From NCBI GenBank assembly GCA_046563655.1, contig CM102286.1, forward strand, positions 558,001 to 622,000: a stretch of 64,000 nucleotides of DNA, given 5' to 3'. The position numbers were made by a program, and so were the translations under genes. This DNA comes from Yuukianura sp. NJ FZ-2021 (taxonomy: Eukaryota). Of this stretch, positions 1 through 64,000 are shown one piece after another; the stretch's first letter is position 1; every line of letters begins with the position of its first letter. The notes beneath the pieces are model-generated. The model was not told the DNA's origin. It ran no database searches and saw nothing but the letters and a program-made list of their open reading frames with translations.

Positions 1-2593
1 AAAAAAGTTGTGTCTTTCCAGTGTTAGTGGAATTTTAGCCGATTGTTCCAATATACTTGATAACATAAAGAGGTATGACGAAAAGTGAGTTGCTGCAATT
101 CCAACAGTGTTGGTGGATATACACTTTTTCAACATATCGTCCACGGCTGGATATCCAGTGGAAGAAATGGATGAAACCAAAGGGACGGAGGCTTGCCGGC
201 GGAGTTTAAGTAAATTGAATTAAAAACACCGGAAAAACTCAAATAACTTTAAATAAATTTCAAAAAGAAAGGCAGTATTATTTTTTCAGTTTTTTTTATA
301 ACAAAACGATGCAAAGTGCGTTTTGAAAACATTTTGTAATTTCAAATTTGAATGTTTTCAATTTCTCACAAAATTTTTAATTTCTTCCGTCTGCTGAAAG
401 TTTCGTCGAGTAGGGACAGGGACACATTTGTTCCTTCCCGTGGATATCGACTGGCATGTTTAAGTATCCACCAACACTGTATTCGCATTAGCCGAGTGGT
501 AATGTCTCCAAGAATCGCCAAGCCACAAATTTGAATAGAAATTGCAGTCCAAAGTTTAGGTTGAAATGGTGTAATGTAGTATTCAAAGGACAGGAAAGGT
601 TTTGAATAGCATGTTAAGAATATGTACTCATCTTGTTCTACTGGGACAACCGTTGTATCCGGAGTGATGTGAAATATGCAGGGATGAGTTGCAGAGAAAG
701 TAGGGTAAATTCCAGCTGGATTTTCAGTGAAAAGATTCAGTTCTGCGACATACGTTGGGTTGAACCTTGCTTCCTTGAGGATGACTCCGTAGTGTTTAAA
801 CGAAACAGGTTTTGTAGTTGCATTCCCTTTGGCTAGCAGCAGGTTCAAGATGAAGTGTTGGAATACCTGGTGACCCCACGCCCACATTTTGGCTGGATTA
901 GCAGTTTTTTGCACTATGTTGGCATTCCATTGGTATTCAACTTCTTTCACCTCTTGATGCCTCGTTCGCATCCATACCTTTCCGGAATTCTCAACAGAGA
1001 ATAGGCTCTGAAAGCTGAAGTCATTGAAAAGCGCTGAAGGCTCAACCTGTAAACGAACAATTAGTATGTACCTCGCAATTATTTTTCTCTTTTGATACCA
1101 TTATTGTCCTCCTATGTCCATCGTAGCTGTCCATCGTCCATCTAACCGCTCTCATTTTACAAACTCACCAAAAATTCTGAAAGGCGGATTTGGAATCAAA
1201 TTACATCACCAAAGGTATCGGCAAGGTAAATAGAATAGTATATTTTCAAACACCATCACATCGTCTAACGTTCTACAGGAGGAATTTGGAAAAAGTGACG
1301 ATTATAGGCTGAGAAATTCACTAAAGTGTAACTTCCTTATTTATGACAAATTCAAATTTTCCAAAATATTGTTTTTCTCAAATACCACCATACCATCTAA
1401 CTTTCTACAGGAGGCATTTGGAAAAAGTCACGATTAGGCTGAGAAATTCACTAAAGTGTAACTTCCTTATTTATGACAAATTGAAATTTTCCAAAATATT
1501 GTTTTTCTCAAATACCACCATACCATCTAACTTTCTACAGGAGGCATTTGGAAAAAGTCACGATTAGGCTGAGAAATTCACTGAGGTGTAACTTCCTTAT
1601 TTATGACAAATTGAAATTTTCCAAAATATTGTTTTTCTCAAATACCACCATACCATCTAACTTTCTACAGGAGGCATTTGGAAAAAGTCACGATTAGGCT
1701 GAGAAATTCACTAAAGTGTAACTTCCTTATTCACGACAAATTCAAATTTTCCAAAATATTTAAAAAAAAAAATAATAATAAATCAAAATCAAAAAAATTA
1801 AATCAAATAAATCGAAAAATTAATCAACAATAAGGAAAACGTTATTAATTCAGGGTTCAAGAGGTTAAGTAACCCAATGCTCTCTTACCTGCCACATCGA
1901 AGGAGGTTCGCATTTCGGGCAAGCTGCAAATCCTGTGGATTTTCTTTCCAAATCTCTGATGTTATTTTTGACATGGAGGTTCCAGTTTTCACTGAATATT
2001 AATACTGCGACGTGCGTAAAGTAGGAATTGTACTTGTAGATAGAACTGCTTTCTGGAAACTCAATAGAACCTGGCTTTGTATATCTTTTCCAAATCTGTA
2101 ACGGAACTGGTACAACGTGCAAAAAGAATGTTTTCTCAAGTACTAAATTAACTACCCTTGGTGACTTGGGGTTATCCGATCCGAAGCGCGCCTTACTCGG
2201 TCCGTTTTTATTACAAATGTGACTAAATTTTAATTTAAAACCTAAAGCGGCACTCTTGAACAAATGATCCGTCAACCAAGACATATCCAATGAGTTCCTT
2301 CTGCCATGTAAAATAATGTTATAAACACAATTAAACCAGCGGGATTGACCTAACGTTGTGTTATACTCTTGTTTTCTAGCTTCACTCACAACAATTGGAT
2401 TGCTAATTGTAATTAGTCCAAATCTGGCTTTCCTTGATGATCTGACTACATGGATGACACATGACGCGTTAATAACGTCAATTACGTATTCTAAATTTTC
2501 AATTTCTTCTACTATTTTCTTCTTTCTACTTTCCGTCAAAGAACCAAAAAGTGCTAGCAAGCCAAAAACTTTAACAATATTTGGCGTTACCAT
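1..2593 (-). CDS. Divergent ionotropic-receptor-like membrane protein, 5' part (runs off the left edge)
   Basis: ATG 2593 (MVTPNIVKVFGLLALFGSLTES, signal-like). Exon 2593-1889 joins in frame to an exon starting at 1046 through a GT-AG intron. It contains FLTCYSKPFLSFEYYITPFQPKLW plus a hydrophobic helix. A further exon below ~200 reads FSSYLFMLSSILEQSAKIP. These motifs resemble the pre-M1/M1/pore region of divergent IR-like proteins (recalled, not searched). Confidence 0.55.
1250..1760. repeat. 130-bp tandem repeat, ~4 copies, intronic
   Basis: AATACCACCATACCATCTAAC recurs at 1381, 1511 and 1641 (period 130). The first copy near 1250 is more diverged. Confidence 0.95.
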
Positions 2594-3452
2594 GGCAATT
2601 GCCAAGTTTAAAAAGAATAGGCGCAATACGCTTCTCTTTGACACCGGGCTATTGGTAGTTCATGAATTAAGTTGAGAATAGCAGTGGGCAAATACTTTGT
2701 AGCACTTTTAGAACTATGCTTATTGCACATACAAATACTATTTAAGTTTAGACTATTAGAAAAAGTAGATTAAATGTTAAAGTGCCAAGCACTTGATCTG
2801 ACACGCAACCTCTAGGAATTTAACATTTTAGCCAATGTCATGTAATTAAAAAAAAGAAATTAATCAGAACTATGAATTTTAGAATGCCCGACTTGAAAGG
2901 AAATCGAGAAGATCTTTTCGTGATACATGCGAGGAGCATGTAAACAAAATGAAATGAATGAAGTTTATGCTCTTAGTGTATGATCGTTGTTGAACTCCCT
3001 AAAAAAATTAACATTTTCAAAAAATGTTTTTCTGTTTTCCAGATTTTACCGAAAACTATTCTGTATTTTTTGAAAACCTAACCACAAAAACAAATTGCTT
3101 CTGGTGAAACAAATTTTTTGATGCAACGTGATTTTGAGCATTTGGAAAGCCGCTTCCTATTTAGAATTAAGTCAAGTGTAAACTGGCTTTAGCAAATTTG
3201 AACCACTTAAAAGTAGTTTAAATTCTGAAGTTAATTTGTGGACGCTTGACATCCCAAACTACAAATTAACTTTAACTGATGTTGGTTACTATGAATTAGT
3301 AGTATTAATTGCTCAATTAAAAAAATTAGGCTAACTTTATGCCTTATAAAGGCAATGTCTCGTTCGATTCCAGCTAAATTTCGAACCAAAATTTGAAATA
3401 TAATCGGAACATTTTGGTTGATAACAAAAATTTCAACTGAAAATTTTCCGAA

Positions 3453-4713
3453 ATGCGCTGGTCAACTTTTCTTTTCTGCCAGTTCGTTGGTAGTTGTCTG
3501 TCTTTGTCGCCACCAGTCAGGTACTAAATACGAAAAATTTGGAATTTGGTTTTTAAAACTTACGATTAGTACTTTTAGGCTATGGTTAGGTGAAAAAAAT
3601 TAGTAATTTTAGTTTGTATTAGATTTTAGTAAACAAAAATGTTTGTTTTGTTTTGTTTTTTTTTTTTTGCAGTGTTTCTACAAATTGTAACAACCTGCAC
3701 CCAGCTCTGTTGAGACAAGCTTATGGAGCAAACTTGGTTGACTACAGCAAAGATCTGCCGAATACAAAACCGAACCAACGTAGCTTGTACCCACTGTTTC
3801 AATTTACATGCAACCAAAGAAAAAACTTCACACTTCCGTTCCAGGACAACGTCAAAATCCAAGTCCCCGATCAACTAATCCTCATGACCTTACCAACTGG
3901 AAGCTACTTGTCCACTTCAAAATGCTACACAAATTTCGAACTTTTGAAAACCGCCGTTTTTAGCAACATCCACGATTGGGAAAAATCTCCGCTTGGTTCG
4001 TTTAGTTCAACTGACGGAACAACCGAATTCACGATTCCACCTCACAAGAAATGTCTTATCCGAATTTCGAACAGAAGGTAGGAAATTTTTCTGATTTTTT
4101 GAAATCGTGGAATCTAGAAGAAAAAAAAACTGGAAATTTTGGTTTCGATGTCTAAAGGTACGAATTTGAAGCAAGACCTTCGAGTGTCTACGACCTCTCA
4201 GAAACCTCTTCGCCTTTGCTCGACAGCGACTTCGAGAGAGCTTTCAACGCTTTACCGGAGTCCCTGGGTTCGAACCAAGCTGTCTTTGATCAATTTTTTG
4301 AAAAGTATGGAACAGGGTACTACGCCAAGGGGTTTTACGGTAATGCCATTGACGTCTGGGTGCTGACAGAGAGATACGTAGAAGGCGGTGTGTCCACGGT
4401 CAAATCTGCTTTGGCAAGCTACAACCCTAACAGCGCTTACACAAATGTTGGCGGGTGGATCAAACTTAAAATTGACGCATCGAATCCCGGGAGTGCGGTG
4501 GATTCGACTGTAATTGTGAGATCGTCCAGTTCTGGACGGTGGTCTGAAACGGGAAAAGACATGTTTTCAGGTGATTTGGTCAACTTTGACCGCAGAAGCA
4601 TTTTGCCTCAAGGTCAAAGGTTAGACACTTTGGAAGAAGCAAAGGCAGTGTACTTGACGAACAAGAGATTCGAGAAGGACTGGAGGGGTGACTGGAATTT
4701 TAAGCGGGAGTGA
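3453..4713 (+). CDS. Secreted MACPF-domain-like protein (~342 aa), no C-terminal accessory domain
   Basis: Exons 3453-3520, 3673-4077 and 4158-4713 join in frame (GT-AG). N-terminus MRWSTFLFCQFVGSCLS is signal-like. The core LDSDFERAFNALPE...FDQFFEKYGTGYYAKGFYG resembles the MACPF F..al..LP...FF..YGTHY.....GG signature in degenerate form. The PLFQFTC...VPDQL segment resembles the MPEG1/perforin-like N-terminal region. Confidence 0.7.
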
Positions 4714-4914
4714 CATCGCTGATTCAAAAATTGTAAATTTTTGAAACCACAGAAATATTTTTCCCAAAAATTAAAATTCTATAACTTCTATAAATTTTAC
4801 TATTAATTTATGATGTCAATTCTTCTGTCAATTTTTTTTAAATGTAAAATTTCCTTGGTCCATTTGTGATTCTAAAGAGTTCTGCGCCGCGTGAATCTTC
4901 CGGCAGATTTTTAT

Positions 4915-6291
4915 TTAACTTTTAGTAGAACAGTTTTGGTTTCCGGATGTCACAGGAATGCGAATAACAATTTCTTGAACAATTGACATTGGCTCAACCA
5001 TGACGACTCTGGAAGGTGCTAACGCATGCCCAAATGGGTTAAATGGCGGTTGAGGTCTTGTACGTTCAAACAATCCTTCTTTGTATGCCTGTAGAATGAC
5101 TTTATGTGCAAGAGCATACTGTTCCGGTTTCTCCACCAATGAAATTCGTTGAGTCCTGATCGAAGCCAGACGCCTGAGGAAGTCAACCGTATCGGAATTT
5201 AGTGCCCTGTCGTACATTGCATCCGTCAGCACAAAAGTTCCGGTTCGACCGACACCGGCAGAGCAGTGCACAATAACCGGCCATGATTTAGTGTAAGTAT
5301 CGGAACTCCGGTAGAGCCGAATGAGGCTGAGCAGCAGTTGTGGGTCGCTGGGTACTCCCATGTCTGGCCATGCCAAGAAATGATGGTGAACAAATACGCG
5401 TTGCGCATAACCCTGAAAATTAAAAAAGAAGTTCAACTCCAAACATGTCAAACTCAAAATTTCATATTTGAAAAATTCAACCCGTCTCAGAGTATAAATC
5501 CGAACGACGACATTCGGAAACTCGTTTTTGCGTTGAAGTGTGATGTGTATGTCGCCGTAAGTTGCGTTCACGTCCGGGAAGTATCGAGCACATTTATTCT
5601 AAGTTCAAAAAGTAAAAAAAAAAATAGAAAAAAATTTAATTACTTTTTTTCATGAAGAAATCGTTTTTACCTTTTCGATGTCGTGTTCATTTGCAAGCAT
5701 AACAACTTCATGAACATTGTAGTGCCACACCTACCAAAAAAAATGCCAAAATTTTAGAAATTGAATACTTTATTAATTTTGTTTTTAATTCGTTACCATT
5801 CGGTAAAAATCGGAGATTGTGGATGGCAGAGGACACTGCGTGGCAATGTACCTTCTGCGTTCCGAGGCACTGTTGACCCAGTTGGCGTTAATGAAATCCG
5901 AAAAGTTGTCATCGCGTAGGCGTGGTAGTATGACCCGGGTATCATCGTAGGTCAATAGGTTATCTTCTGGAGGCGGGTATCGATGTTTGACTAAATTTTG
6001 AGGCAGCAACGCATGCGTCCAGTTACGGAGTTGCGTCTGTGGCGGCCCCAAACGATCAAACTCAGCCTTCCAGCCATTTTTGGCGTCCATGTCCTTCACA
6101 TATTCTTCTAACCTGTCCAGTTTCAGTGGAAGAGTCGAATGTATTGGTGCTGATTCTGGTGCTGTTGCTGATTCTGGTGCATGTTCTGGTGCTGGTGCTG
6201 ATTCTGGTGCTGGTGCTGTTTCTGGTTCGGCAGCATAAGTATTGCAGCAAGATATCGTTAGAAAAATCCCCAAAGCCAAAATTGGCACCAT
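4915..6291 (-). CDS. Classical protein tyrosine phosphatase domain preceded by a signal peptide and PESAPA-type repeats, no TM helix
   Basis: Exons 6291-5797, 5730-5671, 5598-5482 and 5412-4915 are in frame. Motifs KHRY, DFINANWV, YIATQCP, DFYRMVW, WPDMGVP, VHCSAGVGRTG and EQY are present. Confidence 0.9.
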
Positions 6292-7176
6292 CTTTCCTAT
6301 AGTTCTACTTGAAGAAAAATGGTTCAGTGCTTCATAATTTTTTTAATTGAAGTTGTTTCGTTAACTTAACCTTAATTAACGACTAACAATTAACAAATCC
6401 TAAACGATTGTTCTTTGTGCTTGCTAATTGATTAGTTTTATTTTATGCAGAAAACCAACTGGAGGTCAAATCGGCAAGGTCAACAAACTTAACAGAATGG
6501 AGAGACATAATTTCAGGTTCAATTTTACTGATTGCCAGAGTTCCTGTACTTTTCAAAACTATTTTTGAAAACGGTTTTTCAAAAATTTGAAACTAAAATG
6601 CGTGATTTTAAATATATAGTAAAAATTAAGTTACTGTTTTAACTATAAACTCCTCCAATTTACGGTTGAGACGGCTAGTTTCAAAATTAAACAATTACGC
6701 GGGAAAACTTTATTTTCAAACTTCAATTTCAATAAATTGCAAATGGTTGGAGTAAGGCAATCGTCTCTTATGTACTTTTTCATCCACAACTTCAAATACA
6801 CAAACGTTAGTAATGTGTAGCGTTACGTCACACTAACAAACCTAACATTGGCCAAATGCAGGGGTCAACAATAAACTAGTTTAAACATGTAACGGCTTAA
6901 ATTATGAAACAACGTAACATGTAAATCATGTGTTACTTGTGATATTGGTGGATACATTATGACCTAAACATGATCGTGTCAACCGAAGAATTTGAGAAGA
7001 AACAAAGTTGCGTGTGACGGTCCGGTTCTTTACTAATCTTATTCGCTGGTCGTGTTTGGAAAATTGCTAATATTTGGTAACTTTAATCGTGATTCGACGT
7101 TAAAACGTTAATTAGCACGACTGCGATCGTGTTACAACGACTGGCAGCAAGGGACGACAAGGATTTGGGATTCGAC

Positions 7177-8891
7177 ATGTCTTCGATGCATGAGCAGGAC
7201 ATTGAACTTGGAACAGATGAAGTCGAGATCAAAGAATCTACTCTACGCCTTAAAAATTCATTGAAAATTAGGTACGCTCCTAATAAGATGGTGTTCGATG
7301 ATTATTTGTGATTGTCGTTTCTAATTAATTGACATTGTCATTTGCTTACAGTGAACTGAGTAAAGGGACTGGATTTACTTTTGAAGTGGAACCGGATGAG
7401 GAGGCAGACATACCGGATTTGGAAGTGCTGGAGACCGGTGAGGCTCCAGGACAACACTACATGAAGACTTACATTCAAGAAGATAATACCAAATCACAAG
7501 CTCTGGTCAACGCAATCACTCCGGACGAAAGAGTTGGAGATTTCCAAGATGTCATACCGCAAATGTCAAACTTAACATCTGATGGCAAAATCAAGAAAGT
7601 GGTACGTTTTTAATAAAATATACTCAAATCTTTTACGTTTTTTTTTTGTGAGATGAATTGTTAAGTACTTAATGTTCATGTTTTATCAGATTGTTCGACC
7701 AGGTACATCGAAGGAACTTGTCCACGCCGATGGGAAGGTCATGTATCACTACGAAGTCTATGCTGAGGGCAAGGAAGGTCCAATTGATTCGTCACTAGTT
7801 CGAAGATTTCCTAACACTTTGGTTTTGGCCACCGGAGGTTGTATTCATGGGCTTTTTATTGGACTCCAGTCAATGCGAGTTGGAGAAATTGCCAAGTTTT
7901 GGTTTCACTTTGACTACGCTTACAAAGCAATGGGCATACCACCACGGATTCCACCAAGTAATTGACTTACAGATTAATTGGATTATCTTTATGAATTAAT
8001 CTCACTTTTGAATCTTCATTTGTCAGGAGCCAACGTTCTGTGCATCGTTGAAGTACTGTCGACTGTCCAGAATGAGGCTCGCCAAGATATCTTTCAAATG
8101 ACTGCCGATGATCGACGAGATCTTCCTTTTGAAATCATCTTAGCAACGGCCAAGGACTTGAAAGAGGGTGGAAATGTTCGCTACGAGAAAAAGGACTATC
8201 AGGCAGCCATTGCACGGTAATTCAAATCATATTAATTTCTTTAATTACAAACTAATTTAACTAATTTGAATTTTGATGTAGTTACCGCAAAGGCATTGAA
8301 TTACTGGACAATTACCCAGTGGCTCTCATGACTCAAGAGGAACTTCGATCTGACTTACTCGGAGCTCTGTACAGCAACCTAGCTCAAGCGTATCTCAAAG
8401 TCAAAGATGGAGCGAAAGCTTGCACTGCCGCCAAATGCGGGTTACGAATTCCCAAGTACAGACTCAAATACAAACTTTTCTTCAAGTAAGTTCATTTCAG
8501 TTTAAGTTCTTATTCGTATTAATATAATTGAATTTATATAATATTTAAAACTTAGATTCGCCAAGGGAAAAGGCCTGCTGAAAGAATATGATGATTCGGT
8601 CGATCTCTGCCGCAAGGCACTTGGTTGTCTCACGGCAGAGCAAAAAGAAGAAAAGACCGAAATTCTAGCCTACATGGAAGAGGTGACTCAATCTGTTGAG
8701 TTTTGCTTGTAAACGTCACGAGGTCAAAGGTCACTAATATCTAATATGTCTTGTTTAACTCTTAGATGAAGCAGCGTAGTAAGATTCAGGAGGAGGGATT
8801 GCGTGGGATGTATGAAAAGATGCTGAACAACGACAAGGACAAGGAAGAAGAAGAAGGAAGTCGCTCGTCAGAAGGAGACGAAGAGAACTGA
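7177..8891 (+). CDS. shu: FKBP6/Shutdown-like co-chaperone (FKBP domain + TPR), piRNA pathway
   Basis: Seven exons in frame: 7177-7271, 7352-7601, 7690-7957, 8027-8216, 8282-8485, 8556-8682, 8766-8891. FKBP motifs GLQSMRVGEIAKF and YAYKAMGIPPRIPP; TPR motifs KEGGNVRY..KDYQAAIARY and LYSNLAQAYLK. The N-terminal LKNSLKISEL..GTGFTFEV is typical of FKBP6/Shu. Confidence 0.85.
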
Positions 8892-9036
8892 CCTGACCGT
8901 GTCAGATCCAGTCCAGTGCCCGAGCCAACGAATTTCATACGTTTATTTTTTCTAATTTAGAAAAATTGTTGTAAGCGACTAATAATTAATTACAGACTAT
9001 TCGTTCTGGTGCCTCAAATTGTCGATTTTCGTACGT

Positions 9037-9348
9037 TTATTGTCCTCCAATCACGTGGAAACTTCTTAGCTCGTCTTCCATGGTCTCGTCATCTGGATCT
9101 ACCGTAAGTTCCACAAATCCCGCCGGGATGATTTTGTAGTTGGGGTCAAAGGGCAACGAAAACTCTTCTTCCGACGACTGTGGCGTGGATGGTCGCTGGT
9201 CGCCTTCGGTCGGAATTATTTCGTTCTCCAATGAATTGTATGTCGCCAGGTCTTGCAATGGCGACTGGTCACGCACACTTCGCCGCCAACCATTGACTAT
9301 CACCAGCGACACGAAACAGACTACCAAGGTGAGTCCAAACTTCGTCAT
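9037..9348 (-). CDS. Small secreted acidic precursor (103 aa), unknown function
   Basis: Single-exon ORF with a signal peptide (MTKFGLTLVVCFVSLVIVNG), an RRSVR basic site, an acidic body and a C-terminal RSFHVIGGQ. Confidence 0.65.
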   Translation of the reverse strand: MTKFGLTLVVCFVSLVIVNGWRRSVRDQSPLQDLATYNSLENEIIPTEGDQRPSTPQSSEEEFSLPFDPNYKIIPAGFVELTVDPDDETMEDELRSFHVIGGQ

Positions 9349-9684
9349 TCTGAATTGAAAAACTTTACAAAATTGAAGTTTGACAAACTTTTCTAAGTGA
9401 AATTCTAAAAACTAGGTGAAGTGTATTGTCAAGTGACAAAGTTGTTGTGAAAACTTTAACCACAAGGACGAGTATGTGCATGAGTCTAAAACGTCATAAT
9501 AAAAACTCTGATTAACTAAATAGGGACTAATTACTCTTTCGGAAAAATCGACAGTTAATTAGGTTTGTCCCGGAAAAGTTCACAAAATTCAAATGTTAGT
9601 TCAAAATTCTTTTTGGCGGGTTTGTTTTCAACAGGAATGTTAACTTTTGTGTCAATTTATCCTTTTCAAAACGGTTGTCATCAG

Positions 9685-9881
9685 CAGGGTTGCAAAAAAT
9701 ATTTACTAAAAACCAGTGAAATATTTAAATAAATGCAATATTTACTGAAAAAGCGCGAAATATTTACTAGCTTAACATTACGGGCATGGGGAAATAAATA
9801 AATATTTCGTAACAAAAATGCTCGAAATATTGATTTTGTTAACATTACAGGCATGGGAAGTAAATATTTTTTGCAACCCTG
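9685..9881. mobile_element. hAT-type MITE, 197 bp
   Basis: Perfect 23-bp TIR CAGGGTTGCAAAAAATATTTACT. 8-bp TSD GTCATCAG at 9677-9684 and 9882-9889. Internal AATATTTAC subrepeats. Confidence 0.92.
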
Positions 9882-10683
9882 GTCATCAGTGGCGGCGACA
9901 TTTGATTTATTACGTTCCGGAACATGGAGTTCCCGAGTCTGGGACACTGTAAGCGCCTGTGTTACCGTAGTAATCCGAGTAGGAGGAAGCGACTAATGGA
10001 ATGTGATGACTAAAGTCATGTGACTTACACCCGGGTGTAAATCGTGAAAACCGATACCGGTACAGATATTTTCATACCGGAAACCGATACCGACCCATAT
10101 CCATTGTCACGAACATTTATCTGTCAGCATGACCTTGACCTTTGACCAAATGTTTGTTCAACATTTTCACTTTTCCACGTGTAACACATACAAATTCGTT
10201 TTTTTAAACATTGATGGTGTTTGCTGAAGTGGCGGCAAAATTTGAATAAATTTGTAAAGTAAGTGGGTGGCCTCCTAATGGCGTACCAATTCAAGTCCAC
10301 TAAAATCTTGTTTTTTGGACTTCTTTTCAAAAAGTTAAAACAAAAATCATGTTTGAACTGCTCAAACCAATTGATGTCAAAAAACACAATCATTCACTTG
10401 CAACTATTGAACAATGTACTATGCTCATTAAACATTCAATTCATGTTCACTTTCAAATTAAACTTTACAATGTCCGCAGGGCCGTGACGAGTATCTGCCT
10501 CTGGAAATTTTTCAAAGCTGGACAGCCATTAATTTAAATTTAAAAAACTACTGCTCATTTTAATTATCATTTTATATTAATATATTATTTAGAATCCATC
10601 AAATTTTAAAAATATTTGATTCATCTGTTCCCTTGCAAGGCAAAATTCAGACATTGCATCACCCCATCACCTTTACATATAAT

Positions 10684-10805
10684 ATGGTCAACAACAATTT
10701 GGTCAAAAAGTGAAAAGGTCATACACAAGAAAACATACTATTATTTTAATAGGTGACAGTTCGCTTTTTGACTTTTTCACTTTTTGATCAAATTGTGTTG
10801 ACCAT
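10684..10805. repeat. Imperfect inverted repeat (~38-bp arms), MITE remnant or hairpin
   Basis: ATGGTCAACAACAATTTGGTCAAAAAGTGAAAAGGTCA pairs with TGACTTTTTCACTTTTTGATCAAATTGTGTTGACCAT (2 mismatches, 1 indel). No clear TSD. Confidence 0.7.
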
Positions 10806-13800
10806 TTCACTTATAAAGCTGCAAGACCTTCACGGCTTAGGCGGTTCGCTGTAGTCAAAAGAGCAAAAAAAAAAGAGTCAAAATTCAAAGTACAAAAAAG
10901 TTTGAAAATTCGAAATCCATTATGTTATGAATATGCATGATTGTTAGGTTTGTAGTTGGAGCGAGTACTTGAATCTTGACACTTTTGGGCATAAGTTATG
11001 GTTCATTAAACGTTTGCTTGTCAAGAGATTCAATCACTGACGCATTGTGGTTAGTGCAGAGGGAAATTCAAACCACAACACAAAAGAGACGCACTCCACT
11101 TTCTTCCATTTTCGGAAATCAGATTATAAAAAACCAGCAGCTTAAGCGTTTGTAAGTTTCAAAGTTCCAGACTGACAGCCACTGTCGGTAGAAACTTGGA
11201 AAAGGGCGGCTCATTTCAACTTTTAAAAATCTGTCAATCAAAACATAAAGTTTCAAGTCCATGACACTGCATTCAATACAGCTAATCTCCTCCCTTACAA
11301 ATCACATCTCCAACATACAATTTCAAGTGAGGTACTTTTTTCCATTACCATTTTCAAAAACCCACATAATCAATCTGTTCAAAATTCTCAGAATTTAAAA
11401 TTCAAAACTCAAAATTTCGTTTTTCTAAGAATACATGCAAACCCTAAAATGTAAAACAAACAAAATGTTTCCTGTCAGTTTCCACTTTGAAATTGAATTG
11501 GCAAAGGAAAAACTTAATTAAAGTTGCCAACAGTTGGAACATGAAACGGGCGGAGATCAACGTTCTAACTTCAAAGTAACACTTGAATTTCAAAAAGTCG
11601 CGGGATTTTCAAAATTAAATACACAAACTGTTTAGTCTAGCTCCAACTTTCAAAATTCAATCAACTTGCTAAAAATCAAGCAGAAATCAAGTAGAGTTTT
11701 CATTTTACAGTTTACAAAATACTTTTTCCCGAGAAAATGTGTCAAAATCGTTTCGATTTTAAAATAATCTAACATTTTCTGACTTTCGTTTTTTTGAAGT
11801 TTGGAATTAAAAAATGTGCCAAAATGAAAAGAAGTAGAGCAGAAGCTCATCAGGATGGTTGCCAAAAATGATCAACGTTGTTTTCATGGAAATGTTATTT
11901 GGAACTTCCGAAATCAAATTGATCTTTGCCAGTTGGCTGAATTTTAATTTCCACTTCCACCATACCCTGTCGACTCCAATTTAAATTTTCAAATTTAACT
12001 TGCGTAATTTTGTATTCTTGGAAAGTAACAACTTTGTTGAATTCATTCAACAGAGTTTCTGAAATGATTTACTGTCTCTGTCGATCTTGTGCATTAAATC
12101 TTTCTCATCTCAATCTTTTTTTTCTTTAGTATGTTCAAAGTATAACCAGAATTTTAATTGCTTCATTTCCAAATTTTTCCGCCTCCAGAGCTTAACATTC
12201 ATTTTAAAAAAATTCATGCAAGATTTGCCTTTGAAGCAAACTTTTGGAACGAAGTGATAACCTAACTCAGAAATTGATTCATGCCGCTCTGTGTGGCATT
12301 CTACTAAATTTTAAATTTTCAAAATCTCCCGCACTCTTCGTTTTAACTGCTTAAAAATCCACACAAACATGAGATTACCAAATACCACTCTGAGATTGGA
12401 CGAGAGCCAATCGCACGCTTTTTTTTAAAGTGTAGATTTATTACAGTCCAACTATTTACGAAAAGAACAAACAAGGTAATAATTATTATTACTGTAAAAT
12501 TCACAGCGTGATTCCATGTTTTTTAAGATGCTGAGACATAAGACACTCAAGGAAATTTAAATTTTGAAAAATTGAGCGCCAAGGTTTGAATTCCAATTGA
12601 AATTGAGAGGGTTTGGACATGGTGTAATTTATTTCCAGGGCTTGTTATTTGCATCGTGTCAATAAAAGTGACAGAGGAAATTCGTCACGATTGAAAACGA
12701 AAAAACGAAAGTCGCAATTGGCAAACAAACGAAAAGAAAACACATTTGTCATTCACTAAAACTCTGTTTTATCATTCAAGTTAAAAAAAAAGTAAGTTGA
12801 AAAGATTTTGAAACAATGCAAAAGTGGAGAATTAGAATTTTCGAAATTTGGTTTCATGAAAATGTAAAAACTTTGTGAAGGGCGTGTGAAGTGTTCAAAA
12901 TCGAATTCGTTTCAGATGCTTAACCAAAACCACGTTCCACTCCTGGTTCAAAATCTGACAAATCTGGGTTCTGGACGAACAAAAATGAATGAAAGTCCCA
13001 AAAGAAACAAAAAATTTTGAAAACTTTTTTTTGAAAAGTACCACCATGTGAAGTTGTTTAGTTCCACCAGATTTGGACGGTTCATGCTTCTGTCTACCCG
13101 GGAAATTAGGGCCATTACGAATTGATTAAGCAGAGGAAATGAAGTTAGGCCTAACTGAGCAGAACTAATAAGCTGTTGATGAAAAGAACTCTTGTTCAAA
13201 AATTATTCACTTTTCAAAAAAAAATTACTTGTTCATAAAAATTTCAATTTCCATTTCCTCTGACTTTTCCAGGTAAAGTCATTGACTTTCTATTCATTTT
13301 TTACTCTCTCTTTTATGTCTAAGTTTCCATTTTTTCTCCACATCAAAATCGTGATTTCCCTTAATAAAACGAAATTCAAAACGAGCAATAAAATGGAAAT
13401 CCAAACACTAAATTTTTTGTCCAGTTTTTCTACTTTTTGTATAATTCGCCCATTTTGCTTATGACTCTAAGCGTCGAATAGCCTATACTAAAATCCATTT
13501 TTCCAAATTCATTACTCTGTTGAGTAAATAGAGAAAATGGGTGGAGATGAATAGAAATTAGGGAAGTAGAAAAGCAAACAGTCGGAGGAAAAGGAAAACC
13601 AAATAAGACACAAAGTAAAAAGAGAAAAAAAGAAAATCGTTAGAGCACCAAACATCAAAAAACTTTTTCTTTCCCACCGAACGCCTTTATGGTTCATTTC
13701 TGTTATTCTTGGCACAGAAAAACTTTTCAAATAATTATGGCTTCAGCCCTCGGCCTCTTAAATTTTAGCGCCAAACAAAAACGGATAAGAAAATCTACCA

Positions 13801-16800
13801 ACTTGGAATGTCAGTGAACACGAAACGCCAAAAACTTCAGTTCGACTCTGGTTTTTTGCTGAAATTCAGAATTTCTGAACAACTAAAACTTCAAAATCCA
13901 GATTTTAAAGTTTCCATTGTTCCAGAAATTCAAATTTTGAAATGCTAAACAAAAAGTTGACCTGTGCGAGGTCAAAGGTCACCGGAGGGAATGCAGTGTT
14001 GAATGTTGAAGTGGATTTAATTATGTGCCCAAGCACTAATTAGTCCAGACGAAGGCGGAAACGTATAATTATCACCCTCTAAACCCACAAACCAAAACAT
14101 ACTTTTGTATTCACATTTTGTATGCATGTGTGCACTGTGCTCCAAAAGCACAACTTTTTGTGCAGCACAATGCACAATTTGTGCACTTTGTAGACAAAAG
14201 CTTAGTTTCTGACTATAACCTAACCTGGTTTTCAGCCCTTCCGGATATTTTTGGCTTCTCCGAACTAATCTTCGGAGTTGAAAAAAAGTTTTAATGGGAA
14301 ACAGTACACCATGCTTAATTTACACGATTCTACTCCCAGCACTTCACTGGAATGTTAAGCACTTTCCAAATCTCAGAAACAAAATAATTTAAAGTGGAAC
14401 TTTTCAACTTTTTCACTTTTCGTTTTCATGTTTTCAGTTTTCACCCGCATGTTTTCCGAAAAATTACAACGCGTACTACAAAACCACAACATCCCAAACA
14501 AAACTCAGCAGCAACTGTGAATAGTTTTAAATTTTTCAGTTTTTTGAATTCAGTTCCGGAAGTAATTTGGCAGAACTGAATTTTGATTTCGTTTCATTTC
14601 CTTTTCTCTTGGTCTAATTTTAAGTCTTTGTTTCATTAACAAACGGTGTGTATTTAAAGATTTCCTTTTCGGAGTAATCCGAAATCCCAACAGTTTGGAA
14701 ATTTCGGAAGTTGTAAACTACTACTGCTGTTTCTGTTTTGTGCCATATGCGTAGCTGTTAATATTTGAAACGGATGAAACTTTCCCGCATTTCCTCACCC
14801 GCAGCTTTCCCTTATCTCCACACTCTGTCACATTCCCTTTGTTAAATTTGAATTCGGTTGACAGGAGGGGCAGAGTAACAATCACATCGCAATTGCAACA
14901 CTCGATTCTAATGCAAATCAAAATACACAGTAGTTACTCCCTCCACAAAAAATGTTTACTTCAACCGGCAAATGAGAAAGAAAAAAATTTACATTCTTTT
15001 TCAAATTTCTGCCTTACTTCAACCAAATTTTCCTTGCTTTTCTGTTCCCGGAGAGGAGAATAGTTAGATTTAGGAATTTGGAGGGAATTTTTCTCTCAAA
15101 ATTTTGCTTGTAAATCTAAAAAGTGACTTTGTGGCTGTGGTCAAAATCGGATTTGAAAAGTGAAAAGCTGTAATGAAAATGTGTGCTTGGGGCGATGTGA
15201 GAAAGTGATTACTTCTGCATCACCACAAACCTGGCAGGATTATGCACCACAGTAGGATTACGGAGCACTTTCAATCAACCCATTGTTTGCAAATCCCACA
15301 AGAATTAATTCATACACATCCAGAACCAATTATCTTAAAAGCACAAAAACAAAACTTTCATCTTCAAAATAAACTGACGGAAAAATAATTACTTCATACA
15401 CTAAAAGGCGGGAACCGGTTTACAGAGGCAAAATTTTAAAAAGAGAAGCAAAGAGAGATTTTTTAAGAAAAAGCAAAAAGAAAAGAAATTATCAGTAAGA
15501 AGCAAAAACAAAGCAAATTTTTGCAGTAAGGAGCAAAAACAAGTCATTTTACAGTAAGAACTCAAAACAATGAGAAAATGCAGAAGAACAACACCAAACA
15601 TTTGGAAAACTTTTTCGAAATTTTTCTCTTTTGTCTTTTTTTTTACTGCTCCATATAGACAGCTTTGGCTTTTGTGAAGACAGAAAAAGCTTTTTTTGGC
15701 ACATCCTTGTTAAAAATGCAGTTGTAGCACGTCTGAGAGTGTCTAAACTGCCGAGAGGAGACTTTTGAACTTGTAGAATTCAAAATTGAAAATGGATCTC
15801 ATTTCGCGCCAAGTCATGATGTGTGCATAACCCTTTGGAGATGTGTCATCTGCTGGTCTGGAGATGATGATAAGCTGGAAGTTGAAAGATAAATGTCCAG
15901 GTCATTTGAACTGTCGTCTGGAACTTAAGTTTTGAAAACTCCCTCCACTTTCCCTTTTGTTTCATTTGAGTGCTGAGACACATAAATTCTCAACTCCACC
16001 AGATTACAACTTTTGTTGGTCGTTAACTATCACGCGACAAGAGACAATTCTGAACAGCTCAAATTTAAAATTTACTACAATTCTCACGACTCTTCTCACG
16101 CATTTCAAAATAAAATTGCACACTCAAAAACGTTGACCTCCAGTTTTTGAAAAGTATTGACTGACAAATTTTGTAAATTTTTGAAATTGTCATTTTTTAA
16201 AAATAAGTTTCAACAAACGCAAAGTTTGTTTTAGCGTTGTCGCTGTACGCTTCACTGCGACGTAATTGTGGCGTCGTAAATTACTATGAAGGAGCCCTTC
16301 AAAAAAACCTACAAGCTGAAAAATAAATTTTAGGTTAGGCAGCCTTTGTTACAAAACGAGAACTATTTCAAAGACATTTGAAAAGTTAAGGGCCCAGGCA
16401 CGGTCAAAAAGAAGGGGTCCCTTGAAGGGCTCTGAGTTACGACGTTTTGAAAGATGGAGGGGCCCTTTGTTGTGAAATGTTACTTTTGAATATGTTAGTC
16501 TCGCAGTTAACCTGCTCCCTCCCTAACTTCAAATTTTACAGACCTCCAGCAGATTCCACGAAGCTTTTGTTAGACCAGTGGGCCCTTAAGGCTCCTGGGG
16601 CCCTTCATCGCCCCGGCCCTTCCAAAAACTCAATCTTCGCTGTTGGCAGTCTCATTTGAATCTTCCGAGAAAACATCTCAATCGTTTTGAACGTTCAAAA
16701 TCTTTCAAAAGTCAAAGATCAAGGAACAAAAAGTTAAAAGGTTTTCTTGAAAGCTTTTTCAAAACGAAGTCTTCATTCTTTTGATTTTTTTAGCGGGCGT

Positions 16801-19800
16801 ACTTTTCAAAATTGCAATTCTTTTTTTAAGAAAATCGATTTTGACAAAGTTGTGGAAAATGTAAATTTTGGAAATGTAAAAAACGACAGCAGGGCGGGAG
16901 TTTGTCATGGTCCAGTGCCTTAGAAAGCACCTTAAGATAATTGGATTCTTGGCGGGATTCACGCCCTTATGTCACTTTTTTCAAAATTGAACATCATTAT
17001 TCAGGGGCCCTTGAAGGGGTCTCCCTCATCACTGGAGGGAGTAACTATTTGACCCCGGGAAAAGTCAAACAAAAGCCCTTCAGTTTTTAATGGTTTTTCT
17101 ACAGTATTTACACTTTCCTGCATTCAAGTTTCCTCTTGCTTTCGTTATGACTCAATGAACTTCTACTTTTAAAAATTTTATTGTCACGCTTCTTCGCGCC
17201 TCTTTTACATCTGCTCATCTCTGAAAAGTTCAAAAAAATTAATGTTCAATTTTTTGAATTTTTTTTTTCACTTTGGATTCACAAACTACTGCTTTGGCTT
17301 CTGAACTTTTTAAAACCTTATGAACCTACTGAAACGCGAAACGCATCAAACCATTTTCCGTTCACGCCAGCAGCCTGCAGGACATTAGTTTTGACAGGTT
17401 TCAAAAGAATTTCAATTTTTTTGAGCTTTCAAAACTAAAAAGCTGTTTCGGCTGTTTACTTGTCAACGGAAATGAGGTTTGTGGCAAAGGTGACAGATTT
17501 AGGAGCCGCATGCGCAGAAACGTTCTGCAGAAAAGGAAAAAATCGAAGGTGAAAGCAGGTCAACCAGTGTCAAGAAATACAATTTTTTTAAAACAAGATT
17601 AAAGAAGTGTTTTTTCAAATTTCATGTTCAACTTTGCAGAAATTCAGCTTACAAAACTCAGTTCAACTTTTGCATCGTTCAGTAAATCTCGCGTGACGTA
17701 AAGAAAACAACATTTTTCAGTAAAAATTGCCTTTTTATTGCAACTTTGGAACAACAAATTGCTCGTTTTTGCATCTTTTATGGACAGGCAAAACGGCAAA
17801 TTGAAATTTACGATCATTTTGGTACATCAAAGAAAAAATTTTTGCTGTTTGGAATAAATTTGAACTACTTTGTATTTTGTAATGGTTTTGGAGAGTGAAA
17901 GCTGTAATACATAGCATGCTGTTACACTTTGTTACATAGCAAGCAGGTAAAAAGTGTATAAACACCGTTAAGAAAAATTGATTTTTTTTAAAGTTCAAGG
18001 CACGTTTTCATGTTCTCAATTTTCAAAAAGTAACTCTTGCTTGCTGCTGCTTCTAAAGTTTCTTTAACACTGTAATTTATTACACAAGAAACTGAAACTT
18101 CCCGCTGCGATTCCTTGCTGAACTACACTCTGCATTTTGAAAAAACTGACAGATTGTTAACGGCTTTCTTAACTCAATTCAAAAAATAACGACTTCTTAA
18201 AGGACTTTGCAACAGCAGCAACTTTAAACAATTAGCAGGTAAAATCTAAACTTCCAAAGTCATAAAATTACACAAATGTTTGTTCTAAAACGTCATTTTC
18301 AAAAAGTACACCACTCATTTTGCATTGCATGCTTTTTCTTAAAAAAAATCTTGTTTGTAACAATGTAACTTTAGGAGACCTTGTTTGTAAATTTAAGATT
18401 TTCTAATCTTCCGCCATGACCAAAACTGCTCATCATCTTGTTACTAAAGAGCAACTTTTTCAAAAATTACACATTGTATCTGGAGTCATGGAAGACAAAA
18501 AGTTTCAGAGTTTGTTTTAGTAATGACAGGGTGTGAGTAAATTTTAGTTTTTTCAAAAGTTTGTTCAAAAGTTTCTTGTTTAGAAAAGGTGATGTGGATG
18601 CTCAGTTTTATTTTGTGCTGGAGGCTATTTATCTTCGTGTAATTTAAAACTTGTGGAGGTAATAATTTAAAAAAGAGTAAAATTATAACTTTATTTACCT
18701 TGTTTGTCTTGTTTAGAAATTGAAACAAGGGAAAGGCGTGGGATTTAGTTATGGGGGACTTCGGAATGTACCGTAAAACTGCTAATAAACGCCCGGGCAA
18801 AATTCAAAATCTCAATTTCTACCTTCGGCGGAGTTTAAAACATACCCGACACTTGTTAGAAACCAACGTCTATTTGAAGTTTTACGGTAACTTTTTGTAA
18901 CAAGACAGAAAAGTGACTTCGAAGGGTACTTTTAGGCGTGGTCCAAAATATTTTTTGTGTACACAAGTACAACTTCGTTTTGAAAAAAACGAAAACAAGG
19001 AACAAACTGAAAAAAATTTCAACAAAAGATATCTTTAAAAAATTCCATCTTATTTTCTTATGACTTCCAGCAGGAAATTTTTTTGTAAGAAATTTTGAAA
19101 GTTGCCAAGCCAAGCCTCTGCCTAAATTTGGACTAACTCAAATATATCATTTCTGAATCAGGATTCACGTTTCAAATGAGATTTGTTTTTTGAAATTTTT
19201 TCTTTTGAGTTTTTATGAAAGAGTGATTCTGTCTGTTGTAATTGTTGGTGTAATCTGCATGCTGTCATAAGTATGATAAATTGAACCAACCCCGCCCTTC
19301 CCTTTGCATACTAATCCACGCTATAACTCTTTCCATCTCAATCAACTTGAGAAGAAACGTGGTTGTAGAAATGTTGACCTCATGATGACCTCACGAGATC
19401 TCATCATCAGATTCAACACGTTTTGTGCCTCCATATGGACATTGACAACAGGTCACTATGATACCATGACACGCTGGTACATGAACAAACAAAAGATAAG
19501 ACAAACTCGTGTCACGATTTTCAAATTGAGACGTGCTTATTCAAAATTTAAAAGCAGATGCTTCCTCAGAAGCAAACATCTTCATCTCAACATTGACTTT
19601 TCAATTTCAAAATGGACGGCTACCGGCATTCAAAATTTGGCGCCGTGATTTTTTGAATGGAGTGACCTCGGGGGAATTTGGTGTCAATCAGGAGGAAAGT
19701 GCAACACTATGCTCACATCAATCGACTCTCCTAACCTAACACGGGGAAGTCAATCAATCACTTAACTTTCTAAACGTTTAGAAATGAAAGTGCAAAGAAG

Positions 19801-22440
19801 TAAAGTGAATGCAAAAGGTGAAAAAGTTCGTTAAAATTTGTTTTCACTTTTTTTTTTGTGAAAATTTCGAACTTATAATTGTGAATTTTTAGTTTTGGAT
19901 ATTCATTTTTTCCTTGAAAGCATCTGGTTTCTTTCACAGAAGATTATTTTGGCACCCCCAGTGCATGTCCCGGGTAGTTTCGGTTTTTTCCATTCTGGAA
20001 TTCTTAGAAATTGAAAAATAATTTTCATCATAAGCTCTCCCTCTTTTCCCATAAACTTTCTTATTTCATTCCTTTCTAATAATTTTTCACATTTTCACCC
20101 TCCTCTTTTTCTCAAAATTGAATTTGTCTGTTTTGAAATTTCAAAAAATGGACCCGCAGTGATACATTAAGTTTGTGGTTTTTATAGAAAATGCAATTTT
20201 GAATTAGTTTGACACTGTGACGCCTCCACCCAGCCCTTTAATTACTTCCACAATAAAAGACTAAAAAACAGTATTTTAGTTCCGCTGTTTTGGTTGTCAC
20301 AATATATCACCATTTCACTTACAGTGCCACGCGCATGCGTTGGTTTAATTCAAATGCACGATAGTTTTAAAAAAGTTTGGACAAAAATTGTGTAGGACAT
20401 GTTTGAAGTTTTAGAAATGAATGAGTTAGAATTGGATTCGGTTTATGAGCGGGAGAAAATAAACAATTTATTGTGGGCATTGTGGCTAAAGACATGATTT
20501 ATTATTTCCCTGTGCCTGTCAAACGCTTATTCCCCAAACTACTGTTGGTTCAAGTGACTCCACGGTCCACGGTTAGTGACAATACTGTCACAAGTACTTT
20601 CTGATGCTGGCAGCATCCGTCCGGCCCAAATACTGCCAGCACACGTGACCAAACACTCGTCCATTAACAAAGAACTACTCATTTCAAATTATGGCTGCTA
20701 AAAGGATTCACTCCCAGATCATCATTCACCAAAAAAAGAGAAGAAAACTAAACTTAAATTTTCCGTTGGAGTTTTTGATTTTACTGTTCAAAAATTTTTT
20801 CCTCAGATTTTTTTTTGAAATGTGACATTGGTGACAAGCAGTAAGGGTGATGACGTCACTCCGATTTTCATGAAAATTTGTTCAAAATGCAATTAAGTCA
20901 AGTCAAAATGTGAAATTTGGAGGGTTTCTCTCTTGCCACTCATTTTGTAACTAAAAACGTGAAAGCCCACAAGGTCTTTCTCCTTATTTGTCTGATTGAG
21001 ATGGAAAAAGTTGTAACAATTTTGGAACTTCATCCTCTGAGGACACTTCGTGGAAGCCTCCAGAGACACTTTTGCGTGTCAACTGAAAAACTACCCTCTC
21101 TGCGTCCACCGAGATAAAAGGACTCTTGTGATTGCATTCACACTCTCCAATTTCTAAACTTCTCCCTCTACAACACATATGCATCTCCAAAAAACTTAGT
21201 TTTGATGTACAAGAAAGAAGCGAGGGATGAAAATCAAATATTGAGAGCGAGGGGGTGAAAGTTTGAAAAGAGAAAGTGGAGAGGGTGGATTTTCTTTTAG
21301 TGTGGAGGGGGATGGTTTTCTTATCTATTCTCAACCACAGTTCCATCAAAGGAAGAGTATCATCCGAACAGCGGGCTTTTCAAAAAATCCTTTTCTAAAC
21401 AGGAAAAAGTGTTGAAAATGTGGAAAACTCAGCTTAAATCACCCTCTGCCTCATTTCAACCCTCAGCTTTTTCCTCTTCCAAGTTCAAATAAACCTCTTT
21501 TTTTTTAAAGGTTTCCTTGAATCGGAAAAGTTAAACCAAAAACATCCCTCTTTCGTTCAGAATTTTTATTTAAAAAAAAATTATAGAAAGGAAAGTTTAC
21601 TGAACTCAACGTAACTTCTGGTTTGAATTAAATTGCTAAACTACAAAATTGCTTAATTGCAAAATTGCTAAAATGCAAGATTTAAATTTTTGTAATTTTT
21701 AGTGGTGACAGAAGTGCGTAATCTTTTTAGTGCCTTTTGTATTGAAAATTTGTTAGATTTTTTTCTATCTCAACCTTAGTTTTAGTCATGTGATGATGGA
21801 AATTGTGAACTACTAACTTTTGGTACAGTTGACTAGTTTTTGAAAAACGTGACTTTGACCCCAAAAAGCAATTTGTGCTTAAATGAGACTTACTAAACCC
21901 CCCTGTGCTCGTTAACAAGTATCTCAAATGGAAATCATGAACTTTCCCCCCAACTTACGCTTCAAGCGAACTTAATGCATAGACCTTAGGAGGGAAAGTA
22001 AAATTATTTTGACTAAAATCAACTTCTGTTGCATTTTGTATCTTGCAGTGAAAGCAGTTGTTTTAGACGTGGGGAGAAAGTCAAACTGAAATAGAAATTG
22101 AAGTTGTTAGTGTTTAGAGCATGAGTCACTCCTAGGAAAGTGATTTTATCTTACGCAATACACTCCACTTCAGCTGAAGTCTGAAACAAGGTTACCCTAA
22201 TTCTAGAAGTGCCAAAATCCCCAGAGCATTTGACTATACATATATTGGAATTGTCTTCTTAAATCCTCCTTTCATACGGCACAAAAAGCTTCACTTGTTC
22301 ATACAGCACAAAGGGATCCCTAACACAAAAGATTCCCAAATTGGTCTCTGGAGATTTCAAAAGAGTCAAGAGGGTAGCAACACACATATGCCATATAGCC
22401 TCCAGTGCTAAACAAAAAATAACTGAAAATTACTCTAACT

Positions 22441-22655
22441 CAAGGTTCGTAAGCAAGAAAATAGTTTTTTTCTTTAACAGGTTAGGCAATAAGTCCGTTC
22501 AATTTGGTGCAAACTTTTACATTTTTGCACAAAACGAGCGATAAATAACTTTTGGTGGAATTTGGGTGACAAAATAGTTTGCGGAGAGATTTTTTAAGAG
22601 TGGGACTTTTTGCCTAACCTGTTAAACGAAATCTATTGTTGCTATAGACACCTTG
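22441..22655. mobile_element. Degenerate MITE-like inverted-repeat element; related fragment at ~51190-51280
   Basis: TTTAACAGGTTAGGCAATAAGTCC (22473-22496) is inverted at 22603-22626. The CTATAGCAACAA..TAGA..TTAACAG.TTAGGCAATAAGTCCC motif recurs near 51207-51248. Confidence 0.6.
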
Positions 22656-23437
22656 CTCTCATTTAACCTAACAAATTGTATCTAGATGACAAATTTTGAA
22701 AATTTGAAAGTTTGAAATAACACTGAACGATTAAAGTTGTTTCTTTGGACATGTTAGCTTATGTTTTCAACTATGTTAGGCTATGTTTTGAACTATGGTA
22801 GGTTTGTGTTCAAATAGGAAGTGGTTGGTGACATGTGTTGGATTGATTTAGTATTAGAAGAGTTGAAACGTTGCTAAAAGCTTAACTAGGCAGGGATTCC
22901 CAGTTGAGTCAATTAGTTGTAAGAGGAGCTTTTCACGCCTCGACTCACACTGTTACAAATTATCCAGAGAAAACTCCTTTCTCCCGCACTTTCTACAAAA
23001 TACTAAAAGTGTACTGTAGTAGCACAGCGTTAAAAGGAAAAGGATGAAACAGCTTTCGTGCAAACTACTTTTGGTAAATATTGACTCAGCTTCACAGTTA
23101 CTAAAAGCTTCCTCCTGCCTTAGTCTAACCTTCTTCTTCCTGTTTCAAATAATATACTTTTAGGGTTATTCAAACTGCACACTTTAATATAGTTTTTATA
23201 GAAAACGATACAAAAGAAGTATCTTGTTTACTTGTTCAATGTTTCACCTTTCAGTTCAAAATTGAACAGTATCGATTAAAGTTTTAAGAAAAGTGACATT
23301 TTGAACAAGATTCATGATTTTGAACATTATGTCATTTTTCATGTACATTGTTGGTAACTTGCTTGACGCTTGATCAAAGCTAGGTTCGAAGTGTGACTGA
23401 AATGAAACATGTTCTGAAACTTTGCAAAAATCGACTA

Positions 23438-25033
23438 CAGTAGTGGACCAATTTTAGAAACCACGCTATCCCTCTTTCTCCTTTCTCTTTTACCGCCAAT
23501 TTCCAACAAGTGGAGGGAAGGCGGGAGCGGGAAGAGAACTTGTCAACAACACCAACAGTTGATAAATCTCTTCCTTACCTGTAGTTCCGGTGTTCTTTAT
23601 TATTAATTAAGTTAGAGTTAATCGTTAGTTGTACGGCTGTTTTTTGAGAATGCCAAAGTCGAAGTGCCTTACTTTAGAAACGAAACGTACAATCCTATCA
23701 GAGTTAGCAAATACTACAAGAAAAGACATCTGTGCTAAATACTCAATTACAAAATCAACAGTGAGCAAAATAAGCCAACAAGAAAACAAAATTACAGGAT
23801 TCACTGGGAACGCAAAGGTAAATAAAATCCATTAAATTTTACCTAAATTGTAACGGGAGGAAGTTTTCTGGCACTTATGTTTTTGATTGAATGTTGCATT
23901 TGTTTTTTTTTAGATCCGGAAATTTGTTGTTTCTGAGAAAGTGCTGGCTCAAGATGAAGTTTTATTAAAATGGATAGAAGGATTACGAAAACGGGGAATT
24001 CCAGTCTCCGGCGTTTTTATCCAAAACAAGGCTCAACTTCTGTATCCGTCTGATCCGAAAAAATTTTCTAGAGGGTGGCTGCGTCGATTTTTGGCCAGAG
24101 TCAACTACACAAGGAAAAGGATTTGCGGGGAGGAGTTGTCCGTAGATGTCACCAAAATAAATGAATGGAGGAAGTCTATTTTAGCAAAAAAATTGCCACA
24201 ATTTTATCCAGAAGAAATTTGGAACTGCGACGAGTCTGCACTTTTCTACAAAAAGGTTCCCACCATGACATACGACTTAAAAGGTAAATTTTTTTTAAAG
24301 AAAATGTAAATTTGGGCTCATTATCTTCTTTTTTTTACAATTACAATTTAAATTTGAAATTCTGTTTATAACAGGGAAGAAGTGCTTCGGAACAAAAGTT
24401 TCAAAAGAACGGGTGACGTTTTTGACCTGTTGTAGTAGTGATGGTCTTCGAAAGCTCCCACTTCTAATCATCGGCAAGTCAAAACAACCAAGGTGCTTCA
24501 AAAAAACAACAATTACGGGAAACTACATTTATCGTTCAACCAAGAATGCATGGATGACGAAGGTGGTTTTTTCTGAATGGATGACAACTTTGAATACTCA
24601 ACTTCAAACCGAAAACAAAAAAGTGCTGATGCTTCTGGACAATTTTTCTGGACACGTTTTAGAAGAAGAATTTTCGAATATTGAACTACTATTCTTGCCA
24701 CCAAATTCTACAAGTAAAACTCAGCCACTTGACTCAGGTATAATCAACTGCTTGAAACAGAAATATTCTGAGAAAATCGTAAATTATTTAGATAGTGGCA
24801 AAAATTTAAGTGAATTTAGCCTTGCCGACGGTGTGCAAATGATTTGTGAGTCTTGGGACCAAATTGAACCTGCTACGATTGTTAATTGTTTTAAGAAGTG
24901 TCTAAATGCTGATTAAAACCAAATTCAAGTCTACTTACGAGTTTTTCACATTACTGGAAGTTTTACGGTAACCGTGGGAGGAGTGAAATGAGAAGAGCCA
25001 ATCAGAGGAGTTTCTAAAATTGGTCCACTACTG
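23438..25033 (+). mobile_element. pogo/Tigger-family DNA transposon, full length (1596 bp)
   Basis: Perfect 24-bp TIRs CAGTAGTGGACCAATTTTAGAAAC. TA TSD at 23436-37 and 25034-35. Internal transposase gene. Confidence 0.95.
23650..24916 (+). CDS. pogo/Tigger transposase (HTH + CENP-B-type HTH + DDE_1), 359 aa, two introns
   Basis: Exons 23650-23817, 23914-24283 and 24375-24916 join in frame. Motifs FSRGWLRRF, WNCDES, KERVT, NAWMT, LLDNFSGH and QPLDSGII give a DD30D triad. Confidence 0.92.
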
Positions 25034-25358
25034 TAATGTTGAAACATCCGAAAAATAATCACTTATCACAATTTGTGTCAAAACGTTATCAGCGGATGCG
25101 AAAAAGATAATTTGTTGAGTCGTACTCACATTCATGCACATCATGAGTTGCTGTTTTTGTGCTGCAACTTCAACGTAAGTCAAAAGCAATTTTAAAAACT
25201 TACTTTTTTCAGTCAAAAAAAAATTTGAAATCTATTTTCTTTAATTTGCAGACTTTGGGATTCACCAAACCGTATGTGTATTCATTAGTTATGGTATGGT
25301 GTTCAAATAATTTTTTATAAAAGTTTTTTTTTTTTCAAAATTTAGAAAATTTAGAAGT

Positions 25359-26006
25359 ATGGAACAAGATTTCGAAAACCAGGGCCCTGAGGAAGTGACG
25401 TTACGTGACGTTATTTGCGGAGTTGGCGTTCCTCTGGCAACAGAGTCCACAACGTACACTGTAAAACTGTCACCACCAAACCGTCGACACAAAAATTCGC
25501 TACAGTCTTATGCCTTGCGTATAGGAATTGTCCTGGTAATATTTACTCTTGAATCGATTCCAATCAGTTGCGTTGCCATGGGAGCCATTTATGTGGGGAA
25601 AGAGCATTGTCCTGGAAACAAAAATCTTGGTCCTGCGCTGCTCAGTTTCGGAGTGTTTTCGCTTTTTCTTGGAATCTCCATACCATTGAGGGCCGCATTT
25701 TCAGGAAAATGTGGTAAGAACAGGGCATGTAATTTCCTAGGCTCCTGTTTTACGGCATTTCAAATTTTGACGGTGTTGGCAACCATTGGTTTAGCCATTT
25801 ACATTGGTTTGATTGTATTTACGTTACATCCGATAGTTACGTACGACAGACCTCCGCAATTTCGAACTCCGGAAACAACTCAAGGTCAATACACTTTTTA
25901 CTGTCATCCAACCCTTTTCATTTTTTCATTTGTTTTGGCAATTATCTTTTTAGTCATCGCCGGATTGTGTGGAATTATAATTATACCTGTTTGTTCTTGT
26001 TCTTAG
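25359..26006 (+). CDS. Four-TM membrane protein, TMEM272-like
   Basis: 215-aa ORF with four hydrophobic segments. The patterns IPISCVAMGAIY...HCP and YCHPTLFIFSF resemble the TMEM272-like family (recalled). Confidence 0.65.
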   Translation: MEQDFENQGPEEVTLRDVICGVGVPLATESTTYTVKLSPPNRRHKNSLQSYALRIGIVLVIFTLESIPISCVAMGAIYVGKEHCPGNKNLGPALLSFGVFSLFLGISIPLRAAFSGKCGKNRACNFLGSCFTAFQILTVLATIGLAIYIGLIVFTLHPIVTYDRPPQFRTPETTQGQYTFYCHPTLFIFSFVLAIIFLVIAGLCGIIIIPVCSCS

Positions 26007-27340
26007 TAAAATTTTGAATTCTAAAATTTCAACATTCTGAATAAAAGCTTAACAAATATTTTGTGTCCCCCCGTGAAATTTTAAAAATCAATAAAACCTA
26101 TACTTTCTCCAAATGGAAAAAATGGAAGGCACTAAATTCTAAATGAGCAATGCTTTTTCTGCTGAACGTCGTTGGGTCACGTGACACATTTGCATCGGAG
26201 TGGTTCTCGTGCCCGCCAAAATTCAAAGTTCCCGCTTTGAATTTGAGTAAATCTGAGAGAGTAGTAGTCACTTGAGCCGCACCGTCCATTGACACTCCCC
26301 GGGGTCACTCCGAGAGAGAAAGCCCAGGAAAATAATCATAAATCAAGAGGCTTAATGGGAAAATTCATTGTTCCAAATCACCCTCCCTCTTTTGGCCATA
26401 AGCAAACAGGAGGAGTCGCATCTCATCTTCTTCTGCCTAAAAACATCTTTTGTCATTTCAACCCCCCCCCCCTAAGGGGGTGGGGGAGGGGTGACGTCTT
26501 TTGTGAATGGAACCATCGAACCATAACTAGAAATATGGATTATGATTATAACAATATGGAGAGAGTGAGAATAACAATTAAGAAAGTAGTTTCTCCTTTC
26601 AAAAGTAATCTTAATGACTAGCAATTTCAAAACTACCCGCTGTTTCATAAGGAGTGTCGTCAGAATTGGAAAATTATAAAAAGTTGTGACTCATGTTCAA
26701 ACATCTTCATCTCTCCCCTACATGCCAACACTCAAAAATTTTTTTGTCATTGTACAACTACCACAACAAAAGTGTCAAAAGTTATGAGGAATTTCAAACT
26801 TGAAAAAAAAAACACGCGTGGTAGAAAGTGTAACAAAGTGTAAAATTTTCAACATTTTCTCTCTCTTTTGTATCAAACGTTCCAAAGCGTCACTTTCGCC
26901 ACACAATTCAAATTCAATAGAAATTTTGAAATTCAAATTTTGAAAATGAAAATGCTAGAGTAAGGTACGGTGAAATGGAGGAGTTGAATGGAGTTAAAAT
27001 TAGTTTTTGCTTTGACTTTCATCTTCTTAGCATAGATTTCCAATTGAGTTCCGGACTAAGACTATCTTGAGCTTTCTGGTTTGATTGATCTTCAGAGAAA
27101 ATAGAATTTTGAAAGAGGAAATTGAATATTCAGTCCATTAGGTTTAGAACAAAGGAGAAAGTTTGCTTATGGAAGGAGAAACTAAATTCAAGTTTGGTTT
27201 CAGCGAGAAAAGTCAAAAATTCAAAACGCTCTAAACAGTAAATCAAGGAACTTCAAACTAGGAATTGAGTTTAACAGTTTAAAAGAAAAAGTTTTAAAAA
27301 AAACTGAAAGGATTGTGACAATGACAGGATTATTTGTTAA

Positions 27341-27921
27341 AGCCTATTTCACACTTACAATGAACGTGGCAGCGATATTGCTGCACATCAAAATTGGCAT
27401 CAAAATTGGTAGTGTGAAATACAAATTTTGATGCCACCAATATTGGTGCAGGCCTTGCACCGATATTGCTGCTGCACTTTTCTGGATTCGATTTTCGAAT
27501 CCGAGAAGGTGCTGCAGAAAAATTGCCGGTCTCTGATTGGGTCATATACTTCCCGCGCACAATTCAAATTATGAAACTGAGTTTTGTCTCAAGTAGTTTT
27601 TCACTTCCATCACTTCTCATTTGAGATTCGAATTCCAATAATGAAAATAACTACTGAAGTTAATCAGTAAGGAACTGATTAACGTTCCAAGTAAGTTCGT
27701 GAATGAAGGTGATTATAATTAAACACTATTTGCTTTAATTCTTACATTAATTTCACAAATAACTATTTAACTTATTTGTCTCATCCCATATGTTCTGTCA
27801 CAATATTGGTGTCACTCAAATTGGTAGTGTGAACGATCACCCAATTTGAGTGGCTTTAAAATTGGCCAATGAAACTGCCAGGAATATCGCCGACACGTTC
27901 ATTGTAAGTGTGAAATAGGCT
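27341..27921. mobile_element. PIF/Harbinger-type MITE, 581 bp
   Basis: 28-bp perfect TIR AGCCTATTTCACACTTACAATGAACGTG, extending to ~39 bp with 2 mismatches. 3-bp TSD TAA at 27338-40 and 27922-24. Confidence 0.9.
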
Positions 27922-28971
27922 TAAGGCAAAAATTCTAGAACGTGACAGTTTGCTTTTTGAAATAAAATTCAGGCTAAGTGGGTGTGGCAGTTACATTTTT
28001 ATTTATCATTTTTTATTTTCAAAAAAAAGCGGGAAAGTTTATTGTTCAAAAGTTGGTTCAAAAAATGTCACAATCGTTTCTTTTTTGCCTTTGACAGCCC
28101 CAATTTGTCCTGTTCTTTTCGTTTTTACCCCTTTTTCTGCCTTTGTTATGATTATTTATTGCTTCCAAAAAGGTTTTGGTTGTGGCGCGAAAATTTTTAT
28201 GTATGGCGGGACAAAGATTTTTTAAAAGTTTCAAAATCAGACCTGGCGGGAACTTTTGAAAAACGACTCGTTTGCAGTGTAGTGATGATGAAGTGTTTTG
28301 TCGTTTCACTTTTACTAACAAATGTTTGTTCTCACTTTGAAAACAAACCAAACAAAACATTTTCGCGCTTTTCAAAACTTTTCGCACTCGTGCTCATAAA
28401 TAAAGTCCATGTTGACAAGAAACAAAGTTTAAAAAAAGACGCGCTTTTTGTAAAATTTCTTTGTTCTTTATAATCATTTGGCAATGTTCGTTGCCAGGTT
28501 GTAACGATGTAATAATTTACTTTTTCGAAAATTTTATGTAATGAGAAATCGTAAAATGAAACAAACTTTTTTTAAAAAGTTTTTTTTAGTAGTTTCTAAG
28601 CCAAGTTCTTAGAGTTAGAAATTGTTTAGTATCGTGACTAATGTTGGTGTGTGTCCTTTCGTAAGTGGTTTGTTGTTCCGGTCGAAGGAGTTTTTGGCAC
28701 CGAAGATTCGAATTTCCCTCTTCTCAGGCGCGCTTGTGGCGCGAAGTTTGTGAAATATTTGAAATGCAGTTGCCAGTTGTTGGTTTCCTAAACTTTAGGC
28801 TCTTTTTTGAGTGGAGACAAATGGCTAACTGTGACATGGCAAAATGGAGTCTCCAGAAACCGGGGGGTAATCAAGTGAACGCGGGAAGTTTGAATCCTTG
28901 GCACATTCCAGAGTGCAGCTATTCCTCAGAATTCTTTCCAGGGCTACGCTATTCCTCAGAATTCCGAAAGT

Positions 28972-31900
28972 TCAGACGTAACGAGCCAGTTGGGCATAGA
29001 GGTCCTGCAGTTCTGGAAGGACATGACTCCACTTCGGCCGGTCGTCATCTTCCCATGTCCAGCACCCTGTCATGGCCGAGTACCTACAGTCAATCATATG
29101 TTAGACTAAAAGTTAAGTTAGGTTAGACTAAAGCTATGCTAGGCTGAAGTTTTGTTAGACTAAAGTTTTGTTACGGTGATTTTGAGTAATGGACAGTTTC
29201 AAAAAAAAAATCAGGCGGGAGAGTTGAAAGTGAAGAGGTTGAGTTTGAGGATCATTAGATTTATGAGATGACAGATCGGAGGTGTCCGTCGGAGTCAGAG
29301 GTTTAGAGTGTCTTGGGAAGAGTCAACTTACAGTTCATCGGGACAGTTGAGAGGCTGTCCAAGGCGGTACCCTTTCCTCAGAAAAGTCAGAACTTCCGTC
29401 ACTTGGATTTCAGCGTAGGGTTGCTGAGCTAAAGTAAAAAGTTCCCACAGCAGGACACCAAACGACCACTGAAATGTAGAAAATGTCAGCGGTTTAAGAA
29501 AATTTATCACTTTACAACTTTCAAATAATTTCAAAATTTCAAAAATCAAGGTCAAAGGTCACAGGTCAAATTCTTACCATGTCGCCTGGAGCAGAACTCC
29601 TATTGGCCAAAATGACCTCCGGCGGAGACCATTTGATTGGTCGATTTTCGAAACCACTGAGGCTGTGATAGTCGTCCGGAAATAAATCTCTCACGAGAGC
29701 TGAATCGCTGACTTTCACATTCAACTGATCATCAACACTAAAAATGCAAAAAAAATAAACTTTTTTGAATTTCCCGCATTTCTTTTGAAAATTGACCAAT
29801 GACCATTAGGGAGACGATTGAAAGCATTGTACTGTAATGCATCGAAGTGAAACGGCCAAAAGTGAAAGTGCTCCGGAAATAAATTGTTGCACTTTCACTT
29901 TTTCTAACAACAAAGTATCTCAACTTTCGTTTTTTTTTATGGGTATGTTTCAAACTACAAAACTTTTTCTTTTGACTTGACTTTTGCTCTTTTCTTGAGC
30001 CAAAACGGAAGATCGGATGTATTTCGGAAGTCATTTTTTATGAGCAGACGGAGGTCAAGCGTATTGTTTCCAAAGAAAAAGCATCATCTAACTGCGGATG
30101 TCATAAAAATCGGAGACTTTTACAAGTTTTTCGAAATTTCGAGAAAAAAAAACCTTACATGCAGTTCCTTGCAGCAACGTCTCGGTGGACGACGTTCTGT
30201 CGATGGAGGAATGCTAAGCCACTTCCAATTTGAATGGCCATGTGAACAACTTCTTGGGCTGAAATTGGTCTGCCAGGACCAGATCTACAACGCTGCAAAA
30301 ATCTGGAAGAAAAGAGAGAAAGTTATAAAAAATGGCTCAACTGCTCCCGGTATTCCCCACTGTCATAAACAGAAACTTGAAACAATTTTAGTTAACCAAA
30401 AAAATACGAAAAACTTCCGAAAAAACGGAAGTGAAAAGTAAACTTCATAAAAACCGAAAAAAATTTACTGCTAAACCCACAACATAAAATTTAAAAATTT
30501 AGACGTTCAGGAAATGAAAACGGAAACCAAATCCGGTTTTTAAGATTTTAAATTTTATCTCCCGCCAAAAGTTTACTTAAAAAGTCACTTCGTGCCAAAA
30601 ATACGAATAAGGCGTTTTTCGATTTTCTAACTTTTACAAACTTCCGTCTTTTGGGGCTAAAATTTTAAATTTCCCACTTCCGTTTTTTCCGGCAAATATC
30701 AAATCTTGGTTTCTGTTTTCGCCATTTGAAACTTTGTTTTTCGCGGTTTTCCTTCTTTTTGTGTTGTTTTATGCTTGAACATGTTGAGTGTATACTTCCG
30801 TGTTATGAAAGTTGAAATTTAGGCGGGAGAATAAATTGCATGTCATGGAAATATAAAGTTATCCGTCAGAAGCAGACTGTTTTGAAATGTACATTTGGAA
30901 ATGTAAACTTTCAACATTTGGTTTATTAGTGCAATTAGTAAATTAATGACGTTGTGCCATTTAACAAGGTACAACTAGCATGTTATGGAAGGGGGTCAGG
31001 GAAGTCAAACGTGTCATGTGACTTGGTGAGAAGGATTTAAACAATAGACTAGTTTTGGAGATTGGAAGTCTGGATAAGGGATTCGTTTTAATGGGGCTCA
31101 AGTCAAGCAAGACAAGGGTTCGATTCCAGCAGCAGTCACTTTTTTTTCTTGGAAAAGTTTCTCTGAAGCACGCCACTATGTACACTTTTTGAAAAACACC
31201 CACTTTTTGAAAAACACCCTCCCTTTTCTAAACATGAAAGTTGTGGGTTAAATGAACATTTTTTCAAACAATGGAGCGGAACAAAACATGTTTTTAACAA
31301 GGGTCATGTGCCATGAAAAATGCGATTTCGTTCCACGATAAACAGTTTCAAAATAACGCTTGTTACCATTTCAATTTCTCTGACCACAACAAAAATTGAC
31401 TTTTGACCTCTCAAAAAAACATTTTTTTTTAAAATTTCGAAATTCCTTGAAGTTTGGACTACAATTAAACACGGTGCAGAATAGTGCCTGATAGCTCAAG
31501 GGTTAGAGCTTTTCCTGGATTGAAGAGACTAAGGTTCGAATCCCACTCTGTTAGGATATTTTTTCTGCACTGTTTGCTCTTAAGTCATGTGTATAAATTA
31601 TTGTTAGTAGTGTGAAGAGTTAATTCGACTTTGATCAGTAAATTGCAATTGATTGAGTCAAGAGTTGTACTTAATTTTTTGAAATTAGGGAGCGGGAAAG
31701 CATGAAATGTTGAAGTGATGAGTTGATTACCTCTTTAAATTGCGGAAACCTTCATCAGCGTAGATGAGGAAGGGAGGGGCCCTTTCTTCAGCTGCCACTG
31801 CAATGACAGCAGAGATGTGTTGTTGACGGAGCCCTACGAAGGACAGCCCTTCCTGCAAAAGCAGCGCCATCTGAACTGGACTCGTTTGGTCTACAAACAA

Positions 31901-34900
31901 AAACAACCATAAAAGTTTAAAAGTAAAAGCAGATAAAAATTTTCCCGCCTGCATTTCAAATCCAACGGCTCATAAGACTTTTCTGAATCCTAGGCGGCAC
32001 AAATTGGCTGTTTGGCAAAGATATCAAAACACAAAGGAGTTTGAACGGAATTGGCTTTTCTGATGTTGGGACATTGTCATTTTAAATCCGAGTGACACAA
32101 AAGACGGCAAATTTCGAAAATTGGCGGATTGAAAAGTGTACAAAGGTTTTGAAATTGGGAGTGCCGCCTTTGACGGTCTATTGTTAGACTAAAGCTGCAA
32201 ATAAATTCTGAAAATAAATTTTACCATTGACAGTTTTGACAATGACGTTCTTCTCGGCTCCATCCTGCTCTAGCACAGTTCCATTGTAGATTTTGGCGAA
32301 AGAACCTTCCAGAATGACGCTCTGTAGACGCACTTTGCATCTGAAACAAAAAAAAATAAAAATTTTAAAAAAGTTTAAAATTTTAAAAAAGTTGACATTT
32401 TGAAAAAGTTATACTATAGCTAAGATATATCAAAAAAAAAAAGGAAAAAAAATTGTGGACAGTTAGGGTGCTTGTGAGGGGAAAAGGGCCAAAATTTCAT
32501 CATTTTTTTAGTGAAAGTCTTGACCTACCTTGGAATGGTCATCATTTCAGCGAGTTTGTTGCCATGACAACGCGTGTCCTGGTTGCCATGGCAACTGGAG
32601 GGCTTGTAGGTGTTGTTGGTTGACACTTCGGAGTAGAAGGGGGGTTCCGTGTTGGCATAGTAACCTGAGAAGATGCAGTCTGAGCTCTGGCGGGTGGAGA
32701 GGGATGAGTAATGATGGGCGGGTGAGTCAGGGCGAGTGAACAGGCTCCCACCGGATGCAGATCCAGAAGATCCATTCCCACTCGAATCTCTGCCATTAGA
32801 CAACAATCACACTAACATTCCACTTTCCAACATCATTCCACATCATCATTCCACATTTGAGAACATTCCACATCATCGTTCCACATTTGAGAACATTCCA
32901 CATCTTCATCTCTCACCACTTATCCGCAATATATCTTTCTCAAATCACCCCAAAACCAGCAGGCCACTTCCTTTCTCCATTCCCAGAACCATTACTCTTT
33001 ATGCTGACCTCAACTTAACTTTTTTGAAAAAAGTTTCTGGATTTCTGTATTTTTTTTTTGAAAAACTTACACATGAAGAAATCCATTTGACTCTGCATTG
33101 TGTCCGTCTTTTTTGGTCCGAGTGAAAGCAAAGGCCGCTACGGTGAGGACAATCAAAATAAAAACGAGGCCGGAAATGGCTCCAACCAGCACAAAAATCC
33201 AATTCGACTCTCCTGCTATTTCGTCAGTGTCCAAGGTTTCCAAATTTGAATTTTCCGAAATTGGTTCAACTTTTCCCGCTTTTTTGAAATCACTTTCTTT
33301 TGAAATCTTTTTGTCTTTTGAATTGACTGACGTTGGGTGGCCTCCAGAAACAACCACTGCATGACCTCGTTCCTTCTTTATCTTCTGGGGATCTAAAAAA
33401 GAAGCAGGAACAATGGATTTGAATTAGTCGGGAAAAAAAACCACGCCCACAAATTCCTTTGCGTCAAAAGTGATGTATTACTCAATTAAATGCATGTAAA
33501 AATGTGTAAAATGTGTAAAAATAAACACATTCATGTGTAAAATACACACATTCATGTGTAAAATGTTTACCTCTTAAGCAGATTCTTCTGCGCTTGAGGA
33601 CAATGGTGGTGACATTGAGTGTGCGCAGATGAGTCATGGACGTGACATTGATGCGCAGCTCAAAATTGACTTCGTCACTTGTCGTGCCAGTGCATGGGAA
33701 AAACACTTGAAATGTTTGAGTCTCCGTGGGAATGTTTCCTTTAGAAGAAATATTTAGAGATGGCTTGACCATGGCCTCTGAATCACTGAATTCCATCGAC
33801 ATGGTGTACGGCAACTTTCAAAAGAAATTCAAAATTTTGAAACTTTTTGAAATTTTGACCTAACCCAATCACACTACCATTTCTTGTACTTTAACAAACT
33901 CATCTCCGGTTCTGGTTAGACTCTTTGACACATGAAAGGATTTGAATCAATCAGAGCCCTTATTGTAAGCAGACGAGCAACTGGGAGCCCTTGGATCCAC
34001 TTTTATCCAGAACCCTTAAGGGAGCCCTTGACATGTCATAGGCAGGGTACTTATCAGTCCTATTTTGAGAAATGAGATTCTGGAGGGAGATTTAAACCTT
34101 TAGTCGGTGGAGATCTTTACAGAAGGTGCGGCACTTCATTGAAAACACTTTTCTCTGACGTCAATCAAACCATTGAAGGCTCCCGTAATCTCCTTACCAA
34201 AATCTCATTTTCAGTCCAACGCCTCTCCAATTTCCAAAGTTCGGATTTTGAAACTTTTTTTTTTAAATTTTAAAACTTACCGCTTTTTGTCCCAGTGTCT
34301 GCCAAGTAAAGTGGAGACCATCTACTTGTGGAGGAACTGGAACGGTGAACTGAAGAGCATAAACATTTGGAACTCCCTCGCGAACATAGTAAAGCTCATT
34401 CGACAATCCTGTAAAAATTTCAAAATTTTGAAAAATTATGACAAAATCTTGACACTTTTAGAAATTTTGTCGAAGAATTTCTTTTTTGAATATAATAGGT
34501 TAGGTGTGAAGACGAAAAGAGCGGCTATTAACGAAAATTTAATTTTCAAAGTTGGACAAAAGACTTAAGCTTTATCGTTTTAAATCTCCCTCTCTTTTCT
34601 TTTCGAAAAATTCCTTTCAAAATTTCTGCTCAAAATCGTAATCTCATTTCAAAAGAAAAAGTAAATCTTTCTAGGTTGTGGTGCGGCTACTAATTGGACG
34701 TAAGACAGTCTCCACCGCTTTGGCTTTTTTTTTTTCGAAAAACGGAATTTCTTTTCAAAAACTCCAATTTGTCCAATTTGAAGGCGAAATTCAAAAGAAG
34801 ACACGAAAGCCCGCGCTTTTCTTTTGCTCTAATCTCATTTCCTTGCTTTCTCCCCTCTTTCTCTCTCTTCTCAAATTTCTGATCTCTCTACTTTCTCTTC

Positions 34901-37900
34901 TCATCGCCATAGTTTCTTCACCAATCCAGGCAACAAGAGATTTCAATTTCCACTTCCGGCAGATTCAAAATGAAAAAAAAGTTCCCACTTCTTCAAAATG
35001 CTAATTTTATTTTCCCCCATTCTCATCTCAAGTCAAAAACTCAACTCTCAAAAGTCAAAGAGAACTCAGCTCTCGAAAAGTTCTGAATATTTATAAGCAC
35101 AGTTTCTCCACTACTCAAGTGCGATTCCATTTCTAAAGTTTTACTTTGCACCTACCATGCTAGAAAGCGTTTAGTTCAACGTTAGGTTAACCAAAAGCCC
35201 GGGAAATTTTTAGAAAGACAAAATTTCAAAATTTGACACTTGCGGAAATGATTGTTTTGGTTTTTTGAAACAAACGGAAGTTCATCCAGGAAAATCCCCG
35301 CTGTGAAAAAAGTGCCATACAAAGAAAAAAAAATTTTTTTGTTCAATTTTCAAAAATCTATTTTTGCCAGTTTGAAACTTCAGTTTGGTAGAATATTTTG
35401 TTCTCGGAGCTTGGTAGGCTAACTTAACCTAACAATTTAGGTGAATTGAGTATATTTGTATATAAATCTATGAATATATAATATAAATCTATAAATGTAA
35501 ATATATATATTTGAGAGTGGTTGGTAGTTAGAAGTGGATTTTGAGCATCTGGATGATGGTGAAAATTGGAGGGGTGGAATTGGTTGGTTGTTAAATTGTT
35601 GGAGCTTCTCAATCCAGGACCCCAATCTGCCCAACTCTGCTTCTCTTTTGTTACAAATTGAGTTGACAGCGGGAGTTTGGTCACACATTTCAAATGCCCG
35701 GAACTGGGCGTGATTTTGATGCAAATGAAGGGAACTTTAGACAAGAGGGACATTTTACAGACAGTTGGACTTTTAAACAGTTCGAACAAGAAACAAGGAG
35801 AAAGGACCAGAAAATTAAACGGAATTAATCAGCAGGAGAAAGCAGGATTTCAACAATTTAATTTACTCAAATGAAGATTTCGACATGCTGAAAAAATTTA
35901 AATCGGAACAAAGCAAAACTTTTCTTTTTCAACAAGAAATTGTTAATTTCATTTCCTACTTTACAACTTTTTCATTGCTTTTCCATTTAAAAGTGAAAAA
36001 AAAGTTTTATATATTTAGCTTTCAAAACTTTTCTTCTCAAAAGATTTGAAATTAAACAAATGTTCTCCCATATCCAATTGAAAACCAACTCAAAAAATAT
36101 AAAAGCATTAAAAAGTTTTGCAACTTTTCCACTCTAGTCAACTTTCACATTTCATTAAAATTAGTTTTCGAAATTTCTTTTCTGAAATTTCAAAGAATGA
36201 GGAAACCTTTCAAAAAACAAAGCCATGTAAATTAAAATTTTCAAATTAATTTTCAATTCTACCTACAAGAACAAAGAAAGCAGTTGCCCGCCAATCAGCT
36301 TTGAGAGAAAGCTAAACACAGGACGGGGAGAAAATTCAAATTTTGAAAAGTTGAAAGTTGAAGCACAAAATCAATCATTTCCGCCAATTTGGTTTTGATT
36401 CTGAACTTATTCATTTTGTTTTCAATTTTGAAATTTCCTTCTGCCTTGTTTTGACCTGGAAAAAATTGAAGTGGAAAAATGTGTTGACCCCTTCTCGTGA
36501 GCCCCCTTTAATGCTTGGTCCAATTCAAAATCTTGAATGGAATCAACCTCCTGCTGTTTGTGCTTAGTAACGACCGTAGTTGAGCATAATAGACACATTT
36601 CATCTTCCGAAAGTTTAAATTTTCCCTCACTTTTGTCATAAAGATGAAAATGCAGGAAGTAACTACTGCTGGTTTCGAGTAACAAGAGAAAGATCATCTG
36701 TTCCTCCCTGGGTTCAAAGAAACGGAATAAATAATAGACTTTTGTTAGGGTTTAAGGGTACGCAGGGTTAGTTTAAGGGTACATAGGTTAGGCTAAGGGT
36801 ACAACAAAAGAATAAGAATTAAGGGCCATTGTCAAGTACTTTTTGGAAAAGTTGGCAGCATCCAAAATAAGAGTCAATTGAGATGAGAATTTGGGAACAA
36901 AGAAAATTTTGTGGGGTTTTGGAACGGAACAGTTGATTGGTGCAATATTTTCATTCTGAACAATTCTTCTCAAAACCACTTTCAAAAGCAAACAATTTCC
37001 ACACAAATTTTGAAATTTTCATTTTTCAAAAGGATTTGAAAAAAACATTCTGGAAAATTGGTCTGACATTTCTGGAATTAGTTTACGACATGATGACCCA
37101 GTAATAAATAAAATAAATAAACCAGTAAACTAGTATAATAAATTTTTAGTATAACGTGTAAATAAATCACTGAAAATTTGAATGTCGCTCCTTTTGTGAA
37201 CTCTGTAAAACAATTCATCAAAAACAGGTTTTTTAAAAGAAGCGGTCCAATTTAAATTTCGTTTTTGAAAAAAAAAAAGTAGTTTAAATTTTTAACAACG
37301 TATCATCACTTTCCTTAAAAGGACAAAATGATACTTCCAATACCAAAATGGATGTTTTACAATAACAGTAATTGATTGATTCAAAATTTTGAATTTCTTT
37401 AAATTTTGAAAGTTTATTTTTTGGTATAGTGTTTTTGAGTTCCTGCTCCTTAAAGGCTCCAAGAGCCCTTAGTCCTCCTGTCATCACCTGATGATTCATT
37501 TCTTTCAAAAATCTACTTTTCTTGGCATCTTTCCTAAACCTAATGGTCTTAACCCATAAACCTAGCACAACCTCACTAATAACCAGAAAAAGTTTTCAAA
37601 ATTTTATTTTTTGAAAAAATAATGTAGAAGACAGTCTCTCGGGAGAGGTTTTTTGAAATATTAGAAAGTTAAGAAGTGCCACCATATGTTGCACCAGAGC
37701 TCAAACTTCTAAGGGGGGAGAACAGGCCCTGGAATTCAGTTTGAAGTTTTTGGAAAATATAAGTTATTAAGTGCTGATTGAAATATTTCCATACAAGGGA
37801 ACCGGGAAATTTCGAAAATTACTTCTGGTGGGTCTTCCTTTTTTTGAAAAATAGTTTAACACAAATCCTTTTAGCACTGAAAAATAGTTACTCTCTCCAG

Positions 37901-38736
37901 CTTCTTCCAAAATGAAAAAAAAATAAAGTTCAAAGACTTCTCACCCTGAAGCACTTTCAAAACAAAAGCGAAACTGGTTTTCAATTTAAACACAAACTAG
38001 AAGTCGTTTGATAAGTCAGCTGACATGACACCTACATCAAGACCCTAATTACAAAAGTTTTAATTACTATTTATCAATTAGCAATGACTCATTTTCAAAA
38101 AGGAAAGTTTAAAAAAACGAGGCTACCCAAATTCAGTAGTGAAACTTTTTTGAAAAGTGGAATTTGATTAATGAGATACAAAATACGACATGTTGGAAAA
38201 TGAGGTGCAGAATCTCCCCCCATATTGTTAAATTGAGAAATAATATTTATGCTGTCAAAAATGAATGATGAATTGGTAGAGTCCAGATACACTTAACATC
38301 CCATCCATCTCAATTCTAGACAGATTTGAATATGTTTAAAAATTTAAACACAACCGCCCTAGAGGCGGCACTTTTAAATTTCAAAACTAGCTTGGGAACA
38401 TGATCTCATCAGTCATCACAAATTAGTGATGCAAGATGCATGTTGAGGAAATGGGTTTGAAGACATGCGGTCAATGTCAAAGGTCATGAGCAGTTTCAGA
38501 GGACATTAGACAGATACATGTCATCAAGCAACTTGAAACATAACGAAATGCACAATTTCAAGATAACTGAAATTTGTGCTTTTATAGTTGAATGTTGTGT
38601 TTGTTATTTGTTATGTTTGGTTTTTCTTACCTAGTAACCTCTTGACCTCGTCCACTCCAATGTATAAGTTAAAGGATCCTTCGATTCCACACAAAGCACT
38701 TAGCAACACAAAAACCGAAATCCAAAAACTTGCCAT
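28972..38736 (-). CDS. RYK: RYK/Derailed/Doughnut-family Wnt receptor (WIF domain, TM, pseudokinase)
   Basis: Eleven exons (approximately 38736-38631, 34408-34281, 33816-33571, 33392-33071, 32789-32529, 32340-32226, 31890-31731, 30302-30159, 29737-29578, 29468-29331, 29082-28972). WIF motifs LYYVREG and LKRRRIC, a TM helix, kinase motifs EGSFAKIY, VIVKT, HRDVAARN, DSALVRDLFP (DFG replaced), RPIKW and QPLNCPDEL, and a C-terminal YV* PDZ-type end. Confidence 0.93.
31472..31572 (+). other. tRNA-derived element (SINE head or tRNA pseudogene) in a RYK intron
   Basis: A box/D-arm TAGCTCAAGGGTTAGAGC (31492) and B box GGTTCGAATCCC (31533-31544), followed by a T-run. No clean anticodon or acceptor stem. 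Flanked by the inverted GTGCAGAA/TTCTGCAC. Confidence 0.6.
32813..32910. repeat. 30-bp tandem repeat (~3 copies), intronic in RYK
   Basis: CATTCCACATCATC.TTCCACATTTGAGAA repeated. Confidence 0.8.
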
Positions 38737-40781
38737 TTCAAAATTTTCTCTAAATCCAAACTTTTGATTCAGTTTTTTTGAAGACTTTGTTCCACCCGTT
38801 TTCGCTACTTTTTTGCAGCTTCCCAAATCAATTTTTTTTCAAAATCGAATTTTTGAGTAGAAATCACTTTCTGATAGCTTCACTTCGAACAGAGTTTTTT
38901 TTTTTTTGAAAAATTCACATTTTTAACTACCGTTGCTTATTCACTGTTGTTCTAAACTAGTGTTTAAAAATTTGTTAACGCAGATCAACTTAAGCTAGCG
39001 TCCTGCCTCCCCTACGCTCTGTCAAGAACTGAAGATGAACACGAGTGTCGGAGAAGCAAAAACTGCGATGAGGGATGAAGTGAAAGCAAAAAAAAACTCA
39101 ACCATTCACAACAAAAAAATACACAAATAAGTGTATGTGCACTAAAAAGTACTATAAAATAGTATACTAAAAATACAATAAGTCAGATTCCAATTCATTT
39201 TCAAACTCAACACAAAATTTCTTGATGATCCTCGTTAACCCGTTCCTTCTTCAGTTAAAACTACCGCGCTTACTTAATAACTCACTCTACTTGTGTCTCT
39301 CAACCACTAAATTTTCTAAACAAGGTCTGTTTTTAAAAAATACGAAAGTATGACATTTTGGAAGATAAAAACGTAAATTATGAACTGTGTGGAGTAATAA
39401 CGATAACGAAATTGGCCTCCACAAGTCATAAGATACTGCCCCTCCTTAACTTCCAAATGTTGAAATCCTTGTTAAAAAAAAAGTTGAAAAGTTAAAATTT
39501 CAACCCTCCTCAAACCGTGTAGCATTTGGGTGGAATTCCTTTGGATAATTGACGTTCCTCAGGCACTTCTTCTCTGTCAGGGTGGCATCTTAAGGGGGTG
39601 TGCAGCCACTTATTACACAATCATTTCAATTTCAAAATTTCAAAAGTTGTTTGTTTTTCAACATTTAATGACTGGTTTTAACAATTTTTGATCAACAACA
39701 ATTTCACATTCACGAGTCATGTTAAAAACTTGCTTAACAGGTTGTTTTCAGTATGGGTAGAATTTGATGTTTTAATTTTTAAAATTTCAAGTTTTACTGC
39801 CTCACATTCTTTAGTTTTTAGTCTAGAAATTTTATGCAAACTAATTTTGTGACAATTTTTTTGAAAATGGGCTCCACATCTGATTCTCATTTGAATTTTT
39901 TCATTTTTGACGAAAGTTGTAAAAGACGTTACAACGAACAGCACTTTTCACTTTTGCAATAAAATGAAACCGAAATGTCTTTTTCAATTTTCGGCTTTAA
40001 GAAGCAAGTTTAAACTTTTTTGAAAAAGTCGTCGAGAGAAGAACAGTTTTTTAAACATGTCTGTGTTTTGGATTTCCAGTTTTGCAAGTTTTTTCAAAAA
40101 CAGTTGTTGTTCCAGTTGGATTCAATTAATCATTGAAGTCGTTTTCAAAATAAAAAAATGTCACAGTCTCCTTTTTTGGATTTCCACTCTGCTACAATTA
40201 AATTCAAAATGACAGAAATGGTAACTGCAACATTTTCTAACTAACACCACGCCCAAGCAAAATAAAATTTTGGTTTTACTGCTTCTTTTATTTGAATTTT
40301 TTTAGTTTGAAGAAGTCTTCTTCTGTTTTATGAATTAGAAGATAATGACGACACTCATTTGTGTAAAATTTACGCCAAGTCATAACTCCTAAGTGCCCTC
40401 CGCCCTCGAAATGACGAGAAGACATTTCAAAGTTGAGCGCTAAAAATTATTTTTTGGTTTGCGTGCTGCCAAACGAAAGTGTGGAAGTTCGGTTTTTTGA
40501 CTTTTGACTGTAAGTGTCTCCTGTCAAAAGCAGAAAGAAAAATCATAAGGACTAAAAATTAAGTTCAAATGTAAAATTTTTAAAGAGCGCGGACTAAAAC
40601 TTGTTCAAGGTTATTTTTCTAAAATCCGCCTGGAGAGAATTTTTTTTCACAAAAACTACCAAAAATTGCACTTTCACATAAAAAAAACTCCACAAGTAAA
40701 CACAAATTGTGTTTAAAAAAATCGGCAATTTTCAAAATTCTAAAATCGCAACACATTTTTTTTTCTGTGAGTAGAGTAGAT

Positions 40782-41558
40782 GGTTCCAGGTCATAACCGA
40801 CAATCCAAAAATCGACAATCCAATAATCGACAATCAATAATCGACAATTTCAAAAATCGACAATCCTTTAAGCGACAATCCTAAAATCGACAATTTCAAA
40901 AATCGACAATTTTAAAAATCGACAATTCCAAAATCGACAATTCTAAAATCGACAATGTCATAAATCGACAATCCCAAAACCGACAATTCCAATATTGATA
41001 GAAACCAGAAAGCAGTCTAACGGAAAAATTTTACTATCGCGGTGCTGAACACGAATATGCAATCAGATTTGTGTAGTTTCGCCAGACAACATGGTTATGA
41101 TTTTTTGAAATTTTGAAGTTTTTCTAACCCAGACTTATGTAGACAAACCCTACAGACGTAATCACTATTGTCTGCTTTACCAAACCTATCGCCGCGCCTA
41201 CGGCGCGGTACCGCATGCTAAGCTAGCCATACTTCATCAGTACTGCCAGTTGTGTCACTATAGCCAAACTTATAGAATACAACCTTCAACATACAGCGGA
41301 CGATGGTAAAATTTTTCCGTTAGATTGCGTTCTGGTTTCTAGTAATATTGGAATTGTCGGTTTTAGGATTGTCGATTTTTGACATTGTCGATTTTAGAAT
41401 TGTCGATTTTGGAATTGTCGATTTTTAAAATTGTCGATTTTTGAAATTGTCGATTTTAGGATTGTCGCTTAAAGGATTGTCGATTTTTGAAATTGTCGAT
41501 TATTGATTGTCGATTATTGGATTGTCGATTTTTGGATTGTCGGTTATGACCTGCTACG
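40782..41558. mobile_element. Foldback/MULE-type non-autonomous element with ~250-bp TIRs built of AAAATCGACAAT subrepeats
   Basis: Arms 40787-41038 and 41301-41553 are near-perfect inverted repeats. Direct repeat GAGTAGAT(G) at 40774 and 41559 gives an 8-9 bp TSD. Central GC hairpin CCGCGCCTACGGCGCGG. Confidence 0.88.
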
Positions 41559-42754
41559 GAGTAGATGCTTAAGAGGTGTGCTTTTTGAGTGTCCGCGGTT
41601 TGTTGAAGCGTCTTTTTTCTTCCTGTACTAAAAAATGTTGTTAATTTTTTGAACTCATCATTGTCATCATCACATCATCTTAGGAAGGAACAAAAAAAAA
41701 CAGACGTAACATAGTTGGCCAAGGAACTGTCAGTTTTCAAAATTTACAAAAAAAAAAAAAAAGTTCAAAAGACGCATCCGGTTTTTCGGTTGACATCGTT
41801 TCTTGTTCTAAATGAACCTGCTTACTCAAACCACATTTTCCGCTTTTGCTTTTCAAATTCTCAAGAGACTTCGTACGAATTTTAAAAACTTTGGAACCAT
41901 AAAATACAATTTTAGAATTTTTCACAGCTGCTGAAAGAAAAACAATATTTTTCAAACCAAACTATTTTGCTAAGACTTTGAATACCCCCAAGGGCTTTCA
42001 CTAATTTTGACTTGTGAGATGCAAAAAGGTATAAAAGTTTGTTTTAAATAAACTAAAAGCTGCAAAAATCTGGCTTCTATTTTCCAAATTAACACTGAGT
42101 TCAAAATTTTCAGAATTTGCAATACCCTAACATACATAGACCATAAAATGAAAGCAAAAAAAATTTCTTGGCCTAAATTAACAACCGGCGTCACAAATTG
42201 TTGGACTCAATTAAAAATTACACAAAAATCAACAGATTTCAATTCCTCGAAACGTTCAAAACTAAAAAAAACTTCATTTGAATTATTGAACGGAAGTTGT
42301 CAATAATAACAAAAAACTAACTCTTTAAACCATTCAGATTTCGAAATTTTTGTTGACATTTTAGTAAGACAAATTGATTTTGTAATGACGAGAAGAAGAT
42401 CTCAATTTCAATTGATCCAGAAGTAAAAATTTTAAAAATTGGAGAGACGTGCTGCTGCTATTTTTATTTTGAGAAGATGACAAAGTGAAAGCTTTGTGGG
42501 GTGACTTTAGCGCCACAACTTAATCTTTCTTGAACTTCAATTTTTTCTTCATCTCTTGACACGAAGTCTAAACTGATTCATTTTTCACTCAAAAATCAAC
42601 ATAGAATTTCCAAATTTGGTTTGCATTCAACAGTTTTTACTGTCGGGAGGGTTGAGATGGAAAATAAATATTTTGCTACAAAATGCATCTAAAAATGATT
42701 TATGTTTAACATAAAATGATAATAATATATATAATATTTCAATTCTATTTGTGA

Positions 42755-44046
42755 CTACTGTGACTCAAGGAGGAGTGTGATGACCCAACCTGATGCAGAT
42801 TTGAAAACGCCCAACGTCGTAGCATTGCTGAGAGTCATCCAAGGACCAACGTGGAACGCCATTGGTCGGAGAGATCTGACGAAAGCCTTGTCGTGTTTTG
42901 ATTGGTGCTTGGACTCCCGCACTGACCGAGCGTAGTTCATAGATGCCTCTGCGATTCTTGTAGTATAGCGACCAATCAGAATGATGGTAACGGCCACCCC
43001 TACGGTTGCCATGGCTAATGCTACAATTACGCTGATGGTGACGACACGCCAGAGTGTCACAGAGGCGTAGACTAGCAGCACGAGGGTAACCGTTGCAGAG
43101 ATACAAATAAGCGGCGTTAGGCTATTGACTACAGCTGACTCAAGACAGGCGTGGTACAAATGATACGCTCTTGTGTTCAATTGCAACTTTCTGTCAGTAG
43201 ATGGCGCCGTTGTTCCATTTCTAAATTAAATGTCAAATTCCAAAATTCCTGAAAGTCAAAATTTTAAAATCTTAATACTTTTAAAAAGTTACCGAACATT
43301 GAGGTTCATCCATTTGACAATGCTGTTGGGATAGATGAGGAATGCCAATGACATCGTGTAGAATAACACCATGTCAGGTACGATGTGGCATGTAACTGCA
43401 ACGGCAAATGCGAAGAGATGTTTTGGAATGAATACGCGCAGAATCCAAGTGATGTGGACACAGAGGTCAAGGTACAAGTGGACAGCAGGGGTCAACAAGG
43501 TCAAGAAAAAAATACATCCGAAGGCCACCAAAATTAGCACCGCCACCAGTCCACGACTGTCCACATTCATTTGGTTCAGTTTATGAACTGTCACTGCCGA
43601 ATCAAGCCAAATAAGTTTCGTAATTCTGATTAAAATTTAATAAATGACAAAAATGTTTTTTTTTTTCATGTTGGCTTACTTTGATTTTGGTTGAGAGCAA
43701 AGTAGGAATTGCATATGAAGGAAATTTGTTGTTGCCTTGAAGGAATTGCAACGACGATGCGCATGATCAGTGTTGCCGATAGACCGCAAATTATAACTAG
43801 TGCCATAATTTTTTCATAAGTCGGAATAGGCTGGACAATGACCAAGGTCAAAATAGTGTACAAAATGAATTGAAGTTTCGTAAAAATTGAAACTGTCGAA
43901 ACAAGAGTAAAGAAATCCCGAAAATATGTGGACTGGATTAGCCGCAATTGTTTTGTTTTTTGGTTCCATTCAAATGGAGCACAACCCAAAAAATTTCCAA
44001 TTTTGACTGCAACGGCAATAATTCTAAAGGTATTGTCTGAAATCAT
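42755..44046 (-). CDS. Gustatory/odorant-receptor-like 7TM chemoreceptor (~377 aa)
   Basis: Exons 44046-43680, 43593-43293 and 43220-42755 are in frame. Multiple TM helices, N-terminal GCAPFEWN and C-terminal RSLRPMAFHVG...GWVITLLL. Confidence 0.7.
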
Positions 44047-44631
44047 GCTCAAAATAACAAGAAACAATACACTTTGAAAAAGGTTTAGGATTTTTCAAAA
44101 TTCTAACGTTATCTGACTCTTTTGAATTTTTGTTTCAAAATGGATTCACATATTTTTTTTCCCAGAGCGTCTTTTATGTTGACGTGTTTTATCATAACTT
44201 TTGCCTCAAACATGAACCTCGGACACACAAATTTGATGACATAAATGAAATGTTCATTTCTAACACACCCATATTTTTAAATTTTCAGCGAAAACCATCC
44301 GATTAGCAACTAGAATCGAACAAAAATATAATTTTTTAAACAAATTTTTGTCTTTGAAGTCGACAGAAAAAAAAACTCTCTGTTTTTGGAAACTATAAAA
44401 CAGGATTCTGGGTTTGCCTAATTCTTGTAAAAGGCAGGACATTTTCAGTTATAGAACAAAGGAATCATTGTTTTCTAATATTTTGAAAACAAGAAAACTA
44501 CTTTTTTTTTTCAAAGAAGTTGGATTTTGATGCTAATCTGTTTTGAAAAAAGAAAAAGGTCAAACTACGGGATTATACACTCAGGTCAATTTTGTTTTTA
44601 AACGGTGACCTTAAACTTGGAAAAAGGCAGC

Positions 44632-44668
44632 TATAAAAGCAAATGCTGCTGCAAACAACTGATCAGTT
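44632..44668 (+). promoter_or_regulatory. TATA box + Initiator upstream of the coactosin-like gene
   Basis: TATAAAAG at 44632 and TCAGTT at 44663, a ~31-nt spacing typical of arthropod core promoters. Confidence 0.6.
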
Positions 44669-44787
44669 GCTTTTGAACTTTTTGAAGTCGAAAAAACCTT
44701 ACTACCAGACACCGAACATTATTTTCTTCAAAAAAAAAACATTTTTTAAATTTGCTTTAAAGTAGTTTTCATTTTGAATTTTGAAAA

Positions 44788-45519
44788 ATGGAGTCGTGGA
44801 TTTTTCTGACTCTGCTTTTGGCTGGGTCGTCTGGAGTCCAAGTCGTCCAAGGTTCTTTGTCACTCGACAATGAATCAGAACTGAGAGAGGCACAGGCTGC
44901 GCTTTTCAATTCCAATTCAAACCAAGGATGGTAAAAACACAACAAAAGTTTATAATTTTTGAAATTTTTCATTTTTTTATGAAATTTTAATAAATTTTAG
45001 GGTACTTTTGGATTATACTGGACCGTCAACAGTTCGTTTTTCTAACGCCGGAGAAGGCACTACCTCTGAATTTGTCGATAGGCTAGAAGGCGAGTAAACT
45101 CTGTTTCAACTTTACCTTCAAAATTTTTAATTCTCACTTCCAAATTTTTTTTTCCATTTTAGATGACCAAGTTCAGTATGTGTTGGTGCGTTTGCCGATT
45201 CAAGGAAAGCCAAAACGGGACATCTTTATTGAATGGATTGGTAAGAGTTGAATGACCTTTGACCTCTTGTTTCCGATGACGAATGTTCTTTTAAAACTGT
45301 GAATTTTTTGAGTGTAAATTTACTTTTACCGTAACTCTTCCATTTGTAGGACCATCCGTTGGCATTATAGAGAAGGGGAAGAAATCAGGGTGGCTGGGCG
45401 ATGCGCAGTCGATACTTCAACCATTTCATGCTGCTGTGACAGTACTCAACCGGGACAATTTAAACGATGAAACTTTGGCAGAAAAGTCAAATCCGTCTGG
45501 GTCCATGGTCATCGACTAA
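44788..45519 (+). CDS. Secreted ADF-H/coactosin-like protein (159 aa)
   Basis: Exons 44788-44930, 45001-45089 (GC donor), 45163-45240 and 45350-45519. Signal MESWIFLTLLLAGSSG, then GWVLLDY...GEG..EFVDRLEDDQVQYVLVR...DIFIEWIGPSVGIIEKGK, the coactosin/drebrin-type ADF-H pattern. Confidence 0.8.
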
Positions 45520-46374
45520 ATTTTGAAAATACCAACGTCTCCCGCCAGTCTCAACTAATTTAAACTAATTTTTCAACTTCATAATCATTTTGCATTCGGA
45601 AAATAAAAATTCTTCAAAATTAAAACACATTCAAAAAAATTCGTGAGGTCCATACATTTTTTTCATCTTTCGTTCTATTGGTTTCCATTGGTCGTTTATT
45701 GGTTCATTTTTCGTTCTTTTTTTCCCCAAAAGTTTCACAAAATTTGTGAAACTGAACGTTGGTCTTACTAATTCGTAAGAAACTGTTAAAAATTCTCAAA
45801 AGTGTCAATTTCTGTTCAAAAATTTTCTTCTTCACTTGTATTTTCCACAACAGTTTTTGAAACAAAGGGGATTGGATCCACCATGTAAAAGTTTTTCAAC
45901 AAAAACCTATTATTCGATTTTAAAAAGGTTTAAAATTTTAGGGATGATTTCATGTTCGAGGCTTTTACAGTTTTTCACATCTTAAAATTTTAACACAATT
46001 TGAAACAAGAATTCAAAAATGTTTAAGCCCCATCACCTGTGCTTTCAATTTGATTGTCCTTTTCGCTTTTTGTCTAGACTACTTCACATAAAGGTTTGAA
46101 ATTCTGAATTTAGCTTTAAGTACCGCAAATCTTTCAGAAATAGCTTCCGTTTTCTCACCTCCATTTTCAAAATGTTTTTGGAATTATGAAAAGGTCGATG
46201 CACTTTGAGGATGCTAATTGAACTTTCAAACCGTTTCGTTTCCCGTTCTAAACACGTACGATTTGGTATATAAGAGGAGCGGTGAAGACTGGACTTTATT
46301 CAATCCGAATTCAAAAATTTTCTCAACTACGTTTTTCAATTCTGCGGTTTTTTGAAACTTTTTCTGAAACCAAA

Positions 46375-48029
46375 ATGCTTGCAAAAATTATTTTTGTTGG
46401 TTTGTTTTTACAATGTCTGGCAACCGCCACTGAAGTTTCTGCTAAAGGTAAAGAAAAAATTCTGAAGTATTTGCAAATTCAAGTAAAATTTCAGTTTTTC
46501 AAAAAAAAAACTTAAAATGTTTGTAGAATCTGTGCAAGCCCCATCCCCAGCTAAAACTGAAGTTCCAGTTGCTGTTGAAGTCAAAGGTAAAAAAAAAACA
46601 ATTGATTGCTTTTTTCAAAAATTGTCAAAAGTAAAACTTTCAAAATTTTAATGTTTTCAAAAATTTTTTTCCAGAAACCGAGGAAAAGGAAACGCTTGAA
46701 ACTGCTGAAACTAAAGAAACCGCTTCCGGTGCTGAGCGTACACACGGCAGTTTCCTCCTGAACATTCTTCAAGGTCATCGGCCTCAAAAACCAACCGACT
46801 TAACTCAAAATCAACAAGATTTTGGCGCCAAAATTCAAACCGAAGACGAACAAAATTACTCGCAAGACTTTTTCGTCGTTACTGCCATCTTCAACCCAGC
46901 TTCCTACCAGTCTCGCTACGCCCTCTACCAGGACTTTGCCAAACACATTGAAGAAAGCGGTGCTCAACTGATCACAATCGAAGCCATTTTCCCCAGTTTA
47001 GGTCAAACTGAGTTCAAGGTCACTCAGAAAGACAATCCACTTCACTTTCAACTCACTTCCGATTCGGTTTATTGGGTCAAAGAAGATTTGATCAACGTTG
47101 CAGTTTCTCGACTTCCACCAAATGCACGCTGGGTGGCATGGCTTGATGCTGACATTTACTTTCACCATCCAAACTGGATAGCAGAAACAGTTTCTGCACT
47201 GGAGAGACACACCGTTGTTCAAATGTTCAAATACGCTCACTTTTTAAACGCCGAAGGCGAAATTCTTCGAACAGACTACTCTTTTGGCTACTCTTTGGTT
47301 CATGGTAAGCCGTTGCTTGGATTTAAACAAGATGATTGGTACCCGCATCCAGGCTATGGCTGGGCCATGTCGGTTGAAAATTTCAAAAAAATTGGCGGGC
47401 TTCCGGCCTACGACATAGTTGGAGGTGGAGACCTCTACTTTGCCTACACTTTGGTCAATCACATGTCAGATGTCATTGAAAAAGACTTTGATGAAGACTA
47501 CAAACAACGAATGAGAGAAGAGTCAGAGAAAACGTACAAACTACTTGTCGACATTTCTGCTGCCGATGAAAAGACTGTCGCCGGATTTGTTCCGGTTTCA
47601 ATCAGTCATCGGTGGCATGGAGCCAGAAAAGACCGAGGGTATGTCGACCGACTCAACATTTTGATTGCTCATGACTTCAATTACTTCAAAGACATGACCC
47701 GAGAAAGTACCGGTTTGCTTCGGTTCGGAAACGATACGGTTTCACTGCAACAAGACGTTCGTTGTTACTTTGAAAACCGGAATGAAGATGACATGAAAGC
47801 AGAGAAGTCGGAATGTCATTCTAACGACTACTTGTTGTACCTTAAGAGTTTGGTCGTGAGTCCAACGGCTAATGCTAATGCTGTTTGCAACTGCGGACAA
47901 CAACCACATTCTAACGCTGAACCAGGGCACTACTATGGTAAACAATACACTTACTACACTACGCAGAATTACCACAATGTCCTCGACACCAAGGCTTTGG
48001 AAGCAATCGTCAAACTTATCAAAAACTAA
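46375..48029 (+). CDS. Secreted GT-A-fold glycosyltransferase-like protein (~495 aa), bacterial/giant-virus-like family
   Basis: Exons 46375-46447 (signal), 46527-46586 and 46675-48029 are in frame. Motifs FNPASYQSRY, WVKEDLIN, VAWLDADI (DxD), VVQMF, HPGYGWA, GGGD, HRWHG and YFENRNED. TATA box at ~46268. Confidence 0.8.
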
Positions 48030-48370
48030 TTAACTTTTAGCAATTCAGTTTAATCTGATATTTTTAACAATTTTTCAAAATTTTCCAAATATTTATTTGA
48101 CGTGTTTATCATTTATTGTTTTTTATTTTTTTGTAATATTTATGAATTTCTATTCACTTGAAACATTTTTAAGAAATAAACTTCTTGAATTCTAACGCAG
48201 ATGGCGCCGATCTTTTTTAAGCAGATTTAAATTTTATTTCTTTTTCACACTTTTCATTTTTCGTTTAATTTTTCGTAATTTTGCTTTTCAATTTTTTGGA
48301 TTAATAAATTTTTTAATTAGGTTAGCATCACAATGATTTTTCGTCAGAATTGTCGTGACGTTTTCCCGCG

Positions 48371-48630
48371 TCACTTTCTTCCAACGCAAACCCATCTGCC
48401 GTCTTGCCATTTGCAAGTGGGCGGAGTGTTGCATCCGGTACAACCATTTTGGTCACATCGGCAACCTTTAAAATTTTAAATTTTTTAATTGTGGTTTTTG
48501 GAATTAAGAAATTTCATGCTTTCAGAGTGTAAGTTTGACCTGTGACCTTACCTTCAACTTCGTAGACAACTGCAGCCACAACAATAAGAGCAAGGACAAA
48601 CAAAACTAAAAAACGGTGTACAAATGACAT
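48371..48630 (-). CDS. Secreted 6-Cys peptide A (57-aa precursor; predicted mature CRCDQNGCTGCNTPPTCKWQDGRWVCV-amide)
   Basis: Exons 48630-48552 (signal) and 48465-48371, phase-1 GT-AG intron, ends GRK*. TATA at ~48721. A conserved paralog lies at 54867-55132. Confidence 0.88.
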
Positions 48631-48762
48631 CGTGTAGTTTGAATTTGAGTTTTGTAGATTTAAAATTACAAAAATGTAAATATCACAATTGGATTAACTA
48701 GTTTGAATTTTGGAAGTGTATTTATATGAAGCGCTTTTCCGGTTTGAGGTAGTTTAGTGTAG

Positions 48763-48772
48763 TGGTTTTCCC
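48763..48772 (-). promoter_or_regulatory. Dorsal/NF-kB-type site GGGAAAACCA ~40 bp upstream of the peptide A TATA box
   Basis: TGGTTTTCCC on + matches GGGWWWWCCM on -. Function is not demonstrated. Confidence 0.4.
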
Positions 48773-48983
48773 GCTTTTAAACACACTTTTAAAAATGGCA
48801 AAAGTTTCCTGTATGTTACTTGGAACTTCCGGTTAGTTTAAATTTCTTAAGACTTTTATACAACTGTAGTCGTACTGTACAAAAATATTTTTTAGCTTAA
48901 TTTATATCTAAGGTTGTGTTAAATAAATATGGTTTAGTTAAAGTGATTCACAAATTATTTCCATTTTGATGAATCTGCAACAC

Positions 48984-49367
48984 TCACGGAAAGATGAAGT
49001 CTCCTGGATACATTCCTGTCATTTAAAAACTTTTTTAGAAAATCACTTTGTTAACAAATTAGTTTTGACCTGAGTTTTGAAATTTCAACATTACGTTTTC
49101 GATTTCGATGGCTGTCCATGAACGGATCTTTGTTTTCAACAACCCATGCATTTTCTTCTATTTCGCTGTAAATGATTGGATCCAACACCTCAAAAGATTA
49201 GTTAAATGTTTTCACCTTTTTGAAAAAAACTGAATCCAACAAAGACTTTAATAATTTAAAAACCGCTAAAAACTTACCACTGGAAAATTGTTAAACAACC
49301 TGCGAAAACTTTCTACATTTGTCATAACCAAACTAAGAAATCCAAAAACTAGGAATATTTTGACCAT
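48984..49367 (-). CDS. Small secreted precursor (68 aa) with RNRKR site and C-terminal MYPGDFIFP
   Basis: Exons 49367-49278, 49229-49216 (14-nt micro-exon), 49165-49095 and 49015-48984, all GT-AG and in frame. Signal MVKIFLVFGFLSLVMTNVES. Confidence 0.6.
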
Positions 49368-50363
49368 TATGTAAAAAATTTAAAGTTATGATAAAATTTT
49401 TTCCAAAACCATTATGAAAAACTTATGTAACTTATGGAAACTTTTGTAATTAATTAAAAGTAGTTTCCAAATACAATCCTCTAATTTCTTGTTTCAACAA
49501 TAGAATTACTGGTCCCTTCTGCTCGAGTTTTATTTCAAACGAAGTAAAATGACGTTCGCTTAGCACACGAACAATTTTAACAATAGATAATTTAAATTTA
49601 AGACAATGGTTAACCTTGAAAATTTAGCCATGCAGTTAGTAACTGTGATTCACATGGTAATGTGGGTCAGGAAGTCAAATTCATCGAAAAAAAATTCGGA
49701 TTCCACTTAAAGAGTTGTGAAATTGTTCACTTACTCATAATTTGTTTTACTGATTTGATTAAATCTAACCAGACTGTACAAATTTTGAAATTACGAGCCA
49801 AAAAAAGATAATTTTTTAGAACTTGGATACAATCACAATAGCGTTGGATATCAACACTCTAAACAGCGTCATTTCCTGTCACCTACTCAAAATATGTTTA
49901 ACCATTTCTAAAATTCAAGTGCACACAACAACTAAACCCCAAAATCTCGAAATTCAAATCAAAATCCAAAATTTCGAATCCAAAAATGCGTTCTGCATAA
50001 AACGAAGTGTTTCTAAAACGAATTGAATTTTGACCATGGAATGAGTGAATGTTGTTTAGAGTTGGATTTTTGTGGACCATATGATAGATTACAGAATCTG
50101 TAGATAAAGATTAGAAGACTAAAGTTATGTAGGTACATAATATTTTTCAAAACATGACTAATTTTTTGGACGTGACAGATACAACAGTTTTTAGTGTAAT
50201 TTCGAATTATCAGTTGTCAATCACAAAGTTTGGCTGCGGTGAAGAATTAAAAGTTAGCAAAGAAATAAACTATAAAAGTGAAAGTCATTTTACAACAAAA
50301 ATTCCAAACTTGTGCCAACTTCAAAAAAAACTGTTTTAAAAAGAATTTCCAAAAATAAAAACA

Positions 50364-50832
50364 ATGGCCATCAAGTCCACCATCTTCATTCTTGCTCTCG
50401 TTTCTATCCTGGGCTCTGGTTACGGTAACTTAACATTTAAAAACTGTTCGGCTTAGTTCAAAAACCTTCCTTCTAAATTGAGTAAATATTGAATTAATTT
50501 TAAACTGAATTGATTCAATAGCTTTGCAATGCTACCAGTGTTTCTTCAACTGCTCCGACGTTGCGACCAATACGCCCAAGCAAACGTGCATCGGTAACAC
50601 TGATGATGGATGGGGCTGCGCCAAAACTTTTGTTATTGTTAACGGTGAGCACAAGGCAAGGACCCGATCATGCAGTTTCGTAAGTGACGACATGCTCAGA
50701 TGGTGCGGTGAAGAAGACGGCATTGGAACTTGCCACTGCAGGGGAGACTTGTGCAACTCTGCTTCATCCGTAACGCTCAATGTCGCCATGGCCCTTGCAC
50801 CACTCCTCCCCTGTCTTAAATACTACTTCTAA
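50364..50832 (+). CDS. Ly6/uPAR three-finger (quiver-like) protein, probably GPI-anchored, copy 1
   Basis: Signal exon 50364-50424 plus exon 50522-50832. LQCYQC...CHCRGDLCNSA followed by a hydrophobic tail. Confidence 0.88.
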
Positions 50833-51299
50833 AATAGTTCACTCACAACTTCAAGAAATACAACACACTGCTGTTATTCACTTAAAAAATGATGAAAATA
50901 TAAAATTTGTATATGTTGGAATGAATAAAACAATAAAAATTTTCCCACCGGACATCATCTCACAGACGTGTTTCTACTATAATCTCAAATTGTTCAATAA
51001 CCTTTTCAACCCACATTTTGTGGGTGTAAGTGTTAAAAGAATTTAGATATTAAAAAAAATTGAATAGACGAGATATACATTACATTGCTGTGGAACCGAA
51101 CAATTCATACAACGATGTTTCTTAAAAATATTAGGTTTTTTAAAGCAGAGTTTTTTGTGTCAGTGCTTTACTACGGAAAAATTGGGTAACCCTGAGGGCA
51201 AGGTTCCTATAGCAACAAAATAGAATTAACAGTTTAGGCAATAAGTCCCGATAGCAACAAAATAGAATTAACAGGTTAGGAATTTGAGGAATTTTTTGA

Positions 51300-51450
51300 T
51301 CTGCTGATGTGTTTACGTTGCTGATGTGTTTGACATGCTTATGTCTTTCCTGCTTATGTGTTTCGTGCTGATGTGTTTGCATTGCTTATGTCTTTCTTGC
51401 TTATGTGTTTGGTGCTGATGTCTTTTCTGCTTATGTCTTTTTTCTGATGT
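51300..51450. repeat. Short-period (~16-18 bp) tandem array GCT(G/T)ATGT(G/C)TTT
   Basis: About nine degenerate units. It produces the spurious ORF 51140-51382. Confidence 0.8.
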
Positions 51451-52154
51451 AATGGCGTGCTTTGGATTCAATCACAATAGCCTCGGATAGCAAAATTCTA
51501 ACGGCGATCCGTATAGTAAATCGGTCAGGAAGCCAAATCTCCGAAAAAAATCGGTTTATTCCTGATGCTCTTTCAGGAAAGAAAGTTTCTGCTACTCATT
51601 TAATTTAATTCACGTCCATATTGTACTTTTAAAATTATGCGTGATAAAAACAAGATATTTGTTCTTATAAATGGAGACCACAATTAAACGATTGAGATCA
51701 AAATTATATCTAGTCTTTTCCTGACGCGTTGCACGAAATTCTACAAACGTACATATTCTAGTAATTTTCTAACTTCAAATATGCAAAGAAAAAAATTGGC
51801 AAAAAAATGTTTTTTTAAAAAACGGGCATTTGCGCTGGTGACAATAATGGTCCTGAAACGAGTTCAATTTGCAATCAAGGATATTGTTGGACTTACGCTA
51901 AGTTGGATTTCCGTTAGCAATGTTAGATTAGATAAAAATAAAAGACAAGTTTCGTTTATCAATTTTTCGGAAAACTACTATTTTGCACTTCAGGCTTACA
52001 TTTCGGGGCCTAATCGCTGAGATAAGGTCAGACGGCTGAATTTTACGAGTCGCTTTAGAGATGGATATAAATGCAAATCATTTCCGTAAATCTGGAATAC
52101 ACGTCCCGTTATATCATTGTTCAAAAACTAAAGCAATAAAGACCCTCCTCAACA

Positions 52155-52609
52155 ATGACCATCAGGTTCACCATCCTCCTTTTGGCATTATTCGCTCTCC
52201 TTGGCTCCAGCTACGGTAGGGTAACACAACAAAGTTTCATATTTAATCCGACTTTGCAAATGTGTGTATTTATTAACTAAGTTTTTTCCGAACAGGACTG
52301 CAATGCTACCTTTGCTCCTCAGGACAATGTCCGGAAGTACCAACTGATGCCACTGTCCATACTTGTGCAATGGCCACTGAAGGCTGGGGCTGCTGGAAAA
52401 GTTTCCGAGAAACTGACGACGGTGTCGAGACGGGTATAAGCCGTGCGTGCGGTATGGTACTTGACCAATTGGTAGACGAGTGCGAAACATCATTTGGCAT
52501 TACAACTTGTTACTGCCGAGGAGATTTATGCAACAGTGCTTCATCCGTGACTCTCAATGTCGCTATGGCAATTGCACCACTCCTTGCATGTCTTAAATAC
52601 TACTTGTAA
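52155..52609 (+). CDS. Ly6/uPAR three-finger protein, probably GPI-anchored, copy 2
   Basis: Signal exon 52155-52215 plus exon 52296-52609. LQCYLC...CYCRGDLCNSASSVTLNVAMA, with a tail nearly identical to copy 1. Confidence 0.88.
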
Positions 52610-53289
52610 AAATAATTCTACTATAATAAACCACTACAACCAACCCAAATCCATTATTAGTCTGTTGTAATTTACCTAAAAAATGTAAATAATAAAAGAG
52701 GCATACCTATAGGGATCAATAAAACAAAAAAGAATGAATAGACTTGAATTATATCATCGTATTCAACACAATCTTGTAGTTAGTAGGCATAAAATTTGAG
52801 TGAAGCTTTCATTTTCCAAAGTCGAGTTTATTGTGTCAATGCTTTACAGGGGAAATGCTGGTGACCTTGAGGCTCAATTTTCGGTTGTATTTTTGATGCG
52901 CAATTTTATTTATCAAACTGTCATAAGTTACACCAATTACTTTGTAGATAGAAGGGAATAAAATTCCAAAATCAGTTCTTTTACTATGAACTACACTTCT
53001 ATCAAAATTTGGTGGTAAAGTGCTAAAAAAAAACTTTGGAAGTTTCCGAAGACCTACTATGAGTTCTTTTATTTTTCTATAACAAAAATCCTGAAACATT
53101 AGAGCATAGAAATAATTACGAAAAATAAGAAAGTTGAGCTTGGAATTGATGTGAGAATTACTTGGCTACGGAGATTCAGACGTTTTCAGAAATATTTCCC
53201 GTTTTTTAGGGTAACCACACAAGGTAAATAGAATATTACTAGGTAGTGCGGATAGAAAGTTTGTTTGGTTGCCATGTGGAAAAAAAAAA

Positions 53290-53430
53290 TGACGTCACCC
53301 GCTGAAAAATACCGGAATTCTGCGTATTAATGATGGTGTCCTATAGAAACCCGCAACCCGCATCTTGTTTACATAGATGCCAGCGGGTTAAAATATCACG
53401 ATTACGGTATTTTTTCAGCTGGTGACGTCA
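53290..53430. repeat. Inverted repeat with ~29-bp arms carrying TGACGTCA
   Basis: TGACGTCACCCGCTGAAAAATACCGGAAT versus ATTACGGTATTTTTTCAGCTGGTGACGTCA. Confidence 0.65.
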
Positions 53431-53741
53431 CAAACAAAAAATTGCGTTGGTTGCTAATGGTGCTGATTGCAGGGGGCTGGTATTGAGCTCGATTTTTGTA
53501 ACAAAAGTCCAAAAAATAGAATGTGCAAACTGTTACGGAAAACGAAAATTTCACCTTGGAATTGACTTGAAAGTTACTTAGCAAAGGACAGAGTTCTGTA
53601 ATTCATATATCCCACAGTTTCCAATATACTTTCACGTTTTTAGAAGAAGATTATTAACTTCTTATTATAAAAATAATTATTTTCAACATAAAAGATTTTG
53701 TTTTTATTTCACAAAGTATTTGGGCTGTTAGTGTATGATGT

Positions 53742-54218
53742 TTAGTTGATATATCTGACTCTGATTCTAATGTTACTGTCTCCACGCTTTCCAAATGTGA
53801 GTGTGCTTTGTTCACTGCGATCACTCAGAAATTGGGCCACAGTGCTTTCGATTTCACCAATTGTGTCATCCCGCTCCAGAGTCTCTTCGTCGTACAAATG
53901 AAACTTGATTCTGCAATTGTCTCGAACGTTGGCAAACTAAACATGTCCAAAATTTTCAAATAATTTTTCAAAGCTTCAGTTTTTTTTTTTGAATCTTACC
54001 CGATGCGACCAGTTCCAAACGGGATTGAGGCTACTGCGGATCGTCTGTGTTCTTTCTTTCTGATTACACACAGTGACACTCATGTAAGCATCAGTTGAAA
54101 ACGTATCCATCCGTCTCACTCTCCCACCAATAACTTCCACTAGCAAATCTCTACCAAATGCACCGTAGATGTTGCAGGCAAACAACAACGCTCCAAAGAT
54201 CAAAATTTTGGAATCCAT
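53742..54218 (-). CDS. Secreted stand-alone C2-domain protein (137 aa)
   Basis: Exons 54218-54000 and 53936-53742. Signal MDSKILIFGALLFACNIYGAFG, then C2 motifs MDTFSTDAY, RTQTIRSSLNPVWN and LYDEETLERDDTIGE. Confidence 0.85.
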
Positions 54219-54866
54219 TTTTAAATTTTTAGACACCAAAGAGCAAATGAAGAAACCTTTTGTGAAAAATTTGGAAAGAGACGTGGGTTTTATTTAAGAT
54301 GTTTTGAGTGAGTGTAAATTAGTTGTTTAACTAACCCTGATTATGACCAATTAACATTTGAATTCCAAGAACAAAAGCTTTAGCACAAAGTTGAGTAGAA
54401 TTTTAAGTGTGCGAAATAAATTAGCTTAAATTAACGTCAATTGACCACTCACAAGTAAGCTGACAGCTAAAAAAACAAGTTCTCGTTGAACTTGGAATTT
54501 TTAAAAAATTTTACATAAAAATTCGTTTAACACATTCGATTCCAAAAAAAAAAACATAATTCGACTATGAAACACGAAATTCTTAGAACGTAATTAACAC
54601 TGGAAATTCAAGTTTATATTAACTCTGTTTATTTGTTTCACCATTTTTTTAAACATTAGTGAAAGGTTGAAACATTTTTTGGAAATAAACTACATAAATT
54701 TTAACCCAGCCCGCGTCAAGCAGATTTAAATTTTAGGCTTATTTTTCATTTTGTTTAGTTTTTCATAATTTTCTTTTCAAAGTTTTGGATTAGTAAATTT
54801 TTAATTTTTGAATCAGTTAGCATTACAGTGATTTTGCTTGAGGAAATGTTGCAAAATTTTCCCGCT

Positions 54867-55132
54867 TCACTTTCTGCCAACGCAAGTCCATCTCCCGTTT
54901 GACCAACTACAAGATGGCGGAGTGTTGCATCCGGTACAACCATTTTGGTCACATTGGCACTGACCTTTGAAATTTTAAATTTTGAAATATTGGTTTTTGT
55001 AATTCTAAGAAATTTCATTATTTGAGAATGTAAGTTTGACCTATGACCTTTACCTTCTACTTCGTAGACCACTGAAGTCAAAACAACAAGAGCCACAACA
55101 AATAAAACTAAAAATCGGTGTACAAATGACAT
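54867..55132 (-). CDS. Secreted 6-Cys peptide B (58-aa precursor; predicted mature QCQCDQNGCTGCNTPPSCSWSNGRWTCV-amide)
   Basis: Exons 55132-55054 and 54964-54867, with the same intron position as peptide A. Ends GRK*. TATA at ~55223. Confidence 0.88.
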
Positions 55133-55591
55133 CGTGTGTTTTTAACTTGAGTTTTGAGAAATCAAAATAAGGAAAGTGTAAATATCAAAATTGGATTAAG
55201 CTGTTTGCATTTTGGAAGTGTATTTATACCAAGACATTACGCTGACGACGATAACTGATGACGATACCGCCGTGACCTACCGTATGACGTCTGTGTAGGT
55301 CTGTTTACCTGAACTTTGCATTTTTAACGAAACTTTACATGAAAATTCCATTAACACAGTCGATTCTAGAAACAAACAACACGTCATTCGTAGAACGTAA
55401 TTAACACTGGAAATTCAAGTTTATAATTAAAAATGTTTCAAGACTTTTTCATCAATTAAACCTGTTTTCATTCACATACCAAGTTTTTATATAACCAAGT
55501 TTTCACTAACCTACTAATTTTTTTTTTTTTTTTCAGACTCAGTTGTTTTTATTTCTGTTTTGGGTTCTACCTAATGCTTTTTTTTGTGGTT

Positions 55592-57132
55592 CTACATTCT
55601 TTGTATTTTGAATTTTCCTTTCCAACTAACAAGGAATGACATCGTGATGTTTGCTAAAACATGGAGACTAACAAAGCTATTACGTCGAAATTCAATAAAA
55701 TTCGTCACTTTGATCGTCAGAGGGCGCAAAGTACGCCACTTTCTGCCAAGGACTTTGTTTGTGCCAAAGTTAGTTTCACCCCACGTCAGAAATTGAACTC
55801 CTCTTTGGTAAAATCCGGAGACCAACTGCAAAAACATTACTTCGAGTGTTGCGTAAGCAAATAGTATAGCAGAAGCTACCACATAAAGTGAAGAAGTTGT
55901 GTTTTCTACTTTGACTAGAACAAAAGTAAGCAAACAATTTGCAAGGGTCGACACCACAAAGGCGTAAGTGGCAAGCATTTGGTATGCTTCCAGGGCAACT
56001 CGATGAGTCAAGGTGAATTCAATGTATCTCGAATATGCAATTCGCGCGATGTGTAGTTTCAACCTCCAGCCCAAGTCCGAATTCAGTTTGGCTCTACGCA
56101 AAACATAAATTTTTAAGCTAATTTGTAGTATTTTCTGAAATCTATGCATGCATAACTTTTTGATGTATAACATATTCATGCACAACATATTCATACATAA
56201 GATTACCATAGCATATCCTTGCATTGCATATTTTTTGTCTTACATTAAATGCCGTATTGCTTCTGCAACAAAGGTCATGTACTCGCCCCATAAGATAGTT
56301 TGAACTTGTAATATTGTTGTACACACAACGTTGAAATGTCCATCAAGGAACAGAAGAAAACCAAGCACAAATTTTGAAACTTTTTTTGAAAAAGTTGGAT
56401 ATAGCACAAGGATTTGTTCTGGATCCAAAACAGACTGAAAGAGTTGAATTCCAGCAGCAATATACAGCCCTACCATAAGCAAATCCTGTAACAATACTCC
56501 GTATTGAACGGATTTATTCTTCCCGTTTGCACGACCTAAAATTTCAAACAAAAGCTTTCACGAATAAAGGGGAAGGCCCAAAGTCCATAAGAAAGCGTCC
56601 TTGGTGGTATTTGGATGAAATTTTTACCAGTTGTTAGGGCCAATACTGGCATCATATTTGCAAATTTTCAGCCCCCCAGAAACGATAGGTCAGGGGTAAC
56701 TCGGGGTCAAAGGTCACTATGTCATCTTATGACGACCCCATGCAAGTAGCATATCGTTGGAACGGGCTTGGTCTCCTGATTCAGAAAATGTATATATGTT
56801 GATGTCTACGACGTAAGGCGACAAAGTTACTGCATATAACAAGTCGCAGTTGAAAATTGGAGATCGAGTGCGACATGGGTTTCAAAATTAAAGTCGCCGT
56901 AACTTTTCCCGGTAATTAGTTCGAATCTTTTCAAAATTTTGTTCCACTTAAACGGTAAAATTCTCCAAACATTTCCAATCCCAATGATGAGCTGAAGGCG
57001 TTGCAAACTCGTTCGGTTTACGTACAAGTGCCTCAAAATTTTAAGTTTTTGTACAAATTTAGATTGAAATGAACACCTCCAACGTCTACTTTTTTGATGA
57101 AATTCACTTTTTCGCTTCAGTTTGGTTTCCAT
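55592..57132 (-). pseudogene. GR/OR-like 7TM paralog, first exon apparently truncated by a repeat-like insertion
   Basis: Exons 56535-56244 and 56093-55592 are intact with the same intron phases as 42755-44046 (RTLRPLTIKV tail). Exon 1 (GNVWRILPFKWN) stops at 56827 with no obvious phase-1 donor, and ~56550-56860 looks like a non-coding repeat. Confidence 0.55.
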
Positions 57133-57488
57133 CGGAGCAGCTTCGACTTTACTCAAATATGTAAAACTTCGACTTTAGATTTCTGAAGAATGCCGGAGAA
57201 TTTTGGTCCGAAGTATTTCAAATGTGGGTAAGTCAACCACTTTGCATAGTGTACATTTTCAACTCGTGAGCCTTAAATTTGTTTGCTTAAAAACAAGCTC
57301 ATGTCCAAAAAACGTAAAAGAGGTCGAACTTTACTCTTTTTGATTGAAATAGATTATATTCAAAAGTCAAAAGGTGGATTTAGCCTCCCAAATTACACTC
57401 AAAGAGGTTTGTATTTGTTAAACATCCATATCATACAGACGTTTATTTTTTATGCGCAATTGCTAAAATGACATTGAACTTTTGTCAA

Positions 57489-57710
57489 GGCGGAATCCAG
57501 GCTTACCCCAGCACCGCTTCCGTGCCGTTTCATCAATTGGATTTTGTCAACACCTATTGCATCAACTGAATTGTATCAAATGCCATTGCATCAACTCAAT
57601 TAAACATTTCACACGCTGACACATTTAGCCGTGTACACAATTGACCAGTTGACACAATTCGGTTGATACAACGACAGTTGATACAGTTGAGACAATGGTA
57701 AGCTTTCGCC
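57489..57710. mobile_element. Degenerate foldback-like MITE remnant
   Basis: Ends GGCGGAA..GCTTACC and GGTAAGC..TTCGCC. The left half has ATCAAC/GTCAAC subrepeats and the right half has GTTGA(T/C)AC. No TSD seen. Confidence 0.5.
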
Positions 57711-58162
57711 CAAAACCTAGCACAGATAGTTTAGTTTAGCTAAGATTTACATTATGCTGTAAATTAGTGAATCAATAAGAAATTAGTGAACTAAAATCTT
57801 AAGTAAAGGAGCGAAAATGAACTGAATTGAAATGTGCGCTGGTTTTCGAGGCTTAAAATGTTTGAGAATGCTCAATAGGATGCAGGAGCTTCTGTTGCTT
57901 TCACTTTCCAAACGTCCTGACTTTCACCAAGGCATTCCGTGTCTCTCTCCCGTTGTCAAGTCTTTCAGTGCTGTTCCAAAGTTCAAGCCAGTCGAACCAA
58001 ACATCTTCTCCATTTGTTAGTTCAATAGACATGACGATTCTGGTTTCTATTTGTACCACATTGGTTTTTCTAAATTTGAAGTTAAATTCAAGGACGATTG
58101 GAAATTAAATGAAAACCAAAATAAAAGCAGTGAAAGTTTAGGGAAGTGAAACTGACTAAACC

Positions 58163-61100
58163 ATGCGTGTGTGTAGGTGCGGCAATATTTTTTGTAATGT
58201 GAAGATACTTTTTGTCTTATTTTGGATGAATCTCTGGATCAACCTTCATAATACTGCCGGAGTCAACGCCAATTTCAATTTTTATTTGGATAGGCGGGAA
58301 TTTCAAAAATTGCATGGTAAGAACAGAGTAAAGAATCATAGCATTTCAATCGCACGAAAACAATAAGCGCCAATTCAGAATGTTTCCTTGGTTCATTGTT
58401 CCCAAACTTATGAAAATAGCGTCATTTTGGTTAAAGGAAAAACTAAACCTTTTAAATTAATTTTAACTTTTGTGGTTTTCGCGGTGAAAAAAAATTTACG
58501 ACGAATTAAATTTCATGAAAAATGGAAATTCACGTCATTTTTTTTTGTTTTTCTTGAAGTTCTTGAAACATGTAGGGATTTGTAAAAAGCGAGAGAGATC
58601 TCAGCATGACTTTGTTTATAACTTCCGGAATTCGGGTGAAAGTTAAATGAGCTTCCTTCAGAACAGACTTTCCAAATGGGATGTAATTCTACGAAGATTG
58701 GAAGAAACGGGTTACGAAGCATAGCCATCACCATGACAACGCCCAGAACTCCTGCTGATGTCATTTACTTTCTCCACCCAACTTTCACCCTTTCCCAGCC
58801 CATGAACACAAATGTCAAATACCTTGTCTTACTCCTGTTGTTGACATTTTTTTATTATACTTTAGCCGTCTTATTGCCCTCCCAAGACTCCTGCTGCTCC
58901 AAAACTATGATACTTTTACTTTTTTGCTTTTACTTTCTCTTTTCTGCCTCAAACCTGTTTCTTAAACCTAACTAGCCTAACATAACCTAACTTAGAGTAT
59001 ATAATTCTTATCACATTTGCCAACCACACTTCACTTCCTTGTGACCTCACCACGTCCAACTTTTAGTTCCAGAGAAAGCAAGCGAGAGAAAGTAAAAACA
59101 AGAAATTTGGAAGCTTGTTTCTGCTTCTTACGGTTTCTTAAGTTTCTTCACCACCAACCAATTTCTCCGAAATTGTGAAAGTTGTGAAAACCTTGTTTTC
59201 TTTTGTGAAAACTTACTTTCTTGTCCATTATTTTGAACTGCACTCGAGCTTTCCAGTTAGCACGTTCGGAAGTAAAAAGCTTGTTTGAGAAAGTAAAATG
59301 AGTGAAAAGCTTCCTTCTACTTGATTATGTCACACTTTCTTAGGAAAAAAAGAAAAAGTAGACTAAGTTTTTCTCGTTTCTCGGAGATTACTTTCTCTTG
59401 TGTTTGCAGACTTCAGTCTAGAAAAAGTGAAATTAACAGGCTTGAGTTTTTATTTGTTTTGTTTTCTTATAATTTGAGTTCTGAATCATTTTCCATTTCG
59501 GAGAAATCTCATCTAAAAGTTTGCAGTTTGCCTTGGAGCGACAGAGTTGTCACGTTTTGATAAAGTATTGCTCAGAGTGACTACAAATCCAATTAAAGTC
59601 GATGCGGCAAGAGCTATTTGATGAGATTTCATTTAACATTTTCTCAAGTTTCAACTTGGAAGTAGAAGCAAAAGCTCCTTTTCCTCTTCGGTGGCTACAA
59701 TAATTTGAAGCGGAGATTTAATTGGATTATGACACAAAAATCAAATTAATATGCTCAACAGTGAACTCTCGCTTTTAAGCAAGAGAGACCAAAAGATTGA
59801 GCTGTGCGCCACGCGTCTCTAAAGTTTCGCTGAAATCATGAAAGTGTGAAACTGGAATTATGAAAGTTCTTGATGAAAGTTTATTAAGCGAAGGCAGGTT
59901 TCGAAATAATTTTTGTAACTTTTAATGCGACAGAAGCGTTTGAAGTGTCAGAGAGTTTGGATTTCAACATTTGAATTCTTTCACAACAAAAACTTCAAAT
60001 GTGCAAGAAAATAATCAAAAAGTGAAATTTCTGTGGGTGGTTCAGAGTTAATTAGAAATTTTTATAATGATGCTATCTTTTTTCATTTTTGTTATCGAAA
60101 TTATCTTTTCAATTTTCGAAGTGAATCTTATCTGCTTTCATTTTTGGAGTCAAGGTTTGTTGAGTTCTTTCTCTTTTTTTTGAAAAATAGAAAAATGCTT
60201 TGACCTGCATAAAATGTGGTTTGAACTTTTAAATTTAGTTGTCAGGGCATGACAGTTGAAGAAAGAAAGTCGGAAGTACGGTGGGTGAGTGCAGTTAGGG
60301 AATGAAATTGAGTTCAAAAGTGAAAACTGGCGGAAAATAATTTTCTGTCCAGAACAAAGCGGAGCACAACTCTAATTGGTATTCTGCTCGCAAAGAAACT
60401 AAGGGCAAACCGTCTTTCCTTCTGCTTTCACCGCTTTTTCCTTGTAAGATGAAACTAGTTCTGTTTTTACCTTTACGTTTAACACAGAACGAGTAAAAAA
60501 AAAAAAACTTTGTGCCCTCCAAATCCAATCTCAAACGAAATAGAAAAACGTTCTCATTTTCTTTTGTCTTTGTAGGTACAAAATTTCTGAAAAGAAAAGT
60601 GGTAGGGCAGGAGGAATTGAATTTCGAGTCCACTTTGGGCTATTTCTGCACTTTCACGCCACTTTTACTGAACTTACTTTCACTTAAACTTTGTCTTCAA
60701 CTTTTCCCGGGTTCTTCCTCCGCAATTATCACCTTCTGCCCATAACCACTTTTGGCCATTTAACTTTCTCCACGACTTTAACTTTTTTTTACTAAAACTG
60801 CACACAGGAGACCCATTCACAGTCTCATCATCTTTTTGAAAAAATTTAAAAATTCGCTCTTTTTAGCACTTTGGCTCCTCATTCGATTTTTTTTCAAATT
60901 ATTTGATGTAAAAGTTTCACGAGCTAGAAATTTTGAAATTCAGGTTTTCTGAGTCATATGTTGGATTCAGAAAAATTTTAAAAAGCGAAACTTTTTTTTA
61001 CTTTGTCAGCTGCTTTTTCCCTTCATTTCAAAATTAAAAGTTTTAATTTTGTGGCCAGAGACGAAGCATGTAGGGGCGGTTTGATCGCTTTTTGTTTGAA

Positions 61101-62326
61101 GTTTGGATTAGTTTTTGTTAGGATTCGTGAAAATCCTGTTCAGCCGGAAATTTAAATAGCGCTTCATTCAAAATTCAAATGGAAAGCGGGCAGGAAAAGA
61201 AGAACAATGGTGAAAGCTGCTTTCTCCAGCACAACTCTAATCCGCTTCCCCAACTGCCCTTAATTGATTCAAATAAATGCACAGCTTATTTTCATTAATC
61301 CATATGAATGAGTTCACAGCCCAACCTTCAACATGCTCAAAAACAGTTTCAAAATTTCCCAAGAAAATGTTCAGTTTCAAACTTTTAATTTACATTTAAC
61401 ATTTTTTACTTTTCCTGTCCACATTGTCTAGTTTCTTTTTACTTTCATGTTCATTGTCTACAAAACAAGACCGTAAAACATGAGAAATTGAAAAAAAAGT
61501 CGAAAATTTTAAAAATTGTTTGTTTCCCGCCTTAACTAAAATTGATAGTTTTGCTAACTTGACTTTTTGTCAGTGGTGTTTTGGTCTTCTAGGAATTCCA
61601 AAGTTATTCATGTTGAGCTCAACATGTTTAAGTTAGTTTTACTTTAGGTTTACATTAGGTTTTTGGAAGAAAAGGACTTGTTAAATTATTCACACGTTTT
61701 CTAAAGAAAATCGGCCTCCTGGGAGAGTCAGTTGGAGGTGTGCTTACAAAACGTTTTTGCTTAGACACTTTCCTCGTGGTTTCCCCATTTCCTCGCTTCA
61801 GTGTAATCATTTCCTCAAATTCCCATTATTAAAGTTGATCGAAATTCTGTTCACTCCTTTTCCATTTTCTCCTGTTTACATTCCGTTTTTCAAATACACC
61901 TCCAGGCTCATCGGAAATGGAAAACCACTTGCTCCCGCTCCTAAATTATTAATTTCACAAAACCCTCCCAGCAAAAACTCACTTTTCAAAATTCCCTCCC
62001 TTTTCGGTATTGATTAAAATCAGTTTTTCAATTTTAATCGATTTTGAACTCCAAAAACACGAAATAGTTTCGAGGTCGCTTTCTCCTCAAGAATTTGCGT
62101 CAGATATAAAATAACTTTAATTTTGATGAAATGCTTTAAAACTTACTTGACATGACCTTTGACCTTTGAAATGACCTTTGACTTTTTGAATTTCCTAGGA
62201 ATCTCTTCAGATATTTACTACGTTCGAGAGGGCGTGGTCAACGAGTACGCCACTTCATTTCTGGTGACGGTGCCCGCAGAAGTGGATGATCTCAACTTTT
62301 CATGGCAAGCTCTCACCAAACGACCA
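58163..62326 (+). CDS. Second RYK/Derailed-family paralog, first two coding exons (continues past the window)
   Basis: Exon 58163-58316 (signal, then NFNFYLDRREFQKLHG) and exon 62199-62326 (ISSDIYYVREGVVNEYATSFLVTVPAEVDDLNFSWQ). Exon 2 is 128 nt, the same as in the first RYK gene. Confidence 0.85.
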
Positions 62327-63534
62327 GTAAGTTTCACTTTTCAAAAAAAAACTGAAAGTTTTCAAAGTCAAATGCACAAAACAAACAAACTTTGTTTCCG
62401 CGGCTCTTTTTTCGAAAGGGGAGAAAACTTATTAAAACTTTGTTTCGCCCCAGGTTAGGCAGCAGAAGAAGTAAAAGTTGAAGATCCGTTTCTAATTACA
62501 AAACAGCAGGAAACGCTGTTGCTAAGCAACAACAAGCTTTTACTTGCTTCCTCTTTTCTTTAAAGTGAGTATGCGCAGCTCCATTCATCTTAATTAAAAG
62601 TGACACGATTAATTTTGGTGAAAGACTTTTCGATTGAGAGGGAGAAAGTGGGATTTTCATTGCCAATGTTTCTATTCAAGAAACTTTTTATTTGAAAAGA
62701 AGGACATTGATTGGACAGTCACAGTAGGTGGGCCAGTTGCCAAAATTAGTTTTTTTCAGAAAACTCTTCAAAAAAGACTTTTTTGAAATGAAAAACCAAA
62801 AATTGAAAAAGTCATTTCGGGTGGATCTGGAGCCAATTTGAGTTTAGAGTAATTTTGAGTCTGGCGACTTCCAGCAGTGACATTATTATATTCGAGGACA
62901 AAGGAAAGAGAAAATTGATGATGACGGTGGGGCGGTGGTGGGGCAGAGTTATGGTGGGGCGTGGTGGGGCGAAAGCAAAGTTGGGCATGTCAAGTTTTTT
63001 AAGTTTTGTCTTTCCATTGTTTTCAAAATTTTGAGACAAGTTTTATAGAAACAAAGAGATGACAAATTTAAGCTTCGGTGTCTGTCCTGCCCTGATAACT
63101 TTTTCTGATAAATGGACGTGACAAAAAGGCTCCGTGTATTTTTTTTAGAAAAAAAAGTTTTTAAAAACTCACTTTTTTGAAAATGATAGACTCCTGGAGG
63201 AAGAAACTAAAAATTTGAAACTTTCCCGGGATTTTGGTGTAGGCTAGTCCGAGATTTGGGGAAGGGGATTTATGCCTAGTAATTAGTCACTAGAAAAGTG
63301 GTAGTTTTTTTTTAATTTTAGTGTTTGAACACCACTTTCAAATTTTTCTCCCAGCCAAAACCATAACTTTTAAAATGTCACACTCTTTTCTCCTTCAAAA
63401 TCACATTCTAAGCCACACTTATTTTTAATTATACTCAAGCACGCACATAACCTAACAATTTTGAAAATAACTACAACGATTTTGACATTTTCAAAATCAA
63501 AACAAAACCTCTTTCTCAAAAATTGAGTTCAAGG

Positions 63535-63599
63535 AGACTAAAACTCTGAATCGGCAGAATTAGCAAAAAAGAAATTCTGCTGAATCAGAGTTTTAGTCT
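63535..63599. other. Near-perfect 65-nt hairpin (27-bp stem, 11-nt loop), probably intronic
   Basis: AGACTAAAACTCTGAATCGGCAGAATT pairs with AATTCTGCTGAATCAGAGTTTTAGTCT, with one G-U pair and one A-A mismatch. Confidence 0.75.
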
Positions 63600-64000
63600 A
63601 TTGTTTGTTTTTCTCTTGATGAAAAGATGTAAACATAAAGCCAAATTATTTTTTTGACAAAACTGCTTTCTCTGCTGGAAACTTTGAGATGAAAAGTTGT
63701 CAGCGGAAGTGGAGAGGAAAAAACTAATGTTTTTTGACGTTATTAACTTGACTCTGCACTCAAAAAAAAACTTAAGAAGCAGGAGGAAGCTTTTTCCTCA
63801 GAAGTTAAAAAGAGAGGAACCTTTTTTCTTAGAAGTTAAAAAAAGAGGAAGCTTTTTGCTGAGTTTTGTGTGGAGAAAGTCAATCTAAAAACAAAAGGAA
63901 ACGAGACGACAGAAAATAAGTTTTCATTCTCAGTTGTTGCTTTTGTTGGGGAAAGCGTAACTTTTCTTGTTGTTTTTCCTTTTTCATTTTCTCTCTCCGC

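Follow-up and report, generated by a model that had tools for sequence, protein, structure and literature searches.

A compact patch of eight predicted secretory genes, two of them probably foreign, between WIF-receptor genes of the springtail Yuukianura sp.

Why do eight small genes of mixed build, each predicted to code for a secreted or surface protein, sit next to one another in a springtail genome? We analyzed a 64,000-nucleotide stretch of Yuukianura sp. NJ FZ-2021 (GCA_046563655.1, contig CM102286.1, positions 558,001 to 622,000), here called the window, in which these genes occupy 44788-55132 (Table 1). As the original prediction from the letters of this DNA held, all eight encode proteins that begin with a hydrophobic stretch and a cleavage-type site, and every model is open and spliced. 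Signal peptides were called by a hydropathy rule together with such a site, not by SignalP. The introns are 63-109 nt long and of the GT-AG type, with a single GC-AG exception. No additional coding exon scored in the gaps between the eight genes, and the block is free of non-secretory genes. Owing to two local duplicate pairs, the eight genes represent six lineages. Rfam gave no matches across 40-60 kb, and a literature search covering few subscription journals found no description of this gene block.

Table 1. Positions of the island genes and their neighbors in the window
Feature	Position	Strand	Details
RYK-type receptor gene	28975..38736	-	signal, WIF, TM, kinase exons; 3' end approximate
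Left flank, multi-pass membrane gene	42755..44046	-	378-aa model
g1, signal peptide and coactosin-type ADF-H domain	44788..45519	+	159 aa; 4 exons
g1 exons	44788-44930, 45001-45089, 45163-45240, 45350-45519	+	second intron GC-AG
g2, signal peptide, low-complexity linker, GT-A-fold domain with DxD	46375..48029	+	495 aa; 3 exons
g3, Cys-peptide A	48371..48630	-	57 aa; signal peptide and 30-residue six-cysteine peptide; TATA at -96
g4, orphan precursor	48984..49367	-	about 71 aa; signal peptide, acidic pro-region, multibasic (furin-type) site
g5, Ly6/QVR-type three-finger protein	50364..50832	+	123 aa; hydrophobic C-tail; QVR E 0.005
g6, Ly6/QVR-type, tandem paralog of g5	52155..52609	+	124 aa; hydrophobic C-tail; QVR E 1e-4
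Palindromic element, dispersed, MITE-like	53220..53480		between g6 and g7; folds as long hairpin
g7, signal peptide and single C2 domain	53742..54218	-	137 aa; Pfam C2, first exon above cut-off
g8, Cys-peptide B, twin of g3	54867..55132	-	58 aa; duplicated block
Right flank, multi-pass membrane gene	55592..57132	-	seen as ORFs; splice model not resolved
WIF-TM gene without detectable kinase exons	58163..64000	+	continues beyond window

To determine how unusual this density is, signal-peptide genes were counted in 80 grid windows. At the middle setting of a detector whose thresholds were fixed after the island was known and tuned on it, the island has 7 per 10 kb and the grid windows a mean of 0.64-0.68, itself inflated by false positives from membrane proteins; none of the 80 reaches 7, and the reversed-sequence control gave 0.06. 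The strict setting finds 5 in the island versus 0.3-0.4, and the loose setting 7 versus about 1.0-1.1; there, one of the grid windows has 6. The density stands out under the proposed check against random windows, less so once duplicates are collapsed.

The block was thought to lie between two RYK paralogs. The left gene does have kinase exons, but the right one codes for a signal, WIF, TM and tail, and queries with the kinase exons of the left gene found no match in 57.5-114 kb. Its TM exon reads on for 336 codons to a stop, and a second WIF-TM copy is found about 25-31 kb further on. Both receptor genes are transcribed away from the island. The two membrane genes directly at its edges, which we take to be GR-like from their end motifs, had been called paralogs. 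Their N-termini match over a short stretch (27% across 44 aa, E 1e-5), but there is no significant C-terminal match, and Pfam on their single exons found no GR match; they appear to be related to each other only remotely. The left one has four weak matches elsewhere in the genome. A census of GR end motifs had no discriminating power, with two matches in the real sequence and two in the reversed one. Signs of instability in the region include the duplicated WIF-TM gene, an inverted MACPF duplicate, and MITEs. The MITE-like element within the island has copies 90% and 81% identical in two sampled windows.

A foreign origin had been suspected for one gene of the block. The suspicion is supported, and extends to two genes, g1 and g2, which probably derive from soil microbes or giant viruses and were equipped with export signals. 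Homologs of g1 with 58-65% identity are slime-mold, fungal, bacterial, rotifer and Bradysia proteins, and their initial Met aligns where the g1 signal peptide ends. These homologs exceed the Pfam cut-off for ADF-H (PF00241); lone g1 exons are too short to score. Its codon use is host-like, one copy was found in the genome, and there is no named springtail among 102 homologs. Horizontal acquisition of g1 is probable from this distribution. The subfamily includes slime molds, insect-killing fungi and fungus gnats. A first prokaryote scan with a single query sequence returned none; the subfamily is present in 3 of 185,579 prokaryote species. Together with the predicted signal peptide of g1, its presence in prokaryotes, organisms without actin, suggests a job outside the cytoskeleton. 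Viral contigs had no member, and the bacterial gene neighborhoods around the ADF-H gene gave no functional clue. A first tree hinted that g1 and Bradysia gained their signal peptides independently, which was set aside as one clade is not rejected (p-AU 0.76, 0.87). A single origin of the signal-bearing forms of g1 and fungus gnats is therefore compatible with the sequences and, if true, would extend the reported springtail-gnat gene exchanges.

That normally cytosolic folds are routed to secretion is supported by predicted signal peptides, as on the ADF-H protein g1. To our knowledge, described ADF-H proteins are cytosolic. In g1 the basic residues of the ADF-H long helix are retained, which we take to have an actin-binding role, and a secreted gelsolin of Drosophila is reportedly a precedent for an actin-binding protein with a signal peptide. 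Like coactosin/drebrin-type proteins (PF00241; PDB 1x67, 4liz), g1 has by homology the ADF-H fold. Unlike described ADF-H proteins, its subfamily is patchy over soil organisms, with signal-bearing forms here and in Bradysia. In the accessible text of one report (PMC4450071), extracellular actin is described as an immune factor of insects. No secreted coactosin-type protein was described in the literature searched, which covered few subscription journals.

The predicted structure of g2 (pLDDT 78.6) matches GT-A enzymes, several of them tied at VIA Z 12-13, and the closest viral structure is from Yasminevirus (E 3e-30). Its family has 235 viral stretches, the best at 56%, and is rich in giant viruses. 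The DxD motif is found in g2 and in all of 66 viral ORFs. Against PF00535 g2 scores 15.8 bits (cut-off 23.3), and no relative of solved structure was found by sequence. The signal-bearing form is also encoded in Folsomia candida and in L014, a 3.8-kb contig of a relative. Around the glycosyltransferase gene in L014, the 1.2 kb upstream and 1.1 kb downstream match none of the seven remaining island genes; in this genome the same distances hold g1 and g3. The locus tag of the F. candida homolog, "coactosin" and "cofilin" are all absent from three supplementary files on springtail horizontal genes.

The six-cysteine peptides g3 and g8 share a 570-nt duplicated block that is 79% identical, and the g8 block is flanked by a 140-nt direct repeat. 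With dN 0.11 and dS 0.32, the pair is, at the codon level, under purifying selection. The cysteines are spaced C-x1-C-x4-C-x2-C-x5-C-x8-C, and the C-terminal Gly-Arg-Lys of g3 would be an amidation-type end. The g8 model is all-beta with two beta-hairpins (pLDDT 78), and the processed peptides are nearly neutral (charge +1 and 0). A profile search of 1.84 billion representatives returned two matches, both calreticulin-like repeats, and the best Atlas match, at 0.87, is a lead at most. Comparison with solved sequences and folds found no match, which for a 31-residue model is weak evidence. In the accessible part of a survey of collembolan AMPs (PMC10051947), diapausin, Alo and defensin resemble the pair in a precursor of about 57 residues, six cysteines, a short mature peptide and local duplication. 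The pair fits none of these three cysteine spacings, and differs also in its all-beta model and low charge. It is a small, synthesizable scaffold with no relatives detected.

The Ly6/QVR pair is older (dS 0.91, dN 0.36) and shares a 40-nt upstream element, at 49823 and 51462. Both proteins align over their full length to QVR (PF17064), both scores being under the curated cut-off, and at least 18 family matches are dispersed across the genome. Judging from the hydrophobic tails, which would serve as a GPI signal, the two are probably GPI-anchored. Like arthropod Ly6/QVR proteins (PF17064) they have a signal peptide, a ten-cysteine domain and a hydrophobic tail in a tandem pair; they differ only in the sub-cut-off scores and are otherwise unremarkable. 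The single-copy g4 is the weakest model, without a TATA or a canonical poly(A) signal and with an ambiguous last exon. Pfam gave no match for it.

The acidic Ca-binding loops are kept in g7. Contig C7 encodes two signal-bearing paralogs, which sit in a second mixed secreted patch of four signal-bearing genes in 7.1 kb. One paralog matches, at 0.95 in the Atlas, 137-aa "perforin-1-like" C2-only clusters from fish; the best solved-structure sequence matches are ferlin and Munc13 C2 domains. Similar to teleost c2PRF1 as presented in the available text (PMC7574235), g7 has a signal peptide and then one C2 domain in about 135 aa, with the calcium ligands kept. It differs as an arthropod gene, and the likeness is likely convergence. 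A split perforin, made of the MACPF gene at 3.6-4.8 kb and the free C2, was considered and is no more than speculation, as that gene lies 49 kb off and the ORF list has no MACPF-like frame beside the C7 pair. Through g7, this architecture extends to arthropods; for fish, its origin and role were raised as questions (PMC7574235, in the text available).

Do the eight genes share regulation? Several TATA promoters had been noted, and a TATA lies at -170 to -40 in six of the eight genes compared with 6 of 30 background signal-peptide genes; in five of the island genes it is at -89 to -108. The kB-type site did not hold up: the island has no match to the strict consensus, and the loose matches, found only at the Cys pair, occur in 12% of 582 AT-rich control chunks. 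None of kB, STAT, GATA, AP-1, CRE and six other motifs (11 tests) is above background. No 6-8-mer common to the 400-nt upstream regions of the six lineages exceeds the null, which attains the observed value in 72%, 77% and 24% of 200 draws. On a single strand, one 8-mer that was chosen after the fact appears five times (grid mean 0.6, none of 80 reaching 5). Paired CRE-like words near 53.3-53.4 kb were dismissed as regulatory sites, being arms of the dispersed palindromic element.

The reading we prefer, at roughly even confidence, is that lineage-restricted secretory genes accreted here, in an interval prone to rearrangement that separates two head-to-head WIF-receptor genes. The patch would have been built piecemeal. 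Local duplication would have given the Ly6 pair and later the Cys pair, the C2 gene would have arrived as a copy from a dispersed family, and the foreign ADF-H and GT-A genes would have been domesticated, each acquiring a signal peptide, introns and the codon use of the host. The differing ages of the lineages support this, both in the dS of the two pairs and in a signal-bearing g2 found in Folsomia candida and L014 beside a g1 found in no named springtail. So do the C2 paralogs in the second patch, the missing common 6-8-mer, the local instability and the dispersed Ly6/QVR family. The neighbors missing from L014 add support from synteny, limited because one short contig carries it. Counting against accretion are a density about 10-fold over background, the TATA enrichment, the missing non-secretory genes and the repeated 8-mer. 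A separate TATA promoter serves most of the genes, and their closeness probably puts them in one secretory tissue without making them one pathway. By analogy they are probably microbe-facing. Going by the folds, the ADF-H protein may bind extracellular or ingested actin and the C2 protein anionic membranes with calcium; the Cys peptides may be disulfide-bonded, amidated effectors, the GT-A protein may glycosylate in the secretory lumen or bind glycans, and the Ly6 pair may be ordinary surface proteins.

Alternatively, selection could keep effectors of unrelated kinds (antimicrobial, membrane-binding, actin-binding) together, controlled by a single immune or gut enhancer. The density and the TATA enrichment would suit such a co-regulated defence cluster, and by analogy the Cys peptides, the c2PRF1-like gene, the ADF-H family and the giant-virus-type glycosyltransferase fit a host-microbe role. 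We consider it rather unlikely, given that kB is absent in strict form and at chance level in loose form, that no motif is common to the upstream regions, that the neighbors of g2 are not kept in L014, and that the Cys peptides are nearly neutral after processing and outside springtail AMP spacings. Still more doubtful is the proposal that this soil hexapod expresses the block jointly as an anti-microbial kit, made partly of captured genes. Its centerpiece would be a secreted, actin-binding coactosin-type protein that moves among slime molds, insect-killing fungi, a few bacteria, rotifers, springtails and fungus gnats, and whose extracellular target is actin, whether from injured tissue, from food or from enemies. 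A free C2 domain of perforin style and an amidated six-cysteine family not described before would accompany it.

The absence of immune cis-sites is also what would be expected if a single exocrine cell type expressed these TATA genes at a high level, to supply cuticle, egg coat, spermatophore, or labial or ventral-tube secretion. There the glycosyltransferase would modify the secretion and the Ly6 pair would organize it. The TATA position in five genes agrees with this, and a predicted luminal glycosyltransferase, surface Ly6 proteins and a proprotein suit matrix building; yet Pfam finds a repetitive structural protein or chitin-binding domain in none of the eight, and a matrix role is not obvious for either ADF-H or C2. 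We regard this reading as improbable. Least probable of all is that the genes came together by chance, as an extreme case in a genome with many small secreted genes, and share no expression whatever. A Poisson model expects fewer than 0.1 such windows per genome when 7-8 genes are counted, and about 0.7-1.3 among about 9,900 windows when they are collapsed to six lineages. The latter figure favors chance, as do a window chosen for being extreme and thresholds tuned on it. The true background tail is thinner because the background mean takes in membrane-protein false positives, and this, the TATA enrichment and a block without a non-secretory gene speak against chance.

Among the block's new features are a predicted secreted ADF-H protein of a soil-microbe family that is also in fungus gnats, a secreted protein of modeled GT-A fold from a giant-virus-rich family, the orphan six-cysteine peptide pair, and a signal-plus-C2 gene with a c2PRF1-like build. 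The block as a whole is a modest example of a pattern already known, and its parts are the better leads. In Drosophila, small clusters of adjacent non-homologous co-expressed genes are not kept as synteny blocks, as given in the accessible text of Weber and Hurst 2011 (PMC3129673). The island is similar in having a few adjacent unrelated genes of presumably related function, and the neighbors missing from L014 fit; it differs in its two probably foreign members and two orphan lineages, and in resting on gene positions where the Drosophila clusters (PMC3129673) rest on co-expression. Springtail horizontal genes have introns and are set among native genes, with glycosyltransferases among the largest classes, in the available portions of the Folsomia candida (PMC5490193) and Orchesella cincta (PMC4987106) reports. 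Like these, g1 and g2 appear to be foreign genes with introns among native genes. They differ from those reported there in that ADF-H is not the usual carbohydrate enzyme and the family of g2 is richest in giant viruses.

Along the genome assembly (98.7 Mb, 22 contigs), 80 ten-kb windows, evenly spaced and with positions fixed before viewing, served as background for the eight-gene island, which lies in the window (C4:558001-622000). One detector was applied to these grid windows, their reversed sequence and the island. With the middle setting it called 8 signal-peptide genes in 11 kb at the island, 7 in either 10-kb sub-window, versus a grid mean of 0.675 per 10 kb; 44 grid windows had none, 21 one, 14 two and one five, the last from false hits within a membrane receptor. 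The reversed-sequence mean was 0.06. None of the 80 grid windows equaled the island count when the setting was strict or loose, although one held 6 versus 7 for the island under the loose one. A density above that of random 10-kb windows, as the original prediction supposed, was thus found (7 with no equal among 80), with thresholds tuned on the island itself and in a window that had been selected for being extreme.

Introns of the island genes are short and AT-rich, which together with a Folsomia candida homolog of g2 suggests that the genome is that of a springtail-like soil hexapod. With 86 long ORFs as training set, a codon model favored the annotated frame in six of the eight; for the two Cys peptides, g3 and g8, an alternative frame scored about equally. 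No additional coding stretch was scored in the gaps between genes. All eight models have an N-terminal hydrophobic segment (best 9-residue mean hydropathy 2.5-3.7) and a predicted small-residue cleavage site; by this purpose-made hydropathy and cleavage-site rule, each gene has the putative signal peptide first ascribed to it. The C-terminal tails of the Ly6 pair, g5 and g6, are likewise hydrophobic, so both are probably surface-anchored. The furin-site precursor g4, a single-copy orphan, is the weakest model of the eight, lacking both a TATA and a canonical poly(A) signal and having three possible ends, all of which retain the multibasic site.

Features of the island, its surroundings and a second patch
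Feature	Position	Strand	Description
g1	window 44788-45519	+	open frame, canonical splice sites
g2	window 46375-48029	+	open frame, canonical splice sites
g3	window 48630-48371	-	open frame, canonical splice sites
g4	window 49367-48984	-	open frame, canonical splice sites
g5	window 50364-50832	+	open frame, canonical splice sites
g6	window 52155-52609	+	open frame, canonical splice sites
g7	window 54218-53742	-	open frame, canonical splice sites
g8	window 55132-54867	-	open frame, canonical splice sites
WIF-TM gene, first copy	window 58163 onward (C4 about 616-625 kb)		beside full RYK gene
WIF-TM gene, second copy	C4 about 640.7-656.4 kb		87% identical in TM-tail exon; copies recent
MACPF-domain gene	window 3194-4769 and C4 about 641.0-642.5 kb		two inverted copies, 87% identical, about 80 kb apart
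Terminal-inverted-repeat element	window 40787-41553		253-nt TIRs, 97% identical; made of short tandem units
Second mixed secretory patch	C7:3892776-3900400		two signal-plus-C2 genes, membrane gene, signal-bearing protein, CAP protein

The most surprising element of the island is g1, a predicted secreted ADF-H protein; no description of a secreted coactosin-type ADF-H protein was found in the literature searched. Its last exon retrieved three full-length relatives, one of which as query gave 102 homologs among 125 candidates. Named sources include slime molds (dictyostelids, Physarum), ascomycetes (Hirsutella, Thelonectria, Truncatella, Cordyceps, Beauveria) and others (Nostoc, Nocardia, Rotaria, Bradysia), with no springtail among the named sources. 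By Pfam and PDB the family groups with coactosin/drebrin ADF-H domains. About eight of ten aligned homologs are 58-65% identical to g1, and three diverged members of the same ten (Cordyceps, Beauveria, one Bradysia copy) fall below that range at 37-47%. The initiator Met of most homologs falls exactly at the end of the g1 signal peptide; by the purpose-made rule, 8 of the 102 have a signal-like start (four Bradysia, three others, one doubtful). Three introns and host-like codon use argue against g1 being contamination. A scan of 185,579 prokaryote species found 3 loci of the family, each a lone gene. These are insertions in two Nostoc and one Nocardia genome, organisms that to our knowledge lack actin, and the Nocardia gene has 58% GC versus 68% in its surroundings. 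The family tree is poorly resolved. Forcing the signal-bearing forms together was not rejected, with a likelihood higher than that of the quick free search, and a single origin in animals, followed by transfer, is as tenable as several independent ones. For another gene, PMC13389597 proposes transfer among springtails, fungus gnats and mites.

The g2 protein has a predicted GT-A fold with the DxD present, and among predicted structures one from Yasminevirus comes closest. It has 17 homologs among 4,646 candidates, and a Folsomia candida protein is among its relatives. A viral scan with g2 gave 235 stretches, the best at 56% on a 439-kb contig; all 66 ORFs recovered from the 80 retained have the DxD, and the single signal-like start among them looks on inspection like the domain's first strand. 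In the tree g2 clusters with its orthologs (support 95), in a larger clade to which the F. candida protein, a contig C1 paralog and one viral copy also belong. Found among 32 candidate stretches, the one relative with a g2 locus, the 3.8-kb metagenome contig L014, contains an intron and a signal-like first exon of its own, which argues that the predicted secreted form is older than this species. The GT-like paralog at C1 about 1543900-1545400 falls together with a giant-virus copy and forms lacking a signal, apart from g2, and is possibly a separate acquisition.

The Cys peptides g3 and g8 belong to a duplicated block of 570 nt, promoter and intron included, whose copies are 79% identical and 6.5 kb apart. 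Their dN of 0.11 and dS of 0.32, from small counts, suggest constraint. Homolog searches found no relatives outside the pair. The structural model has two beta-hairpins (pLDDT 78), and the net charges of the two peptides after inferred C-terminal processing are +1 and 0. The tandem pair g5/g6 is older (dS 0.91), and its family has at least 18 matches genome-wide.

Two RYK paralogs were said to flank the island. The left gene is indeed a full RYK-type receptor; the right has signal, WIF and TM exons, a long tail and a near copy further on, but no kinase match. Such WIF-TM genes lacking a detectable kinase are possible Wnt decoys or co-receptors. The two adjoining membrane genes, taken for bracketing GR-like paralogs, are remote relatives at best. 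The second MACPF copy sits within intron 1 of the second WIF-TM gene. With this inverted duplicate spanning the island region and palindromic elements at 40.8-41.6 and 53.2-53.5 kb, the interval is unstable. Frames at window 23914-24916 are presumably transposase-like, resembling CENP-B/DDE types. Those at window 4915-6291 (minus strand), by motifs taken to be protein tyrosine phosphatase-like, follow a signal peptide and short repeat linker, show no TM segment, and may be another normally cytosolic fold that is secreted. At C4 about 667.5-671.8 kb are small secreted precursors in tandem, with Lys-Arg sites and at least four starts.

The island is real and dense, and we read it best as an accreted patch, to which we give about even chances. 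The co-regulated defense cluster first proposed seems rather unlikely. TATA promoters, claimed for several genes, lie upstream of six of the eight versus 6 of the 30 signal-peptide genes taken as background and 9% of random stretches. The claimed kB-type site was not confirmed: the strict consensus is absent within 44000-55600, and loose matches, present in 12% of control chunks, occur at g3 (two mismatches, outside the duplicated block) and g8 (inside a local repeat). No 6-, 7- or 8-mer was shared across the six lineages (each duplicated pair counted once) to a degree exceeding that of random sets. One 8-mer, spotted by eye and picked after the fact, occurs five times on the plus strand (window 46971, 48327, 48682, 49832 and 51471; grid mean 0.6, maximum 2 per 10 kb), two copies being in an element common to g5/g6 and one in coding sequence. 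An old fixed module is disfavored by L014, one short contig, whose 3.8 kb match none of the other seven genes.

That the genes form a gland or matrix cluster is less probable still, and we think it quite improbable that pure chance assembled them. The Poisson expectation is 0.07 windows among ~9,900 for 7 genes versus 0.7-1.3 among ~9,900 for six lineages; the island is therefore in the extreme tail of density, with much of the surprise owed to two local duplications. As to the accreted patch, small non-homologous gene clusters that are not conserved are described for Drosophila (PMC3129673), and springtails commonly carry foreign genes (PMC5490193, PMC4987106).

A second mixed patch was found through g7, which matches Pfam C2. 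Its two signal-bearing paralogs on contig C7 sit within 7.1 kb of sequence together with a signal-bearing protein and a CAP protein. The former has no Pfam match; its bacterial-looking N-terminal part, presumably resembling cell-wall hydrolases, is accompanied by cysteine-rich repeats. The solved structures closest to g7 in sequence are ferlin C2 domains. As for known systems, the cysteine spacing of g3/g8 differs from that of diapausin, Alo and defensin. Atlas neighbors of a C7 paralog of g7 are chordate C2-only clusters (134-137 aa, 0.94-0.95), which match the signal peptide plus C2 build of teleost c2PRF1 genes described in PMC7574235, a likeness to g7 that we read as convergent.

Follow-up and report, generated by a model that had tools for sequence, protein, structure and literature searches.

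What do two small neighbouring genes on the minus strand of a Yuukianura contig encode, and does their product belong to a peptide family that has already been described? A sequence-only reading of the window, by which we mean the whole 64-kb stretch of DNA that was analysed, had proposed two signal-peptide genes, here A and B, for six-Cys peptides of 27-28 aa with a terminal GRK, possibly a new scaffold for an antimicrobial peptide (AMP), a toxin or a protease inhibitor.

Structure, duplication and splicing of genes A and B

Gene models and a shuffle control uphold the proposal of two such genes, both with two exons and with the boundaries first given for them. Gene A (48630-48371, ATG at 48630) encodes a precursor of 57 aa, and the coding part of its first exon (48552..48630; 79 nt, 26 codons plus 1 nt, phase 1) specifies a signal peptide whose best 11-residue hydropathy mean is 3.74. 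A predicted intron of 86 nt with GT..AG ends (48466..48551) separates it from exon 2 (48371..48465), which encodes the 27-aa six-Cys peptide predicted as the mature product (48463-48383), then Gly-Arg-Lys (48382-48374) and the stop codon. Gene B (55132-54867, ATG at 55132; precursor 58 aa) is built in the same way, with a signal peptide in the 79-nt, phase-1 coding part of exon 1 (55054..55132), a GT..AG intron of 89 nt (54965..55053) and an exon 2 (54867..54964) with a predicted mature peptide of 28 aa that starts at Gln (54962-54879), followed by Gly-Arg-Lys (54878-54870) and a stop. Both peptides have the Cys framework C-x-C-x4-C-x2-C-x5-C-x8-C (spacing 1,4,2,5,8) and end in GRK-stop; a six-frame search of the window finds this framework twice, compared with 0 matches in 100 shuffles. 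Between stops, the frames of exon 2 extend over just 34-35 codons, and that of gene B is overlapped by a 128-aa read-through ORF in the wrong frame.

Splicing, which the sequence-only reading had named as a check, is seen in one public contig (run X1, depth 2.2) that exactly skips the predicted intron of gene B, with 89 nt missing and CT..AC at cut +2. The contigs of this run give no real cover of gene A or of the genes between A and B and say nothing about their expression; the intron model of gene A, which lies outside that cover, is credible because its position and phase equal those of the gene B intron confirmed by the spliced contig. The two genes are copies of one unit, in that 48158..48726 and 54667-55228 share 79% identity over 582 columns, and the similarity spans the TATA box, 5' UTR, both exons, the intron and the 3' UTR. 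No transposon ends were found around gene B, which is flanked only by a 48-nt direct repeat. It is highly probable that A and B are genuine genes that yield secreted peptides.

Relatives, conservation and searches for a known family

Two further genes of the family were found in metagenome contigs, L052 and L053, at 71-77% identity, and in both the phase-1 intron and the Cys spacing match those of A and B. Neighbouring genes point to springtail hosts, that of L052 being on a distant lineage, and synonymous sites between these genes and A and B are near saturation. Over the four cross-species pairs, pS is 0.59-0.99 compared with a pN of 0.19-0.29, and the family is therefore under strong purifying selection across distant springtails. 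In the four-sequence alignment 16 of 31 columns are invariant, with the longest invariant run within the stretch bounded by the third and fifth Cys. The CDQNGC core that had been called conserved is not kept as a whole across species, where only G-C-N-T-P-P and W-x2-G-R persist, and the Trp segment, given earlier as W-x2-(D/N)GRW, is indeed conserved between A and B but has a single residue in place of the two, W-x-(D/N)-G-R-W.

In the 98.7-Mb genome A and B are the only copies found. Scanning it with the framework-only pattern gave 76 matches, compared with 104 for the control; those other than A and B were trinucleotide-repeat tracts by eye; three of them were translated, and one of the three was a Cys-rich gene unrelated to A and B (L036), which we take to be twisted gastrulation. 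The hairpin pattern gave two extra matches in the same genome, neither of them related. In viral contigs all 11 pattern matches were Cys-repeat noise, with frames that were wrong or broken by stops; four of the 26 candidates from GTDB genomes passed, and all four were partial and were rejected on reading; and two of the four passing metagenome loci (L054 and L055) were chance matches of 8-9 residues. Separately, an orphan ORF for a six-Cys secreted peptide lies ~550 nt from the L053 gene.

Searches for a described family were negative at each level. Pfam gave 0 families at E<=10 for the four sequences, PDB sequences gave 0 matches with either B or the four-sequence profile as query, and among 1.84 billion representatives there was no true match, although a control shows that relatives of this kind would score; the lone match was a repeat artefact, a 1057-aa repeat protein in which 14 residues were matched nine times. 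For the predicted fold, none of 5 Foldseek rows reached E<=0.001 and no chain out of 48,161 reached Z>=2 in VIA-align, where the second model likewise gave 0 of 4; with a 31-residue model these nulls do not show a new fold. The four peptide motifs were absent from the literature in a motif search, and among the papers listed in searches on the AMPs, neuropeptides, cysteine-rich peptides and immunity of springtails no such family appeared; firefly peptides that have been likened to springtail proteins differ in their Cys spacings. The suggestion of a possibly new scaffold thus survives sequence, profile, fold and literature searches, and the family is apparently undescribed, though of a familiar kind. 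Arthropod genomes often yield new families of cysteine-rich peptides. A springtail AMP survey, in which all the peptides reported were homologous to insect families (PMC10051947), would miss this family because it was homology-based.

The Atlas returned as its best match, at 0.87, an unnamed 30-aa cluster of mixed families with no stored model, which is a lead only. Its low-ranking rows, at 0.77-0.80, include toxin families, and size, three disulfides and an amide are all usual in venom peptides, so that a role as a toxin or deterrent aimed at the ion channels of predators or parasites might be imagined. Shuffled proteins reach the same 0.77-0.80, however, the families named disagree, the knottin and CS-alpha-beta motifs are absent, and the low copy number and purifying selection stand against the diversification of toxin families, leaving this part of the earlier proposal without support and the toxin function very improbable. 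A springtail is called non-venomous in one source (PMC11209139).

Predicted processing and fold beside known peptides

All four members have a signal peptide in a hydrophobic exon 1 and a terminal Gly with optional basic residues. By rule, cleavage is predicted at the exon junction, with V-x-G or A-x-A preceding the putative cut in all four, and the mature ends given here assume it; a cut further upstream would leave a short acidic extension at the N-terminus. The terminal basic residues would then be trimmed and the Gly converted to an amide. The C-terminal tails, GRK in A and B and GR and G in the relatives, support probable amidation of all four peptides, a reading strengthened by the fact that the shorter tails of the relatives keep the Gly; the amidation signal recognized earlier thus holds, but not the convertase step attached to it, since a terminal GRK requires carboxypeptidase trimming and PAM and no convertase cut. 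In B and L052 an N-terminal Gln may cyclise, which for B hinges on the rule-inferred cleavage site. With these ends the net charge would be +2 for A, +4 for L052, +3 for L053 and 0 for B, and all four peptides are hydrophilic (GRAVY -0.66 to -0.82). The monoisotopic masses calculated for the peptides in oxidised and amidated form are 3022.2 for A and 3027.1 for B, the latter falling to 3010.1 with pyroGlu.

Such ends invite comparison with a lineage-restricted signalling peptide, which would act on a host receptor as a hormone, a neuropeptide or a cytokine-like ligand. The amidation signal in all four and the possible pyroGlu in two of four would suit it, as would strong purifying selection across distant springtails, the low copy number and the neutral, hydrophilic character of B. 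The precursors, however, have neither a propeptide nor a dibasic site, with the mature part directly after the signal peptide in its own exon; there is no Pfam match, the charge runs from 0 to +4 and no conserved C-terminal aromatic-amide motif is seen, and a recent tandem duplication with a change of promoter and a Dorsal-type site at A also speak against it, so that we consider signalling unlikely.

Two AlphaFold runs gave the same two beta-hairpins (mean pLDDT 78.0 and 74.7, pTM 0.31-0.32), joined via the invariant NTPP linker, with a two-residue turn in the second hairpin and no helix. From the strand registers of these models we infer the disulfides C1-C4, C2-C3 and C5-C6, a pairing that remains provisional because the pTM is only 0.31-0.32, and its main rival is the knottin-type connectivity C1-C4, C2-C5, C3-C6. 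The second hairpin would be Trp-zipper-like, its turn being Asn-Gly, Asp-Gly or Gly-Gly and three of the four members having a cross-strand Trp pair over it. Designed hairpins are stabilised by flanking cysteines, by Trp residues paired across the strands and by a turn of the Asn-Gly type (PMC7915549), and in the models the C-terminal half of the springtail peptides would combine all three features of the engineered tryptophan zippers and disulfide-cyclised hairpins in a natural gene product, its pairing being read from strand registers.

The first hairpin has parallels among AMPs. The first three Cys (C-x-C-x4-C) agree with the four-Cys scaffold xCxCx4CxCx of protegrins, arasins and xibalbin 10 (PMC5577568), but the fourth springtail Cys follows at x2 and not x1, and there are two more. 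Beta-hairpin AMPs are described as single hairpins of 11-25 residues with a net charge of +1 to +8 (PMC13001179); the springtail peptides share with protegrin, gomesin, tachyplesin and the arasin C-terminus a short modelled hairpin, but they are 27-28 aa long with two predicted hairpins, add a second Cys-x8-Cys hairpin and the NTPP linker, and are all hydrophilic, and whereas A, L052 and L053 are cationic, B is neutral. Gomesin carries both an amide and a pyroGlu (PMC13001179), a combination paralleled by the predicted ends of B and L052.

Six Cys, an all-beta structure and a similar size also recall the alpha-defensins, which are 29-35 aa long with disulfides I-VI, II-IV and III-V (PMC5366907). 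The springtail peptides differ from them in having neither a terminal CC nor a long propiece, and in carrying a further Cys two residues beyond the third and a signal for amidation. The alpha-defensin spacing is C-x-C-x3-4-C-x9-C-x6-10-CC, and the likeness extends to the C-x-C-x4-C start and a last hairpin containing Gly-Arg. As this pattern is missing in all four members, and there is no Pfam or PDB match, the likeness is a resemblance and not homology. In the case of springtails themselves, diapausin, the knottin Alo and defensin are secreted six-Cys peptides with precursors of ~60-85 aa (PMC10051947). The spacing and two helices of diapausin (C-x3-C-x9-14-CC-x9-11-C-x6-9-C), the spacing of Alo (C-x6-C-x7-9-CC-x3-C-x10-C) with its adjacent CC, and the defensin spacing C-x5-6-C-x3-C...C-x-C are given in the same source (PMC10051947). 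The family has neither the diapausin spacing and helices nor the spacing of Alo or other inhibitor cystine knots, and CC occurs in 0 of 4 members; the CS-alpha-beta motif, which combines CxxxC, a later CxC near the C-terminus and a helix (PMC5577568), is likewise found in 0 of 4, with no helix in either model, so the earlier exclusion of both CS-alpha-beta and knottin classes stands.

The invariant G-C-N-T-P-P-x-C might instead be a rigid binding loop, making the peptides protease inhibitors by analogy with the Bowman-Birk loop, which has nine residues, CTP1SXPPXC (PMC7760496). The stretch bounded by Cys 3 and Cys 5 resembles this plant loop and its frog counterpart (CWTP1SXPPXPC) in Cys-Thr and Pro-Pro-x-Cys, yet the Bowman-Birk loop as such occurs in 0 of 4 members, where the segment has ten residues and not nine, Gly takes P1, Cys stands where Ser follows P1 and the Thr varies (Arg in L053). 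Pacifastin inhibitors have the spacing C-x9-12-C-x2-C-x-C-x2-3-G-x3-6-C-x4-C, which is absent in 4 of 4, and neither pacifastin nor any other inhibitor family was matched in Pfam or, for inhibitors at large, in the PDB. An inhibitor is thus improbable.

Regulation and function

The TATA boxes of A (48720..48726) and B (55222..55228) both lie 96 nt above the ATG on the minus strand; the A/B similarity stops here, and the sequence upstream of the B box is unrelated to the A promoter. A candidate Dorsal (NF-kB) site that fits the consensus GGGWWWWCCM at every position lies at 48763..48772 (minus strand), 46 nt above the TATA box of A, one of two such exact sites in the 64-kb window. L053 has a near match above its TATA box, one base off, and neither B nor L052 has a site within 700 nt of the ATG. 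A second box, AAACCGGAA (48737..48745, minus strand), presumably ETS-like, is common to A and L053 with the order kept, and was noticed post hoc. The promoter score was devised only after the boxes had been seen, three unrelated places in the window reach an equal value, and the boxes are shared in one of the four cross-species pairs only (A/L053).

The copy seen spliced is B, the one without a Dorsal site, which would suit a lectin-like or metal-binding component of the cuticle, gut or secretions that is made constitutively and serves neither immunity nor signalling. A small, secreted, Cys-rich peptide with an exposed aromatic hairpin could serve as such, but the conserved amidation Gly and the exact spacing of the six Cys are what a folded peptide with a bioactivity would show, and no chitin-binding or metallothionein profile was matched; we hold this function, too, to be improbable.

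Our tentative preference, at slightly under an even chance, is that the family consists of non-lytic, target-binding host-defence peptides of springtails, animals of microbe-rich soil. The chain would fold into two disulfide-stapled beta-hairpins with the NTPP linker between them, and the secreted, amidated three-disulfide peptides would bind a specific conserved target, either a microbial surface component or an enzyme. Copy A may be induced through its Toll/Dorsal-type promoter site, and the recent duplicate B has a different upstream region. Host defence is favoured by the start resembling hairpin AMPs, the net charge of +2, +4 and +3 in three of the four, the Dorsal consensus above the TATA box of A, the boxes shared by A and L053, and the orphan six-Cys ORF beside L053. 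It is weakened by the neutrality of B, the hydrophilicity of all four, and a size and two hairpins outside the beta-hairpin AMP class, and strong conservation with two copies suits a receptor ligand equally. A membrane-lytic AMP fits poorly with the predicted net charge of 0 and GRAVY of about -0.7 of B.

Whatever its function, a naturally occurring hairpin that unites a disulfide, a pair of Trp residues and a turn of the Asn-Gly type would be of interest to peptide engineers, and at 27-28 residues synthesis is feasible, making fold, disulfides and activity directly testable. The family is invisible to homology surveys. Its genes are too short and too divided to be picked up by ORF callers and the protein libraries searched do not contain it, yet its conservation suffices to trace it across springtails. 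A bolder possibility, which we think rather doubtful, is that these are animal peptides of a new class, built on a natural two-hairpin scaffold with a Trp zipper that is kept near-constant across deep lineages of springtails because it binds one conserved partner. If that were true, the partner could be a microbial target unused by known AMPs, with the peptide under Toll/NF-kB control, or alternatively an orphan host receptor, in which case the family would represent a previously undescribed hormone or immune cytokine in basal hexapods.

The paired genes and their surroundings

Genes A and B are genuine, and both lie on the minus strand where a sequence-only reading of this DNA had placed two paralogs. 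Gene A runs from an ATG at 48630 to a stop at 48371, with a 79-nt exon 1, a GT..AG intron of 86 nt (48551-48466) and exon 2, and gene B runs from an ATG at 55132 to 54867, again with a 79-nt exon 1, followed by an 89-nt intron (55053-54965) and exon 2. Splicing gives precursors of 57 and 58 residues with no internal stops, each consisting of a hydrophobic exon 1, a 27- or 28-residue peptide and a Gly-Arg-Lys tail, which bears out the precursor design first proposed, a signal peptide ahead of a six-cysteine peptide with a terminal GRK. In both mature peptides the cysteines (C1 to C6) are spaced 1,4,2,5,8; translating the window in six frames yields this framework two times, and 100 shuffles do not yield it once. 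An alignment of 582 columns, extending from the TATA box through the 3' UTR, shows 79% identity between the two units, which thus represent a recent tandem duplication; the likeness breaks off at the TATA box and the upstream region of B is unrelated to that of A, so nothing above the TATA box belongs to the duplicate. In the 98.7-Mb source genome, searches by protein, by DNA and by tight pattern, which divergent paralogues could escape, recovered only A and B. A 48-nt direct repeat (94%), with one copy on each side of gene B (54571-54618 and 55378-55425), is a portion of a 146-nt repeat at 75%.

Transcription of B was assessed in contigs of a single public sequencing run (X1), whose RNA status is a guess. 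One contig of depth 2.2 spans 54903-54962 and 55052-55175. The 89 bases that it omits (CT..AC ends, cut +2) coincide precisely with the intron that had already been predicted for B. B is spliced, as seen in one contig from one study, and the lack of spliced transcripts on which the sequence-only reading would have foundered is not what was found; a processed DNA copy is a possible source of the same intron-skipping contig. A second X1 contig, over the 3' UTR of B, carries 11 differences, so X1 derives from a different individual or from a close relative. Gene A had no cover in X1, which counts neither for nor against its transcription.

Between A and B lie two tandem two-exon Ly6/uPAR genes on the plus strand (50364-50832 and 52155-52609), Quiver-like with PF17064 below cut-off (E 0.0048 and 4e-5), which have signal peptides and hydrophobic tails and are 84% identical over their final 116 nt. 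Next to B, a small two-exon minus-strand gene (~53760-54218) has a lone C2 domain (PF00168) behind an apparent signal peptide and looks like a secreted C2-only protein. A long uninterrupted plus-strand ORF (46635-48029) with weak glycosyltransferase-2 likeness has 16 relatives, the named ones from Folsomia candida (51%) and a bdelloid rotifer (39%), and this patchy spread suggests horizontal transfer. Elsewhere the window holds a plus-strand exon of a MACPF/perforin-domain gene (4156-4713; PF01823, E 2e-5), plus-strand DDE_1 transposase pieces in two frames (23914-24916), presumably pogo/Tigger-type, a tandem array with units of ~130 nt (1234-1760) and a 253-nt inverted repeat of 97% identity (40787-41553). 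A minus-strand WIF-domain exon (33482-33817; PF02019) and a plus-strand ORF similar to it by eye (62156-62458) possibly mark two Ryk/derailed-type receptor genes.

Relatives, hosts and selection

Of 95 candidate stretches that came out of a metagenome-contig scan, four passed the filter and two are real. These genes, L052 and L053 (77% and 71% identical, respectively), lie on animal contigs from one assembly. Each begins with an exon for a signal peptide and has an intron of phase 1 (62 and 69 nt) located as in A and B; the cysteine spacing is identical, and the tails are GR-stop and G-stop, respectively. Of the 31 columns in the four-sequence alignment, 16 do not vary (C-x-C-x4-C-x-G-C-N-T-P-P-x-C-x-W-x2-G-R-x2-C-V-G). 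In the four cross-species pairs pS in the mature region is 0.59-0.99 and pN 0.19-0.29, and intron identity is ~50%, the level of unrelated AT-rich DNA, so the peptide is translated and under constraint. In the amidation route a carboxypeptidase trims basic residues and PAM uses the Gly. All members keep the Gly that follows the final Val, and the basic residues behind it vary (GRK, GRK, GR, G), the behaviour expected of an amidation signal, and this strengthens the earlier suggestion of amidated peptides.

The N-terminal residue is Gln in B and L052 and Cys in A and L053, despite the recent duplication of A and B, and the two Cys-starting members are those with promoter boxes in common; the split may be convergent, or it may go back to two old subtypes that conversion has blurred. 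A second orphan secreted-looking minus-strand ORF of ~65 codons (L053:3637-3831) lies tail to tail with the L053 gene. Its six cysteines are spaced x7, x3, x5, x10, x1, and searches with it gave no Pfam family, an Atlas best of 0.78, PDB hits only at E>=0.37 and, with this ORF as query, no match in the source genome.

For a carboxylase exon beside the L052 gene, identity is 89-91% with F. candida, 85-87% with Orchesella and 84-85% with Allacma, and its counterpart in the source genome is 84-86% identical to that of L052 and to the same three genera, and 70% to a beetle protein marked low quality. With Folsomia as the best named match of the ORF left of A, these identities suggest that both hosts are springtails, separated by roughly the distance between the named orders, judging from one 165-residue exon with modest tree support. 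No synteny was found between the L052 and A/B loci, the carboxylase gene being on another contig of the source genome. The L053 host is placed solely by a JHBP exon, 86% identical to a source-genome gene, and could be either the L052 host or a different animal.

A cysteine spacing without match in the libraries searched, and the predicted fold

No match to the peptides was found among Pfam families, PDB sequences or folds, nothing in Atlas reached 0.9, and the only match in a library of 1.84 billion representatives was a repeat artefact; the sequence-only reading, open to a confident match with a described family, thus stands in these libraries. As a control, precursors like L052 and L053 would score E 7e-7 and 1e-5 in the same library, so relatives at ~70% identity are absent from its representatives. 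Four peptide motifs had no match in the literature texts searched, which exclude most subscription papers and supplements. The CS-alpha-beta and knottin patterns fail in all four peptides, in agreement with the original claim that the spacing fits neither, as do the alpha-defensin and pacifastin patterns and the Bowman-Birk motif of PMC7760496. Springtail diapausin, Alo and defensin (PMC10051947) and remipede xibalbins 1-12 (PMC5577568) all have unlike spacings. The spacing of the family is without counterpart in the libraries searched.

AlphaFold2 runs with two and with four sequences gave identical secondary structure, strands 3-5, 8-10, 17-21 and 24-28 (mean pLDDT 78.0 and 74.7; pTM 0.31 and 0.32). 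From the strand registers, hairpin 1 would set C2 opposite C3 and C1 opposite C4, resembling the xCxCx4CxCx scaffold of protegrins, arasins and xibalbin 10 but one residue longer, and hairpin 2 would set C5 opposite C6 and Trp opposite Trp (Arg in L053) across an Asn-Gly, Asp-Gly or Gly-Gly turn. The stabilisers that PMC7915549 names for designed hairpins are flanking cysteines, cross-strand Trp pairs and Asn-Gly turns. The rival to this pairing is a knottin-like one, C1-C4, C2-C5, C3-C6.

Regulation and possible function

At 46 nt above its TATA box, gene A matches the Dorsal consensus GGGWWWWCCM (PMC3009591) exactly; the 64-kb window has 2 such sites in all. The L053 gene shares the ten-base core, with one departure from the consensus, above its own TATA box, where a second box common to both promoters stands in the same order. 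On a promoter score devised after the boxes had been noticed, no segment among 61 TATA-anchored controls reached the same level, and 5 of 3,194 sliding segments did, these being A itself and three unrelated places. Shared boxes occur in only one of four cross-species pairs; no Dorsal site lies within 700 nt of the start codon in B or L052, and the one loose Relish-like word of B belongs to a pattern that matches 41 times in the window. Dorsal-type regulation of gene A is a lead and not proof.

The precursor would enter the secretory route and probably lose its signal peptide at the exon junction: by rule, the small residue at -1 and the small residue or Val at -3 in all four point to a cut there, and an earlier one is possible. 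The mature peptide would then form three disulfides, lose its basic tail and be amidated, and B and L052 may acquire pyroGlu. We rank host defence first, at somewhat under an even chance, because of the gene layout, the first half resembling hairpin antimicrobial peptides, end modifications in common with gomesin (PMC13001179), the cationic charge of three of the four peptides, the Dorsal-type site at A, and the second orphan cysteine peptide adjoining the L053 gene. Simple membrane lysis fits poorly, B being neutral and GRAVY near -0.7 in all four, and the invariance of the NTPP linker and of the W-x2-G-R face suggests a single conserved binding partner. The linker, this face and the neutral B also permit a ligand of a host receptor, which we consider unlikely. 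A protease inhibitor, against which the failed Bowman-Birk pattern counts, is less probable again, on a level with a structural or binding protein, and a toxin is the most doubtful role. A, B, L052 and L053 apparently constitute an undescribed, conserved springtail peptide family. They are molecules of a familiar kind on a seemingly new scaffold, and their function is one that we infer.
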